This document shows, in pieces, positions 1 through 64,000 of a stretch of 64,000 bases of DNA. A program made the translations under genes and the position numbers. Source of the stretch: Candidatus Saccharimonadales bacterium. Lineage in GTDB: Bacteria > Patescibacteriota > UBA1384 > 2-12-FULL-50-11. The notes beneath the pieces are model-generated. The model made no database searches, was not told the DNA's origin, and saw only the letters and a list, made by a program, of their open reading frames with translations. The stretch lies in NCBI GenBank assembly GCA_035480235.1, contig DATIHX010000003.1:85514-149513 (forward strand), written 5' to 3'. Numbering within the stretch: the stretch's first letter is position 1; every line of letters starts with the position of its first letter.

Positions 1-1
1 T

Positions 2-160
2 TGGTATACGAATTTTACAACGTCGACAGGCTTAGTATTCGTAATATTCGCTAATAAATTTTTCAACTACCAAAAAGGCGATGGCAAAGTTAGAAAAACG
101 GCGGCACAGTACGGCAAATCGGTCGGTATTCCTAAGGATCAACTGGACTGGAAGGAATAG
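2..160 (+). CDS. 3' end of an ORF entering from upstream of the window (function unknown, partial)
   Basis: The frame is open from base 2 to TAG at 158-160 (…NYQKGDGKVRKTAAQYGKSVGIPKDQLDWKE*). It is too short for the ORF track and I recognise no motif. Confidence 0.25.
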   Translation, partial: WYTNFTTSTGLVFVIFANKFFNYQKGDGKVRKTAAQYGKSVGIPKDQLDWKE

Positions 161-224
161 GCGGACGCAATAGGCGTATTACAACCCGTTGAAGCTGAGC
201 CAGTTTTCCCGTACAATAGACCTA

Positions 225-2321
225 ATGTCAAAACTCACTTCGACCACCATCCCCTTTGGCGAAACTGAACTAAAACTCGAAAGCGGCAAAGTTGCGAAAC
301 AAGCTCAGGGTTCTGTTGTTGTTCGCCACGGCGACGCGGTTCTGCTGGTGACGGTCGGTGTCGCCAAAGCCCCCCGTGAAGGGACGGACTTTTTCCCGCT
401 GACGATCGATTACGAGGAGCGGATGTACGCCGCCGGCAAAATTTCCGGCTCGAAATTCATGAAACGCGAAGGCCGCCCGAGCGAAGAAGCGATTCTCAAG
501 AGCCGGATCGTTGACCGCTCAATTCGCCCGATGTTCCCCAAAGGCTTCCGGCGCGACGTCCAAATTATTATTACGACGCTGGTTTACGACGACGTTCACG
601 ACCCAGCCGTGATGGCCGTGGTCGGTGCCTCGGCCGCCTTGATGCAAACCGACGCTCCGTTTGAAGGCCCGATCGCCGCCGCCCGCGTCGGGATGATCGA
701 TGGCAAGCTAATTTTGAACCCAACTCTCCCCCAACTCCAAGAAAGCACGCTCGACCTATTAGCTTCCGGCACCAAAGACAAAATTACGATGATCGAAGTC
801 GGCGCTCAGGAAGTGCCGGAAGAAAAAATGGCCGAAGCGCTGGAGTTTGCCCAGCAGGCGATCGCCAAAATGCTCGAACCGCAAAAAACGTTTATTAACC
901 CGGCTAAAGAAAAGATCGTTTTTGAAGACCCGGAGCATATCACTGAAATTAAAAAATTCGCTGCCAGCGAGCTGGAAAAAATCGCCGCCGAACCAGACAA
1001 GCAAAAACGCGAAGTGCTGACCGAGGCGTTGCTCGCCAAAGCCAATGTTGAGTTTGCCGAAAAATACGAACCGGGGCTTGTTCAAGAAGCGGTGGACGTT
1101 GGCTTTCTAAAGGCTGTCCGCGCCCTGATAATAGACAAAAAACAGCGGCCCGATGGCCGGAAAATGGACGAGATTCGGCCCTTAAGCATGGAAGTCGGCT
1201 ATCTGCCGCGCGTTCACGGCTCGGCCTTATTTAATCGCGGCGAAACCCAAGCCCTAACTGTCGCTACGCTCGGTGGCCCGGCCGAAGAGCAGTGGATCGA
1301 CACGATGGAAGAGTTCGCCAAGAAGCGCTATATCCATCACTATTTCTTCGCCCCGTTCGCCACCGGTGAAGTCAAACGCCTTGGCGGCGGTAACCGCCGC
1401 GAGATCGGCCACGGCGCCTTGGCCGAAAAGGGCTTAGAGCCGATGATCCCCGCTAAAGAAGCCTTTCCTTATACTATACGGCTGGTGACCGAAACGCTCG
1501 GCTCGAATGGCTCCAGCTCGATGGCGGCGACCTGCGGCTCGACGCTCGCCTTAATGGACGCCGGCGTGCCGATTAAAAAACCGGTCGCGGGCATCGCCAT
1601 GGGCTTAGTTTCGGAATCCGACGACAACTATCAAGTCTTAAGCGACCTCCAGGGCCTAGAAGATTTCGCCGGCGAGATGGACTTCAAAATCGCTGGCACG
1701 CGCGACGGCATTACCGCCATCCAGCTCGACGTCAAAAACAAAGGCCTAACCAAAGCGATGATCGCCACCACCTTCGAGATGGCCAAAATCGGCCGAATGT
1801 TTATTTTGGACGAGATGAAAAAAGTCATCGCTGAACCGCGCAAAGAGCTCTCCCCACTCGCCCCGCGGATTTTGACCTGCCACATCGCTCCCGAAAAAAT
1901 TGGTGAACTGATCGGTCCGGGCGGCAAAAACATTAACCAGCTGATTGACGATCACGGCGGCCGGGAAGTTTTGAACATCGATATCGACGACGACGGCACG
2001 GTCTATATTACTTCTGGTGACGCGGCCGCGGCCGAAGCTGTCAAAACCATTGTTGAAAGCATCGGCATCCCGATTGAGGTCGGCACCGAATTTACTGGCC
2101 CGATCACCGACATCGTTAAAGACCGGAATTCCGGCAAAGAAATCGGCGCCATCGTTCAGCTCACCCCCAACAAAGACGGGATGATTCACGTCTCATCGCT
2201 TGGCACCGGCGGCTTCGTCGAACGGGTTTCTGACGTCGTCAAAGTTGGCGATACCGTCACCGTTAAAGTTAAAGACGTCGACGAAGAGCGCGGCCGAATT
2301 TCGCTCACTCGCATTGGCTAA
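225..2321 (+). CDS. pnp: Polyribonucleotide nucleotidyltransferase (PNPase)
   Basis: About 700 aa with two RNase PH-like halves, then KH and S1 regions (…GPGGKNINQL…, …GAIVQLTPNKDGMIHVS…GDTVTVKVKDVDERGRISLT). I prefer the ATG at 225 (MSKLTSTTIPFGE…) over the TTG at 189 because it matches the canonical N-terminus. Confidence 0.95.
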   Translation: MSKLTSTTIPFGETELKLESGKVAKQAQGSVVVRHGDAVLLVTVGVAKAPREGTDFFPLTIDYEERMYAAGKISGSKFMKREGRPSEEAILKSRIVDRSIRPMFPKGFRRDVQIIITTLVYDDVHDPAVMAVVGASAALMQTDAPFEGPIAAARVGMIDGKLILNPTLPQLQESTLDLLASGTKDKITMIEVGAQEVPEEKMAEALEFAQQAIAKMLEPQKTFINPAKEKIVFEDPEHITEIKKFAASELEKIAAEPDKQKREVLTEALLAKANVEFAEKYEPGLVQEAVDVGFLKAVRALIIDKKQRPDGRKMDEIRPLSMEVGYLPRVHGSALFNRGETQALTVATLGGPAEEQWIDTMEEFAKKRYIHHYFFAPFATGEVKRLGGGNRREIGHGALAEKGLEPMIPAKEAFPYTIRLVTETLGSNGSSSMAATCGSTLALMDAGVPIKKPVAGIAMGLVSESDDNYQVLSDLQGLEDFAGEMDFKIAGTRDGITAIQLDVKNKGLTKAMIATTFEMAKIGRMFILDEMKKVIAEPRKELSPLAPRILTCHIAPEKIGELIGPGGKNINQLIDDHGGREVLNIDIDDDGTVYITSGDAAAAEAVKTIVESIGIPIEVGTEFTGPITDIVKDRNSGKEIGAIVQLTPNKDGMIHVSSLGTGGFVERVSDVVKVGDTVTVKVKDVDEERGRISLTRIG

Positions 2322-2323
2322 AG

Positions 2324-2614
2324 TTACTCTTTGCCTGGGTAGCCCCAGCCGTGCATCTGGTAGTAGCCTTGAGAGAGCTCTTCTGGCATCTCGGGGGCAA
2401 TGTACGTGAAACGGGGCACTTTTTTGCCGTTAACAGTGATCATTCCCTGAAACATCTCGAGAGGGCGAACGGTTAACCTGGGGCCCTTTTTCGGCCCCAA
2501 AGGCACATAAACCATAAAACTTTCTTCAGTTTCCGAGTGCCGGGCCACCCCCAAAACCAGCACCATCAGGCCGGTGTAATGCCGGTAAACCCCGGCTAGA
2601 ATGTCTTTACTCAT
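2324..2614 (-). CDS. DUF1653-family small protein
   Basis: The pattern YRHYTG…VLGVARHSETEE.FMVYVPL is typical of DUF1653. It overlaps the truD stop by 8 nt. Confidence 0.6.
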   Translation of the reverse strand: MSKDILAGVYRHYTGLMVLVLGVARHSETEESFMVYVPLGPKKGPRLTVRPLEMFQGMITVNGKKVPRFTYIAPEMPEELSQGYYQMHGWGYPGKE

Positions 2615-4019
2615 CGCCGACCTCTAAATCCTCCAGCGAGGCTTTGGGAAAAGCCTCTTCGGTTTCGCTAATTGGCGGATAGCCGATGCGTTTCCGGGTA
2701 TCAACGACATTCTGGTTAACCCAATCTGGCACCGGCCGGCCCTGGTAGAGCTGGAAAAGCTCGGCCAAAAAAGTCGTGGCGTAGGCGCCTTTGGTTAAGT
2801 CGAAGTGGAAGATCACTCCCTCATCGACGGCGGTAACCGAATGAACCGTCACCGGCACGCGGGTCGGCACACGGCGCGGTCGGGTATCGCCCAGGAACTT
2901 TAGTAAGGGATGGCGCCAGCGGAGCTCGCCCAACTTTTCGTTTGGCAGATAGTGCTCGTACCAACCAACGCAGGTTGGGTCGAGCTGAGGAATGGTTTCG
3001 TCGATCTGCCCTTTGGCGAGCTGGGCCGACAAAACCGAATTAAAACAATAACTGCCGTAAGCATTAACGGCGAATTTAATTTGATCACCAACCGCTTCCA
3101 GCGCGCCAATGAGGTTGCCCGGTTCTTGGACTAAGACGGCCAGCGCTTTCAGTTCGTTTTGGAAAAAATACGGAAACGCCGAAAACTGCTCGACCATCGC
3201 CGGCCAATCGCCCCAACTAGCGGCGGCTTGGAGGCGATTTTTTTGCAAGGCTCGGCCTTCATGGGGGCTGGCGCCAACTAGCCAAAGCTTAAAAGCCTCG
3301 TCGTACTGACTTTGCAAGATAAACTTCCCGACGTGGTGGGTGAGGAGCCGACTGCCGAAGCGTTGGAGCGAGAAGAAATTAAAAAAGCCCCGATTTTTGA
3401 TTTCGTCCAAGCGGGTTTGCAGGATTTCGTTATTCAGCTCACCGGTCCGGACCAGAATCGTAAAACGGTTGCCGAAAAGTTCACCAATGTTACGCATCCC
3501 TACCCGGTAGTGGGCGTTTTTAATAAATAAATTGGGGATCGAAACTCCCTCCAGCTGTTCGCGGGTGATGCTGTTAACTGATACGCGCTGAGCGGTAATG
3601 GCTTTGCCGTCTTTGAGGCCGCCGTAGGTAATTTGGTTCATCGGCAAATTCAGCGCTTCGGCCAAGCGTTCCAGGGCTTCAAAGGTGCTGAAGCCCTGCT
3701 TGACCAGCTCCACTTCCAGTCGGAGCCTCTTTTCCGGGTCGGTAGGGGCAGGGGCGTCCCAATCTGGTTGACCGAGTGGCCCGGCTTCGACACTGGCGAT
3801 CGCCCCTTTTTCGGTGATTTCTTCAACGATAAAGTCCGAATAATGTAATTTGATGTAACCGTTGCCGGCGGTGATCGGCTGTTGAATAATGCCGATTTTT
3901 TTTAGAAATTCCGGTGTAAATTGCGCCGGCTGCTCAGCCTCGCCAAGGCTAGGATCTTGCTCGGTTAGGGCTTTCAGTTTTGCGCCATCTCGTAAACGGT
4001 CGTGGTAGCTAGCAGCCAT
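2607..4019 (-). CDS. truD: tRNA pseudouridine synthase, TruD/Pus7 family
   Basis: TruD motifs are present: catalytic YGGLKDGKAITAQ (GxKD), FTILVR, NFFSLQRFG, and C-terminal LTKGAYATTFLAEL. Confidence 0.8.
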   Translation of the reverse strand: MAASYHDRLRDGAKLKALTEQDPSLGEAEQPAQFTPEFLKKIGIIQQPITAGNGYIKLHYSDFIVEEITEKGAIASVEAGPLGQPDWDAPAPTDPEKRLRLEVELVKQGFSTFEALERLAEALNLPMNQITYGGLKDGKAITAQRVSVNSITREQLEGVSIPNLFIKNAHYRVGMRNIGELFGNRFTILVRTGELNNEILQTRLDEIKNRGFFNFFSLQRFGSRLLTHHVGKFILQSQYDEAFKLWLVGASPHEGRALQKNRLQAAASWGDWPAMVEQFSAFPYFFQNELKALAVLVQEPGNLIGALEAVGDQIKFAVNAYGSYCFNSVLSAQLAKGQIDETIPQLDPTCVGWYEHYLPNEKLGELRWRHPLLKFLGDTRPRRVPTRVPVTVHSVTAVDEGVIFHFDLTKGAYATTFLAELFQLYQGRPVPDWVNQNVVDTRKRIGYPPISETEEAFPKASLEDLEVGDE

Positions 4020-4140
4020 ATTGAGTAAATTCTACCAGGTTATTGAGTTATCCCCCAACCTGTTAACAGAAGCGTGTGTATACTGCTGCTCCAACACACC
4101 CTTTCTCGAGTGCATTAGCTCGCCAAACCCGTTGGGGCTA

Positions 4141-4178
4141 TTTTTGGTATGAAAAGGGCCCGCCTTTGTGGGCGGGCC
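4141..4178 (-). terminator. Rho-independent terminator of the 4206..4901 gene
   Basis: GGCCCGCC/GGCGGGCC stem (4157-4164 / 4171-4178), followed on the minus strand by CTTTTC…AAAAA. Confidence 0.6.
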
Positions 4179-4205
4179 GGAGTGGGGAGTTGGATTGGAT
4201 CGGTG

Positions 4206-4901
4206 TTAATCGATTGAAAATCCGAGAGATTGCAGGTCGAGGAGCGGGATCGCCGCAATACCCTTCTTGTGAAGGATTGGCAGCTTAACACGTCGAGCAT
4301 TTTTCAGAGATGCCTGGTCCCAGGTGCTGAGCACCAAGTTGCAGCGCCACCAACCACCCTCATCGTTGTCGGGATTTACCCAAAGGTAGATACCAACCAG
4401 AGTATTGTGAGGCAGGCTAACGAGCCCGTTTATCACGGCATCGACGTCCATCGCGCCTTCCCGTTTCGAGTCGAGCGGCTTGTAACGCAGCTCGATTTTC
4501 TTCTTCCATTTCGGAGATGCGCCTTGGGGGGCGTTGTTGATGGCGATGTAGGTGGCCGATTCGTACAGGCCGAAGAGGTCTCTCAACTCGCCAACCGTAA
4601 CGGCGCCACCAGCCAGCTCTTCAATCTGAAAGCCTTCGTCGTGAATTGCCACTCCGCCTTTCGTCATCCGGGCATAGGCTGATGGCTTTGTTCCTTCCGC
4701 GGATTTAACGCGAGTGATCTCTGACCGATCCTTTTCCTGAGGAGCGAACAGTGGGAAGGGCGAGGACATCTGTCCGAGACAGCGTGGGATGTCGCACACA
4801 GTAATAAGAGACACTGGTACGATCTTGTTTTCGGCGAAGAATTGGGAAGCGTTTTGAGACGCATTGTTGGTTTGAATACCGGCCATAAGGCTACTGTTCA
4901 T
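4206..4901 (-). CDS. Hypothetical protein (231 aa, orphan)
   Basis: Long ORF with GGAGGAG 7 nt upstream of the ATG. No recognisable motif. Confidence 0.6.
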   Translation of the reverse strand: MNSSLMAGIQTNNASQNASQFFAENKIVPVSLITVCDIPRCLGQMSSPFPLFAPQEKDRSEITRVKSAEGTKPSAYARMTKGGVAIHDEGFQIEELAGGAVTVGELRDLFGLYESATYIAINNAPQGASPKWKKKIELRYKPLDSKREGAMDVDAVINGLVSLPHNTLVGIYLWVNPDNDEGGWWRCNLVLSTWDQASLKNARRVKLPILHKKGIAAIPLLDLQSLGFSID

Positions 4902-5038
4902 GAATTTCTCCTCCGGGGGCTGCCCGGACCTTGATGTTAAGGTGCTGTCACTATAGCAGCTTTCTCGAGAAATGTCAAGGGTTTTGCGAGCTAAAATATG
5001 GCGGCAAATTGGACGCGGTGATATACCAAAAGTAACGA

Positions 5039-5641
5039 ATGACTAAAGAAGAGGCCCTCAAGCTGGTGGCCCAGCGAATCGCTGAGTGCGAAGCCTGCAA
5101 ATTTTACCCCGGCCAAAATCCAGTCCCAGGCGAAGGCAACCCGGAGGCCGAGATTATGTTTATCGGTGAAGCGCCCGGCAAAAAAGAGAACGAGACCGGC
5201 CGGCCGTTTGTGGGCGCTGCCGGGAAATTTTTGGCCGAGATGCTCAACTCGATCGGCCTGGAGCGCCAAGACGTTTTTATCGCTAACACTTTAAAGTATC
5301 AGCCGCCGGAAAACCGCGATCCGTTGCCCGAAGAAATCGAATACCAAAAACCGTTTTTAATGAAGCAAATCGCCATTATTCGGCCGAAAATAATTTGTTT
5401 TCTGGGCCGTCACGCGCTGGCCGCCGTGATGCCCGACGAAAAGCGCACGATTTCCCAGCTTCATGGCCAGTTACTTGAGGGCCCTTCGACTCGCGAAGGC
5501 TCGCTCAGGGTAAACCAGCACTATTTGCCGCTCTACCACCCAGCAGCAGCCCTCTATAACGGCGGTATGCGGGCCACCCTCCTCGCCGACTTCGCCAAAA
5601 TCCCGGAAATAATGGATAAGATTACGACCAAGAGCACTTGA
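5039..5641 (+). CDS. Uracil-DNA glycosylase, family 4
   Basis: CEACKF…GEGNPEAEIMFIGEAPGKKENETGRPFVGAAGKFL is the family-4 UDG signature (GEAPG … F.G.aG). Confidence 0.85.
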   Translation: MTKEEALKLVAQRIAECEACKFYPGQNPVPGEGNPEAEIMFIGEAPGKKENETGRPFVGAAGKFLAEMLNSIGLERQDVFIANTLKYQPPENRDPLPEEIEYQKPFLMKQIAIIRPKIICFLGRHALAAVMPDEKRTISQLHGQLLEGPSTREGSLRVNQHYLPLYHPAAALYNGGMRATLLADFAKIPEIMDKITTKST

Positions 5642-5757
5642 TTGCTCTTGGGATTAGAGTAGAATTACGGAGTAATTCCTGACCCGTATAGGCAGGTCGT
5701 CGCTTATGCGATAAGGGCCTAGTTCTTGCCTGAATGAACTTGTACATAGGAGGCCGT

Positions 5758-6060
5758 ATGGCAACCAAAGCACCTGAGAAGACGACTCGCAATATAATCA
5801 ATGGTCCCGGAGAACAGGATCTGTCACTTTCCTTCTTTCGAAGGCAAGACGTCAAGTTCGTCATTCATCTAGCAGTAGAGAATGTCAAGGCCGAAGTAAC
5901 CGTGGTCATTGATTCGCTAAAACGGGTAGCGGGCAATCCTCTCCCTTGGATTGAGTTTGAAGCCATCTGGAAGGTCGGTGGCGCCAACCAAGTCGTGACA
6001 GGTACATATTTGTATACGGGTCGACACGGAACGATGACCTTCTCTTCACCTCCAGACTGA
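5758..6060 (+). CDS. Hypothetical small protein (100 aa)
   Basis: AGGAGG lies 5 nt upstream of the ATG at 5758, and the gene is followed by a canonical terminator. No motif recognised. Confidence 0.5.
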   Translation: MATKAPEKTTRNIINGPGEQDLSLSFFRRQDVKFVIHLAVENVKAEVTVVIDSLKRVAGNPLPWIEFEAIWKVGGANQVVTGTYLYTGRHGTMTFSSPPD

Positions 6061-6068
6061 GCTTTCCG

Positions 6069-6092
6069 GGCCGCGCGTTAGCGCGGCCTTTT
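6069..6092 (+). terminator. Rho-independent terminator
   Basis: GGCCGCGC-gtta-GCGCGGCC followed by TTTT. Confidence 0.8.
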
Positions 6093-6099
6093 AATATAA

Positions 6100-6335
6100 A
6101 TAGTTCCTAAAACCGGAGGAGGAGGAGCGGCGAGTGAGCGAGCGTGCACGTCATTTAAGTCCAGAAAATACCAATAGGCAGTGCCAGTTGCCGGTTGACA
6201 GCCGGAGGTTTTCTCCACTTCTCAAAGAGAAGCGTGCCGGGGTACGGGGGTTTGGGGGCCTAGGGGGCGGCGTCGCAATAAGCCCCCTGGCCCCCAAGCG
6301 AACAGCGGCTCAGCCGCTGAAATTATATTCAAGAA
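6100..6335 (+). ncRNA. Candidate structured RNA of unknown class (strand uncertain)
   Basis: ORF-poor 400-nt gap containing four consecutive stable hairpins: 6191-6205, 6218-6232, 6254-6295 (14 bp, one bulge) and 6303-6319. No class-defining motif is confirmed. Confidence 0.3.
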
Positions 6336-6459
6336 CAAACTTCCCAATTGACAATCACTAACTTTTCTGTCATAGTTAACTCACTAATCGCTGCTGATTG
6401 AACTCCCCCTTGAGTCAGCCGCATCAGTATTACAAGAAATTCAGAAAGGAAATTTATCC

Positions 6460-8679
6460 GTGACAAACACAGAAACCCCTGAGCCCTTAAACTCGGCTCC
6501 CAACCCAAAGATTGCTAAAGAAGCAATTGACATTAGCGACGCTGGCTCGGTTTTAAAACCGGTTTTTCAACCTAGGGCCGATCGGCCCGCCCGCGGCCCA
6601 CGTAACCGAAATAACCGACCAAAGTACCGGATGGGCCAGCGCGAGAACGTTTACAACACACCCAAAGACCAGCCGCTCGATATGACACTAACCAAACTAG
6701 CTGGCGGTGAAGCGGGAGTACCGCAAAGAAAATCCGAATATCGAAATCCGAAATCCGAACAACCCACCACACAGTCGCACCAAAGTAACCAAAACCGTCG
6801 GCCTGCTGGACCACCGCGCCATTACGGCGCCCCACCGACTCGCGAACAAGCGGTCGGCCAAGACGTCACCGACACCGAAAAGGCCGTCGACGCCGCTGGC
6901 TCAGCTCGGCCCAAACGCGCCGGTGGCCGGCCGCGTTCGCGTCGCGCCCAACGGCCAACCCCGTTCAAACCGCTGACTACCGCCGGCGAAAACCGCGTTA
7001 TCTCGAGCGCCAACCGCAACACCCTGCGGATTATTCCGCTGGGCGGCTCTGGCGAAACCGGCGACAAAAACATGCTGGTTTTCGAGTACAACAACGACAT
7101 TATCGTCGTTGACGCCGGCATCAAATTCCCGGGCCCAGACATGCCGGGCATCGACTACGTCATCTGCGACACTACTTATTTAGAAGAAAACAAAGCCAAG
7201 ATTAAGGCCTGGATTATTACCCACGGCCACGAAGACCATATCGGCGGCATGCCGTTTATTTGGCCGAAATTCCCGGTACCAATTTACACCGCCCCGCTAA
7301 CGGCCGGCTTTATTAAAGCTAAGTTCGAAGAGCACGGTATTCAGAACGCCGAGTTCCGGATTATTCTGCCCGGCGACCGGGTGCAAATCGGCGAATTTTT
7401 GATCGAGCCGGTTCAGATGACCCACTCGATTCCCGATATTTTGGGGATTGCCTTCACCACCCCAGCGGGGTTGGTTTACCACGCTACCGACTGGAAAGTC
7501 GACCTAACGCCGGCCTTCGGCAAACCAACCGATTTTGACAAGCTGGCCGAACTTTCTAAGCGTGGCGTGCTGGCGATGCTGTCGGACTCCACCGGTGTCT
7601 TGGTGCCCGGCCATACCTTGAGCGAAACGGTCGTCAGCCAAACCCTGGAAGACATTCTGGCCGGCCTCAAGGGCCGCGCCATCGTCACTAGCTTTGCTTC
7701 CCGGATCGACCGAATCCAGCACGTCATCGCCGCTTGTGCCAAAACCGGCCGCAAACTCTTTTTGGCCGGCCGGAGCATGGAGCGCAACGTCAATATCGCC
7801 ATGGAACTGGGTTATTTGAAAGTACCGCAAGGCATCTTAGGCGATATCCGCCAAATTAACAGCCTCCCCGACGACAAAATTGTGGTGATGAGTACCGGCT
7901 CGCAGGGCGAAGAAGGCTCGGCCTTAACCCGGATGGCCTCTGGCGAACACCGCCACGTTCGGATTAAGCCCGGCGATACCGTGGTCCTCTCCAGCTCGAC
8001 CGTCCCGGGCAATGAGAAGGCCGTTGAATTAAGTATCAATAACCTCTACCGGGCCGGTGCCGAAGTCATCACCAAAGCCGAGCTCGACGTTCACTCCACC
8101 GGCCACGGCTCCCGCGAAGAAATTAAACACGTGCTCGACATTGTTAAACCGAAATACCTCATCCCAATTCACGGCGACTACCGCCGCTTTGTAGAGATGC
8201 GCAAATTAGCCGGCGAGCTGGGCATCGCTTCAGACAATGTGCTGATTATCGAAAACGGCCAAGTCATTGAGTTCGCCGCTGGGGCGGGTGTTGGCAAAGT
8301 AACCGATGAAAAAGTGCCGGTCGGCCAAGTGTTGATCGATGGTTCTGGCGTCGGCGACGTTGGCGAGATTGTTTTGCGCGACCGCCAAACCATGGCCAAA
8401 GACGGCGTCTTCTTGGTGATTCTGACGGTCAACCGCAAAACTGGCCAGCTGGTTAGCTCGCCGGACGTCATCTCCCGCGGGTTTGTCTATATGAAAGAAT
8501 CCGAAGAACTGATCGCCGGGGCCCGGGCCTTAGCCAAACGCCTCCACGGCCAAATGACGGCTCGCCGTGGCGTCCGTTGGGACGAATTCAAAAAAGCTTT
8601 GCGCGACGACATTGGCGAGTATCTCTTCCAGAAGACCGAGCGCCAACCCATGGTCATTAGTGCTGTCATCCAAGTCTGA
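6460..8679 (+). CDS. rnj: Ribonuclease J (metallo-beta-lactamase/beta-CASP) with a roughly 187-aa basic low-complexity N-terminal extension
   Basis: LRIIPLGGSGETGDKNM…, the HGHEDHIGG motif, and …HSTGHGSREE… match RNase J. GTG start. Residues 1-187 are rich in R/P/Q/N. Confidence 0.9.
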   Translation: MTNTETPEPLNSAPNPKIAKEAIDISDAGSVLKPVFQPRADRPARGPRNRNNRPKYRMGQRENVYNTPKDQPLDMTLTKLAGGEAGVPQRKSEYRNPKSEQPTTQSHQSNQNRRPAGPPRHYGAPPTREQAVGQDVTDTEKAVDAAGSARPKRAGGRPRSRRAQRPTPFKPLTTAGENRVISSANRNTLRIIPLGGSGETGDKNMLVFEYNNDIIVVDAGIKFPGPDMPGIDYVICDTTYLEENKAKIKAWIITHGHEDHIGGMPFIWPKFPVPIYTAPLTAGFIKAKFEEHGIQNAEFRIILPGDRVQIGEFLIEPVQMTHSIPDILGIAFTTPAGLVYHATDWKVDLTPAFGKPTDFDKLAELSKRGVLAMLSDSTGVLVPGHTLSETVVSQTLEDILAGLKGRAIVTSFASRIDRIQHVIAACAKTGRKLFLAGRSMERNVNIAMELGYLKVPQGILGDIRQINSLPDDKIVVMSTGSQGEEGSALTRMASGEHRHVRIKPGDTVVLSSSTVPGNEKAVELSINNLYRAGAEVITKAELDVHSTGHGSREEIKHVLDIVKPKYLIPIHGDYRRFVEMRKLAGELGIASDNVLIIENGQVIEFAAGAGVGKVTDEKVPVGQVLIDGSGVGDVGEIVLRDRQTMAKDGVFLVILTVNRKTGQLVSSPDVISRGFVYMKESEELIAGARALAKRLHGQMTARRGVRWDEFKKALRDDIGEYLFQKTERQPMVISAVIQV

Positions 8680-8685
8680 GAATAT

Positions 8686-8722
8686 AAAAAAGCCCAGCTC
8701 CAGTTTTTTAAGCTGGGCTGGG
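8686..8722. terminator. Hairpin terminator, copy 1 of a duplicated 35-nt unit
   Basis: AGCCCAGCT-ccagtttttta-AGCTGGGCT lies between the convergent rnj and 8737..9021 genes, with a T-run on the minus strand. Confidence 0.65.
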
Positions 8723-8736
8723 TTGGGTGACGGGCG

Positions 8737-9021
8737 CTACTCAATGTACGGATCGGTGTTCAAGATGGCCCGTGAAAGATTCTCGATCGAATCCAGCCCA
8801 TACTTGCCAGCGAGGGTGAAGAGCTGCTTCTCCAACTGGTCGCGCTGATCTTCCAAGTCGCGGCTGTTGTCGCCGGCCTTGAAGATTTGCCTTAGCCGCT
8901 CATCTTCTTGTAACAGTTCAGCTGCCGCATTGGCGTCGCGACTTCGTTCGTCAAATTTGACGTAGCCGACGGGGGGGATTGAAGGCGGTGTCGCCGGAAC
9001 AGAAGACTGAAACTCTGCCAT
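8737..9021 (-). CDS. Hypothetical small acidic protein (94 aa)
   Basis: GGAGGA lies 5 nt upstream of the ATG (MAEFQSS…). The gene is flanked by the duplicated hairpin. Confidence 0.5.
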   Translation of the reverse strand: MAEFQSSVPATPPSIPPVGYVKFDERSRDANAAAELLQEDERLRQIFKAGDNSRDLEDQRDQLEKQLFTLAGKYGLDSIENLSRAILNTDPYIE

Positions 9022-9093
9022 AATTTCCTCCAGGAACAAACAGTAAAAAAAGCTTAACAAAATACTGATGAACAGTCAAGGGTCAGGTAAAGA

Positions 9094-9127
9094 AAAGCCC
9101 AGCTCCAGTTTTTTAAGCTGGGCTGGG
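9094..9127 (-). terminator. Hairpin terminator, copy 2 of the duplicated 35-nt unit
   Basis: Same sequence as 8687-8722, with TTTTCTTT following on the minus strand. It lies downstream of 9214..9585. Confidence 0.6.
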
Positions 9128-9213
9128 GGTGGGGTCGGGGCTTGAAACCTGGGTTGGCCGGGTGACCGGTGGGATATCGGGTGGCGGCGTTTCCAACCAG
9201 GGGATGTCCTTGG

Positions 9214-9585
9214 TCATGCGCCTGCCGGTTGCTTGGCCTTGAGGGCGCAATCGAAGCTCGCGTTCATGATAGCGAGGAAACCATCCCCATAGGGTATGTA
9301 AGAGATAGCCCGATTAATTTGAAGCAAGATGATGCCCTGATCCCAGTCGATCTCTTTATCTTGGCCATCATCGGTTTTGTTGAGATGAAGGATTGGGCCA
9401 AAATCTTCCAAGGGCCGGCCGCTGGCTTCAACGGCAGCTTTACCGCGAAGCGGCGGGATGTAGGGAGTGTCCCTGCCCTTTTCGGCATAGCTCATCACGA
9501 ATTCTTCAACGCCTTCTGGTGATGAGTCGAGTAGGGTGCTAATAATTCCTCGGTTGTGGCGGTGGTCGCGCAGTGTTTCGCTCAT
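9214..9585 (-). CDS. Hypothetical protein (123 aa)
   Basis: GGAGG lies 9 nt upstream of the ATG (MSETLRD…). No motif recognised. Confidence 0.5.
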   Translation of the reverse strand: MSETLRDHRHNRGIISTLLDSSPEGVEEFVMSYAEKGRDTPYIPPLRGKAAVEASGRPLEDFGPILHLNKTDDGQDKEIDWDQGIILLQINRAISYIPYGDGFLAIMNASFDCALKAKQPAGA

Positions 9586-9716
9586 TGTTTGAGCCTCCAA
9601 AATTTTGATGTACCTAACGGCGGCCGAAACCAGCGTTAGATTGAAATAATTCTAGCCGATTTCGGGCTAGACTTCAATCCCCTGGCAAAAGCCGCCCAGG
9701 TTGGTACAGTAAATGC

Positions 9717-11768
9717 ATGGGTCTTTTTTCAAGGCGGCGGCGCTACGGCTCCCGTCGCAAGAAGCGGGTGCCGACAATTTGGGATAATTTAGTTTGGGCG
9801 GTTGAGCCCGACACCGCTCGGGAAATTATCGCCGTTGTCCTGATTATCTTTGGCGCGCTGTTTGCCCTCGGCCTCTTTCATTTGGCCGGCAATTTCGGCG
9901 AAGTGTTTTTTAAGCTGGCCGGCAATTTGTTCGGCGTTTTGAAATTTGTGGTGCCGTTTGTCTTTTTATACACCGGCATTCGCTTGCTAATCGTCAAATC
10001 CGAAGTCCTTCGGGCCACCAGTGTTATCGGCGTCGTTTTGCTATTTCTCTTAATCCCCGCTCTGTTTAACGCCCAGGGCGGCTCGATCGGTATTGGCGTG
10101 GCTAACGTTTTTACCTCGATTCTCAGTAAAGTCGGCGGCTTTATCGCGCTCTTCGGCGCTACCATCGTCGCCTTGCTGCTGGCCTTTAACGTTTCGCTGC
10201 GCAGTTTGTATGAGCGCTTCCAATTCGGCGGTAAAGAGGGCCAGGGCGTCAAGATTAACGAGAACCCGCGGGTGCCAGTGCGGACTATGAAGCCAGAGCG
10301 CGGCGGTATGGGGACGGCCCTGGTGGCGGGCTCCGAAAACTGGCAGTTCCCGTCGCTGGATTTAATCGACTACTCGTCTTCCACCAAGGCGGAAGCTGGC
10401 GACATCGGCAAAAACGTTGAGGTTATTAAGAAGACTCTCAAAGACTTTGGCGTGGAGGTGGCGATGAGCGAAGTCAACGTCGGCCCAACGCTGACGCAGT
10501 ACACCTTGAAGCCGAGCGAAGGCGTCAAACTGAACACGATTACGGCCCGCTCCAACGATATCGCCCTGGCCCTGGCCGCTCACCCGATTCGGGTCGAAGC
10601 GCCGATTCCCGGCAAGAGCCTGGTTGGTATTGAGGTACCCAACAAAGTGGCAGCGATGGTTAGTTTGCGCGAGGTTTTGGAGGCGCCGGAATACAAAGAC
10701 GTTACATCGAATTTGGCCTTGGCCCTCGGCCGCGACGTCGCCGGCAAAGTGATGGTGGCTGATCTCAAAAAAATGCCGCACTTGCTGATCGCCGGCGCCA
10801 CCGGCAGCGGTAAATCGGTTTGTATGAACGCCATTTTGGTCAATTTATTGTATAAAAACGCGCCGTCGGACTTGCGCTTAATCCTGATCGACCCGAAGCG
10901 CGTCGAATTTGTGGAGTACAACGGCATCCCCCACTTGCTGACTAGCGTGGTGACCGAAACCGACAAGATTATTTCGACGCTGCGCTGGGCCGTCGCCGAG
11001 ATGGAACGCCGCTATCAAACCTTGGCGTCGCACAACAAGCGCAATATCGACGCCTTCAACGAGGCGATCCCGGACGGTGAGCAAAAGATGCCGTACATCG
11101 TGATTGTGATCGACGAATTAGCCGATTTAATGACCCAAGCCGCTAACGAAGTGGAAGCCTCGGTGGTCCGGATCGCCCAGATGGCCCGGGCCGTCGGAAT
11201 GCATTTGATCGTCGCTACCCAACGGCCGAGCGTGGACGTCATTACCGGTCTGATTAAAGCCAACATCCCGGCCCGAATCGCCTTTGCCGTCGCCTCGATG
11301 CCGGATTCGCGGACGATTTTGGACCAAGGCGGCGCCGACAAATTGCTCGGCCGCGGCGACATGCTGTATTTGAACTCCGATCAGCCGCAACCGCGTCGGG
11401 CTCAGGGCGTTTTCCTCAAAGACAAAGAGATTAAAGCCGTTACCGATTGGGTCAAATCCCAAGCCCCACCGGTCTACGACGACACTATCACCACCTACCG
11501 TTCGGCCGGCCACGGCAGCCACAGCGGCCTGGGCACCGGCGGCGACCACGATGGTGGCGGTGACGACGAGCTCTTCAACGACGCCCGCGATTTATGTATT
11601 CAAGCCGGCAAAGCCTCGGCTAGTTTGTTGCAGCGCCGCCTGAAAGTCGGCTACGCCCGCGCCGCTCGTCTCCTTGATCTGCTGGAAGCTGAGGGCATTA
11701 TTGGCCCAGCCGACGGCGCCAAACCCCGCGATGTCCTAGTCGCCCCCGACGACTACCAGGGATCGTAA
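9717..11768 (+). CDS. ftsK: DNA translocase FtsK/SpoIIIE
   Basis: N-terminal TM helices, Walker A GATGSGKS, …IVIDELADLM…, …ATQRPSVDVITG…, and a C-terminal gamma winged-helix (LLQRRLKVGYARAARLLDLLE). Confidence 0.95.
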   Translation: MGLFSRRRRYGSRRKKRVPTIWDNLVWAVEPDTAREIIAVVLIIFGALFALGLFHLAGNFGEVFFKLAGNLFGVLKFVVPFVFLYTGIRLLIVKSEVLRATSVIGVVLLFLLIPALFNAQGGSIGIGVANVFTSILSKVGGFIALFGATIVALLLAFNVSLRSLYERFQFGGKEGQGVKINENPRVPVRTMKPERGGMGTALVAGSENWQFPSLDLIDYSSSTKAEAGDIGKNVEVIKKTLKDFGVEVAMSEVNVGPTLTQYTLKPSEGVKLNTITARSNDIALALAAHPIRVEAPIPGKSLVGIEVPNKVAAMVSLREVLEAPEYKDVTSNLALALGRDVAGKVMVADLKKMPHLLIAGATGSGKSVCMNAILVNLLYKNAPSDLRLILIDPKRVEFVEYNGIPHLLTSVVTETDKIISTLRWAVAEMERRYQTLASHNKRNIDAFNEAIPDGEQKMPYIVIVIDELADLMTQAANEVEASVVRIAQMARAVGMHLIVATQRPSVDVITGLIKANIPARIAFAVASMPDSRTILDQGGADKLLGRGDMLYLNSDQPQPRRAQGVFLKDKEIKAVTDWVKSQAPPVYDDTITTYRSAGHGSHSGLGTGGDHDGGGDDELFNDARDLCIQAGKASASLLQRRLKVGYARAARLLDLLEAEGIIGPADGAKPRDVLVAPDDYQGS

Positions 11769-12560
11769 ATGTCTCATAACCCAGAATTAACCGGCATGGA
11801 GAATTTCTCTTTTTCGGAAGGGGTAATTTCAGCAAGCGAAATAAAGCTATTAAAAGATACCGCTGTGCATTTACTACCCACTCTTCAGGAGTGCATCAGA
11901 CGACGGGAGCAGATTGGGGATCTTAAGATTCACGAGCGTTACCCGGAAATAAAAACTCGCCTGACCGATGCTTACATTAGCCAGCATGGAAGCCAACCAG
12001 TTGGCGAAGCGGCCAGCGCAATTTACGTAGCTACTCAAAACGAAATATACGTCCCACTTGATAACGCACTTTTCCCCTTGGTTGAAGAGATGGAGGTTTA
12101 TCTAGATAGCCTAAATATCTGGAAACATAAGCTAACAACTGTTAATCAAGAAGCTCGCATTGAGAAATTCCCCCAACCAGAGAAATTTGATTCACTTTAT
12201 TATATAACTCCGGAAGGCGTGAGCCTCAGGCTAAAGCGCAGGCTTGTTCGAGACGAGGATGTACATGGGTTAGTTCAGCCCTATATGGAAAAGATATTTT
12301 TCAAAAACTACCAAAGCGAAGAAGTAAAAGAAGTCCCTGAGTTAGGGCTATCGGTTATTGAATACACTACAGCCGGTTTTGCAAAGTTGATGACCGGAAG
12401 CGCTGAGTTAGAGAAATACGAGTTTGCGGCCATTTCTCCACTGGCAGACCAAGAAAATTACCAGCAGCAAGTCACGTTAGATAACGGCAAGATCGTTACG
12501 CCGCCGGGACCTCTGATCGAGCATGGTGGGGATAATATTAACTATCTAAGTTCGCTTTGA
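11769..12560 (+). CDS. Hypothetical protein (263 aa, orphan, lower G+C)
   Basis: The ATG directly abuts the ftsK TAA (TAAATG). It is visibly AT-richer than its neighbours. No motif recognised. Confidence 0.55.
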   Translation: MSHNPELTGMENFSFSEGVISASEIKLLKDTAVHLLPTLQECIRRREQIGDLKIHERYPEIKTRLTDAYISQHGSQPVGEAASAIYVATQNEIYVPLDNALFPLVEEMEVYLDSLNIWKHKLTTVNQEARIEKFPQPEKFDSLYYITPEGVSLRLKRRLVRDEDVHGLVQPYMEKIFFKNYQSEEVKEVPELGLSVIEYTTAGFAKLMTGSAELEKYEFAAISPLADQENYQQQVTLDNGKIVTPPGPLIEHGGDNINYLSSL

Positions 12561-12594
12561 CGCCTCTCCAAAAGCGGTGTAGCGTGGATTCTGC

Positions 12595-13311
12595 ATGACC
12601 GGTTTTGTCACGAAAAAAATTAGCCGGCAACGGAGCCTCGGCGCCAATTTTAAGGCCGCCCGGACCAAGTTGGAGTGGACGCTCGAGCAAGCTGAAGTCG
12701 AAACCAAAATCTGCGCCAAATATTTACAAGCCCTGGAAGACGGCAACTACGCGTTGCTGCCGGCCGAGGCCTACAACATCGGTTATGTCCGGGGTTACGC
12801 CCGCGAGCTCAAACTCGATCAAGAAAAATCGGTCCAGGCCTACCGCGAAGAGCGCTCGCGCGAGCACTTTAGCCCCACCGCCAAACCAACGCTAATTTCG
12901 CCTAACCGGGCTCGCAACAATCACTTTTTCGTTACCCCCAAACTCATCGGTGCCGTCGTCGCCCTGGTTCTTTTTGGCGGCATGGTTACCTACGTCGCAT
13001 TGCAACTTCGAGCTTTCAGCCAGCCGCCGATGTTGGTAATCAGTAACGTGCCATCAGAACTGACTAGCACCAAAGATACGGTCGCTCTTCAGGGAAAGAC
13101 GACGGCTGGGGCAGTGGTCGCCATTAACGCCGAGCCGATTTTAGTGGCCGCCGACGGCAGCTTCAACCAAACCATTTCGCTGGCCCCAGGCGTTAACCAA
13201 ATCACCATCAAGGCGACCAGCCGGGCCCAGCAGGCTAGCCAAAAGACCATCAGCGTGCTTTACAACCAGCAGGGGCTTGCCAGCCTGCCCCAAAGTGGTA
13301 CGAAAGAGTAG
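12595..13311 (+). CDS. Helix-turn-helix membrane protein, RodZ-like
   Basis: N-terminal HTH (LGANFKAARTKLEWTLEQAEVETKICAKYLQALEDGNY…LPAEAYNIGYVRGYA), a single TM helix, and an extracytoplasmic beta-rich C-terminus. Confidence 0.65.
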   Translation: MTGFVTKKISRQRSLGANFKAARTKLEWTLEQAEVETKICAKYLQALEDGNYALLPAEAYNIGYVRGYARELKLDQEKSVQAYREERSREHFSPTAKPTLISPNRARNNHFFVTPKLIGAVVALVLFGGMVTYVALQLRAFSQPPMLVISNVPSELTSTKDTVALQGKTTAGAVVAINAEPILVAADGSFNQTISLAPGVNQITIKATSRAQQASQKTISVLYNQQGLASLPQSGTKE

Positions 13312-13433
13312 CTGGGAAGAAGTTTTCAATTCTCAGTTTCCAGTTTCCAAACAGGGAAATTTGGAAGATTATCTAGTTGCAATTTTGTTCGGTAATTGTA
13401 CGCTTATTATTGAAGCTATAAAGGAGACTAATC

Positions 13434-14519
13434 ATGGCCAAGAAGAAAGACGATACCGACAACTTAAGTAAAGCCGAGAAACAGGCCAATACTTCTGGGC
13501 GCGAGTCGGCCTTGAAGGCGGCGCTCGACCAAATTGAAAAGCAGTTCGGTGCCGGCTCGATTATGCGGATGGGCGAGCAGACCCACTTGAATGTGGAAGT
13601 TATCTCTACCGGCTCGTTGGCGCTCGACGTCGCCCTGGGCGCCGGCGGTTTCCCCCGCGGCCGGATTATCGAAATTTACGGCCCGGAGTCTTCCGGTAAA
13701 ACGTCGCTCGCCCTTTCCGCTATCGCCGCTGCTCAAAAAACCGGTGGCTTAGGCGCCTTGGTGGACGCCGAACACGCCTTCGACCCGCAGTACGCCGCCA
13801 AACTTGGTGTCGACTTAGACCAGCTGCTTATCTCCCAACCCGATACCGGCGAACAAGCCCTGGAGATTGTGGAAACCTTAGTGCGCTCTAACGCCGTGGA
13901 CGTGATTGTGGTGGACTCGGTCGCTGCCCTGGTGCCGCGGGCCGAGATCGAAGGCGAGATGGGCGACAGCATGATGGGTGTGCAAGCTCGGTTAATGAGC
14001 CAAGCCTTGCGCAAACTGACCGGCGCCGTTTCCAAGTCCAAAACCGCCCTCATTTTCATTAACCAAATCCGGATGAAAATCGGCGTGATGTTCGGCAACC
14101 CGGAAACCACCCCCGGCGGTAACGCGCTGAAATTCTACTGTTCGGTTCGCCTGGATATCCGCCGAGCCGAGCAAATTAAAGACGGCGAGACGCCGATCGG
14201 TAACCGCGTTCGGGTAAAAGTGGTTAAAAATAAGATCGCGCCGCCGTTCCGCGTCGCCGAATTTGACTTAATGTTCGACTCCGGTATATCTAAAGAAGGG
14301 GACCTGCTGGAGCTTGGCGCTAAGATGGGCATCATCGAAAAAAGCGGCTCCTGGTTCCAGTACAACGAGATGAAGCTTGGGCAGGGACGGGAGGCTGCCA
14401 AAGCGTTTCTCAAGGGGGACGTGGCCCTGGCCAAAGAACTAGAGGCGAAAATTAGAAGCGGCGAAGCCGCCTCTAACCCTATTGTTGAAACGCCCGAGGA
14501 AACTGACGAGGAAGAATAG
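13434..14519 (+). CDS. recA: Recombinase RecA
   Basis: Canonical RecA sequence: [19 protein letters not shown], …[20 protein letters not shown]…, …[29 protein letters not shown]. Confidence 0.98.
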
Positions 14520-14532
14520 CCTATCGATGATT

Positions 14533-14690
14533 CGCTCCGAAATATTCTTCTCCGCCGATACATCTCTTCGGGCCTGCGCCCTCATCGAACTTGTAGTCGC
14601 CTGGCCACTCCGGCACTATCCTACGGATTAGCGTGCCGGAGACCAGCTGGCTGGCGGCTCACAGGATCGGCGGAGAAGATATTTCTTCGC
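14533..14690. repeat. Inverted-repeat-bounded, roughly 158-nt element in the recA-recX spacer (structured RNA or MITE-like)
   Basis: The 5' arm GCTCCGAAATATTCTTCTCCGCCGAT (14533-14558) pairs with the 3' arm ATCGGCGGAGAAGATATTTCTTCGC (14666-14690). An inner hairpin CTCCGGCAC…GTGCCGGAG is also present. Confidence 0.5.
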
Positions 14691-14714
14691 TGAACTCCGC
14701 AGCAACGTTAGAAA

Positions 14715-15185
14715 ATGAAACCTAAAAACGACCCGCTCAAATACGCGCTTTATCTTTTGGGCAGGCGGGGGCGGACGAAATACGAGCTTAAATCAAAATT
14801 ATTTGAAAAAGGTTACGAGACCGAAGCGATTGAGGCGACGCTGAAGCGGTTGGAAGAGTTGACGCTTTTAGACGACAAAACCTACGCCGAACTCTACGCT
14901 CGCGACAAAGTGGCGATTTACCGGCGCGGCCGGTACCGGATCGGCTTGGAACTCCGCCGGAAAGGCGTCGACAAAGAGCTGGTCGAGGCGGCGGTGGAGA
15001 CGATCGACGAGGCAGACGAGCTGGCGGCGGCCATCAGCTTACTCAAAGGCCGGCAGCGGGCTTGGAAAGATCTCCACGAACGAAAACGTTTCGAGCGCTC
15101 GACTCACCTACTCCAGCGCCGCGGCTTCAGCGGCAAAATTATTCGACAAGCGATCGAAGTCTGGGAGTCGGGCCAAGATTTCTAA
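14715..15185 (+). CDS. recX: Recombination regulator RecX
   Basis: The gene is 156 aa and sits downstream of recA. It has a repeated helical pattern (…YALYLLGRRGRTKYELKSKLFEKGY…IEATLKRLEELTLLDD…YA…). Confidence 0.8.
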   Translation: MKPKNDPLKYALYLLGRRGRTKYELKSKLFEKGYETEAIEATLKRLEELTLLDDKTYAELYARDKVAIYRRGRYRIGLELRRKGVDKELVEAAVETIDEADELAAAISLLKGRQRAWKDLHERKRFERSTHLLQRRGFSGKIIRQAIEVWESGQDF

Positions 15186-15209
15186 AAAAAGCGCGCTCTG
15201 AGAGCGCGC
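15184..15209. terminator. Hairpin terminator between convergent genes
   Basis: A-run followed by GCGCGCTC-tga-GAGCGCGC. On the minus strand the A-run reads as a T-run after the stem. Confidence 0.6.
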
Positions 15210-15215
15210 GTGCCA

Positions 15216-15776
15216 CTAGGGCAAAAGATAGTCGAAGAACAGATTGTAGTGCATTACCGAGTCAGGCTGGACGTCCACAGACAGGTAGTCGGTAACATCG
15301 CGTGGCTCGCTACACCACTCATAGCGAATTGCCATCGGGCTGGTAGTGTACTTGCCGCCGAGCGGTACGCCGTTGCCCAATACAAACCGCCGTTCGTAGG
15401 CGTTAAGCGATTTGAGCATTTTTCGGGCAGCAACTGGTTGGTGGGCGCCGGTCAACGACTGATAGAAGTCGGCGTCGTTATTGCTGCCGTCTGCCCCGTG
15501 TAGCCGTGTTATGAGCGCTTTCGCTCGGCCGTCCCGGACCACAATCAGTGAAACAAGCGGCTCAAACTCTTGTTGGTGAGCCGTCTGCTGGTGGGCTAAG
15601 ACGCCAAGAGTGTGTTCAAGGGCCAGCTTTGGCGGCAACTGGTACGGCAACTTATCGCTAATGTAGCTGTAGTTGGCTGACATAGTTGTCCAGCTCATCA
15701 CGCGGCCCTGTAAGGCCTGACCAACTGCAAAATGGCAAACAAATACTGTTAGTAAAAGAGCAAAAACTTTCATCAC
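15216..15776 (-). CDS. Secreted hypothetical protein
   Basis: N-terminal signal peptide MMKVFALLLTVFVCHFAVGQA. No other motif. Confidence 0.55.
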   Translation of the reverse strand: MMKVFALLLTVFVCHFAVGQALQGRVMSWTTMSANYSYISDKLPYQLPPKLALEHTLGVLAHQQTAHQQEFEPLVSLIVVRDGRAKALITRLHGADGSNNDADFYQSLTGAHQPVAARKMLKSLNAYERRFVLGNGVPLGGKYTTSPMAIRYEWCSEPRDVTDYLSVDVQPDSVMHYNLFFDYLLP

Positions 15777-15834
15777 GCCTCCTTCAGCGGTGAATTACCT
15801 CTAGTTTACAGAATATGTTATAAAGAGTCAAGAG

Positions 15835-16584
15835 ATGAGGCGGCTACTTTCGGCTCGGCAATGGTTGATCTTGGGGATAGCAGTTTTAGTGATCGGCGGC
15901 GGAGTGTTAGTGGCGCGACGCTTGGGCTACCTCCACGCGGCCGGCGTCTTGGCCGGTGATCCGATCACCTGTGACCAGGCGACGGACCAGTGGCTGGTCG
16001 TCCATAAAGATACGTTGGATAGTGTCACCGGCGATGTCTGCGACGAAATCCGGGTTAAGACTCGAGAAAAATTTGCCTTCGCTCACTTTAATGGCCAGTG
16101 GCGCCACTGGCTTGGCTTCTCTGGTACGCTCCTTCGTCACACCCTGGAGGAACAGAAAACAGAAAAAACGGTTGTCACTGGTACCGCCGATGCCAACGGC
16201 AACTGCTCCAAAAACGTCACCACCACCGTAACAAAGTTTCACTACACATCGGTGACCTATAGCGTCAGTGTGGAAAATGGTATATATACTTTCGACCAAG
16301 ACAGTTTCTTGCGCTACCTCCACTTGGCTTACCCAGACATTTCCTCTTCGGCGACGCTAGCCGAGATCGCTAACCTTAAAGGCATTGGTTGGCTCGATAA
16401 TTTGGTTATGACCTACATTGAAAAGTTTATTTATAGCGGCACCGGCATTAATAAATTTAAGTTTGACCCGAGGAAGTTTAGGGATTGCGGCAGCCGAACA
16501 ACTAAAGATAACCCGCTAGTGATTCTCGACCCCAGCAAGTGCCCGTGCAAGCCAAGCGGTGGCGGTGGTAGCACCTCCGGCTAA
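15835..16584 (+). CDS. Membrane-anchored hypothetical protein with a Cys-containing ectodomain
   Basis: N-terminal TM helix (WLILGIAVLVIGGGVLV) and a C-terminal GGGGSTSG tail. Confidence 0.55.
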   Translation: MRRLLSARQWLILGIAVLVIGGGVLVARRLGYLHAAGVLAGDPITCDQATDQWLVVHKDTLDSVTGDVCDEIRVKTREKFAFAHFNGQWRHWLGFSGTLLRHTLEEQKTEKTVVTGTADANGNCSKNVTTTVTKFHYTSVTYSVSVENGIYTFDQDSFLRYLHLAYPDISSSATLAEIANLKGIGWLDNLVMTYIEKFIYSGTGINKFKFDPRKFRDCGSRTTKDNPLVILDPSKCPCKPSGGGGSTSG

Positions 16585-16610
16585 CGAGAACGTCTGCTAC
16601 ACTAAATTAA

Positions 16611-18986
16611 ATGGCCGGAGGAAAAACGAAAGAAGTGGTTTGGTTCGCCGAAGTCACCAAGGACGACATTCCGCTGGTTGGCGGCAAGGGGGCTAACTTA
16701 GGCGAAATGAGCCGCGCTGGTCTGCCGGTGCCGCCAGGCTTTATCGTCACGAGTGCGGCTTACTTTAATTTCGTGAAAGCTAAGGGAATCGACAACTATA
16801 TCCGCAAATGGACGAAAGACTTGGACCCCGAAGATTCCAAGGCACTCAATAAAATCGCTGCCGAACTCCAAAAAGCGATGAAAGAGTTCAAGCTGCCAGA
16901 GGCGCTTGTCAAAGAAATTGAAAAAGCCTACGACGAGATGCATCAAGGACCGGTGGCCGTTCGTTCCTCGGCAACGGCAGAAGATTTACCAGGCAACTCG
17001 TTTGCCGGCCAACAAGCGACATTCTTAAACGTCGAGGGAAAAACCCAGCTAATTAAGGCGATCCGGGAGTGCTGGGCCTCACTCTTTGAGGCCAGAGCGA
17101 TTTACTACCGAACCGTCAACAAGTTCGACCACTTGTCCGTTGGTATCGCTGTGCCGGTGCAGAAAATGGTCCAGAGCGAAGTCTCGGGTATTATGTTTAC
17201 TGTTGATCCGGTTGATTCGGATCTAACGAAAATTGTGATTGATGCCGGTTTGGGGCTGGGTGAAGCGATCGTTTCCGGTTCAGTGACGCCGGACCATTAC
17301 GTTGTGGCCAAAGACGACTTCAAAATTGTTTCGAAAGAAATCGGCGCCCAAGATTGGCAGATCATTCACGACGGCAAAGACAAAAACAAGCACGTCAAAC
17401 TAACTAAAGAACAAAAAGAGGGCCAAAAACTAACCGACGAACAAATAGTCACGCTGGCTAAGCTCGGTAAAAAAGTGGAAGACCACTACAAAAAGCCGCA
17501 AGACACCGAGTGGGCTTTTGAGGGCGGCAGTTTTTACATGGTTCAAGCCAGGCCGGTGACGACCTTGAAGGGCAAATCCGAAACCCTAAATCCTAAATCC
17601 GAAACAAACTCCAATGCTCAAAATCCAAATATCGAAACTGAAGCGGCCGATTTATCTAAGGCCGAGGTGATTGTGACTGGCGCTGGCGCCTCGGTGGGGA
17701 TGAAATCCGGCCCGGTCAAAATTATCCACAAACCCTCAGAAATTGACCAAGTGAAAATTGGCGACGTTTTGGTAACCGAGATGACGAGCCCCGACTACGT
17801 GCCAGCGATGAAACGGGCAGCCGCCATCGTGACGGACACGGGGGGTCGCACCAGCCATGCCTCGATCGTGAGTCGAGAATTGGGTATCCCCTGCGTGGTT
17901 GGCTCTGGCACTGCCACGACCGCGCTGAAAACCGGCCAAATTGTGACCGTCGACGGTACCAGCGGTAAAGTTTACAAAGGCAAAATTGATCCGCCAACTG
18001 GCGGAGCCGGCAATCTTTCAATCCCCACCCAAGCCGTTGTTGGCCGGGCCACCGGCACGCAAGCCGTGATGACGGTGCCGGTCACCGCTACCAAAGTCTA
18101 TTTGAACTTGGCCGAGCCGGATAAAGCCGAGGAGTACGCCCAGCTGCCGGTCGACGGCGTCGGCTTGCTCCGAGCCGAGTTTATTATCGCCGGCATCGGC
18201 GAGCACCCCCGGGCGATGATGGCGGCAGGCCGGGCTAAAGAATACGTTCAAAAACTGGCCGCCGGAATTTCCACGATCGCCCAAGCCTTTCACCCCCGGC
18301 CGGTCGTGTACCGCTTCACCGACTTCAAAAGTAACGAATATAAATCGCTCAAAGGTGGTGACAAGTATGAGCAGCCGGAAAATAACCCGATGATCGGTTT
18401 CCGCGGGGCCTCCCGTTACATCGCTGAACCAGACGAATTTGCCTTGGAAATCGAAGCGATCAAGCGCGTTCGCGACGGCTTGGATCTAAAAAATTTGCAC
18501 GTGATGATCCCCTTTGTTCGAACTGTCGATGAGTTTCTGAAAGTTCGCGATCTGATGCACCGCGACGGCCTCAAGCAAAGCTCGGATTTCAAGCTCTGGA
18601 TTATGTGCGAAGTGCCGTCGGTGGTGCTGGAACTGCAGCGCTACATCGACGAAGGCATCGACGGCGTCTCGATCGGCTCCAACGACTTGACGCAGCTAAC
18701 CCTCGGCATCGATCGCGACTCGATGAAACTCGCCTCAGAATTTGACGAGCGTTACCCGGCTGTTTTGAACTCAATTTTGCACGTCGTCCGGGTTTGCCGG
18801 AAAAACCACGTCACTTGCTCGATCTGCGGCCAAGCGCCCAGCGTTTACCCGGAAATTACCGAAGCGATGGTCCGGGCCGGCACAACCAGCGTTTCCGTCG
18901 CTCCCGACGTCGCTGTTTCCACCCGCAAACTCATCGCCTCAGTTGAGAAAAAAATCCTCCTTGCCAACGCTATCGATAATGGGTAG
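16611..18986 (+). CDS. ppsA: Phosphoenolpyruvate synthase (pyruvate, water dikinase)
   Basis: N-terminal ATP-grasp (VGGKGANLGEM…PVPPGF), phosphohistidine swivel (GGRTSHASIVSRELGIPCVVG), and a C-terminal PEP-utilising TIM barrel (…SIGSNDLTQLTLG…). It carries a low-complexity linker insert. Confidence 0.9.
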   Translation: MAGGKTKEVVWFAEVTKDDIPLVGGKGANLGEMSRAGLPVPPGFIVTSAAYFNFVKAKGIDNYIRKWTKDLDPEDSKALNKIAAELQKAMKEFKLPEALVKEIEKAYDEMHQGPVAVRSSATAEDLPGNSFAGQQATFLNVEGKTQLIKAIRECWASLFEARAIYYRTVNKFDHLSVGIAVPVQKMVQSEVSGIMFTVDPVDSDLTKIVIDAGLGLGEAIVSGSVTPDHYVVAKDDFKIVSKEIGAQDWQIIHDGKDKNKHVKLTKEQKEGQKLTDEQIVTLAKLGKKVEDHYKKPQDTEWAFEGGSFYMVQARPVTTLKGKSETLNPKSETNSNAQNPNIETEAADLSKAEVIVTGAGASVGMKSGPVKIIHKPSEIDQVKIGDVLVTEMTSPDYVPAMKRAAAIVTDTGGRTSHASIVSRELGIPCVVGSGTATTALKTGQIVTVDGTSGKVYKGKIDPPTGGAGNLSIPTQAVVGRATGTQAVMTVPVTATKVYLNLAEPDKAEEYAQLPVDGVGLLRAEFIIAGIGEHPRAMMAAGRAKEYVQKLAAGISTIAQAFHPRPVVYRFTDFKSNEYKSLKGGDKYEQPENNPMIGFRGASRYIAEPDEFALEIEAIKRVRDGLDLKNLHVMIPFVRTVDEFLKVRDLMHRDGLKQSSDFKLWIMCEVPSVVLELQRYIDEGIDGVSIGSNDLTQLTLGIDRDSMKLASEFDERYPAVLNSILHVVRVCRKNHVTCSICGQAPSVYPEITEAMVRAGTTSVSVAPDVAVSTRKLIASVEKKILLANAIDNG

Positions 18987-19290
18987 CGATAAAACTAGGC
19001 TGAATAGCCTTTCTGTAGCTAGTATTATCCTTGCACCCGTTTCCTATTTTATTGGGGTCAACAGTTTGGTTTTTTCATACACAACTTTCCCCTGGAGGAA
19101 TGTACTTGCACCCCTATCTCCGCTTGTGGTGATTGTCCTTGCTGTCACTGCGCTAATTCAGTTAAAAAAACGTGGGGGAAGCGGCTGGTTGCTTGCCAGC
19201 CTTGCGCTTATTTCTGGAATAATTATCTTTTTCTGGTTAGGCTTTGGCTTCATCATCGCGGCTGCCGGCGGCGGTGTTGATAGCTGGTAA
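18979..19290 (+). CDS. Small integral membrane protein
   Basis: The ATG overlaps the ppsA stop. I predict three hydrophobic helices by eye. Confidence 0.45.
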   Translation: MGSDKTRLNSLSVASIILAPVSYFIGVNSLVFSYTTFPWRNVLAPLSPLVVIVLAVTALIQLKKRGGSGWLLASLALISGIIIFFWLGFGFIIAAAGGGVDSW

Positions 19291-19349
19291 AACGGCTAGA
19301 TTTTTCGCTACTTTCTGCTAGAATTTCCTCAAGTGCCCGGAGGTGGCAG

Positions 19350-19661
19350 ATGAAGGTTCTTCAGACTTTTTGGTTAGTAATCAGCGGCATGGTTGCCTGT
19401 TGGCTTTACTCGTTCTTGGCCCTAGCTTTATCATTCGCTATTTTCCGGCTGTGCGGCGCGAATTGGCCCAGCTTTCCGCTGTTGCTGGAACTCACGACCT
19501 TCGCGGTATTTGTTATCGCGGTTTGTGCCTGGGACGACGAGGAAAAAGCGGTCGACTTCCGAGACTGGTGGTTCTATCTTTTGCGCCACCAGCTCCCCCC
19601 GGTCTGGTGTTGGCGGCTGGTGAAATGGCTGGCCAAACGCGCTAAACTCGTGCCTATCTAA
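19350..19661 (+). CDS. Small integral membrane protein
   Basis: GGAGGTG lies 4 nt upstream of the ATG. The protein has hydrophobic helices and W-rich C-terminus. Confidence 0.5.
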   Translation: MKVLQTFWLVISGMVACWLYSFLALALSFAIFRLCGANWPSFPLLLELTTFAVFVIAVCAWDDEEKAVDFRDWWFYLLRHQLPPVWCWRLVKWLAKRAKLVPI

Positions 19662-19669
19662 ACCATGCT

Positions 19670-19697
19670 CCCTCGCCCATTCGGCGAGGGCTTTTTT
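19670..19697 (+). terminator. Rho-independent terminator
   Basis: CCCTCGCC-cattc-GGCGAGGG followed by CTTTTTT. Confidence 0.8.
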
Positions 19698-19735
19698 AAC
19701 GCGTTCTGTCTCAGCCGGCCGGGTTTTGGACGACC

Positions 19736-20176
19736 CTACTTCTCCGGCACAATCCAGCGGAAGGTTTTGGGGTGAACGATGCCGATCTGGCGGAACTTTT
19801 TTAATTTCAACAGATCTTGGTCGAGCGTGATAATTAAATTGGCCTTGGCGGCCACGGCGCATTCTAAAATATGGAGGTCGTTTTTGTCTCTTAACTTAGG
19901 CTCGTAGACCAATTCTATCGGCTTAACTAATTTCGCGATTCGACTGAGCTGCTTGAGTAAAAGAGTCTTTCGTGGGTCCGATAGCATTACTTTGCGCGCC
20001 AGAACCTTTTCTAGCTCCTGGATAATAGCTGGTGAAATAAACAGCTTAAAAGCTTCGCGCTCGGCGTTGAGAAGTAGGTCTTCCGACAGTCCCGTCTGGA
20101 AAGCCGCCGCCACGTAAACGCTCGTGTCAATGACGACGCGTAGCTTTGCGGCCGAAGAGTTTTTCGACGTCATCAT
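19736..20176 (-). CDS. PIN-domain toxin (VapC-like)
   Basis: LRVVIDTSVYVAA… N-terminal acidic motif, …DLHILECAVAAKANLIITLDQDLL… The gene overlaps the upstream RHH gene. Confidence 0.75.
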   Translation of the reverse strand: MMTSKNSSAAKLRVVIDTSVYVAAAFQTGLSEDLLLNAEREAFKLFISPAIIQELEKVLARKVMLSDPRKTLLLKQLSRIAKLVKPIELVYEPKLRDKNDLHILECAVAAKANLIITLDQDLLKLKKFRQIGIVHPKTFRWIVPEK

Positions 20177-20363
20177 CTGTTTCGACACCGAAGCGCTTGG
20201 CGATTTTCTTACCTTCTTCGGTAATTTCCGCCCAATCCGAGGAGAACTGGTATTTTAAGACGGCCTCAGAAACGATTTGGCTTTTTGAGCGCCGTTGTTT
20301 TTTAGCCAGGTCGATAATAGCTTTATTGATTTCAGTAGGGATGGAAACACTAATAACAGTCAT
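20127..20363 (-). CDS. Ribbon-helix-helix (CopG-like) antitoxin
   Basis: MTVISVSIPTEINKAIIDLAKKQRRSKSQIVSEAVLKY matches the RHH pattern. It lies directly upstream of the PIN gene. Confidence 0.7.
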   Translation of the reverse strand: MTVISVSIPTEINKAIIDLAKKQRRSKSQIVSEAVLKYQFSSDWAEITEEGKKIAKRFGVETDDDVEKLFGRKATRRH

Positions 20364-20389
20364 AAATTTATGTTATTAACTTTTAATAA

Positions 20390-20794
20390 CTACGTCAATG
20401 GCCGATCGTGAAACCGGTCGTAGACAACTTGGAGTTTTGGTGGCATTTGGCCGTTATCGGCGACGGCCCGCCAGTACGGCGTAACGTCTTTTTTGCCGTG
20501 CGCTCGTTCGCTTTCGGCGTTTTCAGCCAAAAACCGCAGAAAGATCCCGGTAGTCAGTGGGCAAGTAATGTCGACGTTGTGGCTTTTGGCGTACTCGGCG
20601 CGGATGTCGGTAATTTTTCGCGTTTGGCCATCAGGAATTTGGCGAATAATCGCGTCTAACTCCCGAGCCGACGGAATCACCATCGTGCCGCCCTCCTGGC
20701 CGCCGTTCCAGTTCAAAGGTGCTTCCACGACGTGCGGGTTCTTCGGCGCGCTAGCGTTGTCCAATTTTTCTTGCCAACTTTTGACGGATTTCAC
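20390..20794 (-). CDS. MGMT-family (alkyltransferase-like DNA-binding domain) protein without an obvious catalytic PCHR
   Basis: …DITCPLTTGIFLRFLAENAE…GKKDVTPYWRAV… resembles the short MGMT-family proteins as I remember them. Confidence 0.5.
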   Translation of the reverse strand: MKSVKSWQEKLDNASAPKNPHVVEAPLNWNGGQEGGTMVIPSARELDAIIRQIPDGQTRKITDIRAEYAKSHNVDITCPLTTGIFLRFLAENAESERAHGKKDVTPYWRAVADNGQMPPKLQVVYDRFHDRPLT

Positions 20795-20856
20795 AGCCCC
20801 ATTATAGGTTTTTTATGTCGTAAAAAAAGCCGCCGGGACCAACGGCGGGTAAGGAT

Positions 20857-21051
20857 TTAACTCTTCGGTTGTTGCAGCTTCAGCTCGTCTAGCCGTTGCA
20901 AACACGAATCGCAGTTTTTGATGTGAGCGGCGTGGACATGCAGTCGTTGAGCTTGCTCGGAGAGCTTAGCCCAGTCGAGCAACTGCCGATCCGAAAGCGA
21001 GCAAAGGTTCCGTATGGGTCGTCCGACCTCTTTTAAATGGCCGATGGACAT
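20857..21051 (-). CDS. Hypothetical small protein (64 aa)
   Basis: GGGAGGAAG lies 4 nt upstream of the ATG (MSIGHLKE…). It contains an HxxxC…CxxC-like pattern (HIKNCDSC). Confidence 0.4.
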   Translation of the reverse strand: MSIGHLKEVGRPIRNLCSLSDRQLLDWAKLSEQAQRLHVHAAHIKNCDSCLQRLDELKLQQPKS

Positions 21052-21215
21052 TGTCTTCCTCCCTGAACCATCCCCGAAAAAGCGATGGAAAATAATAGTA
21101 CCAAAAAACCGACTAAAAATCAAGTGTTTTGAGTAATAATTTCATCAATGGAGCAGTAGATAATTTCGGCTTGTGGTGGTAGAGTATCGTCATCGCACAT
21201 TTAGTTGGAGGAGAG

Positions 21216-21851
21216 ATGGAATTAGAGAAAGCGCTCTTTGAAGTTCACCCTGAGCGAGGACTGCCCAACCTGGCCGACTTGCGCTTTTTAGCTCGGCGAG
21301 GCTTGCTGGCTGTGAGGCCTAGCTACCGGACATTGCTTAGCGATCGCAAAATAATAGTCGCTCGCCAAGAGCATCTGGCGATGCCAGTGATTGGGTTTGG
21401 TTGGGACATCGGTGAACCACTTAGCGATAACAAATTAGCCGAAGGTCATCTTCAGCCTCTCGCCGCTTATTATTGCTGCGTTTGCTTCAATGAAGAATCC
21501 CACCGGCGAGCAGACGATTACATGCAGGAGCTTTTTGCTTCGGTGGTCCATGAACTTGTCCATTGGTACTATCTTATTCGCTACGGGTTCGCCTACCGGC
21601 ACCAATTAGCCAGTAGGATTGATTACACAAAGAATGAGTGCCTAATCGAGGAGTACAGTCAGCTAATTGTTGGCAAATTTCCTGAAGACCGGCCGCTGTT
21701 TCTGCGACCGCTGACTGGTCGACGGCCAGACCTCGATGTAGTACGAATCGGGGTTCTGCGAACTCACTACTGCCTACTACCTGAAGGCAGCCTGTCGGCT
21801 GAAGCTCGCGTCGAAGCGCTAGCTTGGCAGAAGCGTCACGAGCTAAGGTAG
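21216..21851 (+). CDS. Hypothetical protein with an HExxH motif (putative metallopeptidase-like)
   Basis: VVHELVHW (HExxH). GGAGGAG SD. A terminator follows. Confidence 0.45.
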   Translation: MELEKALFEVHPERGLPNLADLRFLARRGLLAVRPSYRTLLSDRKIIVARQEHLAMPVIGFGWDIGEPLSDNKLAEGHLQPLAAYYCCVCFNEESHRRADDYMQELFASVVHELVHWYYLIRYGFAYRHQLASRIDYTKNECLIEEYSQLIVGKFPEDRPLFLRPLTGRRPDLDVVRIGVLRTHYCLLPEGSLSAEARVEALAWQKRHELR

Positions 21852-21870
21852 ACTGTTCTCTAAACCCAAA

Positions 21871-21900
21871 GCGGGGCCAAACGGCCCCGCTTTTTCTTTT
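21871..21900 (+). terminator. Rho-independent terminator
   Basis: GCGGGGCC-aaac-GGCCCCGC followed by TTTTTCTTTT. Confidence 0.85.
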
Positions 21901-21975
21901 TACGCCGTCACTAGCCGGCGCTTCTACTCAAACCAGTTTAACTGGTTGGATAAATCTCGTATATAGCAGAAAATC

Positions 21976-22443
21976 TTAACGGGCCAACGTGAAGTAACCG
22001 ATAGTGAACGTGAGGCCGGCCCAGCGGACGTGGATCTTGCCCAAAAAGTGGTTCGGCGAAGTTTGGACCACTTCGTCTACGATGTGGCGGATCCACCACG
22101 AATTGGCCGGCTGGTTGTAGTCAATTTTTAGGGTTTGAATTTTTTTATCACGGACGCCTGGGCCAGTGTAAAATTTGAACGGGTAGAGTTTATTGCCATC
22201 CTTGAAGTTATTGATGCCGGTTTGGGCAGCCAGGTCGAAGGTTTTGCCGGTCCAGCCGCCTTTGTAATTATTAACAACTCCAGTGTAAAAACCGTCCGGC
22301 AGCGGGCTCGGTAAACTACCAGCCGCAAATTGTTTTTGCCGAGCGTCACGCTCAACTTGCATCGTCCGCAGCTCAAAACCCAACAGAACCAGCAAGAAGA
22401 TAACAACGAGGACGGCAACAATAATAAGTACTATTTTAACCAT
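21976..22443 (-). CDS. Membrane-anchored GXWXG/DUF4334-like protein
   Basis: N-terminal TM helix, a GGWTG (GXWXG) motif, and …IDYNQPANSWWIRHIVDEV…HFLGK… resembling DUF4334. Confidence 0.4.
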   Translation of the reverse strand: MVKIVLIIVAVLVVIFLLVLLGFELRTMQVERDARQKQFAAGSLPSPLPDGFYTGVVNNYKGGWTGKTFDLAAQTGINNFKDGNKLYPFKFYTGPGVRDKKIQTLKIDYNQPANSWWIRHIVDEVVQTSPNHFLGKIHVRWAGLTFTIGYFTLAR

Positions 22444-22860
22444 CTACTTAATTAAACTGTAATCGCCGTTAATTACCACCGGCTTCATCGCCACAATTTC
22501 GGTTTTGTAATATGGATTCTCGGGAATTGGGTTATAGAGATATAACTTTTTGTCGAGAATATGTGCGTAACCGATTTCTAAGAAAGTATTACCGCCGATG
22601 TAGTTTTTCTCACCATTTTTCTCGATATTCATTGCCAACACTGCGTCAACATCTTTAAGCCGTTCGCAGTCCTGGCGCATTGCGTCAAGGTTATTCTTTT
22701 GATGTATTTTCAATTCCTCTTTTTCGATGTCGTTTTTACCCAAGAATGTTTCGGTAAATATTGAGACCACAAACGCGTCGTGACCGTGTTCGATCAGCGC
22801 GTTGCGAGCTTCCAGCATTTTTTCGGTGTGTTGCATACTGCCGATAACGCCAATCTTCAT
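22444..22860 (-). CDS. Nucleoside 2-deoxyribosyltransferase-like protein (tentative)
   Basis: Small Rossmann-like protein (MKIGVIGSM… …GGNTFLEIGYA…). The call is tentative and rests on overall pattern only. Confidence 0.3.
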   Translation of the reverse strand: MKIGVIGSMQHTEKMLEARNALIEHGHDAFVVSIFTETFLGKNDIEKEELKIHQKNNLDAMRQDCERLKDVDAVLAMNIEKNGEKNYIGGNTFLEIGYAHILDKKLYLYNPIPENPYYKTEIVAMKPVVINGDYSLIK

Positions 22861-23357
22861 CTACCCACCTCGTACTTACTAATAAATCCTTCGGCAAATG
22901 GCTCATTACTGACGAATTCAAGCTCGCATTCAAAGTCTCCGGCAAAAATGGGGATACCCGTACCAATAATATGCGGAACAACGTAAAAATGAAGTTCGTC
23001 CACGAGACCAAGTTTCATAAAGCTGCTATTAAGGCCTGAGCCACCGATTACTAACGCGGTTTGGTGGCCTTCTTTGGTGAGAAACTCGATGGCTTCGTTT
23101 GGCGAGCCGGCCACAATATAACCTGTTCTAACTTGAATCGGTTGCGAGCTCACCACAACCCGAGTGGCGTTAATCTCGTCAAAAATCTGGGGCTCGATAA
23201 GTTTGTAGGTGTGATGACCGATAATAAAATTCCCGGCTTCAGCGATATCTTTCTTGACGGCGTCCCAACCGGAATCCGGCAGAAAATCTTCGTCGCCGTT
23301 TTCGCGGGCGATAAAGCCGTTGGGCGAGATGGTGGCGTAAAGGATAACCTTCATCAC
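22857..23357 (-). CDS. Dihydrofolate-reductase-like (RibD C-terminal domain) family protein
   Basis: MKVILYATISPNGFIA…, …LVIGGSGLNSSFMKLGLVDELHFYVVPHIIGTG matches the RibD_C/DHFR-like fold pattern. Confidence 0.7.
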   Translation of the reverse strand: MMKVILYATISPNGFIARENGDEDFLPDSGWDAVKKDIAEAGNFIIGHHTYKLIEPQIFDEINATRVVVSSQPIQVRTGYIVAGSPNEAIEFLTKEGHQTALVIGGSGLNSSFMKLGLVDELHFYVVPHIIGTGIPIFAGDFECELEFVSNEPFAEGFISKYEVGR

Positions 23358-23364
23358 TTATTTT

Positions 23365-23392
23365 TACCTAAAAAAAGAACCGCCGGCTAGGC
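23365..23392 (-). repeat. Copy 1 of a repeated terminator/RBS junction
   Basis: TACCTAAAAAAAGAACCGCCGGCTAGGC is 27/28 identical to 24142-24169. Confidence 0.6.
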
Positions 23393-23393
23393 A

Positions 23394-24131
23394 CTAATTT
23401 TCCGACTCTTGATGGGGGGCGTAAAACTCTTCACCCAAACGGAGCTCTTGCGGGTGCTCTCGAATGAACGCCGCGGTCTTGGCTAGCGATTCCTTTGGTA
23501 AGATAACACCAGTTATGAACACGCTAGTATCGTCGTGATGATAACCGTCTTGGTCCTCGAATAATCGGCCGCCAAAACTTTGGCAAAGAGCTTGGGCACG
23601 ACCTAATTTCTGTTGGTAATCGGCAGGAAAAGCCGGCTTAGGCTCCCAATAGTCCCCTTCCATAGGAGCTATATCGTAAACGAGGCAGATCTCCCCCTCC
23701 TTTACCTGTTCCTCAGAGTCAAAGCGATAGCCCTGCACTCGAGGCTTATAGGTTTCTCCTGGCAGAAGGTTTTCAGCGTCAACGTTCCAGTTCCCTCCCG
23801 AAAGATCTTCCGAGGTGAGAATAGAGAATTCTGGTAACCCCAGCTCTTCGAGGGTTCGATCGGTTCGAATTATATCAACTAAAATGTCGTTTCCGGTCCT
23901 GTTGATTTTCGCTCCAACTTCTGTTAAAGAAAGATGAATCTGGTGACGGTCGCCCTCTAATTCTACTAGCTGTTGTTGGGCCTCTAAGTCAGTTGGGTCG
24001 ACATGAAGACGGCGAAAGTTTTTGATTTTTTGATAACTAACCCGGTAGGATTCTAATAGTTTGCTATAGTCTCTAATCGCCCGATCTCGCTCATCCCATT
24101 GTTCGGCCGCAGACGGACCAGATTCTCTCAT
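23394..24131 (-). CDS. Hypothetical protein (245 aa, orphan)
   Basis: Long ORF with no motif recognised. Confidence 0.55.
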   Translation of the reverse strand: MRESGPSAAEQWDERDRAIRDYSKLLESYRVSYQKIKNFRRLHVDPTDLEAQQQLVELEGDRHQIHLSLTEVGAKINRTGNDILVDIIRTDRTLEELGLPEFSILTSEDLSGGNWNVDAENLLPGETYKPRVQGYRFDSEEQVKEGEICLVYDIAPMEGDYWEPKPAFPADYQQKLGRAQALCQSFGGRLFEDQDGYHHDDTSVFITGVILPKESLAKTAAFIREHPQELRLGEEFYAPHQESEN

Positions 24132-24141
24132 AACTTTATTT

Positions 24142-24169
24142 CTACCTAAAAAAAGAACCGCCGACTAGG
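24142..24169 (-). terminator. Copy 2 of the repeated junction, serving as the terminator of msrB
   Basis: On the minus strand: CCGCC-tagtc-GGCGG followed by TTCTTTTTTT, then AGGTAGAAATAA before the next ATG. Confidence 0.6.
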
Positions 24170-24174
24170 CGGAA

Positions 24175-24567
24175 TCACTTTTTCTTAAAATCTAAACTGG
24201 TCGAATTAATACAGTAGCGTAGGCCAGTTTTGTCGCCGGGGCCGTCGTTGAAGACGTGGCCGAGGTGCGAGCCGCAATTGGCGCAGGTTACTTCGGTCCG
24301 GCTCATCCCAAAGGCGCTGTCGGTTTTTAATTCAACGTTGCCTTTACTAATAACGTCGTAAAAACTCGGCCAACCGCTCCCCGACTCGAATTTGGTGTCG
24401 GAGCTAAAGAGCGGCTTGCCGCAGGCGGCACAAGTATATGTGCCGTCTTCGTGGTTATCCACATATTTGTTATCGAACGGCGTGTCGGTACCGCCCTCGC
24501 GCAAAACGTGGTACTGCTCCGGGGTTAGTTCTTTCTTCCAGTCTTCTTCGGTTTTATTTGTTGTCAT
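24175..24567 (-). CDS. msrB: Peptide-methionine (R)-S-oxide reductase MsrB
   Basis: CAACGKPLF…GSGWPSF…[21 protein letters not shown] (two CxxC pairs and the catalytic region). Confidence 0.95.
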
Positions 24568-24596
24568 AATTCGAATATAGCGATATTCAAGAAGAA

Positions 24597-24863
24597 TTAC
24601 TCGTCGTAAAGTTGGCTATGGCTGCCGATAGCCGTAAAAATAATTGCGTTACTTGCCTTCTTGAATACTGCCCTTATATCGCCGCCGATATTTATACTTC
24701 GATAGGCTTTATAGTTGCCGCCTAGCTTGTGGTTTCGTAGACTCGGGTGGCGAGATTGCTCCATAAAAAGCGCTAAACGTGCTTCAAAGAGTTTTTGTTG
24801 CGGAGTTTTTAGCTTGCTAAACTGTTTAAGGAATTGCCGGCTATAGCTAATCTGCCTTGGCAT
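24597..24863 (-). CDS. RelE/ParE-family type II toxin
   Basis: 88 aa. …[29 protein letters not shown]… is the typical RelE/ParE pattern. It overlaps the upstream antitoxin by 17 nt. Confidence 0.7.
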
Positions 24864-25134
24864 TCTTGCGCAAGCTGGCGATCATCGCTTCGGCAGAGTC
24901 GAAAGGTCCTACAATATTGCGCCCGAGTTTAATATCTTCCTCGGTCTCTTTGATGACGGTCTTTAACCATTTAGAAGGTTTGAGCGGCGCGTTAAGCGAG
25001 ATTTCGCGATCACGAACAAACTGATGTAAATTGGCGTTAACAACCGCACTTAGCGACAAACCAAGTTCCTCCGCAATCTTTTGAGCGGCTCTTTTGGTTT
25101 TGGCGTCGACTTTCACATTCAACAAGGTTTTCAT
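24847..25134 (-). CDS. RelB/DinJ-family antitoxin
   Basis: LNVKVDAKTKRAAQKIAEELGLSLSAVVNANLHQFV is a DinJ-like RHH N-terminus. Confidence 0.7.
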   Translation of the reverse strand: MKTLLNVKVDAKTKRAAQKIAEELGLSLSAVVNANLHQFVRDREISLNAPLKPSKWLKTVIKETEEDIKLGRNIVGPFDSAEAMIASLRKNAKAD

Positions 25135-25184
25135 TTACATATAACGTACTTACTATGTACGTATATGTCAATAGAGACCTTGCC

Positions 25185-25565
25185 CTACTTGGCCGCTTTA
25201 ACCATCTGCATCAGGCCAAAAACGTTGCCGTCGGGATCGGCCATGTAGCACCAGATCATCTTGTCTTCTGGGCCCATGTCCATCGTCGCTTTTTCTTTGA
25301 CGATTTTGCCGCCGTTGTCGGTGACGTCTTTCATCGTCACGTCGATGTCTTCGGTCTCAATTGTGTTAATGGTCTTTTCGTTCTCATAACGCTTCATGAT
25401 GCCGCCGAAAATGGCGCCCTCCGAGCGGTCGGCTTCTTTACCAACGATCCAGTAATCGGAGCCGGGCCATTCTTTTATCTCCCAGCCGAGGGCTTTCTGA
25501 TAAAACTCAGACAATTTCTTGGGGTCTTCCGAACCAATTTCGAAGTGAACAACTTTGTTTTTCAT
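25185..25565 (-). CDS. VOC (glyoxalase/bleomycin-resistance) family protein
   Basis: VVHFEIGSEDPKKLSEFYQKALGWEI… …DPDGNVFGLMQ is the VOC pattern. Confidence 0.75.
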   Translation of the reverse strand: MKNKVVHFEIGSEDPKKLSEFYQKALGWEIKEWPGSDYWIVGKEADRSEGAIFGGIMKRYENEKTINTIETEDIDVTMKDVTDNGGKIVKEKATMDMGPEDKMIWCYMADPDGNVFGLMQMVKAAK

Positions 25566-25616
25566 TGAGGAAATTATCCCCTAGGCGAGGGTTGAAGGCA
25601 ATAGAAGATTCCTAGT

Positions 25617-26318
25617 TTAAGAATATTCTCCGTGCAACTCAGTGATGAACTGGTTGAAAAGCGGGTAAGCTTTGTCGAAGAGAGCTTGGTCCCAGTGGTT
25701 GTGCTTAAGCTTTTCTAAAGGTTCAACAATTGGCTTTATCCGGGGGTTGGCAGACGCGTGAAGTGCGGTGTATGAAAATGGATATTTGTTTGTGGCTTGG
25801 TCTAGGTAGTAACAGACGCGGTAAAGCGCCTTACAGTAATAGTAGTGGGCCTGTTCTTGCTTTTCACCTACTGCGCGATAATGGCGATCGTAAATCTCTT
25901 TGAGTTTGAAGGCTACAGCTTCTTGTGGCGTTAGATCCCTTAACGGAAAGTCACTACGAACAAACTTCTGGCCAGCCACGTGCGTCCAGGCTGGAAAGTC
26001 TAGGAGTAATAATCGCGGATGGATTATGCCGCCCATCCAGCTTTTGGGCTTGCCTGTCCGCAGTTCGCTTAAATATAAAACTCTCAAACCAGGGTCGTTA
26101 GCTTCGGGAGTATAGCGTCTAACTATTTCGTCCAGAATGGCAAAGTCTTTTTCATTAGCTTCGTCGCTAATAATGCCCATAATATCTAAATCGCTCTTCG
26201 AAGGGTTGTAATCGACTGTTACCGCTGAGCCCCAGGCGTATAAGGAAAGTAGGCCTTTTGGCCGCCAATCTTGATAAAGCTTCTCGAGTCCCGGGGTAAC
26301 TTTAGGCGCATTAAACAT
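25617..26318 (-). CDS. Nucleotidyltransferase-domain protein (ANT-like)
   Basis: LYAWGSAVT…SDLDIMGII is a minimal NTase GS…DxD motif, followed by a helical C-terminal domain. Confidence 0.5.
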   Translation of the reverse strand: MFNAPKVTPGLEKLYQDWRPKGLLSLYAWGSAVTVDYNPSKSDLDIMGIISDEANEKDFAILDEIVRRYTPEANDPGLRVLYLSELRTGKPKSWMGGIIHPRLLLLDFPAWTHVAGQKFVRSDFPLRDLTPQEAVAFKLKEIYDRHYRAVGEKQEQAHYYYCKALYRVCYYLDQATNKYPFSYTALHASANPRIKPIVEPLEKLKHNHWDQALFDKAYPLFNQFITELHGEYS

Positions 26319-26883
26319 TCTGAACTTCTGAATGGCGGAAACAGCTGACCAGATGATCGTTGACTAAGCCGGCACCTTGCATAAAGGCATAGCAAATTGT
26401 GCTGCCGCAAAATTTGAAGCCGCGTTTTTTCATGTCAGCACTGAGGGTGTCAGATTCTGGTGACGTGGCGCCAATTTCCGAATCCTTAGAGTGGCGATGA
26501 ACGAGCGGCTGACCACCAACGAATTGCCAGAGGTACTTACTGAAACTGCCAAATTCTTTTTGAATTTCTAGAAACTTTTGGGCGTTGGTGATGGTGGCGC
26601 GGATTTTCAATTTGTTGCGGATAATCGCGGCATCTTGCTCTAATTCCCGTATGCGTTCAAGCGCATACAGCGCAATTTTCCCGGGTTCAAAGTTGTCAAA
26701 AGCCTTTCGAAAGCCTTCGCGTTTGTTCAAAACGATTTGCCAACTCAGGCCGGCCTGAAACGTATCTAAGACCACGTATTCAAAAAGTTTTCGGTCATCG
26801 TAACACGGTACGCCCCATTCTTCGTCGTGGTACTTAATCATTAACTCGTTGCTACCCGGCCAGCTGCAGCGTTCTTTAGGCAT
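26311..26883 (-). CDS. tag: DNA-3-methyladenine glycosylase I
   Basis: CSWPGSNELMIKYHDEEWGVP…FEYVVLDTFQAGLSW is the Tag signature. Confidence 0.9.
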   Translation of the reverse strand: MPKERCSWPGSNELMIKYHDEEWGVPCYDDRKLFEYVVLDTFQAGLSWQIVLNKREGFRKAFDNFEPGKIALYALERIRELEQDAAIIRNKLKIRATITNAQKFLEIQKEFGSFSKYLWQFVGGQPLVHRHSKDSEIGATSPESDTLSADMKKRGFKFCGSTICYAFMQGAGLVNDHLVSCFRHSEVQNV

Positions 26884-26948
26884 GTGGGCAGTGTAACAAA
26901 TTAGTTCACCACCTGAAAAATGCGCGCATAACTGGTAGAATTACCGAG

Positions 26949-27908
26949 ATGAAGGGCCAGAATATCTACCAGCAGTTGCCGCGACCGTTTTTTGTTTTGG
27001 CGCCGCTGGACGACGTCACCGACACGGTTTTCCGGCAGATCGTTATTAGGGCCGCGCGGCCGGATTTGATGGTGACCGAGTTCGTCAACGCCGACGGCTT
27101 TTGTTCAAAGGGCCGCGATAAAGTGGCGCAAAAGTTGCGGTTTACCCCGGCCGAGCAGCCGCTAATCGCCCAAATTTGGGGTTTGAAGCCGGAGAACTTT
27201 TACGAAACGGCTAAGGCGGTTAAAGAAATGGGTTTTGTTGGCATCGATCTTAATATGGGCTGCCCCGAGCGCAAAGTCCTCAAGCGCGGCGCCTGTGCGG
27301 CCTTAATTAGCAACCCCAGTTTGGCGGCCGAGATGATCGCGGCGGTGCGCCGAGCCGTCGGCCCGGATTTTCCGGTCAGCGTCAAAACTCGCATCGGTTT
27401 GAAAGAAATTATCACCGAGGAGTGGATCGGCTTTTTGCTGGCCCAAAACCTCGACGCCCTGACTGTTCACCTCCGGACAGCGGCCGAGATGAGCTTGGTC
27501 CCAGCCCACTACGAAGAGTTAGCGAAAGTAGTGGCGCTCCGCAATAAAATTGCGCCGAAAACCGTCATTATTGCTAACGGCGACATCGCTACCACGGCTG
27601 AAGGCCGGGCGCTCGCTAAAAAATATGGTGTTGAGGGCGCGATGATCGGCCGCGGCATTTTTCACAATCCGTTCGTTTTTGCCAAAGATGGCAAAGTGCC
27701 GACCCAACAGGAACTCTTTTCTTTACTGCTCGATCACCTCAATTTGCACGAACAAACCTGGGGCAATGCCAAGACCTACCAACCGCTCAAACGCTTTTTC
27801 AAAATTTACGTCAAAGACTTTGACGGCGCCGCCGCCCTGCGCGATGCCCTCATGAAAACCACCGCTCACCAACAAGCTCGGGAGTTGATTTTGCAAAGTG
27901 TTAGCTGA
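26949..27908 (+). CDS. tRNA-dihydrouridine synthase
   Basis: FVLAPLDDVTDTVFRQI…, …GIDLNMGCP…, …VSVKTRIG… are Dus-family motifs. Confidence 0.85.
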   Translation: MKGQNIYQQLPRPFFVLAPLDDVTDTVFRQIVIRAARPDLMVTEFVNADGFCSKGRDKVAQKLRFTPAEQPLIAQIWGLKPENFYETAKAVKEMGFVGIDLNMGCPERKVLKRGACAALISNPSLAAEMIAAVRRAVGPDFPVSVKTRIGLKEIITEEWIGFLLAQNLDALTVHLRTAAEMSLVPAHYEELAKVVALRNKIAPKTVIIANGDIATTAEGRALAKKYGVEGAMIGRGIFHNPFVFAKDGKVPTQQELFSLLLDHLNLHEQTWGNAKTYQPLKRFFKIYVKDFDGAAALRDALMKTTAHQQARELILQSVS

Positions 27909-27975
27909 GCAAAAGAAGCATAACAACTTCATCGCGCCGTTTTTGAATTAAAAAACCCGCCGAAGCGGGTAGGGT

Positions 27976-28479
27976 TTACGTCGGAACGGCGACGAATTTT
28001 CCGAGAAGGGTCTGGATGAAGTCTAGCTCCTTGTCGAGAACGGTCGGCGGTTGGTCGGCGGCTAATCCGAGGCTGCGGAAGGCATCGCCCACTTTTTTCG
28101 ATCGGCCCAGTTGTTGCTCGGTTATCTCCCAAGAAGCTGCGACCGTCTTAGCCAAATAGGCGTAAGAAGCGATTAGTCCAATAAACGGGTAGGCGCCAAG
28201 GCCGGTTGCGCCCTGGGCGTGAGCTTCTAGCATTTGCCAAAACTCGACAGTCTGTGGCGTGGCCGACTCATTGACAGGGTTACCAGCGATCAGCTCACTC
28301 ATATCGTCGTCGAGAGTTGTCGAGTAAACGCCCAAGTCTGTCCACTGAAAGTTATAACTTCCGCGTTGGGCGTCACGCGACTGGATCAGATACGCCAAAT
28401 GGTGAAAAGCCTCGCGACCGACCGCTAACTTCAATCGTTGGCAGCCAAATAATGAGAAGGTTGACTTGAGGGGGTTCAT
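27976..28479 (-). CDS. Hypothetical protein
   Basis: GGAG lies 6 nt upstream of the ATG (MNPLKST…). No motif recognised. Confidence 0.5.
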   Translation of the reverse strand: MNPLKSTFSLFGCQRLKLAVGREAFHHLAYLIQSRDAQRGSYNFQWTDLGVYSTTLDDDMSELIAGNPVNESATPQTVEFWQMLEAHAQGATGLGAYPFIGLIASYAYLAKTVAASWEITEQQLGRSKKVGDAFRSLGLAADQPPTVLDKELDFIQTLLGKFVAVPT

Positions 28480-28531
28480 TTTTACTCCAAGGTGCGAGAT
28501 TGTCGACAAACTAGCAGAAGCTAGCGTCTAG

Positions 28532-28620
28532 CGGAAGGGGAGGGATTTGAACCCTCGATGCCCTTGCGGGCATACGACATTTCCAATGTCGCGCAATAAG
28601 CCGGGCTATGCGACCCTTCC
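28532..28620 (-). tRNA. tRNA-Ser (anticodon GGA)
   Basis: Cloverleaf read by hand: acceptor GGAAGGG/CCCTTCC, anticodon stem CGACA/TGTCG with loop TTGGAAA, a long variable arm (GCCCGCAAGGGC), T-arm GAGGG-TTCAAAT-CCCTC, and discriminator G. Confidence 0.9.
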
Positions 28621-28665
28621 AGTTCTCTGTATTTTACCCGATTTTTAGGGTAAATTCACCATAGA

Positions 28666-30498
28666 ATGGGCAATGAAGTTGAAGAAGTTAAGGCGCGGGT
28701 AGACTTGGTAGATTTGGTCAGCCAATACGTCACCTTGAAAAAGGCCGGCGCCAACTACAAAGGTAGCTGTCCGTTCCACCAGGAGAAAACGGCCTCGCTG
28801 ATGGTCAGCCCCCAAAAACAGATTTGGAAATGTTTTGGCTGCGGTAAAGGCGGCGATGCGTTCAAATTCGTGATGGAAATTGAGCATTTAGAGTTCGGCG
28901 ACGCGCTTAGAATGCTGGCTCAAAAAGCCGGGGTGACGCTTCAGCCGCGAACAAAAGCCGAACATCAAACCCAGGGACGGAAAGAAAAACTTTACCGGAT
29001 TAATAATTTAGCCAGCCTGGTTTGGCAAAAACTGCTCTGGGAGGGCGAAGCCGGCCAAGCGGCGCTCGGTTATTTAAAAAACCGCCAAATTACCGAACAA
29101 ACCATTAAACTTTTCCGCCTCGGTTGGGCGCCGAAAAACTTAAACTTACGAACATTAATGGCTAAGCACGAAGTAACCGCTGGCGACCTCAGCACCGCCG
29201 GTAACCCAGAAAAGTTTTACGAACGAATAATGTTCCCGATTTTTGACGTGCTGGGTAACGTCATCGCTTTCACCGGCCGAACTCTGGGCGACGGCCAACC
29301 CAAGTACTTAAACTCGCCGGAGACGCCGCTCTACGCCAAAAGCCGGGTTTTGTACGGGCTAAATTTCGCCAAAGCCGGCATTAAAGAAAAGAATTACGTG
29401 GTTTTAGTGGAGGGCCAGATGGATGTAGTGGCCCTGCATCAAGCCGGCGCCACCAACACCGTTGCCAGCTCCGGCACAGCGATTACCGAATCGCAATTAA
29501 TTATTCTGAGCAAATACACCGATAGTTTCTTGCTGGCCTTTGACGCCGACGCCGCCGGCATTAACACTACTAAAAAAGTCATCGAGCTGTGTTTGAAAAA
29601 CGACCTTAACGTTAAAGTGGCCGATTTCGGCGAGTACAAAGACGCCGGCGAACTGCTGGCGAATGACCCGAAAGCCTGGCCCGACAAGGTTAAAACGGCC
29701 GAGGAAGCGGTCGAGTGGTTGCTGCAAAAAGAAATCGCCCAAATTGGCGAGCCGCGGTTTGTGGAAAACAAAAAAGCGCTCATCAAAGCGTTATTGCCGG
29801 TGCTGGCGCTGATTAGTGAACCGACCCGGCTGGACCACTACGTCGCCCGCCTCGGCCAAGCGATGGAGGTGAAGCCGGAAGCGCTTTACGAGTCACTCAA
29901 AAGAGTTAAATCCCAAATCCCTTCGTTGGGAAACTCCACGTTGGAGCGAAGCGAAAAAAATCCCAAATCCCAAACAAACTCCAATACTCAAACCGTCAAT
30001 TCTAAAATAATTCTCACCCCCGAAGAGCAGCTGCTGGCGCTTTTCCTCCATCGCCCCAGCCTGCTGGATAAACACCGCCAAGCTTTTGATGAGATCGTTT
30101 GGCAGAGCGCCGAGGCTGACCGGATTGCCAATGTCATCGGAAGTTGTTACAATGACAAGACTTTGGTGAAAAACTCGGCTCAGTTCTCAGCCCGGGTGAA
30201 AACTACTCTAAACTCACAACTAGATGAGAAAATCTCGTCGAATCCTCAAAATTCCCCCACTCCTGAAGAAAAACTCGACGGTTGGCAGTTTTGGCTTTCC
30301 AGCGCCTGGCCAAACCTCGACGACAACTTAGCCGACGAACTCGTCGCCGAAAAAATCGGCCAATTAGCGACCAAATCATACGAGCACAGCAAAGAAAAAT
30401 TGGCTCAAGCGATTCGGGTCGCCCAAGAAAAAGATGACGGCGCTGAAATCAAAAAACTGATGCAAAAACTCAACCAACTAACCAAACGCTATGACTAA
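28666..30498 (+). CDS. dnaG: DNA primase DnaG
   Basis: Zinc ribbon (CPFHQEKTASLMVSP…WKCFGCGKGGD), a TOPRIM region (VVLVEGQMDVV…AFDADAAG), and a divergent C-terminus carrying the low-complexity insert. Confidence 0.92.
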   Translation: MGNEVEEVKARVDLVDLVSQYVTLKKAGANYKGSCPFHQEKTASLMVSPQKQIWKCFGCGKGGDAFKFVMEIEHLEFGDALRMLAQKAGVTLQPRTKAEHQTQGRKEKLYRINNLASLVWQKLLWEGEAGQAALGYLKNRQITEQTIKLFRLGWAPKNLNLRTLMAKHEVTAGDLSTAGNPEKFYERIMFPIFDVLGNVIAFTGRTLGDGQPKYLNSPETPLYAKSRVLYGLNFAKAGIKEKNYVVLVEGQMDVVALHQAGATNTVASSGTAITESQLIILSKYTDSFLLAFDADAAGINTTKKVIELCLKNDLNVKVADFGEYKDAGELLANDPKAWPDKVKTAEEAVEWLLQKEIAQIGEPRFVENKKALIKALLPVLALISEPTRLDHYVARLGQAMEVKPEALYESLKRVKSQIPSLGNSTLERSEKNPKSQTNSNTQTVNSKIILTPEEQLLALFLHRPSLLDKHRQAFDEIVWQSAEADRIANVIGSCYNDKTLVKNSAQFSARVKTTLNSQLDEKISSNPQNSPTPEEKLDGWQFWLSSAWPNLDDNLADELVAEKIGQLATKSYEHSKEKLAQAIRVAQEKDDGAEIKKLMQKLNQLTKRYD

Positions 30499-30548
30499 AA
30501 AATTATTAATAATCAATACTCAAGTTACAAATAATAACCAATTACTTA

Positions 30549-30569
30549 AATATTCAAATATTGAATATT
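30549..30569. promoter_or_regulatory. Perfect 9-bp inverted repeat upstream of rpoD
   Basis: AATATTCAA-ata-TTGAATATT lies in an AT-rich spacer. It is followed by a direct repeat of TTGCAACTT (30572-30580 and 30586-30594). Confidence 0.4.
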
Positions 30570-30608
30570 ATTTGCAACTTAATTATTGCAACTTGAAAAT
30601 TTCCAAAA

Positions 30609-31733
30609 ATGACTAAAGCCGTCCCTAAAAAAGTCCGCCAAGACGTCGGGTTAGAATTTCCGGATGAATTCATGTACCTCATTCGCAAGGGCCGGGCCCA
30701 CGGCTTCGTCACCTACAAAGAAATCCTCCAAAGCTACCCCGAACCGGAAAACGACGTGGAGATGGTGGATGAATTCATGCGCTACTTGGGCCACATCGGT
30801 GTGGAAATCCGCGAGCCCAAAGCCATGTTGGAGATCCCGGAGGCCAACCCAACCGGCAAAAAGAAAGTCGTGAAAGACGAAGACCTGACGGGTTTGAGCG
30901 AGGATTCGGTGCGGATGTATTTGCGGGAGATCGGCGCTTATCCGCTGCTCTCCGGCGACGAAGAAGTTCGGCTAGCCAAACGGATTGAGCGCGGCGACAA
31001 ATCGGCGAAACGAAAGTTAGCGGAAGCCAACTTGCGGCTGGTAGTCTCGATTGCCAAAAAATACATCGGCCGCGGCCTGACACTTTTAGATCTTATTCAA
31101 GAAGGTAATTTAGGCCTCCACCGGGCAGTGGAAAAGTTTGACCACCGTAAAGGCTTCAAGTTTTCCACCTACGCCACCTGGTGGATCCGCCAAGCCATCA
31201 CCCGGGCGATCGCCGACCAAGCCCGGACGATCCGCATTCCGGTGCACATGGTGGAAACCATTAACCGGTATATGCGCACTCAGCGCGAGCTCCAGCAAGA
31301 ACTGGGCCGCGAGCCGACCCACGACGAACTGGCCAAAAAACTCGGCATCGAGATCGACAAGCTCGAACATATTATGAAAATTTCCCAGGAAACCGTTTCC
31401 TTGGAATCCCCGGTCGGCGAAGACGGCGACTCCACTTTGGGCGAATTCTTGGAAGACAAAATGGCCGCTTCACCAGAAGAACAAGCGATTTACCAGTTGA
31501 TGAAAGGCCACGTCGAGGAATCCTTGTCGGTTTTAACGCCGCGCGAACAGAAGATTTTGCGGATGCGCTTTGGCCTGGATTCCGACGCCGCTACCGGCCG
31601 CACCCACACTTTGGAAGAAGTTGGTAAAGAGTTCGGCGTCACCCGCGAACGGATCCGCCAAATTGAAGCCAAAGCCCTCCAAAAACTAAAAAAACACGAA
31701 GAAGCTTCAAAGCTTAAAGACTACTTGAGTTAA
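30609..31733 (+). CDS. rpoD: RNA polymerase sigma factor RpoD (sigma-70, primary)
   Basis: Region 2 (…[30 protein letters not shown]…) and region 4 (…[24 protein letters not shown]…). The gene lies downstream of dnaG. Confidence 0.95.
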
Positions 31734-31783
31734 ACCCTTCTCTCGTCGCCTCCTTGTGCTACAGTGGGTAGAGATGGAGGGAC

Positions 31784-32110
31784 ATGGCACTACCAAGCCT
31801 TGAAGAAATATTAGAAAAAGACATTTTTGAACTCCTCGGGGTGGAAGGAGCCAGCGACGACCGCAAAAAAGCCTTGCTCGACCAAATGACTCAAACGGTT
31901 GAGCTAAGGGTTGTTAACCGAGTAGCAACAATGCTCAGCGAGAATGACGCCGAAAAATTCCAAGATATCGCCGAAACTGGTGACAGCCAAAAGCTCGTTG
32001 ACTTTCTAGTTGACAAAGAAATTGACCTGCCGCAAATTGTCAGCGAAGAAGCCACTAAGCACCGAGTGGAAGTAGTGGAGCTGGTTAAGCTCGCTGAAGA
32101 GAAGGACTAA
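31784..32110 (+). CDS. Hypothetical small acidic protein (108 aa)
   Basis: Its stop overlaps the start of the next gene (TAATG). No motif confidently recognised. Confidence 0.55.
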   Translation: MALPSLEEILEKDIFELLGVEGASDDRKKALLDQMTQTVELRVVNRVATMLSENDAEKFQDIAETGDSQKLVDFLVDKEIDLPQIVSEEATKHRVEVVELVKLAEEKD

Positions 32111-34992
32111 TGCGCGACGACCGCGCCGAGATGCCGCAACCAGAGGTGACCGGCCCCGAGCCGACGGTATCGACTGACGCTGTTGCGCTGGAAGCGCCGC
32201 CGCTCGCGCCCTTAGTTGAGGCACCCCAACCAACCGAAACAGTTGCTACAACTCCACCGCCAGTTTCCCAACCAGCCCGTCGATTGAATACCCGTGAAAA
32301 ATTTGAGCAAGAACTGGAAACAGTGCGAGCGGCCCTGCCAGACCGGCTGGCAACATCTGAAGCGGAAGTAAAATTCCTGAAGGAGCGTCTAGCTGAAGCG
32401 CCAAATTCGGAAGCTAAAGCGATCGTTCAAAAGGAAATTGATTCGGCTAAAGAGAAGCAAGCAAGTGTATTCCGCGATTACGCCGGTGATATTCTCCACC
32501 GAGCCGAACGCGGCGAAAAAATTACCGAAAACGAGTGGCTAATCGTCGCCCAAGATTACTCGGCCAACGCTGAAAAATCGGCCGGCGCGGAATTTTTTCT
32601 AAAACGACAAGGCTTCGAAACCTTTGAAAAAGGGATGAGAAAAGTTGGCTTAACGACAGCTCGGGGCGAGGCGTTAACAGTTCAATTGGAGAAATCAAAG
32701 GCCCCATCATGGCTCAAAGAGCATATTAATAAAGCCGGCTGGTCAGCGGCCACTTACGCCTTGGCCAGTTGTTTTTTGCCGGTTTCTGCCTTGGCTTTTG
32801 CCAGTAGTATCGGCGGCGGCATTATCGGTCGGTTGGGTGGGGAGTGGCTGCGTGGCCATGAGCTTAGCAAGGTTAGAGGCGAAGGCGATAACAAATATCG
32901 CCTCAATGAAAAAATAATGAACGACGCGCTTAGCCAAATATTTTTAATGAAAACAGAAGCCGAAAAGGCTTTGGCGGCGGCCAAAAATCCGAATGAACGC
33001 GCTCAAGCTCTGGGTAATTTGCTCTCAAAAATAGGGACTGCCGAGATTAAGGATATCGCCACCTATCAAAAAGTTGAGAAAACGGCTGCCAAATGGAAGG
33101 CTATTGGCGGTTTTCTGGGTTCAGTTGGCGTCGGTTCGCTGGTTAACCATTTCTTTGTGACTGGGCATCAGCTTGCGGCGGAAGTGGCTAAAGCCAAGGC
33201 GGAGGGAATTCATATTTTTCACGACGCCGCTGGCGCCCACATCACTGCCGATCCAACGCAAGGGCACGTTGTTAAAGAATCGCTCGATGGTTTCTGGCGG
33301 GCCGTTGTAAACAAAAAAGATCTTGGCGATCTGGCCACTTCGGTTAGTCAACACAGCGCTGGGGTTAATAATTACTTTCACGCCTATCTTGGCGATCACG
33401 TTGGTTTAGTTAGTCAACAAGCTAGATATGGTCAGGAAATGGTTCACGCCTTGGTTCGCGACCTACCAGCAAATTTGGCTCGGCCCGAGGCCGCCCAAGC
33501 GGCCACCGATTCATTCTTAGGCGCTTCGGTTAACAGCGCCATTAACGAATTAGTTCGCCAAACATTTATTAAGTCGACGCTGGTAATGGTTGGTGCGGCG
33601 GCTGTTAGTGAATCAGCTTTTCTGCGCTCCGATACTGCTAAGGTTTCGGCCGAACGGCTGCGGGCGGAGAACCTGCCGTTGATTAATGAACTCGAGGCTG
33701 AAGCCCTGTTTCAGCGTCAAAAAGTCAAGCCCGAAAAAGAGCCCAAGCCCAAAAACGAGCGCGAACGGTTAGAAAAACTCGCTCGCAAACTCCACGTCGA
33801 GTTACCGGAAAGTCCGCACGGTTTCGAAGAGGGTTGGTATAAACAGCCACACTTACTTCAGGATCGATTTACATTAGCAAAATTGCCGCGTTGGCCACTT
33901 ATAGGCTCTGATGGTAAGAATATTGTGGAAAACGGCCAAGAGAAACGTGATGGTGTGGCCGAGGTTGACGTAGATAATAATAAGATTGTCGTCGTTTCAA
34001 AGCGGCTGGACGGCAGCTACGACCATCACACTATGAAAATAGACGATTTTTTACGGACGCATGGCAAGCCAAAGATCGCTACCCCTTCCCAGGCGGCTCC
34101 TACCGAGAGTCGACCCCCCCAAGAACAACCCCGCCGACCTGGCGTGGCCGAACGTCTCGACCAACTCCAGTTTGATAACAACGATATAATGAATGCAGTC
34201 TTGGAGGAAGTGCGCCACGGTACACCACTGGCTGAAGATATTAAAAATGCCCCTACTAGCGCCGCTCTTTCCCAGGGTTTGTACCGGATTGTTCGCACAC
34301 TAGCCGAAGGCTGGGATGGCCTTGACGAAGCGACCCGTCGCGGTAACGCCACCTTTAAGTTTGAGGCAATCCGCGAAGGCGACCGGAACGTCACCGCGAT
34401 CACCCTGTATAATCCAGATAACACCAAGGCGATATTGCGCCTGAAACGGGCTGGCGATGGGTATAGGATTACCCTAGAGGACGCCGATGGGGCCTTACTG
34501 GGCGTTCGTAACGAGCGGCCAATTACCGTTGGCCCAGTGGCGGCTTTCTTGCAAGAATTAACCGAGCGCTTCCAAGCTTTGGACGATATCGCCCCTCCCG
34601 CCCCGCCCGCTCCACCTGTTCCGGCACCAGCTCCAACACCACTGCCGCCTGCTCCAGCTCCTGTGCCGACCCCGCCCGTTCCTGCGCCGAGACCACCGGA
34701 CGTCGAGCCAGACGAACAGAATGAAGAGGAGATTTTTAGCCAGGCCGACTTTGACGAACACGATGCTATTCAGCCAATGGCTGAAATCCCGCCAGCTATT
34801 TGGAGTTTTATCACCCGCAGTTTGCCCGACCCGATCGATCCCGAGTCCGGTCTCATTCGCTACCGTAACGCGGACGTTGCTAATGAAAAAATTACGCTCA
34901 TTAATGCTGCCGGCCGGGAACAGGAATTCCGACTGCCATTTATTCAAGGAATTATCGACCAATTGGAAACCACTGAAGACGAGGAAAGTTAG
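32110..34992 (+). CDS. Large orphan protein (960 aa) with hydrophobic segments and a proline-rich linker
   Basis: Uninterrupted ORF with hydrophobic stretches (…ATYALASCFLPVSALAFASSIGGGIIG…, …AIGGFLGSVGVGSLV…) and PPAPPAPPVPAPAPTPLPPAPAPVPTPPVPAPRPP near the C-terminus. Confidence 0.65.
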   Translation: MRDDRAEMPQPEVTGPEPTVSTDAVALEAPPLAPLVEAPQPTETVATTPPPVSQPARRLNTREKFEQELETVRAALPDRLATSEAEVKFLKERLAEAPNSEAKAIVQKEIDSAKEKQASVFRDYAGDILHRAERGEKITENEWLIVAQDYSANAEKSAGAEFFLKRQGFETFEKGMRKVGLTTARGEALTVQLEKSKAPSWLKEHINKAGWSAATYALASCFLPVSALAFASSIGGGIIGRLGGEWLRGHELSKVRGEGDNKYRLNEKIMNDALSQIFLMKTEAEKALAAAKNPNERAQALGNLLSKIGTAEIKDIATYQKVEKTAAKWKAIGGFLGSVGVGSLVNHFFVTGHQLAAEVAKAKAEGIHIFHDAAGAHITADPTQGHVVKESLDGFWRAVVNKKDLGDLATSVSQHSAGVNNYFHAYLGDHVGLVSQQARYGQEMVHALVRDLPANLARPEAAQAATDSFLGASVNSAINELVRQTFIKSTLVMVGAAAVSESAFLRSDTAKVSAERLRAENLPLINELEAEALFQRQKVKPEKEPKPKNERERLEKLARKLHVELPESPHGFEEGWYKQPHLLQDRFTLAKLPRWPLIGSDGKNIVENGQEKRDGVAEVDVDNNKIVVVSKRLDGSYDHHTMKIDDFLRTHGKPKIATPSQAAPTESRPPQEQPRRPGVAERLDQLQFDNNDIMNAVLEEVRHGTPLAEDIKNAPTSAALSQGLYRIVRTLAEGWDGLDEATRRGNATFKFEAIREGDRNVTAITLYNPDNTKAILRLKRAGDGYRITLEDADGALLGVRNERPITVGPVAAFLQELTERFQALDDIAPPAPPAPPVPAPAPTPLPPAPAPVPTPPVPAPRPPDVEPDEQNEEEIFSQADFDEHDAIQPMAEIPPAIWSFITRSLPDPIDPESGLIRYRNADVANEKITLINAAGREQEFRLPFIQGIIDQLETTEDEES

Positions 34993-35002
34993 GTAAAAAA
35001 AT

Positions 35003-35031
35003 TCCCTACCGTCACGTGGACGGTAGGGTTT
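35003..35031. terminator. Terminator hairpin between convergent genes
   Basis: CCCTACCGTC-acgtg-GACGGTAGGG followed by TTTT, with an A-run upstream. Confidence 0.8.
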
Positions 35032-35047
35032 TAGGTAGCTGGCCGCT

Positions 35048-36043
35048 TTAGTCGCCGGCGGCCTGATCGGCGCCAGGTGCCGCTGCAGCTGGCGCTGGCG
35101 GCTGATGGGCGTAGTTGTTGATCACCACGCCACCAGCCGCCGCGGCTGGGTTCGTTCTGCCGGTTGTCGGCGGCGTTCCCCAGTTGTGATTTTCGTGCGC
35201 ATATCCGGTTACGTTGCCGTTGCCGTCGTAAATGCGGTTAAACATCCCAGCTGAACCATAGTCGCTCTCGGGATCTTTGAACTTCATGGCTGTTCGGACT
35301 GACGCGATATCAACGTCTACGGGGGAGGCGGCACCGTTTGGCCCGCAACCTTGACGATTGCCATTCGGCAGGCAGCCGCGCATTCGCAGGTCGTGCTCCT
35401 TGTTCTGGGCCATCACTTGGATGATGCGCACGATGACGAAATGAAAGAAGCAGTAGAGCAGGGCAACGGCTAAAATTGTGCCGAATACCCATGCTGCGAT
35501 TACCCATCCACTCATAGTATTTTCCTCCGGCCGTTCAGCCGCTTGACCCTGATTGGGGTCGGTCGTGGCCGGCGTGCCGGCAGCTGCCCTCCCGAGGAGG
35601 GGCGACAGAAATCCTTTCAACGCCGCCGAAATGTTGTTCAGCGCTATTTGGGCGGCGATGTGTTGGTCGATATACCCCTTGGCCTTGTAATCGTAGCCAG
35701 CCATCATCCGGTGCGCCGCATTGTCGGCTTTGGGATAATGGTTGACGACTGTAGTCTGGCGGATCACTTTCGTGCCGCCATCCCTGCCGTCTTGGCCATC
35801 GCGACCCGTATCTTCCTTCTCGCCTTTCAGCAATGTTGGGTTGGGCGGCGCGGACTTTTGGCCGGAACCGCCGGCGCCTTGTTGGTCGACGTTGTCGCCA
35901 CCGGTGGTGGCCGTGCCAACACCGTGGTCAACATTGTTTTGGCCCCTGGCTTGGTCGTCGAAGTTGCCGTTGCTTTTGCCGTTCTGACCCATCGCCATGA
36001 CGGCGAAGGCCAGGATGACGACGATTGTCAGAACTTTTTTCAT
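35048..36043 (-). CDS. Secreted/membrane protein, Gly/Asn/Asp-rich, with one central TM helix
   Basis: Signal peptide MKKVLTIVVILAFAVMAMG, a short GXY run (GRDGQDGRDG), a TM helix WVIAAWVFGTILAVALLYCFF, and an Ala/Pro-rich tail. Confidence 0.6.
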   Translation of the reverse strand: MKKVLTIVVILAFAVMAMGQNGKSNGNFDDQARGQNNVDHGVGTATTGGDNVDQQGAGGSGQKSAPPNPTLLKGEKEDTGRDGQDGRDGGTKVIRQTTVVNHYPKADNAAHRMMAGYDYKAKGYIDQHIAAQIALNNISAALKGFLSPLLGRAAAGTPATTDPNQGQAAERPEENTMSGWVIAAWVFGTILAVALLYCFFHFVIVRIIQVMAQNKEHDLRMRGCLPNGNRQGCGPNGAASPVDVDIASVRTAMKFKDPESDYGSAGMFNRIYDGNGNVTGYAHENHNWGTPPTTGRTNPAAAAGGVVINNYAHQPPAPAAAAPGADQAAGD

Positions 36044-36212
36044 ATTTCACCAATCTATTAATCTCCGCGCTGAACCCTAGTATCGGTCCCTCACGTTGTT
36101 GCCGCCATAATAGCATATACTTCCCAATCTGTCAAGGGTTTTTGACCGCAAAACTACCCGGCTCTCGCCGAAATATAATTAACAAATTTCTCTCCACCCA
36201 CCCCAGCCGCCG

Positions 36213-36230
36213 TATACGTTATAACGTATA
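36213..36230. promoter_or_regulatory. Perfect 18-bp palindrome (candidate operator)
   Basis: TATACGTTATAACGTATA. The related half-sites CGTTATAG…CTATAACG occur at 36272-36295. Confidence 0.4.
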
Positions 36231-36375
36231 TTGTGCCTTCTTCACTATTCCTAAATTCTTCTCTCGCTTCTCGTTATAGTCTATAAGCTATAACGTTGAT
36301 TCTTTACGGGTTCGCTAACCAGAAGCACCAGCCAACTGGCTAGTCCGTCCGCCAGAATTACAGGAGAAAACAGGT

Positions 36376-36406
36376 AAAGAAAAAGCCCAGCCCCTTTTCA
36401 GGGCTG
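36376..36406 (-). terminator. Rho-independent terminator of 36424..36738
   Basis: On the minus strand: CAGCCC-tgaaaag-GGGCTG followed by GGCTTTTTCTTT. Confidence 0.65.
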
Positions 36407-36423
36407 AGCAGGCGGTGGGCGGA

Positions 36424-36738
36424 TCAGACGGGAAGGGCGGCTTCGGCTTCGGCCAAGTCTCTGTCAGCAGCTGCAAGCTGGACCCGCAACTCCATATTCT
36501 CCGGATGTTTCCGGAAATCTGAAGATATTTGATCTCTCTTGTGCCGGCAGGCAAAAAACTTGCGAATCTCGTCGCCGGGCATTAAAGCGATTTCCAGGGC
36601 ATCAGCGATCTGCTCGTTTTGTGGAAATTGGCTAGCGGCGTGCTGAAGCCATTTTGCGTCCCATGGCCGTTCGCCCGCCATCATCTTGTCGATAGCATCG
36701 TAAAACGGTGCGGTGGCTCCTGATCCTTTGGCAGACAT
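36424..36738 (-). CDS. Hypothetical protein (104 aa)
   Basis: AGGAGGAAGG lies 4 nt upstream of the ATG (MSAKGSG…). Confidence 0.5.
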   Translation of the reverse strand: MSAKGSGATAPFYDAIDKMMAGERPWDAKWLQHAASQFPQNEQIADALEIALMPGDEIRKFFACRHKRDQISSDFRKHPENMELRVQLAAADRDLAEAEAALPV

Positions 36739-36807
36739 TTTCCTTCCTCCTAAGAAGTGCAATAACTTGCAATAAGCCTAGCAGAGACTGGCTAATAAGT
36801 CAATGGG

Positions 36808-38268
36808 CTACTCTTTGGGTCGCAAGGTCGGAAACGGAATCACTTCCTTAATTGAGTGCTGGTCGGTTAAAACCATCACCATTCGCTCGATGCCCATCCC
36901 CCAGCCCGATGTCGGCGGCATGCCGAATTTCAGGGCTTCAATAAAGTTTTCATCCAAGGTCATCGCTTCGTCCCAGCCGGCCTTGCCGAGTTTCATCTGC
37001 TCGCGCAGGCGTTGTTCTTGGTCAAGCGGGTCGTTCAGTTCAGTGTAGGCCTTGAGTAGCTCAAACCCACCAGCGGCGATCAGTTGGAATTGTTCGGCGA
37101 TCGTCTCGTCGTCCCGACCCTTTTTGGCTAGTGGCTGTAAGGCGATCGGGTAATCAATTACAAACGTCGGCTGGATAATCTTCGGCCGGGAAACTTTTTT
37201 GAATAATTCATCAACAAGCTCGCTCCAGACTGTAATGTCTTGGCCTTCAAAGGTAATTTTTTTCGCTTTGACGGCTTTATCCAATTTCTCAAACGTATTT
37301 TCTTTGGCGATGTCGATGCCGCAGTCGTCTTTAATAACATCGGCATACTTTTTAACGGCGAAATCGCCCGCAAAGTTTATTTTTTGCTCTTGATAAGTAA
37401 TTTCCAGCGACCCGCAAACTTTTTTGACCAATTCTTGAACCAAGTCCTGGGTGGCTTTCATAAAACCGCGGTAATCTTGGTAGGCCCAGTAGGCTTCGAC
37501 CGAATAAAATTCTGGGTTATGCATATGCGAGAGGCCTTCGTTGCGGAAACTCGGGCCGATCTCGAAAACCCGGTTGAAGCCGCCGGCGACAAGGCGCTTT
37601 AAGTAAAGTTCCGGCGCGATCCGCAGGTAAAAGTCGGCATCCAGGGCGTTGTAATGGGTAACGAACGGTTTGGCGGTAGCGCCGCCAGGAATCGGCTGCA
37701 AGATCGGGGTGTGCACTTCCATAAAGCCGTGGCGGATGAAAAATGCTCGGATAATTTCCACCACTTGCGCGCGCGTCTCGATAATTTTCTTGGCCTCGGG
37801 GTTAATCTTGAAATCGAGCGCCCGCTGGCGATAACGGCTTTCCACATCGGTTAGGCCGTGCCAAGCGTCCGGGATTGGTAGTAAGGACTTGGCCAGCAGC
37901 TCATACGATGCAGCTTTCAACGATAACTCCCCAGCTTTGGTGGTGAATAATTCGCCGCTGGCCCAGAGGTAGTCACCGACGTCCAGGAGTTTTAGTAGTT
38001 CGTAATTTTTCTCACCGACGTCTTCCTGTTTGAAGTAAACTTGGAGTTTTTGATCGTCGTCCACCAAATCGAAGAAAGTACTTTTGCCGTGTTCGCGAAT
38101 GGCTTTAACGCGACCAACGGTTGCGGCTGGTTTGCCCTCTTTCAAACCTCGCACTTCGGCGATGACCAAATGCTCCGGCGTTGTGTTGGGGTACGGGTTA
38201 ATGCCGAGCTTCTTCAGCTCTGCCAGTTTTTCCAACCGAATTTCTTTCTCGCTTTTGTTCTCCGCCAT
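36808..38268 (-). CDS. lysS: Lysine--tRNA ligase, class II
   Basis: An OB anticodon-binding N-terminus plus class II motifs (…FMEVHTPILQPIPGGATAKPF…, …FRNEGLSHMHNPEF…, …GMPPTSGWGMGIERMVM…). Confidence 0.95.
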   Translation of the reverse strand: MAENKSEKEIRLEKLAELKKLGINPYPNTTPEHLVIAEVRGLKEGKPAATVGRVKAIREHGKSTFFDLVDDDQKLQVYFKQEDVGEKNYELLKLLDVGDYLWASGELFTTKAGELSLKAASYELLAKSLLPIPDAWHGLTDVESRYRQRALDFKINPEAKKIIETRAQVVEIIRAFFIRHGFMEVHTPILQPIPGGATAKPFVTHYNALDADFYLRIAPELYLKRLVAGGFNRVFEIGPSFRNEGLSHMHNPEFYSVEAYWAYQDYRGFMKATQDLVQELVKKVCGSLEITYQEQKINFAGDFAVKKYADVIKDDCGIDIAKENTFEKLDKAVKAKKITFEGQDITVWSELVDELFKKVSRPKIIQPTFVIDYPIALQPLAKKGRDDETIAEQFQLIAAGGFELLKAYTELNDPLDQEQRLREQMKLGKAGWDEAMTLDENFIEALKFGMPPTSGWGMGIERMVMVLTDQHSIKEVIPFPTLRPKE

Positions 38269-38366
38269 CTTTAGTAGATTCTACCAAACCTGAAGGGCGG
38301 TGGCCAATTGATTGACAACAAGCGATATTATTCATATAATACCGGCGAGTGTGGAGGTACTTTAGA

Positions 38367-38741
38367 ATGGTTTATAGACCTTTTGTTGTCATTGTCCAGG
38401 AAGGGGCATTTGCTGTTTTCGCGCACAACTCACTGCCTGAATCGCTGAAGTCGGAAGAGACCCTCCGCGTCAATTTGGAAAAGCTGTTCCCGCTGATATT
38501 TAGGACTGAGGAATGTGCGCTACGACCGGAAGAGCATCCCATCTTTGTTGTAGGGGTTAAATACAACAAAGTGCTGATCGAAGCGGTCTGGGTTACAGAA
38601 ACCATAACCGCTGATCGGTATGTCATGGAGTCCGCTTTCTTCGACGCGGAGAGCGGTGAACATTCGTCTGGTATGTCTGACGAGTTTGAAAAGTTGGACT
38701 ACGAATTCTCCTTCTTCGGCAGCGAAGAGCTTGCCCCCTGA
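38367..38741 (+). CDS. Hypothetical protein (124 aa)
   Basis: GGAGG lies 9 nt upstream of the ATG at 38367. A terminator follows. Confidence 0.45.
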   Translation: MVYRPFVVIVQEGAFAVFAHNSLPESLKSEETLRVNLEKLFPLIFRTEECALRPEEHPIFVVGVKYNKVLIEAVWVTETITADRYVMESAFFDAESGEHSSGMSDEFEKLDYEFSFFGSEELAP

Positions 38742-38748
38742 AGGCTAC

Positions 38749-38777
38749 GGCCGCGCTGAAAAGCGCGGCCTTTCTTT
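38749..38777 (+). terminator. Rho-independent terminator
   Basis: GGCCGCGC-tgaaaa-GCGCGGCC followed by TTTCTTT. Confidence 0.75.
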
Positions 38778-39849
38778 AATCTAACAAACTGTTTTGGCTT
38801 TTGTCGTCCAGGACGTGCTGGTTATCGATTTGATCCATCACCCGGCCGAGCTGGCGGTGGCGGGTGGAAGAAACCACTTGAAACTGTTTACTGGTGGAGT
38901 CCAGCCGGCTGCCAAGCGTATCCAGTTCTTCGCTAAATTTGCCGTACTCTTGGCGGAATTTTTGAACGAGCTGGATGATCGAATGAATATTCGTCTGAAG
39001 CTTAAAGTTGGAGTGGGCTTGTTTGACCAGGCGCAGCAGCGCCACAAACGAGTACGGGCCGGCCAAAATAACCTTTTTGTTCATCGCCTCTTCCCAAATG
39101 TCGTTGAAGTGCTCGTAGATGAAGCTGAAAATCATCTCGTTGGGGATGAAAGCGACGGCGAAATCGACGGTATTATCGTCCGGGTTGACGTAGCCGCGGG
39201 TGCTAATTTGTTTAATTTTCTCCCGGACGTCGCGCTGAAATTGGTCGAAATGCCGCTTTTTCTCTTCGGGATCCTTGGCTTCGGTGTATTTTTGCAAATT
39301 CTGGTACGGGAATTTGACGTCGATATTAACTTTGGTTTGGTCGGGTAAGACCAGCGTGAAATCGGGTCGGCCGTCGCCGCCGGCGGTTTGGACGAAATAA
39401 TCGTGGTTAATGACAAACCCGGCCATCTTTAGCAGGTCTTCGGCGATCCGTTCGCCGAACTGACCGCGGGTTTGGTTGTTGGAGAGGATGTTTTTCAACT
39501 CGTCGGTCGAGCCGCGCAAGTCTGAGGCTAATTGTTTGTGGGTTTCCAGCTCTTTGCGCAGCGCCGAGAAATTGGAGATCCGGTCTTCGTCGCTTTTCCG
39601 TAAATTCCGGTCGGTTTCTTTGAGTTGCAGGCGGATTTCGTCAACCAGGGTTTTGATGGCGTCTTTTTTACCCTCCAGATCAACCTTAATTACCTCTTTT
39701 TCGGCGCCGAGTTTTTCTTTAGCGGCGGCCAAAATTTCTTCGCCAATGGCTTTCAAATGGTCCTGCACGTTCATCCGCCGGTGCATCAAAAAATAGGTAA
39801 TGCCGGCCCCTAAAATCACCCCGCCGGCCAAAAAGTAAGCTGGTTGCAT
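38776..39849 (-). CDS. rmuC: DNA recombination protein RmuC
   Basis: N-terminal TM helix, a long coiled coil, and an RmuC nuclease-like C-terminus (…RPDFTLVLPDQTKVNIDVKFP… …VAFIPNEMIFSF…). Confidence 0.8.
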   Translation of the reverse strand: MQPAYFLAGGVILGAGITYFLMHRRMNVQDHLKAIGEEILAAAKEKLGAEKEVIKVDLEGKKDAIKTLVDEIRLQLKETDRNLRKSDEDRISNFSALRKELETHKQLASDLRGSTDELKNILSNNQTRGQFGERIAEDLLKMAGFVINHDYFVQTAGGDGRPDFTLVLPDQTKVNIDVKFPYQNLQKYTEAKDPEEKKRHFDQFQRDVREKIKQISTRGYVNPDDNTVDFAVAFIPNEMIFSFIYEHFNDIWEEAMNKKVILAGPYSFVALLRLVKQAHSNFKLQTNIHSIIQLVQKFRQEYGKFSEELDTLGSRLDSTSKQFQVVSSTRHRQLGRVMDQIDNQHVLDDKSQNSLLD

Positions 39850-39920
39850 TGTGCCCCTATCTTAGCGGAAACTAGCCGTTTCGTCACCGGCGATCAGGTT
39901 GGCTGATACCGAAAGGGCCG

Positions 39921-39948
39921 TTGACATCTTGACTTTTGGGGCTAAATA
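39921..39948 (+). promoter_or_regulatory. Sigma-70-like promoter candidate
   Basis: TTGACA-16 nt-TAAATA lies upstream of 40006..40332. Confidence 0.4.
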
Positions 39949-40005
39949 GGCGATAGTTGGTAAGCCTTATAAAAATCCAAGAGGGATGATAGGAGTACAT
40001 ATATT

Positions 40006-40332
40006 ATGGCTAAAAGGCTTGTGACGCTGTTGTCGCAGAAGCGTGACGGGGAGTTGGCATACGAAGAAGCGATTCGCAACTGTTGCGATCGGGGGGGTTA
40101 CGATCTGGTTGCTTGTGTTGCCGTTATAGATGGTAACGAGCCCATTGTACGTATCCACGAAGCGAGCGGCCAAGTCGAACACGAGGCAACTGGCTATCGA
40201 AATGCCGCCGAAATGTTGCTGGAGCATCGGACTAGTCCGCTGTCAGCAACCGCCAACCATCTGCCACGAAGGCCAATCAGACAGCCGCTATCGCCGCTTC
40301 AACAAGCCGGGGAGCTTGTAGGGGCGACCTAA
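40006..40332 (+). CDS. Hypothetical protein (108 aa)
   Basis: The ORF has a promoter candidate upstream and a terminator downstream. No motif recognised. Confidence 0.45.
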   Translation: MAKRLVTLLSQKRDGELAYEEAIRNCCDRGGYDLVACVAVIDGNEPIVRIHEASGQVEHEATGYRNAAEMLLEHRTSPLSATANHLPRRPIRQPLSPLQQAGELVGAT

Positions 40333-40344
40333 AGCATTCCAAAA

Positions 40345-40375
40345 AACCCGCGTCTGGTCCGCGGGTTTCTTTTTT
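40345..40375. terminator. Bidirectional rho-independent terminator
   Basis: AACCCGCG-tctggtc-CGCGGGTT, flanked by an A-run and a T-run. Confidence 0.8.
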
Positions 40376-40387
40376 GTCCTAAAACTG

Positions 40388-40609
40388 CTATTTCCGGCGC
40401 AGCAAACCCAGCTCGAGCTGGATGTAACCGAGCGCCATGATAATCAAGCCGCCCATTACTTTAGCCGATGGCTCGTTCATAATCGTCAACTGTTGCGACG
40501 AATTAATTAACCAACCCAGCGCCCCGAAGACAAAAATGATGATGCCCAAAAAGATGAACAGCATCGCCACGCCCATGAAACTTTTACTCTCGCGTTGTCC
40601 AAAAAACAT
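40388..40609 (-). CDS. Small membrane protein (73 aa, two TM helices)
   Basis: Hydrophobic helices (VAMLFIFLGIIIFVFGALGWLI and VMGGLIIMALGYIQLELG). Confidence 0.5.
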   Translation of the reverse strand: MFFGQRESKSFMGVAMLFIFLGIIIFVFGALGWLINSSQQLTIMNEPSAKVMGGLIIMALGYIQLELGLLRRK

Positions 40610-40697
40610 TCCCCTCCTTTAGCCCGGGCAACTAGCCCAGTTTTTATTACTTACTTCTAGCCTAGAAGCATTTTTAGCGCCTCGCAAGCCCCTTTTG

Positions 40698-40727
40698 TTG
40701 ACAGCTATCAAATACGAAAAGTATGAT
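40698..40727 (+). promoter_or_regulatory. Sigma-70-like promoter candidate (possible leaderless transcript)
   Basis: TTGACA-18 nt-TATGAT. The -10 box ends 7 nt before the ATG at 40735. Confidence 0.35.
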
Positions 40728-40734
40728 ATGGCTC

Positions 40735-41490
40735 ATGGACGGTATTATCTCCGTAAAAAACTTGGTCAAAAACTACGACCAGGTGGCAGCAGTCGACGAT
40801 ATTTCGTTTCAGGTGCAGGAAGGGGAAATCTTCGGTCTGCTTGGCCCTAACGGCGCCGGCAAAACGACGACGCTCGAGATGATCGAGACGCTCCGCCAGC
40901 CAACCAGCGGCCTCATTACTATTGACGGCATCGACGCTGCCCAAAACCCCCAAGAAATTAAACGGCGGATCGGTATTCAACTGCAATCGAGCGGCTTTTA
41001 TCCTGGTCTCAATCTGGTAGAACTCTTAGAGATGTTTGCCATTATGTACGGCGTCACGGTTGACCCGGCCAAAATGCTGGAGGAATTTCAGCTCAAAGAC
41101 AAAGCCAAGGCGTTCTACGACAAAATGAGCGGCGGTCAAAAGCAGCGTTTTTCGCTCTGTACCACCCTCATTAACCAGCCGCGGATTATTTTCCTCGACG
41201 AGCCAACCACCGGTTTGGATCCGCAAGCTCGGGTCAATCTGTGGGGCGTTATTCAAGAGATTAAGAAAAAAGGGGTGACAGTAGTAATTACCACCCACTA
41301 TATGGACGAAGCCGAGCAGCTTTGCGATCGGCTGGCGATTATGGATCACGGCAAAATCATTAGCGAAGGGACGCCGGTCGAGTTAATTGACCAACTTTTG
41401 AAATCTGGTTTTCAACGCCACACCGAAGTGCGGGCAGCCACCCTAGAAGATGTTTTTCTGAATTTAACGGGAAGGAGAATTCGTGAGTAA
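40735..41490 (+). CDS. ABC transporter ATP-binding protein (ABC-2/DrrA-like)
   Basis: Walker A GPNGAGKTT, signature MSGGQKQR, and Walker B IIFLDEPTTGLD. The start at 40735 (MDGIISVKNL) is preferred over 40723. Confidence 0.9.
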   Translation: MDGIISVKNLVKNYDQVAAVDDISFQVQEGEIFGLLGPNGAGKTTTLEMIETLRQPTSGLITIDGIDAAQNPQEIKRRIGIQLQSSGFYPGLNLVELLEMFAIMYGVTVDPAKMLEEFQLKDKAKAFYDKMSGGQKQRFSLCTTLINQPRIIFLDEPTTGLDPQARVNLWGVIQEIKKKGVTVVITTHYMDEAEQLCDRLAIMDHGKIISEGTPVELIDQLLKSGFQRHTEVRAATLEDVFLNLTGRRIRE

Positions 41491-42616
41491 TATCGCGCCG
41501 CCTAATAACAACGAATCACGCTTTAATCAGGCGCCCAGCCAGCTGCTAATCGCCTGGGGCTTAACCAAATACGCGCTGAAGGCGACGCTCCGCAATCGCT
41601 CCAGCTTAGTCTTTAGCCTGATTTTCCCATTGGTTTTCGTGGCAATTTTCGGCTCGATCGGCAACGGCGGCGGTAAAATTTCGCTCGGTGTTCTGGATAG
41701 CCTCAATAAAAATCAACCAATCTACGCGGCGATCCAAACGATTGCCAGCCAAAGCAATGCGCCGGTCAAAATCGTCAGCGACTCGGAAGCTAACCTCAAA
41801 ACCCAACTTAACCAAAGCAAAATCGGCGCCATTTTAGAGCCGGGAGCGAGCGCTACTTCGCTGAAGGTTGTCACTTCTACCGCTAACCCGCAAGGCGGCG
41901 CTTCGGCCCAGACTTTTTTGAACGGAATATTGAGCCAGTTGAACTTACGAGCCGCCGGGGTAACAAAACCAACATTCACCGTGATAAACCAAGACGTGGC
42001 TGGCAGACAATACCGCTACATTGATTTCGCCTTGCCCGGCCAAATCGGCTTCTCACTTATCTCGATCGCCACCTTTGGTATCGCCTTCCCGCTGATTACG
42101 TTGCGCAAAACCTTGGTTTTAAAGCGGATTTTCGCCACCGCTGCCAAACCGATTACTTTTGTGGTCTCGCAGTGCTTGGCCCGGTCGGTGCAGGCGATGC
42201 TCCAGGCGGCCGTCATTTTGGGTGTTGGCATTTGGGGCTTCCACTTTACCTTGGCCCACGGCTGGGTGACGGGGGTTGAGCTCTTCGTCTTGTCGTTCTT
42301 GGCGGTGCTAGCCTTCCTGGGTTTTGGAATTTTGATCGGCAATATTGCTCGAGACGAGCAAAGCCTGCCAATCGCCATCAACCTTTTCAACCTGCCGCAG
42401 ATATTGCTGGCCGGCGTCTTCTTCCCCATCGACACGCTGCCCCACTGGGTGCAAGTGATCGGCAATAATTTGCCGCTCGCCTACTTAACCACCGCTTTGC
42501 GGAAAGTCGCTAACGACGGCGCCTCGCTCGTTACCGTTTGGCCGTATATTTTGGGGATCGTCGCTTGGGGCGTGGCGGCGTATCTTATCGCCAGCCGGAT
42601 TTTCAAAAGCGAGTAA
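41483..42616 (+). CDS. ABC-2 type transporter permease
   Basis: One N-terminal TM helix, a large loop, then five or six C-terminal TM helices. It overlaps the ATPase gene by 8 nt. Confidence 0.8.
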   Translation: MSNIAPPNNNESRFNQAPSQLLIAWGLTKYALKATLRNRSSLVFSLIFPLVFVAIFGSIGNGGGKISLGVLDSLNKNQPIYAAIQTIASQSNAPVKIVSDSEANLKTQLNQSKIGAILEPGASATSLKVVTSTANPQGGASAQTFLNGILSQLNLRAAGVTKPTFTVINQDVAGRQYRYIDFALPGQIGFSLISIATFGIAFPLITLRKTLVLKRIFATAAKPITFVVSQCLARSVQAMLQAAVILGVGIWGFHFTLAHGWVTGVELFVLSFLAVLAFLGFGILIGNIARDEQSLPIAINLFNLPQILLAGVFFPIDTLPHWVQVIGNNLPLAYLTTALRKVANDGASLVTVWPYILGIVAWGVAAYLIASRIFKSE

Positions 42617-42645
42617 AAAAAGCCCGATCTTTTCGGGCTAAAAAG
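42615..42645. terminator. Bidirectional hairpin terminator
   Basis: AGCCCG-atctttt-CGGGCT flanked by A-runs. Confidence 0.6.
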
Positions 42646-42994
42646 TAGTTTTGACCAGCCGCCAGATCAGGAAGGTTTTGTAAAATTTCCTGATTATCAA
42701 GCGCGAATCGGTACAGCCGAAGACTTGATACCCGACGTAGATAAACTCGTTATTGGCCGGCGACGGCGTCTGAAGTGATCCAAGCAAATCTTCGCCACCA
42801 TAGCGGATATCAGCCGTGGCAACGCCCATGCAAATCCTAAGATAGCGCGCGGCGACGGCTAGTGCGTGCCGAGCCGAGCGGTAGCTGTGCCACTCCACAT
42901 AACGGCCGAGCTCGTAATCCCAAAACGTCAGGGTGTAGCGAGTAATCGGCAGATTTTTTTCGTAGTCTTCAAGCTGTTGGTCCAATCCGACCAC
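42638..42994 (-). CDS. Hypothetical protein (118 aa)
   Basis: ORF only. No motif recognised. Confidence 0.4.
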   Translation of the reverse strand: MVGLDQQLEDYEKNLPITRYTLTFWDYELGRYVEWHSYRSARHALAVAARYLRICMGVATADIRYGGEDLLGSLQTPSPANNEFIYVGYQVFGCTDSRLIIRKFYKTFLIWRLVKTTF

Positions 42995-43041
42995 CTCCTG
43001 TGCAAACTGTCAGCCAGTGTAACAAGGCTAAGCGCCGATGT

Positions 43042-43626
43042 CTAGATGGATGCTTTTTTGCTCTGCCAAGCCGCCAAACCAAAGCCGGCGCTGGCAGCAA
43101 CAAAACCAAGTATCCAGGCGAGTAGGACGGTTTGGTCAAGGGCTCGCTCGCGTTTTTCGGTCTCTTCCAGACTCCGGGCAGCTAAAACATAGCCGTGGTT
43201 TTCACCATGGTAGTAATTCACTACGGCAGCAAAACGTAATTTTGGTTCGGGCTGCCAAGTGAAATGGGCGGTGCCGCGACTTTTAGCAAAGGCGAAAACG
43301 CCAGCCGGCAGTTTCGGCAGATGATTATTAATTTGGCCGACCGCTGCCAGGTTTTGGACGCCGGGCAAGCAGAAATTAACGGCGTTGCCCTGCTCGTCGA
43401 AAACGTCCACAAACGGCGCCTGGGTAGTAGCGATGTCGGTGGGCTCGAAATGGTTGCAACTCACCACGGCGTTTTTCAGTTGGTTGCCCAAATCTTCGGC
43501 CAGTTGGATTTGCGGGTCGTTGGCTGTTTGCCGGTAATTTTGTTGAACGGTTAGGTCCACCAGCATCGCCCCGCCGGTGATGAGCACCATCGCCGTCAGC
43601 CAGAGCCAGAAAAAGCTTTTAATCAT
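43042..43626 (-). CDS. Membrane-anchored hypothetical protein (N- and C-terminal TM helices)
   Basis: Hydrophobic segments FFWLWLTAMVLITGGAMLV and VLLAWILGFVAASAGFGLAAW. Confidence 0.5.
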   Translation of the reverse strand: MIKSFFWLWLTAMVLITGGAMLVDLTVQQNYRQTANDPQIQLAEDLGNQLKNAVVSCNHFEPTDIATTQAPFVDVFDEQGNAVNFCLPGVQNLAAVGQINNHLPKLPAGVFAFAKSRGTAHFTWQPEPKLRFAAVVNYYHGENHGYVLAARSLEETEKRERALDQTVLLAWILGFVAASAGFGLAAWQSKKASI

Positions 43627-43682
43627 AGGTTACTTATACTAAAAAACCCGGCCTTTGTCAGCCGAGTTTTTTAGTTCGCCGG

Positions 43683-43922
43683 TTATTTTGATTCGGGTTT
43701 TGTGACCAAAAGGTAAATCAGCGGGAAGATACCAGCGGTGTTGATCACCAGCAGTAATGTGAACCAGATGGGCTGCTTCAACATGGCGGCCCGCCAGAGG
43801 GCTAAGCCTTTCAAGACTACGTCAACAATCAGGAAAAGACCAACGAGCAGGGACAAGGTTTCAACTCGCCCGCTACCGCTGCCGGCCCAAACACCAAAAA
43901 TCGGGTAGCCGTGCAAGAACAT
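43683..43922 (-). CDS. Small membrane protein (DUF5652-like, tentative)
   Basis: Two TM helices. The pattern …LKGLALWRAA…KQPIWFTLLLVINTAGIFPLIYL is typical of small CPR membrane proteins. Confidence 0.5.
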   Translation of the reverse strand: MFLHGYPIFGVWAGSGSGRVETLSLLVGLFLIVDVVLKGLALWRAAMLKQPIWFTLLLVINTAGIFPLIYLLVTKPESK

Positions 43923-43924
43923 GT

Positions 43925-44266
43925 TTAGGCCGCGTCGGCCATCGGGGCAGCGCCACCATCAGCGTGGTCGGTGTGCTCTTTGCGCGGGCGGGCAAAGTCA
44001 ACGGCGATTTTGCGGCCGTCAACGTCGCTACCGTTCAGTTCTTGAGCGCATTTTTGGGCCATCTCGGCGTCGGCTAACGTTACAAAACCATAGCCTTTAC
44101 TTCTAGGGCCGAACCGACCGTTTTTATCCATGACGATAACGGCGTCGGTGACGCTGTTTTCGCCAGCTACTTTTTCAAACATCGCCTTTAAATCGGCGTC
44201 GGTCATCGCAAACGGCAAATTGCCCACGAACAACCGGTTGTTTTCTACGTTTGTATTCTCTTCCAT
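43925..44266 (-). CDS. RNA-binding protein with an RRM domain
   Basis: RNP-2 LFVGNLPF and RNP-1 KGYGFVTL. Confidence 0.85.
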   Translation of the reverse strand: MEENTNVENNRLFVGNLPFAMTDADLKAMFEKVAGENSVTDAVIVMDKNGRFGPRSKGYGFVTLADAEMAQKCAQELNGSDVDGRKIAVDFARPRKEHTDHADGGAAPMADAA

Positions 44267-44411
44267 GCTTCCTGACAAACCTTTCTTTCCTTAGCCTATA
44301 CTTCGTACGTGAGTGAGTTCGAATCTCCCTCAGACTTGAGAATAGTGTAGCAGAGGCGTCAAGCGCTTGCCAAGAGTTTTAACTGGAGTATGGTGAGGAA
44401 AAGGAGGTTTG

Positions 44412-44552
44412 ATGGAAGATAAGAAAATGTGTGATTGTTCGGGTTGCGCGGTTCACGAAGAGAACGCTGGTCCGGAAGCGATGTGCACTTGCCCGGTTGG
44501 CGAGAAGGAGTGCAATTGCGATATGTGCCTGCCCAAACGGGCGGCCGCTTAA
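44412..44552 (+). CDS. Small cysteine-rich protein (46 aa, 8 Cys), metallothionein-like; not in the supplied ORF track
   Basis: AAGGAGGT lies 4 nt upstream of the ATG. The sequence is MEDKKMCDCSGCAVHEENAGPEAMCTCPVGEKECNCDMCLPKRAAA, with CxCxxC twice plus CxC. Confidence 0.55.
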   Translation: MEDKKMCDCSGCAVHEENAGPEAMCTCPVGEKECNCDMCLPKRAAA

Positions 44553-44566
44553 GTAATTTGTTCAAC

Positions 44567-44583
44567 TCCCCTACAATAGGGGA
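44567..44583 (+). promoter_or_regulatory. Hairpin abutting the GT4 start codon
   Basis: TCCCCTA-caa-TAGGGGA ends one base before the ATG at 44584 and contains the only SD-like purines (GGGGA). Confidence 0.4.
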
Positions 44584-45765
44584 ATGCGGATTATCCTTGG
44601 TACGATGTCGTACCCACCCCAGGTTTCTGGGGTGGCCGTGTTTGTGCGCCAACTCAGTGAGTTTTTGGCTGAAGCCGGCCACGAAGTCCATATCGTCGCG
44701 CCAGCCAACCAGTTAAAAAGCTTCACCGAGCGGCGAGGAGAAATTATTATCCATCGTTTGCGAGCGTGGCAGAATCCGCTACGACGGGGTTTTTATATCC
44801 CGCTTTTTGTTAAGAAACAGGCCGAAGCCTTAATTCGGGAGATTCAGCCCGACGTCATTCACGTTAACGATCCGTTGGCGATGAGCCGGTACCTGCAACG
44901 AGCTGGCCGAAAAATCGGTGTGCCAACGGTGGTATCGAACCACTTTTTAATGGATTACATCTTGGCCTATTTCCCGAAATTTCTCCGCCGGCTGCTTGCC
45001 CATTACCTAAGAAATTGGATGAATTATTTTTACAACGAATGTGATGTGGTGGTAGCGCCGAGCCAATCGGCGGTCGAGGCGTTGAAACGGCTGGGTACCA
45101 CGGCGCCGCTGGTAGCGCTCTCCAACGGTGTCGACCTCCACCGCTTTTTTGTCTATTCGCCTTTGGAAGAAATTCGGGCGAAGTTCAGCATCCCCCACCG
45201 GCCGATTGTTTTATACGTCGGCCGAGTTGACCCGGATAAATCGGTTAACGTGCTCATCCAGGCTTTCCAGCAACTGCTCGCTCGCCGGCCGGCCCAACTA
45301 GTGTTGGTGGGCGGCGGCACTAAGGCCGCCGCGATAATGAAAGATGCCCGCCAGCGGTTGGGCGAATTTGTGACGTTTACCGGTCCGGTTGCCCACGAGT
45401 CCGAAGATTTAGTGGCGTTGTACCAGCTTTGCGATATTTTTTGCATGCCGTCATCGATTGAGACCCAAAGCATTAGTACGCTGGAAGCCATGGCTGCCGG
45501 TAAGCCGATAGTGGCCGCTGACGGCGGTGCTTTGCCTGAACTGGTTCAGAATCATCAGAATGGCCTCTTATTTGCCCCAGGCGACGCGATGGCGCTGGGG
45601 GCACTCTTAGAGGAAGTGCTGGCTAATCCGGCCGAACAAGAGCACTTTGGGGCGGTCAGTTTAGAGCGGATCGCTCATCACGAGCTGGAACGAAGCCTCG
45701 GTTTGTATGTTACACTCTACCTTGAATGCCGCGAAAAATCGTTGTTGGAACCGTTATCGCCGTAA
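44584..45765 (+). CDS. Glycosyltransferase family 4 (GT-B)
   Basis: N-terminus MRIILGTMSYPPQVSGVAVFV…, C-terminal …PSSIETQSISTLEAMAAGKPIVAADGGALPELV… (EX7E region). Confidence 0.85.
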   Translation: MRIILGTMSYPPQVSGVAVFVRQLSEFLAEAGHEVHIVAPANQLKSFTERRGEIIIHRLRAWQNPLRRGFYIPLFVKKQAEALIREIQPDVIHVNDPLAMSRYLQRAGRKIGVPTVVSNHFLMDYILAYFPKFLRRLLAHYLRNWMNYFYNECDVVVAPSQSAVEALKRLGTTAPLVALSNGVDLHRFFVYSPLEEIRAKFSIPHRPIVLYVGRVDPDKSVNVLIQAFQQLLARRPAQLVLVGGGTKAAAIMKDARQRLGEFVTFTGPVAHESEDLVALYQLCDIFCMPSSIETQSISTLEAMAAGKPIVAADGGALPELVQNHQNGLLFAPGDAMALGALLEEVLANPAEQEHFGAVSLERIAHHELERSLGLYVTLYLECREKSLLEPLSP

Positions 45766-46523
45766 TCATTGGGTTGGCTCTAGGCTTCTCCTATTACGTC
45801 AGCCAAATTAACGCCTTGCCGCAATCCAGCTATTCAATTTTCGACCCGCTTCCTTCGCCAACACCCGCTGACCGAATTCTGGTGGTGGCGCCGCACCAAG
45901 ACGACGAGACGATCGGCGTCGGCGGTTATATCATCGAAGCCGTTCGAGCCGGCGCCACGGTGGAGGTGATTTTTGCCACTAACGGCAATAAACATGGCTT
46001 GAAACTGGCGCGCGAAAATGAGGCGGAAAATGCCTTAAAAACGCTCGGTGTGCCAAAAGCCAGAATTATTTTTGACAACTTTCCGGACGGCGATTTGAGT
46101 AGCCAAAAAAGTTTTCGGCCGGAAATAAAAAGCCAAATTGACGTCTACCGCCCGACCAAAGTCTTTACTACCTTGCCAGAAGATCTTCACCCCGATCACG
46201 CCGCCTGCGGCCAAGCGGTGGCGGCGATTGTTAAGGAGGAGCCTGGCGCTTTCACACCGGAATTTTTCCTGGTTCATTACCATCGTTACCCGCGGCCGAT
46301 CGGTGACGACGCCTCTAATTCCTACCTGCTACCGCCGCCAGCGCTTCTCAAAAGTAACTACGATTGGCAAGTCAGCCCGCTAACGGCGGCTGAGCAGAAC
46401 CAAAAAAATCAGGCCTTGAAACAGTACAAGACCCAAACGTCGGACATTAACCCGGTCTTAAAACAACTCGTCCTGTCGTTCGACCAAAAAAACGAACTCT
46501 TCGCCACCCCCGAATCGCCATGA
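45726..46523 (+). CDS. PIG-L/LmbE-family N-acetylglucosaminyl deacetylase, membrane-anchored
   Basis: N-terminal TM helix, then VVAPHQDDETIGVGG (the PIG-L signature) and …HPDH…. Confidence 0.8.
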   Translation: MPRKIVVGTVIAVIIGLALGFSYYVSQINALPQSSYSIFDPLPSPTPADRILVVAPHQDDETIGVGGYIIEAVRAGATVEVIFATNGNKHGLKLARENEAENALKTLGVPKARIIFDNFPDGDLSSQKSFRPEIKSQIDVYRPTKVFTTLPEDLHPDHAACGQAVAAIVKEEPGAFTPEFFLVHYHRYPRPIGDDASNSYLLPPPALLKSNYDWQVSPLTAAEQNQKNQALKQYKTQTSDINPVLKQLVLSFDQKNELFATPESP

Positions 46524-47125
46524 GCTTCCATGGCTTCGGTTTCTTTTTTCATCTGATCGCCCGCTTTGGTTTGCCGAGTATTTTTATCTCCCATGTTATT
46601 GAAAATATCGGCATTCCGTTTCCCACCGAAGGCGCGTTTTTGGTCAGCCAGCGGTTAATCGAAACGGGCCGCTACAGCTTTTGGTTCATGTACGCTTTTA
46701 TGGTCTTGGCCCAGGTGACCGGCGCAGTGTTGGCCTACTTTTTGGGCCGGGAAATTGATGGCTGGCTGAGCGCCCGCTTGAAAAACCACGAGGGCTACCA
46801 AAAAGCTCATGCGGCGATGCACCGATGGTATGAAAAATTTGGGTCGGTCACCGTGCTGGCGACGCGGCTGATCGGTTACGTTCGGCCCTGGTCATCGCTC
46901 GTTGCCGGCGCGGCCGAGTTTCCGTTTTGGCCGTTTTTACTCTGGACCGTTGTTGGCTCGGCCCTGTTCGTCTACCCAACGATGAAACTAACTTCGGTCG
47001 TCTTCTTGCTCTGGCGCCGTTCGCCGCTATTGCACTTACTCATCAGTCTCGCCTTTCTGCTCAGCTTCGGCGCCTTGCTTATTTACGGCGTCGTCCGTCG
47101 CCGGATGAAGAAATCCAACAAATAA
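46520..47125 (+). CDS. DedA/SNARE-associated family membrane protein
   Basis: Polytopic protein of about 200 aa. …ENIGIPFPTEGAFLV… is a DedA-like N-terminal motif. It has a 4-nt overlap with the upstream gene. Confidence 0.55.
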   Translation: MSFHGFGFFFHLIARFGLPSIFISHVIENIGIPFPTEGAFLVSQRLIETGRYSFWFMYAFMVLAQVTGAVLAYFLGREIDGWLSARLKNHEGYQKAHAAMHRWYEKFGSVTVLATRLIGYVRPWSSLVAGAAEFPFWPFLLWTVVGSALFVYPTMKLTSVVFLLWRRSPLLHLLISLAFLLSFGALLIYGVVRRRMKKSNK

Positions 47126-47184
47126 TTTAGTTGCTAAAAAGTTTTATATCTTTTAGACTCGGGCCAGTACCTTAGGAGAAAATA

Positions 47185-47778
47185 ATGGCCGAAAAGATTG
47201 ACTGCCGAAGTTGGCTTAACCGGCCGACTGAGCTAGCTGACAAAGAATCTATTTATGAGGCATATAACGCCGATCGTTTTGGTAATGCTATGCGGCGCTG
47301 GAACAGCGTCGAGGAATTCTTGGCATCAGATTATCAAGATCCCGTGGTTATGCGCTACCAGCTTCGGCCGGGCCGGCTTTTCCCCCTTTACGGAGCTATC
47401 ATTACTCGCGATCAAGTCGAGGCGATGGCGGCGGAATGGCGAAAGTTGGGGGCAGATCCAGCACTGATTCGCTTAAATGAAGGAGTTGGCTCGGTCGTCT
47501 TTCAGGGCGAATTGATGCGGGATCACCTCTTCCTATCACTTCGCTATAGCTTGGTGGACAAGCCGATGCGTTTGGCCTTAGAAGAGGCCGAACAATACGC
47601 TTGCGGTTTGCAGGCTAAGCATCTGCTAGAGCGTTACCTCTGCCCAAACAGCCTGGCCGATCTTTGGGAATTGTTTGATCGTTACGACGACGCAATTATC
47701 GAATTCTCAACGTTCACAAGCGATGTCGGCCTCTGTCCGCGCCGAAACACTATCATGTGGGAAGTTCGGCGCAATTAA
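47185..47778 (+). CDS. Hypothetical protein (197 aa)
   Basis: AGGAG SD. No motif recognised. Confidence 0.5.
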   Translation: MAEKIDCRSWLNRPTELADKESIYEAYNADRFGNAMRRWNSVEEFLASDYQDPVVMRYQLRPGRLFPLYGAIITRDQVEAMAAEWRKLGADPALIRLNEGVGSVVFQGELMRDHLFLSLRYSLVDKPMRLALEEAEQYACGLQAKHLLERYLCPNSLADLWELFDRYDDAIIEFSTFTSDVGLCPRRNTIMWEVRRN

Positions 47779-47844
47779 CCTGGCTGCCAAACTCTTGGCA
47801 GCTTTTTCTTGACAGAAATAAATATGATTCGTATGATTTAATTA

Positions 47845-48090
47845 ATGTTTCATAAACACTTTTTTGGTTCGACGACGGTGGGTGAACGCGGGCAAGTAGT
47901 GATCCCGGCTGAGGCCCGAGAAAAATTTAATATCAAAGCCGGCGAAAAAATGTTGGTTTTCGGCGCGCCGCACGGCGAGGCGATTGTCATCGTCAAAGCC
48001 GAAAAGTTCAAAGTAAAGTTTGATACGATGTTAGCTGATATGCGCGAATTTAGTGAAGCCGTCCAAAAAGACGAACCGACTAAATCATAA
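47845..48090 (+). CDS. AbrB/MazE/SpoVT-family DNA-binding protein
   Basis: TVGERGQVVIPAEAREKFNIKAGEKMLVF is a swapped-hairpin (AbrB) motif. Confidence 0.75.
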   Translation: MFHKHFFGSTTVGERGQVVIPAEAREKFNIKAGEKMLVFGAPHGEAIVIVKAEKFKVKFDTMLADMREFSEAVQKDEPTKS

Positions 48091-48112
48091 TTTTTTAGTT
48101 TCAGGAGGATCC

Positions 48113-49813
48113 ATGCCCGACAACACAACTGCTGCCACCACTACTTTTATCCCCACCGCCACCGCCACCGAAACCGCTAAACCGGCTAATTTCAAAAAAT
48201 GGGGGACACTGGTGGTTCTAAGCCTGGCGCTGGCCATTATCATTATCGACACCACTATTTTGAACGTCTCGCTCGGCACGATTATCCGCGAGTTCAAAAC
48301 AACAATTCAAAACATCCAATGGGTGATCACTGCCTACTCTCTTACCTTGGCGGCGCTGACGATTACCGGCGGCCGACTGGGTGATTTTTTCGGGCGCAAA
48401 AGAATGTTCATGCTCGGCGCCATCATTTTTGCTATCGGCTCAACTATTACTTCGTTTTCCCACAACGTCCCGACGATGATTTGGGGCGAAGCGATTATCG
48501 AAGGCATCGGCGCGGCCTTGATGATGCCAGCCACCGCCTCGCTCTTAGTGACCACTTTTAAAGGCCGCGAACGGGCGATCGCTTTTGGTGTTTGGGGCGG
48601 TATCGCCGCCGCTTCCTCGGCCGTCGGGCCGGTCCTGGGCGGTTGGCTAACCACCCACTACTCCTGGCGCTGGGCGTTTCGGGTTAATATTTTTGTGGCG
48701 CTGTTGCTGTTAGTTGGCTCCATTATTATTGCTGAGGCCCGCGACAGCGCTGAAAAACCCCAGCTCGATTGGCTCGGCGTTTTCTTATCGGCGACGGGCT
48801 TGCTGGCTCTAGTGTTCGGCATCATCGAGGCTTCCCAGTACGGCTGGTGGCTGGCCAAACAAACCTTTGTCGCCTTCGGCAGCACCGTTAGCTTTGGCCA
48901 CTTGTCGGTGACGGTGCCGGCCTTACTCCTCGGCGCAATCCTCCTAACTCTGTTTGTTTGGTGGGAAGCGACCGCCGAAAAAAACGGCCGGACGCCGCTC
49001 GTTTCGCTGGAGCTTTTCAAAAACCGTCAGTTTATTTCCGGCGCCGTCACCACTGCCGTGATGATGCTGGGGATGAGCGGCCTGATTTTTTCGCTGCCGG
49101 TTTTCTTGCAATCGGTTCGGCAGCTTGACGCCTTCCACACCGGCCTGGCGCTGTTGCCGTTGTCGTTTGCCGTCATGATTGTGGCGCCGCTGGCCGCCGC
49201 CCTCAGCCACCGTTTCAACCCGAAATATTTAATTCAGGCTGGTTTAGTTTTGAACGGCCTGGGCTACTTAGTGATGAACCGGATGATAAATGTGGACGCC
49301 ACCGTCGCCACTTTTGCGCCGGGCTTAGTTTTGTTTGGCGCTGGCATGGGTTTGGTAATGAGCCAAATTAACAACCTGACGCTCTCGGCCGTTTCGGTGC
49401 AAGAGGCCGGCGAAGCCAGCGGCGTTAACAACACCTTGCGCCAACTCGGCTCCACTTTGGGCTCGGCCATTATTGGCTCGGTCTTACTAACGGCGCTGGC
49501 CACTAACTTAGTGGGCGGCGTGGCTAAAAGCCAAAAGATTCCGACGGCGTTAAAGCCAGCGATTAGCCAGCAAGTGGCGACCCAAACCTCCAACGTCGAA
49601 TTCTCCGGCGGCGCCCAAATTTCCGGCTCGTCTTCGCCAGCCATCCGCCAAGAAATCGTCGCCATTAGCCACCAAGCGACCGTTGACGCTAATAAGAAAA
49701 CCCTGGCCTTCGGTGTGCTCTTCTCACTTCTTGGCCTACTAGTTTCCATCTCGCTGCCAAAGATCAAAAACGAACACGTTGAACGCGAAGAGTCGGCTGC
49801 GACCGGGCATTAA
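48113..49813 (+). CDS. MFS transporter, DHA2 (EmrB/QacA-like, about 14 TMS)
   Basis: AGGAGGA lies 4 nt upstream of the ATG at 48113. …LTITGGRLGDFFGRKRMF… is MFS motif A, and there are many TM helices. Confidence 0.85.
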   Translation: MPDNTTAATTTFIPTATATETAKPANFKKWGTLVVLSLALAIIIIDTTILNVSLGTIIREFKTTIQNIQWVITAYSLTLAALTITGGRLGDFFGRKRMFMLGAIIFAIGSTITSFSHNVPTMIWGEAIIEGIGAALMMPATASLLVTTFKGRERAIAFGVWGGIAAASSAVGPVLGGWLTTHYSWRWAFRVNIFVALLLLVGSIIIAEARDSAEKPQLDWLGVFLSATGLLALVFGIIEASQYGWWLAKQTFVAFGSTVSFGHLSVTVPALLLGAILLTLFVWWEATAEKNGRTPLVSLELFKNRQFISGAVTTAVMMLGMSGLIFSLPVFLQSVRQLDAFHTGLALLPLSFAVMIVAPLAAALSHRFNPKYLIQAGLVLNGLGYLVMNRMINVDATVATFAPGLVLFGAGMGLVMSQINNLTLSAVSVQEAGEASGVNNTLRQLGSTLGSAIIGSVLLTALATNLVGGVAKSQKIPTALKPAISQQVATQTSNVEFSGGAQISGSSSPAIRQEIVAISHQATVDANKKTLAFGVLFSLLGLLVSISLPKIKNEHVEREESAATGH

Positions 49814-49849
49814 AAAAACCGCCCAGCGTTGCTGAGCGGCGAAGGGATT

Positions 49850-50500
49850 TTAGGAAGGACGGCGCATGATTGCGGCGGCTTGGGCGTCGTCGCCTTCGAT
49901 TTCGGGTCGAGCTGCTAAGGCGGCTCGGAGATCACCCGCCTCTTGCCAGAGCTTCTGAATGTGTGGGCTGTTGAGCCAGATTTTCTCGTCGGCCTGCAGT
50001 AAACCGAGTTGCTCGGCCGCGATCGCTTCGAGCTCTCGGAACTCAGCCAATAAGTCCGTCTCGTATTCCGGCGTTTCCTTCAGGCCTTGCTGGACTTTCT
50101 CTAGCCGGTCTTGGGCGTCGGCGATCTGACTCGAGTAAGGCGTACCGCCGATTTCGATCAGAAATTGCTGGAAATCGTTTTCAGCTAGATCGAGCCAGTA
50201 TCGATCTCGGTAGTAGAGCTTTGGTACGAAGCCGGGGAAGAGTCGGTCAATTTCGTCATTGATATGGACGGCTTTTCGTAGCCACCACGGACTTTGAAAT
50301 AGGTACCAAACCCCTAAGCCAAAGACCGTGAATGCAATTGCAGTTATTGGCGCTTTCGGCATTAGTGACTTCGTCACAAAAATCGAAAAGAAGCTGCTCA
50401 TTAGCAGTACGATGCCGATCCAATGGCATCGATAGCAGCGCTTAAGCAATGGAGATCTTTTACGAATGAGTGCAACGAGTTGACGGGCTTTTTGTTCCAT
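49850..50500 (-). CDS. Hypothetical membrane protein (216 aa)
   Basis: Two TM helices near the N-terminus and a helical acidic C-terminus. Confidence 0.5.
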   Translation of the reverse strand: MEQKARQLVALIRKRSPLLKRCYRCHWIGIVLLMSSFFSIFVTKSLMPKAPITAIAFTVFGLGVWYLFQSPWWLRKAVHINDEIDRLFPGFVPKLYYRDRYWLDLAENDFQQFLIEIGGTPYSSQIADAQDRLEKVQQGLKETPEYETDLLAEFRELEAIAAEQLGLLQADEKIWLNSPHIQKLWQEAGDLRAALAARPEIEGDDAQAAAIMRRPS

Positions 50501-50632
50501 ATTCCAAACACCTCTTTGTTAAGAAACTTGAGGCGACTATAGCATTAAAACGTCCGAAAGTCAAGGTCTAGGTGGTAGAATTCTTGATATTTTCTCAGTG
50601 ATTTTTCAGCTTAAACCTGCTAAAGTGCGCTT

Positions 50633-51307
50633 ATGCGTGTGTTACTCGTAGAAGACGAACCGAAACTCCGGCTGGCTTTGAAAAAAGGCCTGGAGCAAGA
50701 AAATTTTGCTGTTGACGGCGAAGAAACGGCCGAAGGCGGTTTGGGGATGGCGATGACCCAAGACTACGACGTTATTATTTTGGACCGGATGCTACCCGGC
50801 GGTTTAGACGGGCTGGAAGTGGTCAAACGGCTTCGCGCCAAAGGCCAAAAAGTGCCGGTGATTTTTTTAACGGCTCGCGACGAAGTGAAAGACCGGGTGG
50901 AAGGCTTGTCGGCCGGCGCGGACGATTACTTAGTTAAGCCGTTCGCGTTCGAAGAGTTGTTGGCGCGCGTTCGAGCGCTGCTGCGCCGGCCGCCGCAGGG
51001 TGGCGAAACAGTTCTGCGCTGCGCCGACCTGACGCTCGACCCAATTGGCTTCACCGTTGAACGAGCCGGCAAACCAATCGAGTTAACGAGTAAAGAGTTC
51101 GCGCTACTCGAATATCTCCTCCGCCATACCGGCCGGGTCCTGGGTAAGGACAATATTATTCAACACGTTTGGGATTATGACGCCGATATTTTGCCCAATA
51201 CCGTTGAAGTTTACATGGGCTATTTGCGCCAAAAAATCGACAAACCGTTCAAAACCAAACTACTCCACACTCGCCACGGCTTTGGCTATTATGTGGGCCT
51301 CAAGTAA
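50633..51307 (+). CDS. Response regulator, OmpR/PhoB family
   Basis: Receiver domain (MRVLLVEDE…DVIILDRMLPG…) plus a winged-helix trans_reg_C domain (…LTSKEFALLEYL…VEVYMGYLRQKID). Confidence 0.92.
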   Translation: MRVLLVEDEPKLRLALKKGLEQENFAVDGEETAEGGLGMAMTQDYDVIILDRMLPGGLDGLEVVKRLRAKGQKVPVIFLTARDEVKDRVEGLSAGADDYLVKPFAFEELLARVRALLRRPPQGGETVLRCADLTLDPIGFTVERAGKPIELTSKEFALLEYLLRHTGRVLGKDNIIQHVWDYDADILPNTVEVYMGYLRQKIDKPFKTKLLHTRHGFGYYVGLK

Positions 51308-52317
51308 TGTTCCGCTCGGCCACAATTCGTTTAACTGGTCTTTACCTCGCCATCTTGGCAGTTATTTGTTTGTTTTTCAGCCTGAATCTTTACCGGGTGG
51401 GCGTTGGCGAACTGACCACCGGCCTTAATCGTCAAGCCGTTTCCTATCGGCAGCTGCCTGGCATCAGCAGTCTCTTTAGCGACGACGATTTAGTGCAAAT
51501 TCGCCAAAATCAACTCGACCACGGCCGCCGCGATATCGTCTTAGAGCTGATTTATCTTAATATCGCCCTACTGAGTTTGGGCGGCGTCGGCAGTTACTAT
51601 TTGGCCCGGCGAACCTTGCAGCCGATCGAAGATGCCCACCTCGCCCAGAGCCGCTTTACCAGCGACGCTTCGCACGAACTCCGGACGCCGCTGGCCACGA
51701 TGCAAGCCGAAATTGAAGTGGCGCTGCGGAGCAAAAACCTGACGGCGACCGAAGCGAAAAAACTCCTCGGCAGTAACTTGGAGGAATTGACCAAATTGAC
51801 TGGCCTGGTCACCGGCCTCCTGCACTTGGCCCGTCAAAACGGTCTTAAAGATTTGCAACCGGTCGAGCTAAAGATGGTATTGGCGCAAGTGGTTAAAAGT
51901 TACGAGCGCCAAGCCAAGCAAAAGAATATCGCGCTAAAGATCAAAAGCGCCAAGTCGCTCATTATCAGCGGTGACCAAGCGGCGCTTACTCAATTAGTGG
52001 GGCTACTCGTTGATAACGCGCTCAAATACAGCCCGCCTAAAAGCGAAGTGATTATTAGTCTCACCAAAGAAAACGACGACGCAATTATTACCGTGGCTGA
52101 TCACGGCCAAGGCATTGGTCCGGCCGACTTGCCAAAAATCTTCGACCGCTTTTATCGGGCCGACTCGTCGCGTCACAAGGGTCTAGAAGTTGGCGGCTAC
52201 GGCTTGGGATTATCAATCGCTAAAAATTTAGCCAAGCTTCACGGCGGGGAAATTGAGGCGACTAGTAAGATCAGCCAGGGTTCGGTTTTCATTGTTAAGC
52301 TGCCGATTAAGCCTTAA
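51307..52317 (+). CDS. Sensor histidine kinase (HisKA/HATPase_c)
   Basis: Two TM helices, H-box FTSDASHELRTPLA, N-box LLVDNALKY, and G-boxes DHGQGI / GGYGLGLSI. It has a 1-nt overlap with the response regulator gene. Confidence 0.92.
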   Translation: MFRSATIRLTGLYLAILAVICLFFSLNLYRVGVGELTTGLNRQAVSYRQLPGISSLFSDDDLVQIRQNQLDHGRRDIVLELIYLNIALLSLGGVGSYYLARRTLQPIEDAHLAQSRFTSDASHELRTPLATMQAEIEVALRSKNLTATEAKKLLGSNLEELTKLTGLVTGLLHLARQNGLKDLQPVELKMVLAQVVKSYERQAKQKNIALKIKSAKSLIISGDQAALTQLVGLLVDNALKYSPPKSEVIISLTKENDDAIITVADHGQGIGPADLPKIFDRFYRADSSRHKGLEVGGYGLGLSIAKNLAKLHGGEIEATSKISQGSVFIVKLPIKP

Positions 52318-52351
52318 GTCTTTCCTCAGTTTTTGTTTCTATCCTAAAGTC

Positions 52352-52843
52352 ATGGAAAATCAAAACTCAACCGAATTGAAAGAGCAGACAGAAAAAAGTA
52401 ATGACAAGCCAGCTTTCGATCGTAGCTATCACCGTCGCTATTTAGTCTTGCCAATCGCGCTCGGTATTATTCTGCTGGTAATTTTCGTTTTGATGATCGG
52501 CGCCGTTGCTAACCATCGCGGCAAGGCGGTAGTTACTCGCCAAGAATTTAGTGCTGGCCGGATGATGGCAATGAGCGGTCAAAAGTTTGATAACAGCAAC
52601 GTTGCCTCTCCGATGATCGGTCGTCGCGGCCTGATTGGTGCCATCAGCAAGATTGACGGCAATACCCTTACTCTTCACACCGCCACCAGCGATCAAGCTG
52701 TGGTTGTTTCAGCGACGACCTCGTTTTACAAAGCCGGCGCGATCGCTAAACAAAGTGATCTAGCGGTTGGCCAGGCAATTAGTGTCCGCGGCCTGCCTAA
52801 CTCGAGCGGCCAAATCGCTGCTACCAAAATCACAATATATTAA
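52352..52843 (+). CDS. Membrane-anchored protein with a beta-rich C-terminal domain (DUF5666-like, tentative)
   Basis: ATG at 52352, one TM helix, and …GAISKIDGNTLTLHTA…VVVSATTSFYKAG…GQAISVRG…. Confidence 0.5.
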   Translation: MENQNSTELKEQTEKSNDKPAFDRSYHRRYLVLPIALGIILLVIFVLMIGAVANHRGKAVVTRQEFSAGRMMAMSGQKFDNSNVASPMIGRRGLIGAISKIDGNTLTLHTATSDQAVVVSATTSFYKAGAIAKQSDLAVGQAISVRGLPNSSGQIAATKITIY

Positions 52844-52850
52844 CATCCGG

Positions 52851-54374
52851 TCACTCGCTGTAGCCGGGGAAGTAGTCGGTCACGACTTGCTTTTTCGGCA
52901 GCCCGAGGCTCGCCAAAACTTGCTCAGCGGCCTGAACCATCGGTTGTGGCCCGGAGACGTAAAACGTCCGTTGACGATAATCGGGAATCGTCCGGCAAAC
53001 CAGCTCTTTACTAATTAACCCGACCTCGCCCGGCCAATCGGCTGGCAGAGCCGCCGAATCGGTCAGCGTATAAATTGTTTTCAAGCCTTTCGACTCAGCT
53101 TGACGAAACAAATCGGCGAAAACTATATCATTAACCCGCTTGTTGCTAAACAATTGAACGACATCACGTTGGGTCTGGGTGTCCACCAATTCTTTAGCGA
53201 AGGCGCGAAACGGTGCAACGCCAACGCCACCAGCGATAAAAGCTAGCTTCTTTTCGGTATTTTTCGGCAGCACAAAATCACCAAAGAGTGAGCCGGCGGC
53301 CACCAAATGATTTTTGGGCATTAGTTGTAGCGTCTGCTTGTAAGAGCTGGCCGATGTTGGAAATTTGACCAAAAGTTGGAGACTTGACTCGGTTGGCGAC
53401 GAGGCGATCGTGAAGTACCGGCGGTTACCTCGCCCGTCAACTGGTGAATGTGGGAGTGTCCATTCTAAATATTGACCGGAGCGAAACCGGAAACCGACCG
53501 GCTTGTTGAAATAAAACAGCCAAGTGTCGCGGGTCAGTTGCCGTTTTTCCAGCAGCTGAAGATCGAATTGCAGTCGGGTCTTTATGACGGCGCTAACCAG
53601 GTTACCGGCCGTCAAAGCCAATTCCGGCGTTAAGCTCAGCGGTAAAAAATGAAGCTGCGGGGTCGCGTAAAGAACAGCAACTAAGCCGGCGTACCAATTC
53701 TGGCCGGCCCGACTCGTCGGTAGCGTTCGCGGTTCGGTTAACATCACCAGCGCGAAAAAGAATAGCGCCGAATTGGTGGCGGCGAACCACAGGGTGTGGA
53801 CAAAGCTCAAGGGGTGGCCGGCGACCAAGCTGGCAGCCATCACTAAAACTGTGTAAACGCCCAAAAACCACCAAACTAAGTGGGTTCGGTTGAGTTTGCG
53901 CTGGAGTAGTAAACCGCCGAGCAATACCGGCATAACCAAGTAAATATTTCCCACCCACCAGGTGGCGGCGTGTTCCGGCGAGAGCAAGCCGATCATCGCG
54001 ATGGCCGCCGCGGCCGGATTGAAGATGTGAGTTTTCTCAACAGTTAAAAAATATTTCGTTGCCATCGCCACGACGCTGGCGAAGATTGCCACTGGTAAAC
54101 CGGCAGTGGTCGCCGGTACTAAGAGGGCGATAATCAGCCCCGTAATCAGGGCCGATTCGGTGTTGGTGGCAGCCCCAAAGAGCCGGGCCAAGAGCCAGTT
54201 GGCGGCGTAACCGGCGCTGACCGCGCCAATGGCGTTAATGGCGATCGTTATTGGTTGGTAGTGAAGTAAACCGACCATCGCCAAGCCGATCGCCGTCACC
54301 AGCAAAAAAATTAGGTAGTAAACCGTCAGCCGGTACATCGTGACGGCGTTCAAGAAGCGGTCGATTATCTTCAT
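52851..54374 (-). CDS. Fusion protein: RnfD/NqrB-like polytopic membrane domain plus an FNR-type FAD/NAD(P)-binding reductase
   Basis: N-terminal half: …THIFNPAAAA… and …FFFALVMLTEPRTLPTS (RnfD/NqrB-like). C-terminal half: RRYFTIASSP (RxYS/T), FIAGGVGVAPF, and FYVSGPQPMV. Confidence 0.7.
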   Translation of the reverse strand: MKIIDRFLNAVTMYRLTVYYLIFLLVTAIGLAMVGLLHYQPITIAINAIGAVSAGYAANWLLARLFGAATNTESALITGLIIALLVPATTAGLPVAIFASVVAMATKYFLTVEKTHIFNPAAAAIAMIGLLSPEHAATWWVGNIYLVMPVLLGGLLLQRKLNRTHLVWWFLGVYTVLVMAASLVAGHPLSFVHTLWFAATNSALFFFALVMLTEPRTLPTSRAGQNWYAGLVAVLYATPQLHFLPLSLTPELALTAGNLVSAVIKTRLQFDLQLLEKRQLTRDTWLFYFNKPVGFRFRSGQYLEWTLPHSPVDGRGNRRYFTIASSPTESSLQLLVKFPTSASSYKQTLQLMPKNHLVAAGSLFGDFVLPKNTEKKLAFIAGGVGVAPFRAFAKELVDTQTQRDVVQLFSNKRVNDIVFADLFRQAESKGLKTIYTLTDSAALPADWPGEVGLISKELVCRTIPDYRQRTFYVSGPQPMVQAAEQVLASLGLPKKQVVTDYFPGYSE

Positions 54375-55129
54375 GCGGTACTTGTTTGTAAAACCAAGCG
54401 GTCAAAGCCGCTGGTTAAGCGAGCTCGGCCGCTCGCTAAAACGGCGTAAGCCTCAAAGCCGGGAAGCTTTTCAATAAATGCCAGGCCGCCTTCGCCCATT
54501 GCAAAGGCGGCGGTTGCCATCCGATCGGCTTCGTAAACATTGGGCCCGATGACGGTTAAGCTTGCCACATTTTCCAGGTTTTGGCCGCTGACTGGGTCGT
54601 AAATGTGAGCGCCTTGCACATAATTGCCGCTGGTGGCGACTCCGGCGTTCGTTAACGCAAGAGTTTTGATAATTTCTGAAGGGTTGAATGGGTTACGAAT
54701 ACCGTAGCGCCACGTTCGTCCGGGTTGGGCGACGCCGCTCACCTGAATATCGCCGGCGATTTCGACGGTAAAATTCCGGTAACCCTTGGTTTGTAAGAGT
54801 TTGGCGCCCTGCCAAATCGCCCAACCCTTGACGAGGCCGGAGGGGTCAATTTGGCCGTCCGGTCGAGTGATATTAAAGAAGCCGTCGGTTTCCGTCTGGG
54901 TCTGTTCGCAGAGCGCCAAAACAGTTTTCAGCGCTTCGCTCAACTGTTCAGGTTTCAATTCGCCACGATTGAGTTGCGACAGTTCGCTGGTCTTCTTGAA
55001 TGGACTGAACCGCTGGTCGATCGTTTGCCAGAGTCGGAAAATTGCAGCGACATCACTCTGGCGGACAGACTGTTCAGCTACCTGAATGATCCCGGTCATC
55101 CCCATCGTCTCGAAGCGGCGTCTAACCAT
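54371..55129 (-). CDS. apbE: FAD:protein FMN transferase (ApbE family)
   Basis: DPSGLVKGWA, VATSGNY, HIYDPVSG and EADRMATAAF are ApbE motifs. No obvious signal peptide. Confidence 0.8.
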   Translation of the reverse strand: MVRRRFETMGMTGIIQVAEQSVRQSDVAAIFRLWQTIDQRFSPFKKTSELSQLNRGELKPEQLSEALKTVLALCEQTQTETDGFFNITRPDGQIDPSGLVKGWAIWQGAKLLQTKGYRNFTVEIAGDIQVSGVAQPGRTWRYGIRNPFNPSEIIKTLALTNAGVATSGNYVQGAHIYDPVSGQNLENVASLTVIGPNVYEADRMATAAFAMGEGGLAFIEKLPGFEAYAVLASGRARLTSGFDRLVLQTSTA

Positions 55130-55609
55130 CTAGATCGCCTGGCTGAGGGCCGAGCCGAGCGACTGAATGAAGGCGCCGGAAGTGGCCGAGGCGCCAGTGA
55201 CGCCATCGACATTGGCGCTTTGGGCCTGAATTGCTTCTTCTTTTAAGAGTGGCATCGCTTGGCTATTGATGCGGTCTGACGTGCCGTTGTCGCTCGGATG
55301 ATCCAGGAAGATGACGTCGGTGATTTTTCCACCAGTAATTACCACCTCCACTTGGACGTTGCCGTAAAAAGCGTCGGCGCTGATGCCGGTATAGCGACCA
55401 TTTTTGTAGCGGCCGGTCGGGGTAGTTACTGCTGGCGGGGAAGTAACAATCGATGTTGGCGAGCTGCTGGTTGGCACCGGTTGGTTACTGACAGCGGAGT
55501 TAGCCGGTAAGCCAACGATTGGATTAGCTGCTTCCGGGTGACGGTCGCGCCACCAAACCAAGGCAAAAAAGACCGCCAAAATGAAGGTAATCTGGCTGTA
55601 TTTCCTCAT
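55130..55609 (-). CDS. Membrane-anchored FMN-binding domain protein (predicted flavinylation substrate)
   Basis: N-terminal TM helix, a Ser/Pro/Thr linker, and an FMN_bind-like core with VDGVTGASATS (Dxx[ST]GA[ST]) encoded at 55188-55210. Confidence 0.75.
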   Translation of the reverse strand: MRKYSQITFILAVFFALVWWRDRHPEAANPIVGLPANSAVSNQPVPTSSSPTSIVTSPPAVTTPTGRYKNGRYTGISADAFYGNVQVEVVITGGKITDVIFLDHPSDNGTSDRINSQAMPLLKEEAIQAQSANVDGVTGASATSGAFIQSLGSALSQAI

Positions 55610-55665
55610 ATCTTAATTTCATGATATGGCTCAATCTTGAAAATTAACTGAAAAAGACTTGAAAA

Positions 55666-55842
55666 TTACCCGTCACTTTTTTTGCCGATGACGAAGCCGG
55701 CCCAGATGCCCAGTAAGCCGCCAATCGCCGCCGTTACCTGGCTGGCTAGGCTAAAGATGTTGCCGCCCCAGAGCTCCGGCGCCAAAGCGCCGAGCGTCGA
55801 GCCGACGAAAAGTCCGAGCCAAACCCAAGTTTTCAGCGACAT
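55666..55842 (-). CDS. Small membrane protein (58 aa); not in the supplied ORF track
   Basis: MSLKTWVWLGLFVGSTLGALAPELWGGNIFSLASQVTAAIGGLLGIWAGFVIGKKSDG has two Gly-rich helices. It explains the spurious N-terminal extension of ORF 55682. Confidence 0.45.
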   Translation of the reverse strand: MSLKTWVWLGLFVGSTLGALAPELWGGNIFSLASQVTAAIGGLLGIWAGFVIGKKSDG

Positions 55843-55909
55843 TAATTCTACCCTACCACATTACCCTGTTCACTGGAGTAGAACTGGTTTATACTGGCAA
55901 AGAATAAAA

Positions 55910-56863
55910 ATGCCTAAACTGCCGATTGTTTTTGTCCAGATCCCCTGCTTAAACGAAGAGCGAACGCTACCACTGGTGCTAAAGGGCGTCCCGAAAAAAA
56001 TCCCCGGCGTCGGTAGTGTGGAAATATTAATTATCGACGACGGTTCAAGTGATCGGACAATCGCCGTCGCCAAAAAACTCGGGGTCAAGCATTTCGTTTA
56101 CCATCGGCGTAACCAAGGGTTGGCCCGGTCGTTTCACGACGGCGTTAGTTACGCTCTCGAACATGGCGCCGATATCGTGGTGAATACCGATGGCGACAAC
56201 CAATACCCCCAAGAAAAGATCGGCGAATTAGTCGCCCCGATTTTGGCTGGGCGAGCCGACGTCGTCATCGGAGACCGACAAACCCAACGCATTAAACATT
56301 TTTCGCGAGGAAAAAAGTTCTTCCAACGTTTCGGCAGCCGGATTGTTAGCGCCGCCGCCGGCGTCACCGTGCCGGATGCGGTCAGCGGTTTTCGGGCCTA
56401 CTCGCGCGAAGCCTTACTCCAAATTAACACCATCACCCGCTTTAGTTACACCACTGAAACGATTATTCAGGCCGGCCACAAAAGGCTGTCGATTGCCAGC
56501 GTGCCGATCAAAACCAATAAAAAAACTCGAGAATCACGTCTTTTCAAATCGACCTTCGAGCATATTAGCAAGTCAGCCACCACGATTGTCCGCTCGACGA
56601 TCATGTACCGGCCGTACGCCCTTTTTGGGACGCTGGGAGGAGTGCTGCTGATCGCTGGCCTGGTGCCGTTCATCTATTACCTGGTCCTCTACTTTTTGGG
56701 TCACCAAAACGGCCACCTCCATTCGTTGACGCTGGGCGCGGTTCTCTTAATCAGCGCCCTTTTGTCGCTAGTTTTAGGAGTTCTGGCCGACTTAATTCGG
56801 ATCAATCGGATTTTACTGGAAGACTTACTTGAGCGGGTTAAAGCCAATCAGATTAAGAACTAA
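55910..56863 (+). CDS. Glycosyltransferase family 2, polyprenol-phosphate glycosyltransferase type (GtrB/ArnC/DPM1-like)
   Basis: …IIDDGSSDRT…, …NTDGDNQYP… (DxD), and two C-terminal TM helices. The ATG at 55910 is preferred. Confidence 0.85.
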   Translation: MPKLPIVFVQIPCLNEERTLPLVLKGVPKKIPGVGSVEILIIDDGSSDRTIAVAKKLGVKHFVYHRRNQGLARSFHDGVSYALEHGADIVVNTDGDNQYPQEKIGELVAPILAGRADVVIGDRQTQRIKHFSRGKKFFQRFGSRIVSAAAGVTVPDAVSGFRAYSREALLQINTITRFSYTTETIIQAGHKRLSIASVPIKTNKKTRESRLFKSTFEHISKSATTIVRSTIMYRPYALFGTLGGVLLIAGLVPFIYYLVLYFLGHQNGHLHSLTLGAVLLISALLSLVLGVLADLIRINRILLEDLLERVKANQIKN

Positions 56864-58354
56864 CTACCTTGCTTTGACGGTTAATCGCTCGATCAGGAAC
56901 GGCTTGATGATTGCTTGGGCTGTTTGGTTGGCCCTCACTGCCGCGCTTTTTGGCCACCACCACGACGGATTAGTCGAACTCATATAATTAATGACGCCGC
57001 CGCCTTGCAGTAACAGCAAAATCACCACCAGCGCCAGCCCCGCTTGCCAGTGCCGCTTTTTGACCGCCTCGGTGATTGCCCAACCCAGCAGCAGTAAGAG
57101 CGCTGGGAAAATTGGGAAAAGATAACGGGCCTGGATAGCGGTGTATTGTTGGAGGCCGTGGTACTCGGCAAAATTTAACAGCCAGAGCGCGGCCACATCG
57201 GTGCCCACCACCACTAGTAGTAAACTGAAATGCGGCCGGCGAGCGGCCAGCCGCCGCCCGAAAACCAGCAGCGCTACCAACCCACCGCTAAAAATAAGGC
57301 CAGCGGTAATTTCCGGCAACAAAAAAGCGCTGCCGGTAGCGTAATCTTGGCGAATCACAAAAAACGGCTGTTGCCACATCCGCCAGGCCCAAACGCCGGT
57401 GAATTTCAGCGGGTTACCGTTAAAACCGGTAGTTTTTTGGGCGGCGTAGTGGAAATTCCGGGCCCACGGCCCGTAATCCAGGCACGGGTCGGTGCCGATC
57501 ACCCTACCACAATCGGGTACCAGCTCGTGGTATCGGGCCACATTGTAGCCGTAGCGTTCAATAAACAATCCGCCACTAAGAATAAGCGCAGTAATCAGCA
57601 ACATTTTGACGGGCAAAGCAATTTTCGTCCAACTGTTTTTGAGTGATTTTGCTAAAGTCCGCCGTTGTCGCCACCACTGGGCACCGAGATAAATTGCTAG
57701 CCCAGCCATAATTGGTAGAAAAGTGTATTTTACTAAACTGGTCAGGAGCGCTAAGATGATCAGCCAAAGCAGTTTAGCTGCGTCAACCCGGACAGCCTTC
57801 AAAGCATTGGCGACTTGGGCTGTTAACAAAAGGCTCAAAGCGGTCAGTGGGAAAAGTAAATTGTCGTAGTTAATCTGCCCGGCCAAGAAGGGGATTTGCG
57901 GTAAAAGTATTAACACTACTAGGACGACGTTGCCGAGCGCCCCGCTCACCCCAAGGCAACGAAAAACTTTTTTCCACAACGCTAAACCACTGGCAAAGAG
58001 GAAGACGTTAACTATGCGCAAGGCCACGATTTGATCGGCCGTGTTTTTAGTAATTACTTCAATCAACCGATATAAAAAGCTCAGAAGATAATGAAATAAA
58101 TAGGACGGGTAGCGGGTGACGTCGCCAAGAATACTCGCCCCGGCCGGTTCGTGGCGGAAAAAAGGGCTCAGTTGATGGCTGTAGAGCTGAATTAGGCCGA
58201 AGTGGTAATTCTCGTCGAAAGCCATCGGATAGCGGGCCGAGAAGGCGATCCAGAGCGCTTCGATCACAAACGCGGTGATTATCAGTCGATAAAAAAAGTC
58301 GGCCGCCAATATGCCACGCCACCGTTCGCTCCAGCTCCTCATCTTACTACCCAT
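56864..58354 (-). CDS. GT-C fold membrane glycosyltransferase (ArnT/PMT-like)
   Basis: At least 11 predicted TM helices, and a first-loop acidic motif AFDENYH typical of GT-C enzymes. Confidence 0.55.
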   Translation of the reverse strand: MGSKMRSWSERWRGILAADFFYRLIITAFVIEALWIAFSARYPMAFDENYHFGLIQLYSHQLSPFFRHEPAGASILGDVTRYPSYLFHYLLSFLYRLIEVITKNTADQIVALRIVNVFLFASGLALWKKVFRCLGVSGALGNVVLVVLILLPQIPFLAGQINYDNLLFPLTALSLLLTAQVANALKAVRVDAAKLLWLIILALLTSLVKYTFLPIMAGLAIYLGAQWWRQRRTLAKSLKNSWTKIALPVKMLLITALILSGGLFIERYGYNVARYHELVPDCGRVIGTDPCLDYGPWARNFHYAAQKTTGFNGNPLKFTGVWAWRMWQQPFFVIRQDYATGSAFLLPEITAGLIFSGGLVALLVFGRRLAARRPHFSLLLVVVGTDVAALWLLNFAEYHGLQQYTAIQARYLFPIFPALLLLLGWAITEAVKKRHWQAGLALVVILLLLQGGGVINYMSSTNPSWWWPKSAAVRANQTAQAIIKPFLIERLTVKAR

Positions 58355-58371
58355 ACTATATAATTCTAACT

Positions 58372-59283
58372 GTGAAAAACTTCATAAAAAACCGTCGGGT
58401 GCGGGTGGTCTTAGTTGTCAGCATTTTGCTGGCCACGACGCTGGTCTTTGTCCGCTTCTTTTTAACCCACCCCGAGTACTGGGCCACGCTCACCGGCGTC
58501 TCGGTCGCCACCGTCGGCTGGATCGTTTTATTAAACCTGGTTGGTTTAACTATTTTGGTAGCGATAAACGCTTGCTTGCTGCGCTTCTGCGGCGTCAAGT
58601 TGGGGTTTTTAGAGCAGTTTCAACTGACCAGCTACTCGGCGATCGCCAACTTTTTCGGGCCGTTGCAAAGCGGGCCGGGCGTCCGGGCGGTTTATTTGAA
58701 AACCAAATACGGCGTTCGGCTACGTGACTACTCGCTGGCGGCCGCCCTTTACTACGCTGTTTTCGCCGTGTTGAGCGCTGTTCTGCTGTTCGGTTTTTCC
58801 CAGCCCTGGTGGCAAGCGCTGCTCCTGGTGGCAGCGGTCGGCGCGGTTGTTGTTGGTGTTATCCGTCGGTATAGCCGGGGCGCCGGTTCGGCCGCAACCG
58901 GCTGGCACTTTGACGCTGCGGCTTTTGGCGTCCTGGTAATTCTAACGGCGCTCCAGCTGGTAGTTATCGCCCTCTGGTATTTCGTCGAATTGAAAGCGGT
59001 AGCGCCGGCTGTCACTCTTCGTCAAGCGCTGATTTATTCGGGCGCCGCTAACTTCGCCTTATTTGTCTCTTTAACGCCGGACGCCATCGGTTTTCGGGAA
59101 GCTTTTTTAATTTTTTCGGCCCGCCTTCACGGCCTGGCGACCGCGGCGATTATCAGTGCCAATCTGCTGGACCGGGCCGTTTACGCCGCTTTTTTGGGCG
59201 GTGTCTTTTTAGTACTCTTGGTTACCCACGCCACCCGTCGCTTCAAAGGTTTCCCAAAGCCCGCCCCAGCCGCCCAGCAATAA
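58372..59283 (+). CDS. Polytopic membrane protein, UPF0104/lysyl-PG-synthase-TM-like (flippase-like, tentative)
   Basis: About eight TM helices. Its glycosylation-cluster context fits. The call is tentative. Confidence 0.4.
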   Translation: MKNFIKNRRVRVVLVVSILLATTLVFVRFFLTHPEYWATLTGVSVATVGWIVLLNLVGLTILVAINACLLRFCGVKLGFLEQFQLTSYSAIANFFGPLQSGPGVRAVYLKTKYGVRLRDYSLAAALYYAVFAVLSAVLLFGFSQPWWQALLLVAAVGAVVVGVIRRYSRGAGSAATGWHFDAAAFGVLVILTALQLVVIALWYFVELKAVAPAVTLRQALIYSGAANFALFVSLTPDAIGFREAFLIFSARLHGLATAAIISANLLDRAVYAAFLGGVFLVLLVTHATRRFKGFPKPAPAAQQ

Positions 59284-60370
59284 TTTTGGTGGCAAATTTC
59301 TGCTCAAAAAGCTGACGGCCGTTTGCGCCGATTTTCATTAGTTCGCTCGGGTGGGCCGCTGCCCAGCTGATAGTTGCCGCCAGCGCCGCGGCGTCGCCTT
59401 GTGGCACGACCAGCGCGTTTTGTTTATCGCTAAAATCGTTCGATGCCCGGTTTTGGCCGACCACCGTTGGCCTCCCGCAGGCTAAAAATTGATAGGCTTT
59501 GCCGGTCACCACCATTTGCGCTTGCAGCGTATCGCCGAACGGCCCGGCCAAGCAGAGCGCACTTTGCTTGATAGCTTCGGGTAGTTCGTCAAACGGAATC
59601 CACTTTTTATACTCGACGTTAGCACCTTTACTTTTCGCGGCTCCGATTTTTTCGGCCGCTTTCGGCCCGCCGCCAACCAGTAAAAAAACCACCCCTTTAT
59701 CGCTTAAGAGCGATAACGCCGCTTGGAGCACAACGTCCAAACCGTGGAGCGGCAGCATACTGCCGTAATATAAAACCTGAAATATAGTAGATCGCTTTTC
59801 CCCTCCGTCGCCACTCTTCCCATACGTCATATCCGATGTATGAGAATTTCGGCCAGGAAATTTTTTGGCAATTATTGGCTGGAAAACGGTTTCATCGGTG
59901 CCGACGGGAAGTGCTAGGTATTTTTCTAATGGCACGTTACTGCGTTGGGAGGAGTATTGGGCGTGGGCGGGTGTGTCGGCCAGAATGAGCCGGCATTTTT
60001 TTAGCTGCCGGCCGTACCATGAGTTTAGTAACTTCGCCGCCCAACTGTTTTTGGAAAGTTTTTTGTGCTCGTCCACTACCCATTCGGTCAGATTAATAAA
60101 CTCATCAAAAATCACCGGCGTTTTACCGGCGACGAGTAGCAAAAACGGCAAAATTTCGTAACCGCGGAATGTTAACAAAAATACGTCCGGCTTTTCTTGG
60201 CGCTTAACAATAATTATTTTCCGGATCACTTCAAAGTAGCGACCCAAACCTTTTTTGGAATTTTTAACAATAATCGTTTCCACGCCCGGCAACTGCTTCA
60301 GTGCTGAACGCAACACTCGGGCCCGAACGTAATCGGGCTGTCCGTAACAAGTAATAACGGCAATTTTCAC
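59243..60370 (-). CDS. Glycosyltransferase (GT-B, family 1/4-like)
   Basis: MKIAVITCYG… N-terminus and a C-terminal …VGGGPKAAE… …CLAGPFG… pattern. It is convergent with, and overlaps, the upstream gene. Confidence 0.65.
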   Translation of the reverse strand: MKIAVITCYGQPDYVRARVLRSALKQLPGVETIIVKNSKKGLGRYFEVIRKIIIVKRQEKPDVFLLTFRGYEILPFLLLVAGKTPVIFDEFINLTEWVVDEHKKLSKNSWAAKLLNSWYGRQLKKCRLILADTPAHAQYSSQRSNVPLEKYLALPVGTDETVFQPIIAKKFPGRNSHTSDMTYGKSGDGGEKRSTIFQVLYYGSMLPLHGLDVVLQAALSLLSDKGVVFLLVGGGPKAAEKIGAAKSKGANVEYKKWIPFDELPEAIKQSALCLAGPFGDTLQAQMVVTGKAYQFLACGRPTVVGQNRASNDFSDKQNALVVPQGDAAALAATISWAAAHPSELMKIGANGRQLFEQKFATKIIAGRLGRALGNL

Positions 60371-60395
60371 TTTTATATTCTACCCGGCGAGAGGT

Positions 60396-61517
60396 TTAAT
60401 TACAGCTGGCAGAGGCACTGGCAGTCGCGTAACCGTCGCCGGCTGAGGCGCTGGCCGAGGCGGAACAAGTGAGAGTTTGGTAGGTGGTAATAGTTGTCGT
60501 TTTCACGACCCGTCGAGTAACTTTTTTCTTTGGCTTAATTGGCTGGTTGGCAATTAATGGAGTGGCGGTCGCCGAGCCGCTATTTTTTTGATTCGGGCCA
60601 GCAGAGTTTTGAGTGACGGGTTTATTTTGAGCAGCTGGTTGGTTGCCAGCTGGTGCACGGGTGCTGCCGGGAATCTGATTAGCGCCATTAGTCGCCGGGG
60701 GCTGGTTAACGGCCGGCGGTTTTTTGAACGGCAATTTTTGGCCGGACAGGGCCATGACAGCGTAGGCGGTATTCAAATAGTTAGCAGCGCTGCTTTGCAG
60801 CCAAAAGCCGCCGTTTTGTTCTTGACCAAATAAATAATTTCGGACGGCTGATGGGTCTTGGCCGAGCGCGTTCTGGGCGATCATCGCCCAGGCCGCGGTG
60901 GCGACGTTGGAAACTTGGCCGGGCAAAACGGCAAAGCCGCCATCGGCGTTGTGGCAGTAGGTCAAAAAAGTAGCGGCGTCGTTGAGTGTACTGGTGGGTT
61001 GATTAGTGGCCAGCCGTAAAGCCCAAATCGCGGCCGAAGTAATATCGCCGTCGCCGCTCCCGCCGGTGCTAAAGCCGAAACTGCCGTCGGTACGCTGGCT
61101 AGCAGCGATAGTGGTAAAAACGCCCTGACGCCCGGCCAGCCAATTTGGGTCAGCGCCCGCCACCGCTAAAACTCCAAATATGTCGTCGTTAATTAAACTG
61201 GGCGAGCCGAATTGGTCGTTTTGGTAAGCCGCTTCAATCTGACTGATTTCATTTTGATCGGTTGCGCCCTGAGCGGCTCGGGCCAGAGCGTTGCGTTCCA
61301 AACTCAGTAGCGACGAAGCGTCCGGCGCGCTGGGATCGGTGCTAATGCCGTTTTCTCCTAAACCGATCGCCGCCCAGTCGCGGTTGCCAGCGCCCTGGCC
61401 GGAGTAATTAGTTTGCAAATAGTTAATGGCCGATCCCAAAGGGCTAGCGGCTCGAGTTGTGAGGACCGGCCAGATTAAAGCCGCCGCCAGTAGGCCAACA
61501 AAAACTCGCTTCCACAT
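60396..61517 (-). CDS. Secreted alpha/alpha-toroid (prenyltransferase/squalene-cyclase-repeat-like) protein with a low-complexity tail
   Basis: Signal peptide, then repeated units: …RTDGSFGF…SAAIWAL…, …NADGGFAV…ATAAWAMIA…, …EQNGGFWL…NTAYAVMAL… These are followed by a Q/N/P-rich linker and C-SASASASAGDGYATASASAS-C-N. Confidence 0.5.
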   Translation of the reverse strand: MWKRVFVGLLAAALIWPVLTTRAASPLGSAINYLQTNYSGQGAGNRDWAAIGLGENGISTDPSAPDASSLLSLERNALARAAQGATDQNEISQIEAAYQNDQFGSPSLINDDIFGVLAVAGADPNWLAGRQGVFTTIAASQRTDGSFGFSTGGSGDGDITSAAIWALRLATNQPTSTLNDAATFLTYCHNADGGFAVLPGQVSNVATAAWAMIAQNALGQDPSAVRNYLFGQEQNGGFWLQSSAANYLNTAYAVMALSGQKLPFKKPPAVNQPPATNGANQIPGSTRAPAGNQPAAQNKPVTQNSAGPNQKNSGSATATPLIANQPIKPKKKVTRRVVKTTTITTYQTLTCSASASASAGDGYATASASASCN

Positions 61518-61538
61518 CTTTCGTATATACCGAGAATT

Positions 61539-61567
61539 AAAAAAAAGAGCAAGGTAGAACCTTGCTC
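61539..61567 (-). terminator. Rho-independent terminator of 61572..62102
   Basis: On the minus strand: GAGCAAGG-ttcta-CCTTGCTC followed by TTTTTTTT. Confidence 0.85.
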
Positions 61568-61571
61568 GGAG

Positions 61572-62102
61572 CTAGCGCCGATGCCGATTGCTGGCATAGG
61601 CATTGAAGGGTTGATGGAATTGCCCCTCAAAAGCCGCGGAGAACGGAACGAGCGCCAGATCCTTTTGCAGCATCGGCGTAGTTGGGCTTTGCATCCAGGT
61701 AATGACGTCGCCGTTGGTCACGGTGTCGTGGTCAGCGGCGTCGGCGCCGTTCGGGCCTTGGCCAAACAGCGGCTGGTCGTTAACTTCGTACGTCAGGCCG
61801 ATACCCGGATCAACGGTTTTGCCGTTATAGGTAATGGTGGTGACGAATTCACCGTTATCGTGCTGGTCGCCGTTGGCCCAGTAACCGTTGCGTCGACTGG
61901 CTTCGAAAACAGTCCCGTCGCCATCAACCGGAATTCTGACAAATTGGAGAATGTCGCTGCCAGCCCCACCGCCACCACAGCCGACTTCCGCCGAAACCAC
62001 CAGCGAGATAACGCCGGCTTGCAAGAGACGAACAGCAAAGATACCGGAGCCAGCGTAAGCGCTCGTGATGGCCAGGAATTGCCGCCGAGATATTTTTTCC
62101 AT
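61572..62102 (-). CDS. Tat-signal secreted protein, DUF4430 (transcobalamin-like C-terminal domain)-like (tentative)
   Basis: Twin-arginine motif SRRQFL plus a hydrophobic region. …LTYEVNDQP…GADAADHDTVTNGDVITWMQ resembles the DUF4430 end motif as I remember it. Confidence 0.4.
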   Translation of the reverse strand: MEKISRRQFLAITSAYAGSGIFAVRLLQAGVISLVVSAEVGCGGGGAGSDILQFVRIPVDGDGTVFEASRRNGYWANGDQHDNGEFVTTITYNGKTVDPGIGLTYEVNDQPLFGQGPNGADAADHDTVTNGDVITWMQSPTTPMLQKDLALVPFSAAFEGQFHQPFNAYASNRHRR

Positions 62103-62216
62103 GTAACGTGCGTTACCTCCTTGTAAGGTTGTTCTGTTATTGTAAACAATTTTAGCGGCGAGGCAACTGGCCGCCGAGTTCCTGAAAGGCAGTTTTCTTG
62201 GTAAGATGAAAAACTA

Positions 62217-62936
62217 ATGGTCGCGCTGATCGCTTTAATTACCGCTTCGGCCACGCTGCTCGGCGGGCTTTTCGCGCTGAAATACCGCGATAAACTTCAT
62301 TTAATTTTGGCTTACAGCGCCGGCGCGGTGATCGGCGTCGCCTTTTTCGATTTATTACCAGAATCGTTTGATTTAGCCGCCGGCCGTTTCGGGGCGCTAA
62401 CCGTCACAAGTTTAGTTGCTCTCGGGTTCATTATTTACACGGTTTTAAGCCACGCTTTAGCTTTTCACGTTCACGCCGACGAAGACGGTGAGCATAATCA
62501 CGCCGAAGGCGAACTGGGCGCCGGTAGTTTATCGATCCACAGTTTTTTGGACGGCTTGGGTATTGGCTTGGCTTTCAAAGTCTCACCGGCGATCGGTATT
62601 GTGATAGCGCTCGGCGTTATTGCCCATGATTTTTCTGACGGCCTGAATACCGTCACCATGATTTTGAAAGATAACGGTAATCGAATCCAGGCCTTGCGAT
62701 GGCTCTTGGTGGACGCCGCCGCGCCGATTATCGGCATTATAGTTGCTTCGTTTGTTCACGTCAGCGACTCAACCCTCGGCCTTGTCTTGGCCGTGTTTGC
62801 CGGTTTCTTCTTCTTTATCGGTGCCTCAGATTTGCTGCCGGAATCGCGCCACCATCACCCGAAATTCTGGACGGTTTTGCTGACGGTGGCCGGCATGGCC
62901 ACTATTTATCTCGCGATTCGGCTGGCTAACTTTTAA
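62217..62936 (+). CDS. ZIP-family divalent metal transporter (ZupT-like)
   Basis: …HSFLDGLGIGLAF…, …IAHDFSDGL…, and a His/Asp/Glu-rich loop (HVHADEDGEHNHAEGE). Confidence 0.85.
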   Translation: MVALIALITASATLLGGLFALKYRDKLHLILAYSAGAVIGVAFFDLLPESFDLAAGRFGALTVTSLVALGFIIYTVLSHALAFHVHADEDGEHNHAEGELGAGSLSIHSFLDGLGIGLAFKVSPAIGIVIALGVIAHDFSDGLNTVTMILKDNGNRIQALRWLLVDAAAPIIGIIVASFVHVSDSTLGLVLAVFAGFFFFIGASDLLPESRHHHPKFWTVLLTVAGMATIYLAIRLANF

Positions 62937-64000
62937 ATCAGCGACCAAATCGCCGCCACGCCAGCGGCCAGCATCAAGAGCGTGATCGCCCAACCGAAAT
63001 AGGTGGTGAATGGTCGGTTAACCCGCTCACCCATAATTCGCGAATTTTTACTCATCAGAACGATCAGCAGTAGGACGACTGGGGCGATGACGCCGTTGGC
63101 GACGGCCGAATAAATCAGGGCCTTAATCGGGTCGAGGCCAACAAAGTTCAACAACAGTCCAACCGCCATGGCAATAATAATCACCCCATAAAAGGCGTGA
63201 GCTTGTTTGAGCGGCCGATACAGGCCCTCCCGCCAACGGAAACTTTCACTGATCGCGTACGACGCCGAGCCGGCTAAAACCGGAATCGCTAATAAACCGG
63301 TGCCGATGATGCCGATGGCGAACAAGAAATACGTCCAATTACCGGCGAACGGCCGGAGCGCTTCGGCGGCTTGAGCGGCCGAGGTAATGTTGGTAATCCC
63401 ATGGGTGAACAAAACAGCGGCGCAGGCGGCGATAATGAAAAACATCACCACGTTGGACAGTAGCATCCCGCTCCAGACGTCGGTCCGCATATTGGTAATT
63501 TCTTGATCGGTCGTCACGCGACGCTCTTTAAGTGTGGTTTTGCCGCTCAGTATTTCTTCCTCCACCTCTTGGCTGGTTTGCCAGAAAAATAAATACGGCG
63601 AGATGGTCGTGCCTAAAATGCCGCAAATTAAAAACAGCTGGCCGCGGCTGAAAGTGAGGCTTGGCAACACCGCGTGAACGGCCACTTGCCGCCAATCGAG
63701 ATGGGCTAGTAAGGCCGAGGCGACGTAAGCCAGTAAAATCAGCGCCAGCCACTTCAAGTATTTGGCGTAGCGGGCGTAGGAAGTGAAAATTTGCAGTGCC
63801 AAACTGACGGCGGCAAAGCCGACTACCAGCCAACTGAAATTCAACCACGGCGCCAGCAGTTGCGTGCCTTTGGCCATTGCCCCCAAATCGGCGCCGATGT
63901 TAAAAGCGTTAGCGGCAAAAAGCAAGGTTGTCGTGATGTAGAGCACCGAGCGGGGGAAGTGGGCCCGGATGTTGGCCGCCAGTCCCCGGCCGGTTACTAA
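62933..64000 (-). CDS. mntH: NRAMP-family divalent metal transporter (5' end beyond the window)
   Basis: …AANAFNIGADLGAMA… and about nine TM helices. The frame stays open to base 64000 (…LVTGRGLAANIRAHFPRSVLYI…), so the M at 63946 is internal (GTG). Confidence 0.8.
   Translation of the reverse strand, partial: LVTGRGLAANIRAHFPRSVLYITTTLLFAANAFNIGADLGAMAKGTQLLAPWLNFSWLVVGFAAVSLALQIFTSYARYAKYLKWLALILLAYVASALLAHLDWRQVAVHAVLPSLTFSRGQLFLICGILGTTISPYLFFWQTSQEVEEEILSGKTTLKERRVTTDQEITNMRTDVWSGMLLSNVVMFFIIAACAAVLFTHGITNITSAAQAAEALRPFAGNWTYFLFAIGIIGTGLLAIPVLAGSASYAISESFRWREGLYRPLKQAHAFYGVIIIAMAVGLLLNFVGLDPIKALIYSAVANGVIAPVVLLLIVLMSKNSRIMGERVNRPFTTYFGWAITLLMLAAGVAAIWSLI

Follow-up and report, generated by a model that had tools for sequence, protein, structure and literature searches.

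The window (the whole 64-kb stretch of DNA that was analysed) contains two neighbouring genes, one for a small exported protein and one for a secreted alpha/alpha-toroid protein, which an earlier note had picked out as the possible halves of a two-part surface unit. Both open reading frames are present as that note described them, and both lie on the minus strand, a detail it had not given. The products are identical to database proteins, of which VLE93_00835, the small protein, comes from a Candidatus Saccharimonadales MAG. The two ORFs (60396-62102) share one reading frame.

Table 1. Features of the gene pair and of its flanks, from the upstream side; positions count from the first letter of the window.
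Feature	Position	Strand	Basis
NRAMP-family transporter, cut by the window end (context gene)	62933..64000	-	PF01566 E 3e-59
ZIP-family metal transporter, divergent (context gene)	62217..62936	+	PF02535 E 5e-19; ZupT-like
Putative promoter of the small gene, sigma-70-like, TTGCCT-16 nt-TACAAT	62139..62166	-	Consensus scan
Shine-Dalgarno sequence AAGGAGG, 13 nt before the small-gene ATG	62116..62122	-	Read from sequence
Small-subunit gene, 176 aa	61572..62102	-	ORF; product identical to NCBI VLE93_00835
Twin-arginine motif S5-R-R-Q-F-L10	62073..62090	-	[ST]RRx[FL][LF] in 9/10 orthologues
Lipobox-like E-V-G-C42, then Gly-rich linker	61977..61988	-	Cys invariant, 10/10
Predicted beta-grasp (DUF4430/SLBB-like) domain, residues 54-138, ends LTYEVNDQP...GDVITW	61689..61943	-	
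C-terminal extension of the small protein, 38 aa (SPTTPMLQKDL...NRHRR)	61575..61688	-	Alignments; only window and L002 copies
Intrinsic-terminator-like hairpin (9-bp stem) and U8 in the 54-nt intergenic spacer	61539..61567	-	Scan
Secreted alpha/alpha-toroid gene, 373 aa	60396..61517	-	ORF; product identical to VLE93_00830
Sec-type signal peptide, residues 1-24, predicted cleavage between TRA and AS	61446..61517	-	Read from sequence
Alpha/alpha-toroid domain, about residues 27-262	60732..61439	-	PF00432, PDB profile matches, repeat statistics
Stalk rich in P/A/N/K/Q, basic and Thr-rich at its end (KPKKKVTRRVVKTTTITTYQTLT)	60468..60731	-	Composition
Tail C351-(SA)4-GDGY-AT(AS)3AS-C372-N	60399..60467	-	Conservation

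In the window and at the related loci L001-L009, L015 and L016, a gap of about 50-60 nt separates the small gene from the toroid gene, which follows it downstream on the same strand; order and strand are kept at every related locus with a visible upstream region. The toroid has 13 close homologues, from Patescibacteria wherever a source is named, and the order, strand and spacing of the pair persist even though these toroids are only 39-66% identical and the flanks differ. We infer a physical interaction between the small protein and the toroid protein. The small protein itself belongs to a very small, highly divergent family. A word-indexed homologue search recovered only the small protein, and an exhaustive HMMER search added two further weak matches, P0023 and P0024, which we set aside as probably driven by composition.

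Around the genes, promoter-like hexamers similar to those of the small gene occur at the same position upstream of its L001 and L002 orthologues, and the GGAGG before its start codon is conserved in L001-L003. The intergenic hairpin (Delta G -14 kcal/mol, z -6.2) has equivalents, each with a U-run, in L001, L002, L003, L007, L008 and L009, and these comprise at least four unrelated stem sequences. A strong terminator-like hairpin at this place suggests that the small gene and the toroid gene may not be strictly co-transcribed.

The toroid protein carries both the signal peptide and the three prenyltransferase-type repeats that had been read in it. Its N-terminal signal, MWKRVFVGLLAAALIWPVLTTRA followed by AS, has a basic n-region, a hydrophobic core and small residues at -3/-1, and is conserved in the alignment. 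Three [DN]G[GS]F...TA[AY]A repeats are spaced about 45 residues apart, and three [DN]G[GS]F motifs occurred in none of the shuffled sequences (0/20,000). PF00432 (Prenyltrans) matched the protein at 29.2 bits (E 8e-7), which passes its gathering cut-off of 26.5, and the toroid family profile matched class II terpene cyclases, squalene-hopene cyclase and RabGGT-beta in the PDB, down to E 7e-18. Long-form toroids (P0009 and others) bear an N-terminal extension of about 110 aa, which we considered as a fused DUF4430 and rejected: it had no Pfam match, and hhalign gave it 2.8% with the small-protein family and 0.1% with DUF4430 domains. These long forms retain a separate upstream lipoprotein gene.

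Matches of this kind bear on the possibility that the toroid binds or processes isoprenoids or lipids of the host membrane, with the lipoprotein as its membrane-proximal partner in lipid scavenging. The best matches are indeed class II terpene cyclases and prenyltransferase beta subunits, the invariant D156 and D158 correspond to the first and second Asp of DxDDTA, and Saccharibacteria are lipid auxotrophs. However, the window toroid reads D156-G-D158-I-T-S-A, with D156, D158 and T160 invariant in the alignment, and compared by eye the family has DxD[IM]T throughout where terpene cyclases have DxDDT, the third Asp of DxDD being replaced. TIGR01787 scored 15 against a cut-off of 323, and where a class II terpene cyclase combines DxDD(T/S)A with a beta-gamma didomain, the toroid is a single compact domain of about 235 aa. 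Without the DxDD acid motif, the toroid probably has a binding role, not an enzymatic one. As a stalked, secreted protein it would also lie away from cytoplasmic prenyl diphosphates, and its nearest non-enzyme relatives have DUF4430 and ECF S-components as partners or fusion domains, a context of water-soluble cofactors. We therefore consider lipid scavenging improbable.

Beyond the toroid domain, the stalk varies in length and sequence among homologues while its character is conserved. The C-terminal tail, which the earlier note had called odd, proved to be a conserved feature of every homologue: its two Cys never vary (11/11), and the length between them is always 20 or 24. Across 217 kb of six-frame translation the Cys-(SA)n-Cys motif was restricted to these toroids; since no other ORF there carries an SA tail, we rejected a general sorting signal for the sampled sequence. 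Distant toroid homologues have a TM helix or a peptidoglycan-binding domain at the position of the tail, suggesting that the tail most likely attaches the toroid to the envelope. We propose that it may form a disulfide-closed beta-hairpin that acts as a putative envelope anchor.

The peptidoglycan-binding domain, found in the distant homologue P0015, could also speak for a pair that is a structural or adhesive component of the envelope, for example with a glycan- or peptidoglycan-binding toroid for host attachment. The stalk and the silk-like SA tail would resemble parts of surface fibrils or adhesins, a VWA/CLIPPER protein and a sortase lie directly downstream in L003, and glycosyltransferases lie downstream in the window and L001. 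Yet these VWA/CLIPPER, sortase and glycosyltransferase neighbours vary between loci, Pfam matched no glycoside-hydrolase or lectin family, and an adhesive role leaves the strict pairing with a DUF4430-like lipoprotein unexplained. We accordingly give it a low probability.

The small protein begins MEKISRRQFL and bears the twin-arginine signal that had been claimed for it, a motif kept in all but one of its orthologues. The small-protein family profile matches Tat-signal N-termini in the PDB (6ttd at E 0.008, SufI and AioB), and Pfam TAT_signal reached a sub-threshold 10.8 bits. Absent from the earlier note was a lipobox Cys, Cys42, which in every one of the ten orthologues follows a G or S and precedes poly-Gly, and which is the sole Cys of the mature chain. 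The window copy of this lipobox has an atypical Glu at position -3. The invariant lipobox-type Cys42 and the poly-Gly stretch lead us to predict that the small protein is a lipoprotein; it has the S/T-R-R-x-F-L-K motif, the hydrophobic stretch and the lipobox Cys by which Tat-exported lipoproteins are recognized, and its sequence thus predicts a lipoprotein exported by the Tat route. Its C-terminal extension has an AF2 pLDDT below 50.

A resemblance of the small protein's C-terminus to DUF4430 had also been proposed, and here the similarity between profiles stood while the Pfam gathering score was missed. The PF14478 match of the small protein covered profile positions 3-68 of 72 and reached 17.7 bits (E 0.005), where the gathering cut-off is 23.8; two of the ten orthologues matched at E<=1, and the family consensus sequence had no match. 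Aligned by hhalign with DUF4430-type domains, the small-protein family scored 32.9 (72.8% probability, E 3e-5, 58 columns), the reference profile consisting of three sequences only, from L010 (PF14478 35.5 bits), P0016 (32.3 bits) and L013, the first two Pfam-confirmed. The 200 shuffled decoys had a mean of 9.6 (sd 2.0, maximum 16.6) and reversed profiles scored 8.7 and 10.1, placing the family about 11 sd over the shuffled decoys.

Structure prediction was consistent with this similarity. A single-sequence AlphaFold model proved unusable (pLDDT 31) and was set aside. The AF2 model built from a 5-sequence alignment is of moderate confidence (pLDDT 63, core about 60-88) and shows the strand order beta-(beta)-alpha-hairpin-beta-beta-beta, exactly the order described for the transcobalamin-like SLBB clade by Burroughs et al. 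(PMC1796856), whose hallmark hairpin after the helix the model appears to share. The top four Foldseek hits, all non-significant (E 0.6-0.8), include the beta-grasp protein ThiS and 3u7z, a DUF4430 crystal structure to which the model aligns, likewise without significance, at TM 0.48 and rmsd 3.3 A over 80 columns; transcobalamin was not among the top 50. The equivalent position in L010, 10 nt ahead of a homologous toroid, is occupied by a PF14478 gene; P0016 is a toroid-PF14478 fusion, and P0019-P0022 are fusions of an ECF S-component with a toroid. Sequence comparison and the model both support the view that the small protein is probably homologous to DUF4430-type domains.

If the genes were instead unrelated neighbours and the DUF4430 resemblance a chance motif, the sub-threshold Pfam match, the many orthologues with no match and the terminator-like hairpin between the genes would all be expected. 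Against this stand the order, strand and spacing kept across divergent loci, the distance of the hhalign score from its decoys and the positional equivalence in L010, and we find coincidence hardly credible. The two-gene surface unit, a secreted toroid with a DUF4430/SLBB-like beta protein, is supported by the conservation of the pair, by profile similarity, by L010 and by the fusions.

What such a unit might bind was approached through its neighbours. The ZIP gene is syntenic in L001, L002 and L015, and the NRAMP protein, full length in L001 and L002, has 456 aa there. The adjacency of ZIP and NRAMP genes to the pair, cited earlier in favour of corrinoid scavenging, was confirmed, but nothing in it is specific to corrinoids. 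Corrinoid scavenging itself was not borne out by the window: among its 50 scanned ORFs, nearly all distinct ORFs of at least 150 aa, we found no B12-dependent enzyme, ECF, BtuFCD or DUF6580 gene, and no cobalamin riboswitch was detected in the 64 kb. The subfamily loci likewise had no cobalamin riboswitch, B12 enzyme, BtuFCD or DUF6580 within 6-8 kb on either side, and local phmmer found no ECF-S/DUF6580 homologue in the flanks of L001-L009 and L016-L020; EcfA/T were searched for in the window. The sole link to B12 is the distant relative L013, which lies beside NrdJ. Its gene order, shared with L014, runs NrdR, NrdJ, small protein, toroid, DUF6580 membrane protein, and the NrdJ scored 576 bits against TIGR02504 (cut-off 400). 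L010 adjoins a haem-copper oxidase operon. For DUF6580, the literature, PDB and NCBIfam gave no paper, match or name, and nothing usable turned up in the literature on which RNR class Saccharibacteria have or whether they use B12.

The same neighbours could place the pair in metal-ion homeostasis, as a surface binder of a metal or metallophore that would take up or buffer Zn, Mn, Fe or Cu for, or from, the adjacent transporters, with no tetrapyrrole involved. The metal-transport neighbours come in two arrangements. In the window, L001, L002 and L015 they are ZIP and NRAMP genes, joined in L001/L002 by a Fur-family regulator divergent from the small gene; elsewhere, a same-strand P1B ATPase gene precedes the pair by 82 nt (L016) or a CopA/HMA cluster is near (L003). 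The depositors of 3u7z, moreover, labelled it a 'putative metal binding protein'. However, no metal gene was detected near the pair in L004/5 and L006-L009, and the neighbouring metal genes include importers and exporters alike, which argues for synteny within small-genome metal islands and not for one pathway. Nor does the mature small protein have a conserved His or Cys cluster, its sole Cys being that of the lipobox. The palindrome GCAAC-N3-GTTGC beside the L001/L002 Fur genes, which we tried as a Fur box and rejected, has no copy in the window, and the two matches with one mismatch lie away from the pair, against 2.85 expected by chance. Finally, we know of no toroid/DUF4430 pair that binds free metal ions, which also counts against a role that we regard as unlikely.

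The idea of a transcobalamin-like split pair was already known from other bacteria before this locus. Burroughs, Balaji, Iyer and Aravind predicted in 2007 that SLBB-toroid pairs scavenge B12 (PMC1796856). As in their proteins, a secreted or surface-anchored protein, predicted to be a beta-grasp, is here adjacent to a prenyltransferase/terpene-cyclase-type toroid, the two being adjacent or fused in their systems, and in both cases the organisms are without cofactor biosynthesis. In contrast to those systems (PMC1796856), the present pair has no adjacent CbiO/CbiQ (ECF) module and is from Patescibacteria, where theirs are from Firmicutes or archaea; its beta subunit is a predicted Tat/lipobox lipoprotein where theirs is LPXTG-anchored; its small protein misses the Pfam gathering score; and its toroid carries the Cys-(SA)n-Cys tail.

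One such split pair has been studied experimentally. Lsa1836-1840 of Lactobacillus sakei encode an ECF-like transporter with a split transcobalamin-like beta (Lsa1839) and alpha (Lsa1840), and Verplaetse et al. found that deleting the operon impairs uptake of haem, which this pair takes up in place of B12 (bioRxiv 10.1101/864751). The ligand of such split pairs can therefore be haem. The present pair has in common with Lsa1839/Lsa1840 that beta and alpha are encoded by two neighbouring genes; whereas those share one operon with EcfA/T/S genes, the present pair has no linked importer. Eukaryotic transcobalamin, intrinsic factor and haptocorrin (PF01122 and PF14478) likewise combine an alpha/alpha barrel with a beta-grasp domain to sandwich one ligand, but they do so in a single chain with alpha first, where here the proteins are separate and beta is encoded first. 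Unlike these carriers, the present proteins show no sequence match to PF01122 or to TC, IF or HC chains: PF01122 (Cobalamin_bind) did not match the toroid at E<=1, the toroid family profile found no TC, IF or HC chain in the PDB at E<=0.01, and the small-protein family profile matched no DUF4430, transcobalamin or intrinsic factor chain among PDB sequences.

Further comparisons are offered by the patescibacterial L010 and L013/L014 (P0017, P0018) and the actinobacterial SCO2321-family fusions (P0019-P0022), whose toroids are homologous to the present one (E 1e-8 to 1e-10). L010 and L013/L014 share with the present pair the order of small protein then toroid, the stalk and a C-terminal anchoring module. 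That module is a TM helix in L010 and L013/L014 and the putative SA-hairpin tail in the window subfamily; their small protein combines an N-terminal TM segment or Sec signal with a long linker, where the window subfamily has a lipobox; and L013 adds the DUF6580 membrane protein and NrdJ, neither of which the window subfamily has.

We lean slightly towards the reading that the pair forms the two halves of a bipartite surface ligand receptor of the bacterial transcobalamin-like type, a toroid plus an SLBB/DUF4430 beta-grasp protein. The small subunit would be exported by the twin-arginine route, lipidated on Cys42 and held to the membrane by its Gly-rich tether, while the toroid subunit would be secreted by the Sec route and attached to the envelope through its long Pro/Asn/Gln/Thr-rich stalk and the Cys-(SA)n-turn-(AS)n-Cys hairpin. 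Between them the two subunits would clamp a small cofactor, just as transcobalamin clamps B12 between its two domains, and would hand it to an importer encoded elsewhere. We infer that the ligand is most likely a metallated tetrapyrrole, corrinoid or haem, and it may be one that a bacterium with a reduced genome cannot make. A bolder version, which we think unlikely, is that Saccharimonadales possess a lineage-specific, ECF-independent capture of host-derived B12 or haem, with the toroid fixed by an undescribed, disulfide-stapled, silk-like (Ser-Ala)n anchor.

The genomes of Saccharibacteria and other CPR bacteria are very small, these organisms live on other bacteria, and little is known about how they acquire cofactors. 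Our literature search found no paper linking DUF4430 or prenyltransferase-like surface proteins to Saccharibacteria. New here are the CPR lineage, the absence of ECF linkage, the predicted lipoprotein nature of the beta subunit, the conserved intergenic terminator-like hairpin and the invariant Cys-(SA)n-turn-(AS)n-Cys tail. The pair extends the idea of a bacterial toroid/SLBB receptor to a new lineage and a new setting, one with metal-transporter neighbours and no ECF module. The tail is a small and sharply defined motif suited to separate study and, if its proposed role is true, the SA-hairpin anchor would represent a new type of motif for attachment to the cell envelope. As a conserved transcobalamin-like surface pair, the two proteins would be candidates for cofactor capture at the host interface and a possible target in efforts to block Saccharibacteria and other CPR bacteria or to bring them into culture; a capture device of this kind, if real, would provide a molecular handle on the cofactor supply of these episymbionts.

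Both ORFs proposed in the earlier note are present on the minus strand, and their products are identical to the NCBI proteins VLE93_00835 (the small protein) and VLE93_00830 (the toroid) of a Candidatus Saccharimonadales MAG. The small gene bears the ribosome-binding site AAGGAGG and a promoter-like site upstream (TTGCCT-16-TACAAT), and a spacer of 54 nt separates the two ORFs. In every related locus with a visible upstream region (L001-L009, L015, L016 and L017, from other genomes and metagenome contigs), a small lipoprotein gene precedes the toroid gene on the same strand; the toroids share only 39-66% identity, and their flanking genes are not the same. Matches to this small subfamily came from no more than four species-representative genomes and five metagenome contigs, and its sources, where named, are all Patescibacteria or Saccharibacteria. 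The genes directly 3′ of the toroid vary between loci.

Features of the toroid/lipoprotein pair, its relatives and their surroundings
Feature	Sequence	Position	Strand	Remarks
Small-protein gene	window	61572..62102	-	ORF, 176 aa
Terminator-like hairpin	window	61539..61567	-	intrinsic type; 9-bp GC-rich stem, then a U-run of eight U
Toroid gene	window	60396..61517	-	ORF, 373 aa
Toroid domain	window toroid	residues about 27-262		followed by P/A/N/K/Q-rich stalk, basic and Thr-rich segment, and tail
Toroid C-terminal tail	window	60399..60467	-	C-SASASASA-GDGY-ATASASAS-C-N
Glycosylation gene block	window	55682..60370		downstream of toroid gene
Three consecutive genes, putative electron-transfer module	window	52851..55609	-
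960-aa ORF	window	32110..34992	+
Long-form toroid	L006	5356..6945
Long-form toroid	L007	5512..6918
Long-form toroid	L008	4477..5877
Long-form toroid	L009	5419..6915
VWA/CLIPPER protein and sortase	L003	7134..9208		downstream of toroid
VirB2/TrbC-like small membrane protein and 426-aa multi-TM protein	L006	7098..8710		downstream of toroid; by eye only
Reverse transcriptase (RVT_1) insertion	L001	7131..8138		downstream of toroid
NrdR-NrdJ-toroid gene string	L013	877..6773
NrdR-NrdJ-toroid gene string	L014	523..6305
Perfect palindrome GCAAC-TAA-GTTGC	L001	~5400-5420		between Fur-family and small genes
Perfect palindrome GCAAC-TAA-GTTGC	L002	~5310-5330		between Fur-family and small genes

The window spacer contains a strong terminator-like hairpin (delta G -14 kcal/mol, z -6.2), and such a hairpin followed by a U-run separates the paired genes at seven or more loci (the window, L001, L002, L003, L007, L008 and L009), in spacers of 50-60 nt. 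Across these loci at least four unrelated stem sequences occur, and delta G spans -14 to -25 kcal/mol and z -5 to -7; the stems differ while the hairpin recurs, and therefore the structure is conserved and the sequence is not. This conservation suggests that the two subunits are expressed unequally or that the toroid gene has a separate start. In three of the loci, the window, L001 and L002, a GGTATAT(A/G) motif lies 3′ of the hairpin at 6-9 nt from the toroid ATG and is possibly the -10 element of a near-leaderless transcript.

The toroid carries a Sec-type signal peptide and the repeat described earlier, with three copies of [DN]G[GS]F about 45 residues apart, a number reached in 0 of 20,000 shuffles. 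The family assignment held as well, with Pfam Prenyltrans (PF00432) matching at 29.2 bits against a gathering score of 26.5. A profile of 11 toroid homologues found class II terpene cyclases (7xqz, E 7e-18), squalene-hopene cyclase and RabGGT-beta in the PDB, and where the cyclases have the motif DxDDTA all family members have DxD[IM]T. Because it is secreted, the toroid is most likely a binding module rather than an enzyme. The long-form toroids (P0009, P0011, P0013 and P0014, and those of L006-L009) have an extra, well-conserved N-terminal domain of ~110 aa with the pattern ...KQDDTGFIYSLIG...FWGFW...FG(N/D)G..P...C, for which Pfam gave no match and no relation to DUF4430 could be detected; a separate lipoprotein is still encoded upstream of them.

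The toroid ends in a motif of the form Cys-(Ser-Ala)n-4-residue turn-(Ala-Ser)n-Cys-x, which is found at the C-termini of homologues P0003-P0014 and of the toroids of L006-L009 and L016-L020. Both cysteines are invariant (11/11 homologues) and always stand 20 or 24 residues apart, and the two arms, in which Ser and Ala alternate over 8 or 10 residues, lengthen together round a 4-residue turn rich in Gly/Asp/Asn. In a six-frame translation of 217 kb the motif is confined to the toroid subfamily and no other ORF carries it, and none of the known sorting-signal models in NCBIfam matched it. In distant homologues the same stalk leads instead into a TM helix with basic residues (P0017, P0018 and P0019) or a peptidoglycan-binding domain (P0015). 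From the tail's conservation and these modules at the equivalent position, we infer that it may form an amphipathic beta-hairpin, closed by a disulfide, through which the toroid would be attached to the envelope. The envelope-glycosylation block downstream of the window toroid comprises GT2, a multi-TM protein of 496 aa that belongs to no Pfam family, an LPG_synthase_TM-like protein and GT1/GT4. L001 shows synteny for the block, but other loci do not conserve its link to the toroid; its enzymes could glycosylate the Ser-rich tail or stalk. Elsewhere in the window, a 507-aa membrane protein that has NQR2/RnfD-like and NAD-binding domains, an ApbE flavin transferase and a secreted protein of 159 aa with an FMN-binding domain look like an extracytoplasmic flavoprotein/electron-transfer module, and the 960-aa ORF matches no Pfam family at E<=1e-5.

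The small protein begins with MEKISRRQFL, whose twin-arginine motif recurs in 9 of 10 orthologues. Its hydrophobic stretch is followed by an invariant, lipobox-type Cys, the sole Cys of the mature protein, with Gly or Ser before it and poly-Gly after, and the family profile matches Tat-signal N-termini in the PDB. On these three grounds of motif, cysteine and profile matches the protein is predicted to be a Tat-exported lipoprotein; this prediction was absent from the earlier note.

That note had also called the protein DUF4430-like, which profile-profile comparison supports but the Pfam match alone does not quite establish. PF14478 (DUF4430) matches the window copy at E 0.005 and 17.7 bits, below the 23.8-bit threshold, over profile positions 3-68 of 72, and only one other orthologue at E<=1; the family consensus does not match the Pfam model, and the family profile found no DUF4430 or transcobalamin chains in the PDB. 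When ten small-family domain sequences were compared with three DUF4430-type domains, two of them above the Pfam threshold, the profiles aligned over 58 columns with 72.8% probability, E 3e-5 and a score of 32.9, against a mean of 9.6 (sd 2.0, maximum 16.6) for 200 column-shuffled decoys and 8.7 and 10.1 for reversed ones. Modelled by AlphaFold on an alignment of five sequences (pLDDT 63, core 60-88; pTM 0.55), the protein shows the order strand-(strand)-helix-hairpin-strand-strand-strand, which is the topology that Burroughs et al. (PMC1796856) assign to the SLBB clade of transcobalamin-like type, a beta-grasp whose helix is followed by an inserted hairpin. Foldseek found nothing significant for this model in the PDB; the non-significant matches with sensible superposition were beta-grasp ThiS and 3u7z, a bacterial DUF4430 crystal structure (rmsd 3.3 Å over 80 columns, TM 0.48, E 0.8). 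At L010, a distant locus, a PF14478 gene ends 10 nt upstream of a toroid homologous to that of the window (E 7e-10), and fusions join a toroid to PF14478 (P0016) or to an ECF S-component (P0019-P0022). Given the profile-profile score, the modelled topology, the L010 arrangement and the fusions, the small protein is probably a divergent DUF4430/SLBB domain.

In architecture the pair matches bacterial transcobalamin-like toroid/SLBB systems, which were described computationally in 2007 (PMC1796856) and include one experimental example (10.1101/864751); toroid/SLBB scavenging is not a new concept. Unlike the classic systems, the window pair misses the DUF4430 Pfam threshold and an adjacent ECF module, and its sequences do not directly match eukaryotic transcobalamin. 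It departs further in its CPR lineage, the Tat/lipobox anchoring predicted for its beta subunit, the terminator-like hairpin conserved between the genes, its metal-transporter neighbourhoods and the SA-hairpin tail.

The earlier proposal of a transcobalamin-like pair is partly supported: the architecture holds, and corrinoid specificity is putative. No ECF, BtuFCD, DUF6580, B12-dependent enzyme or cobalamin riboswitch was found in the 64-kb window or the flanks of the subfamily loci. B12 scavenging was predicted for SLBB-toroid pairs (Burroughs et al., PMC1796856), and a corrinoid is favored by the distant loci L013 and L014, where one gene string runs from NrdR and the adenosylcobalamin-dependent NrdJ (TIGR02504, 576 bits; cut-off 400) through an ORF of 57 aa and a gene for a small secreted protein to the toroid and a membrane protein of the DUF6580 family. 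DUF6580, for which neither literature nor a PDB match nor an NCBIfam name was found, also accompanies ECF S-component families in two of the toroid fusions (P0019 and P0021); it is a candidate permease or S-component for corrinoids. Haem is favored by Lsa1839/1840 of L. sakei, the only split pair studied experimentally, which is required with its ECF module for haem uptake (10.1101/864751), and by the haem-copper oxidase operon adjoining the L010 pair.

The recurrent neighbours of the pair are metal-ion transporters: ZIP and NRAMP genes lie beside it in the window and L015, L001 and L002 have them together with a Fur-family gene, the L016 pair has a P1B ATPase gene immediately upstream, and a CopA/HMA cluster is near the L003 pair. 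The window lacks the Fur gene and also the gene of a 204-209-aa uncharacterized protein, which separates NRAMP from ZIP in both L001 and L002. A palindrome found in those two loci is a candidate operator and is absent near the window pair. The recurrence of metal-ion transporters is compatible with a metallated cofactor as the ligand of the pair; it likewise supports a rival reading, a role of the pair in metal homeostasis, or may reflect mere synteny in small genomes.
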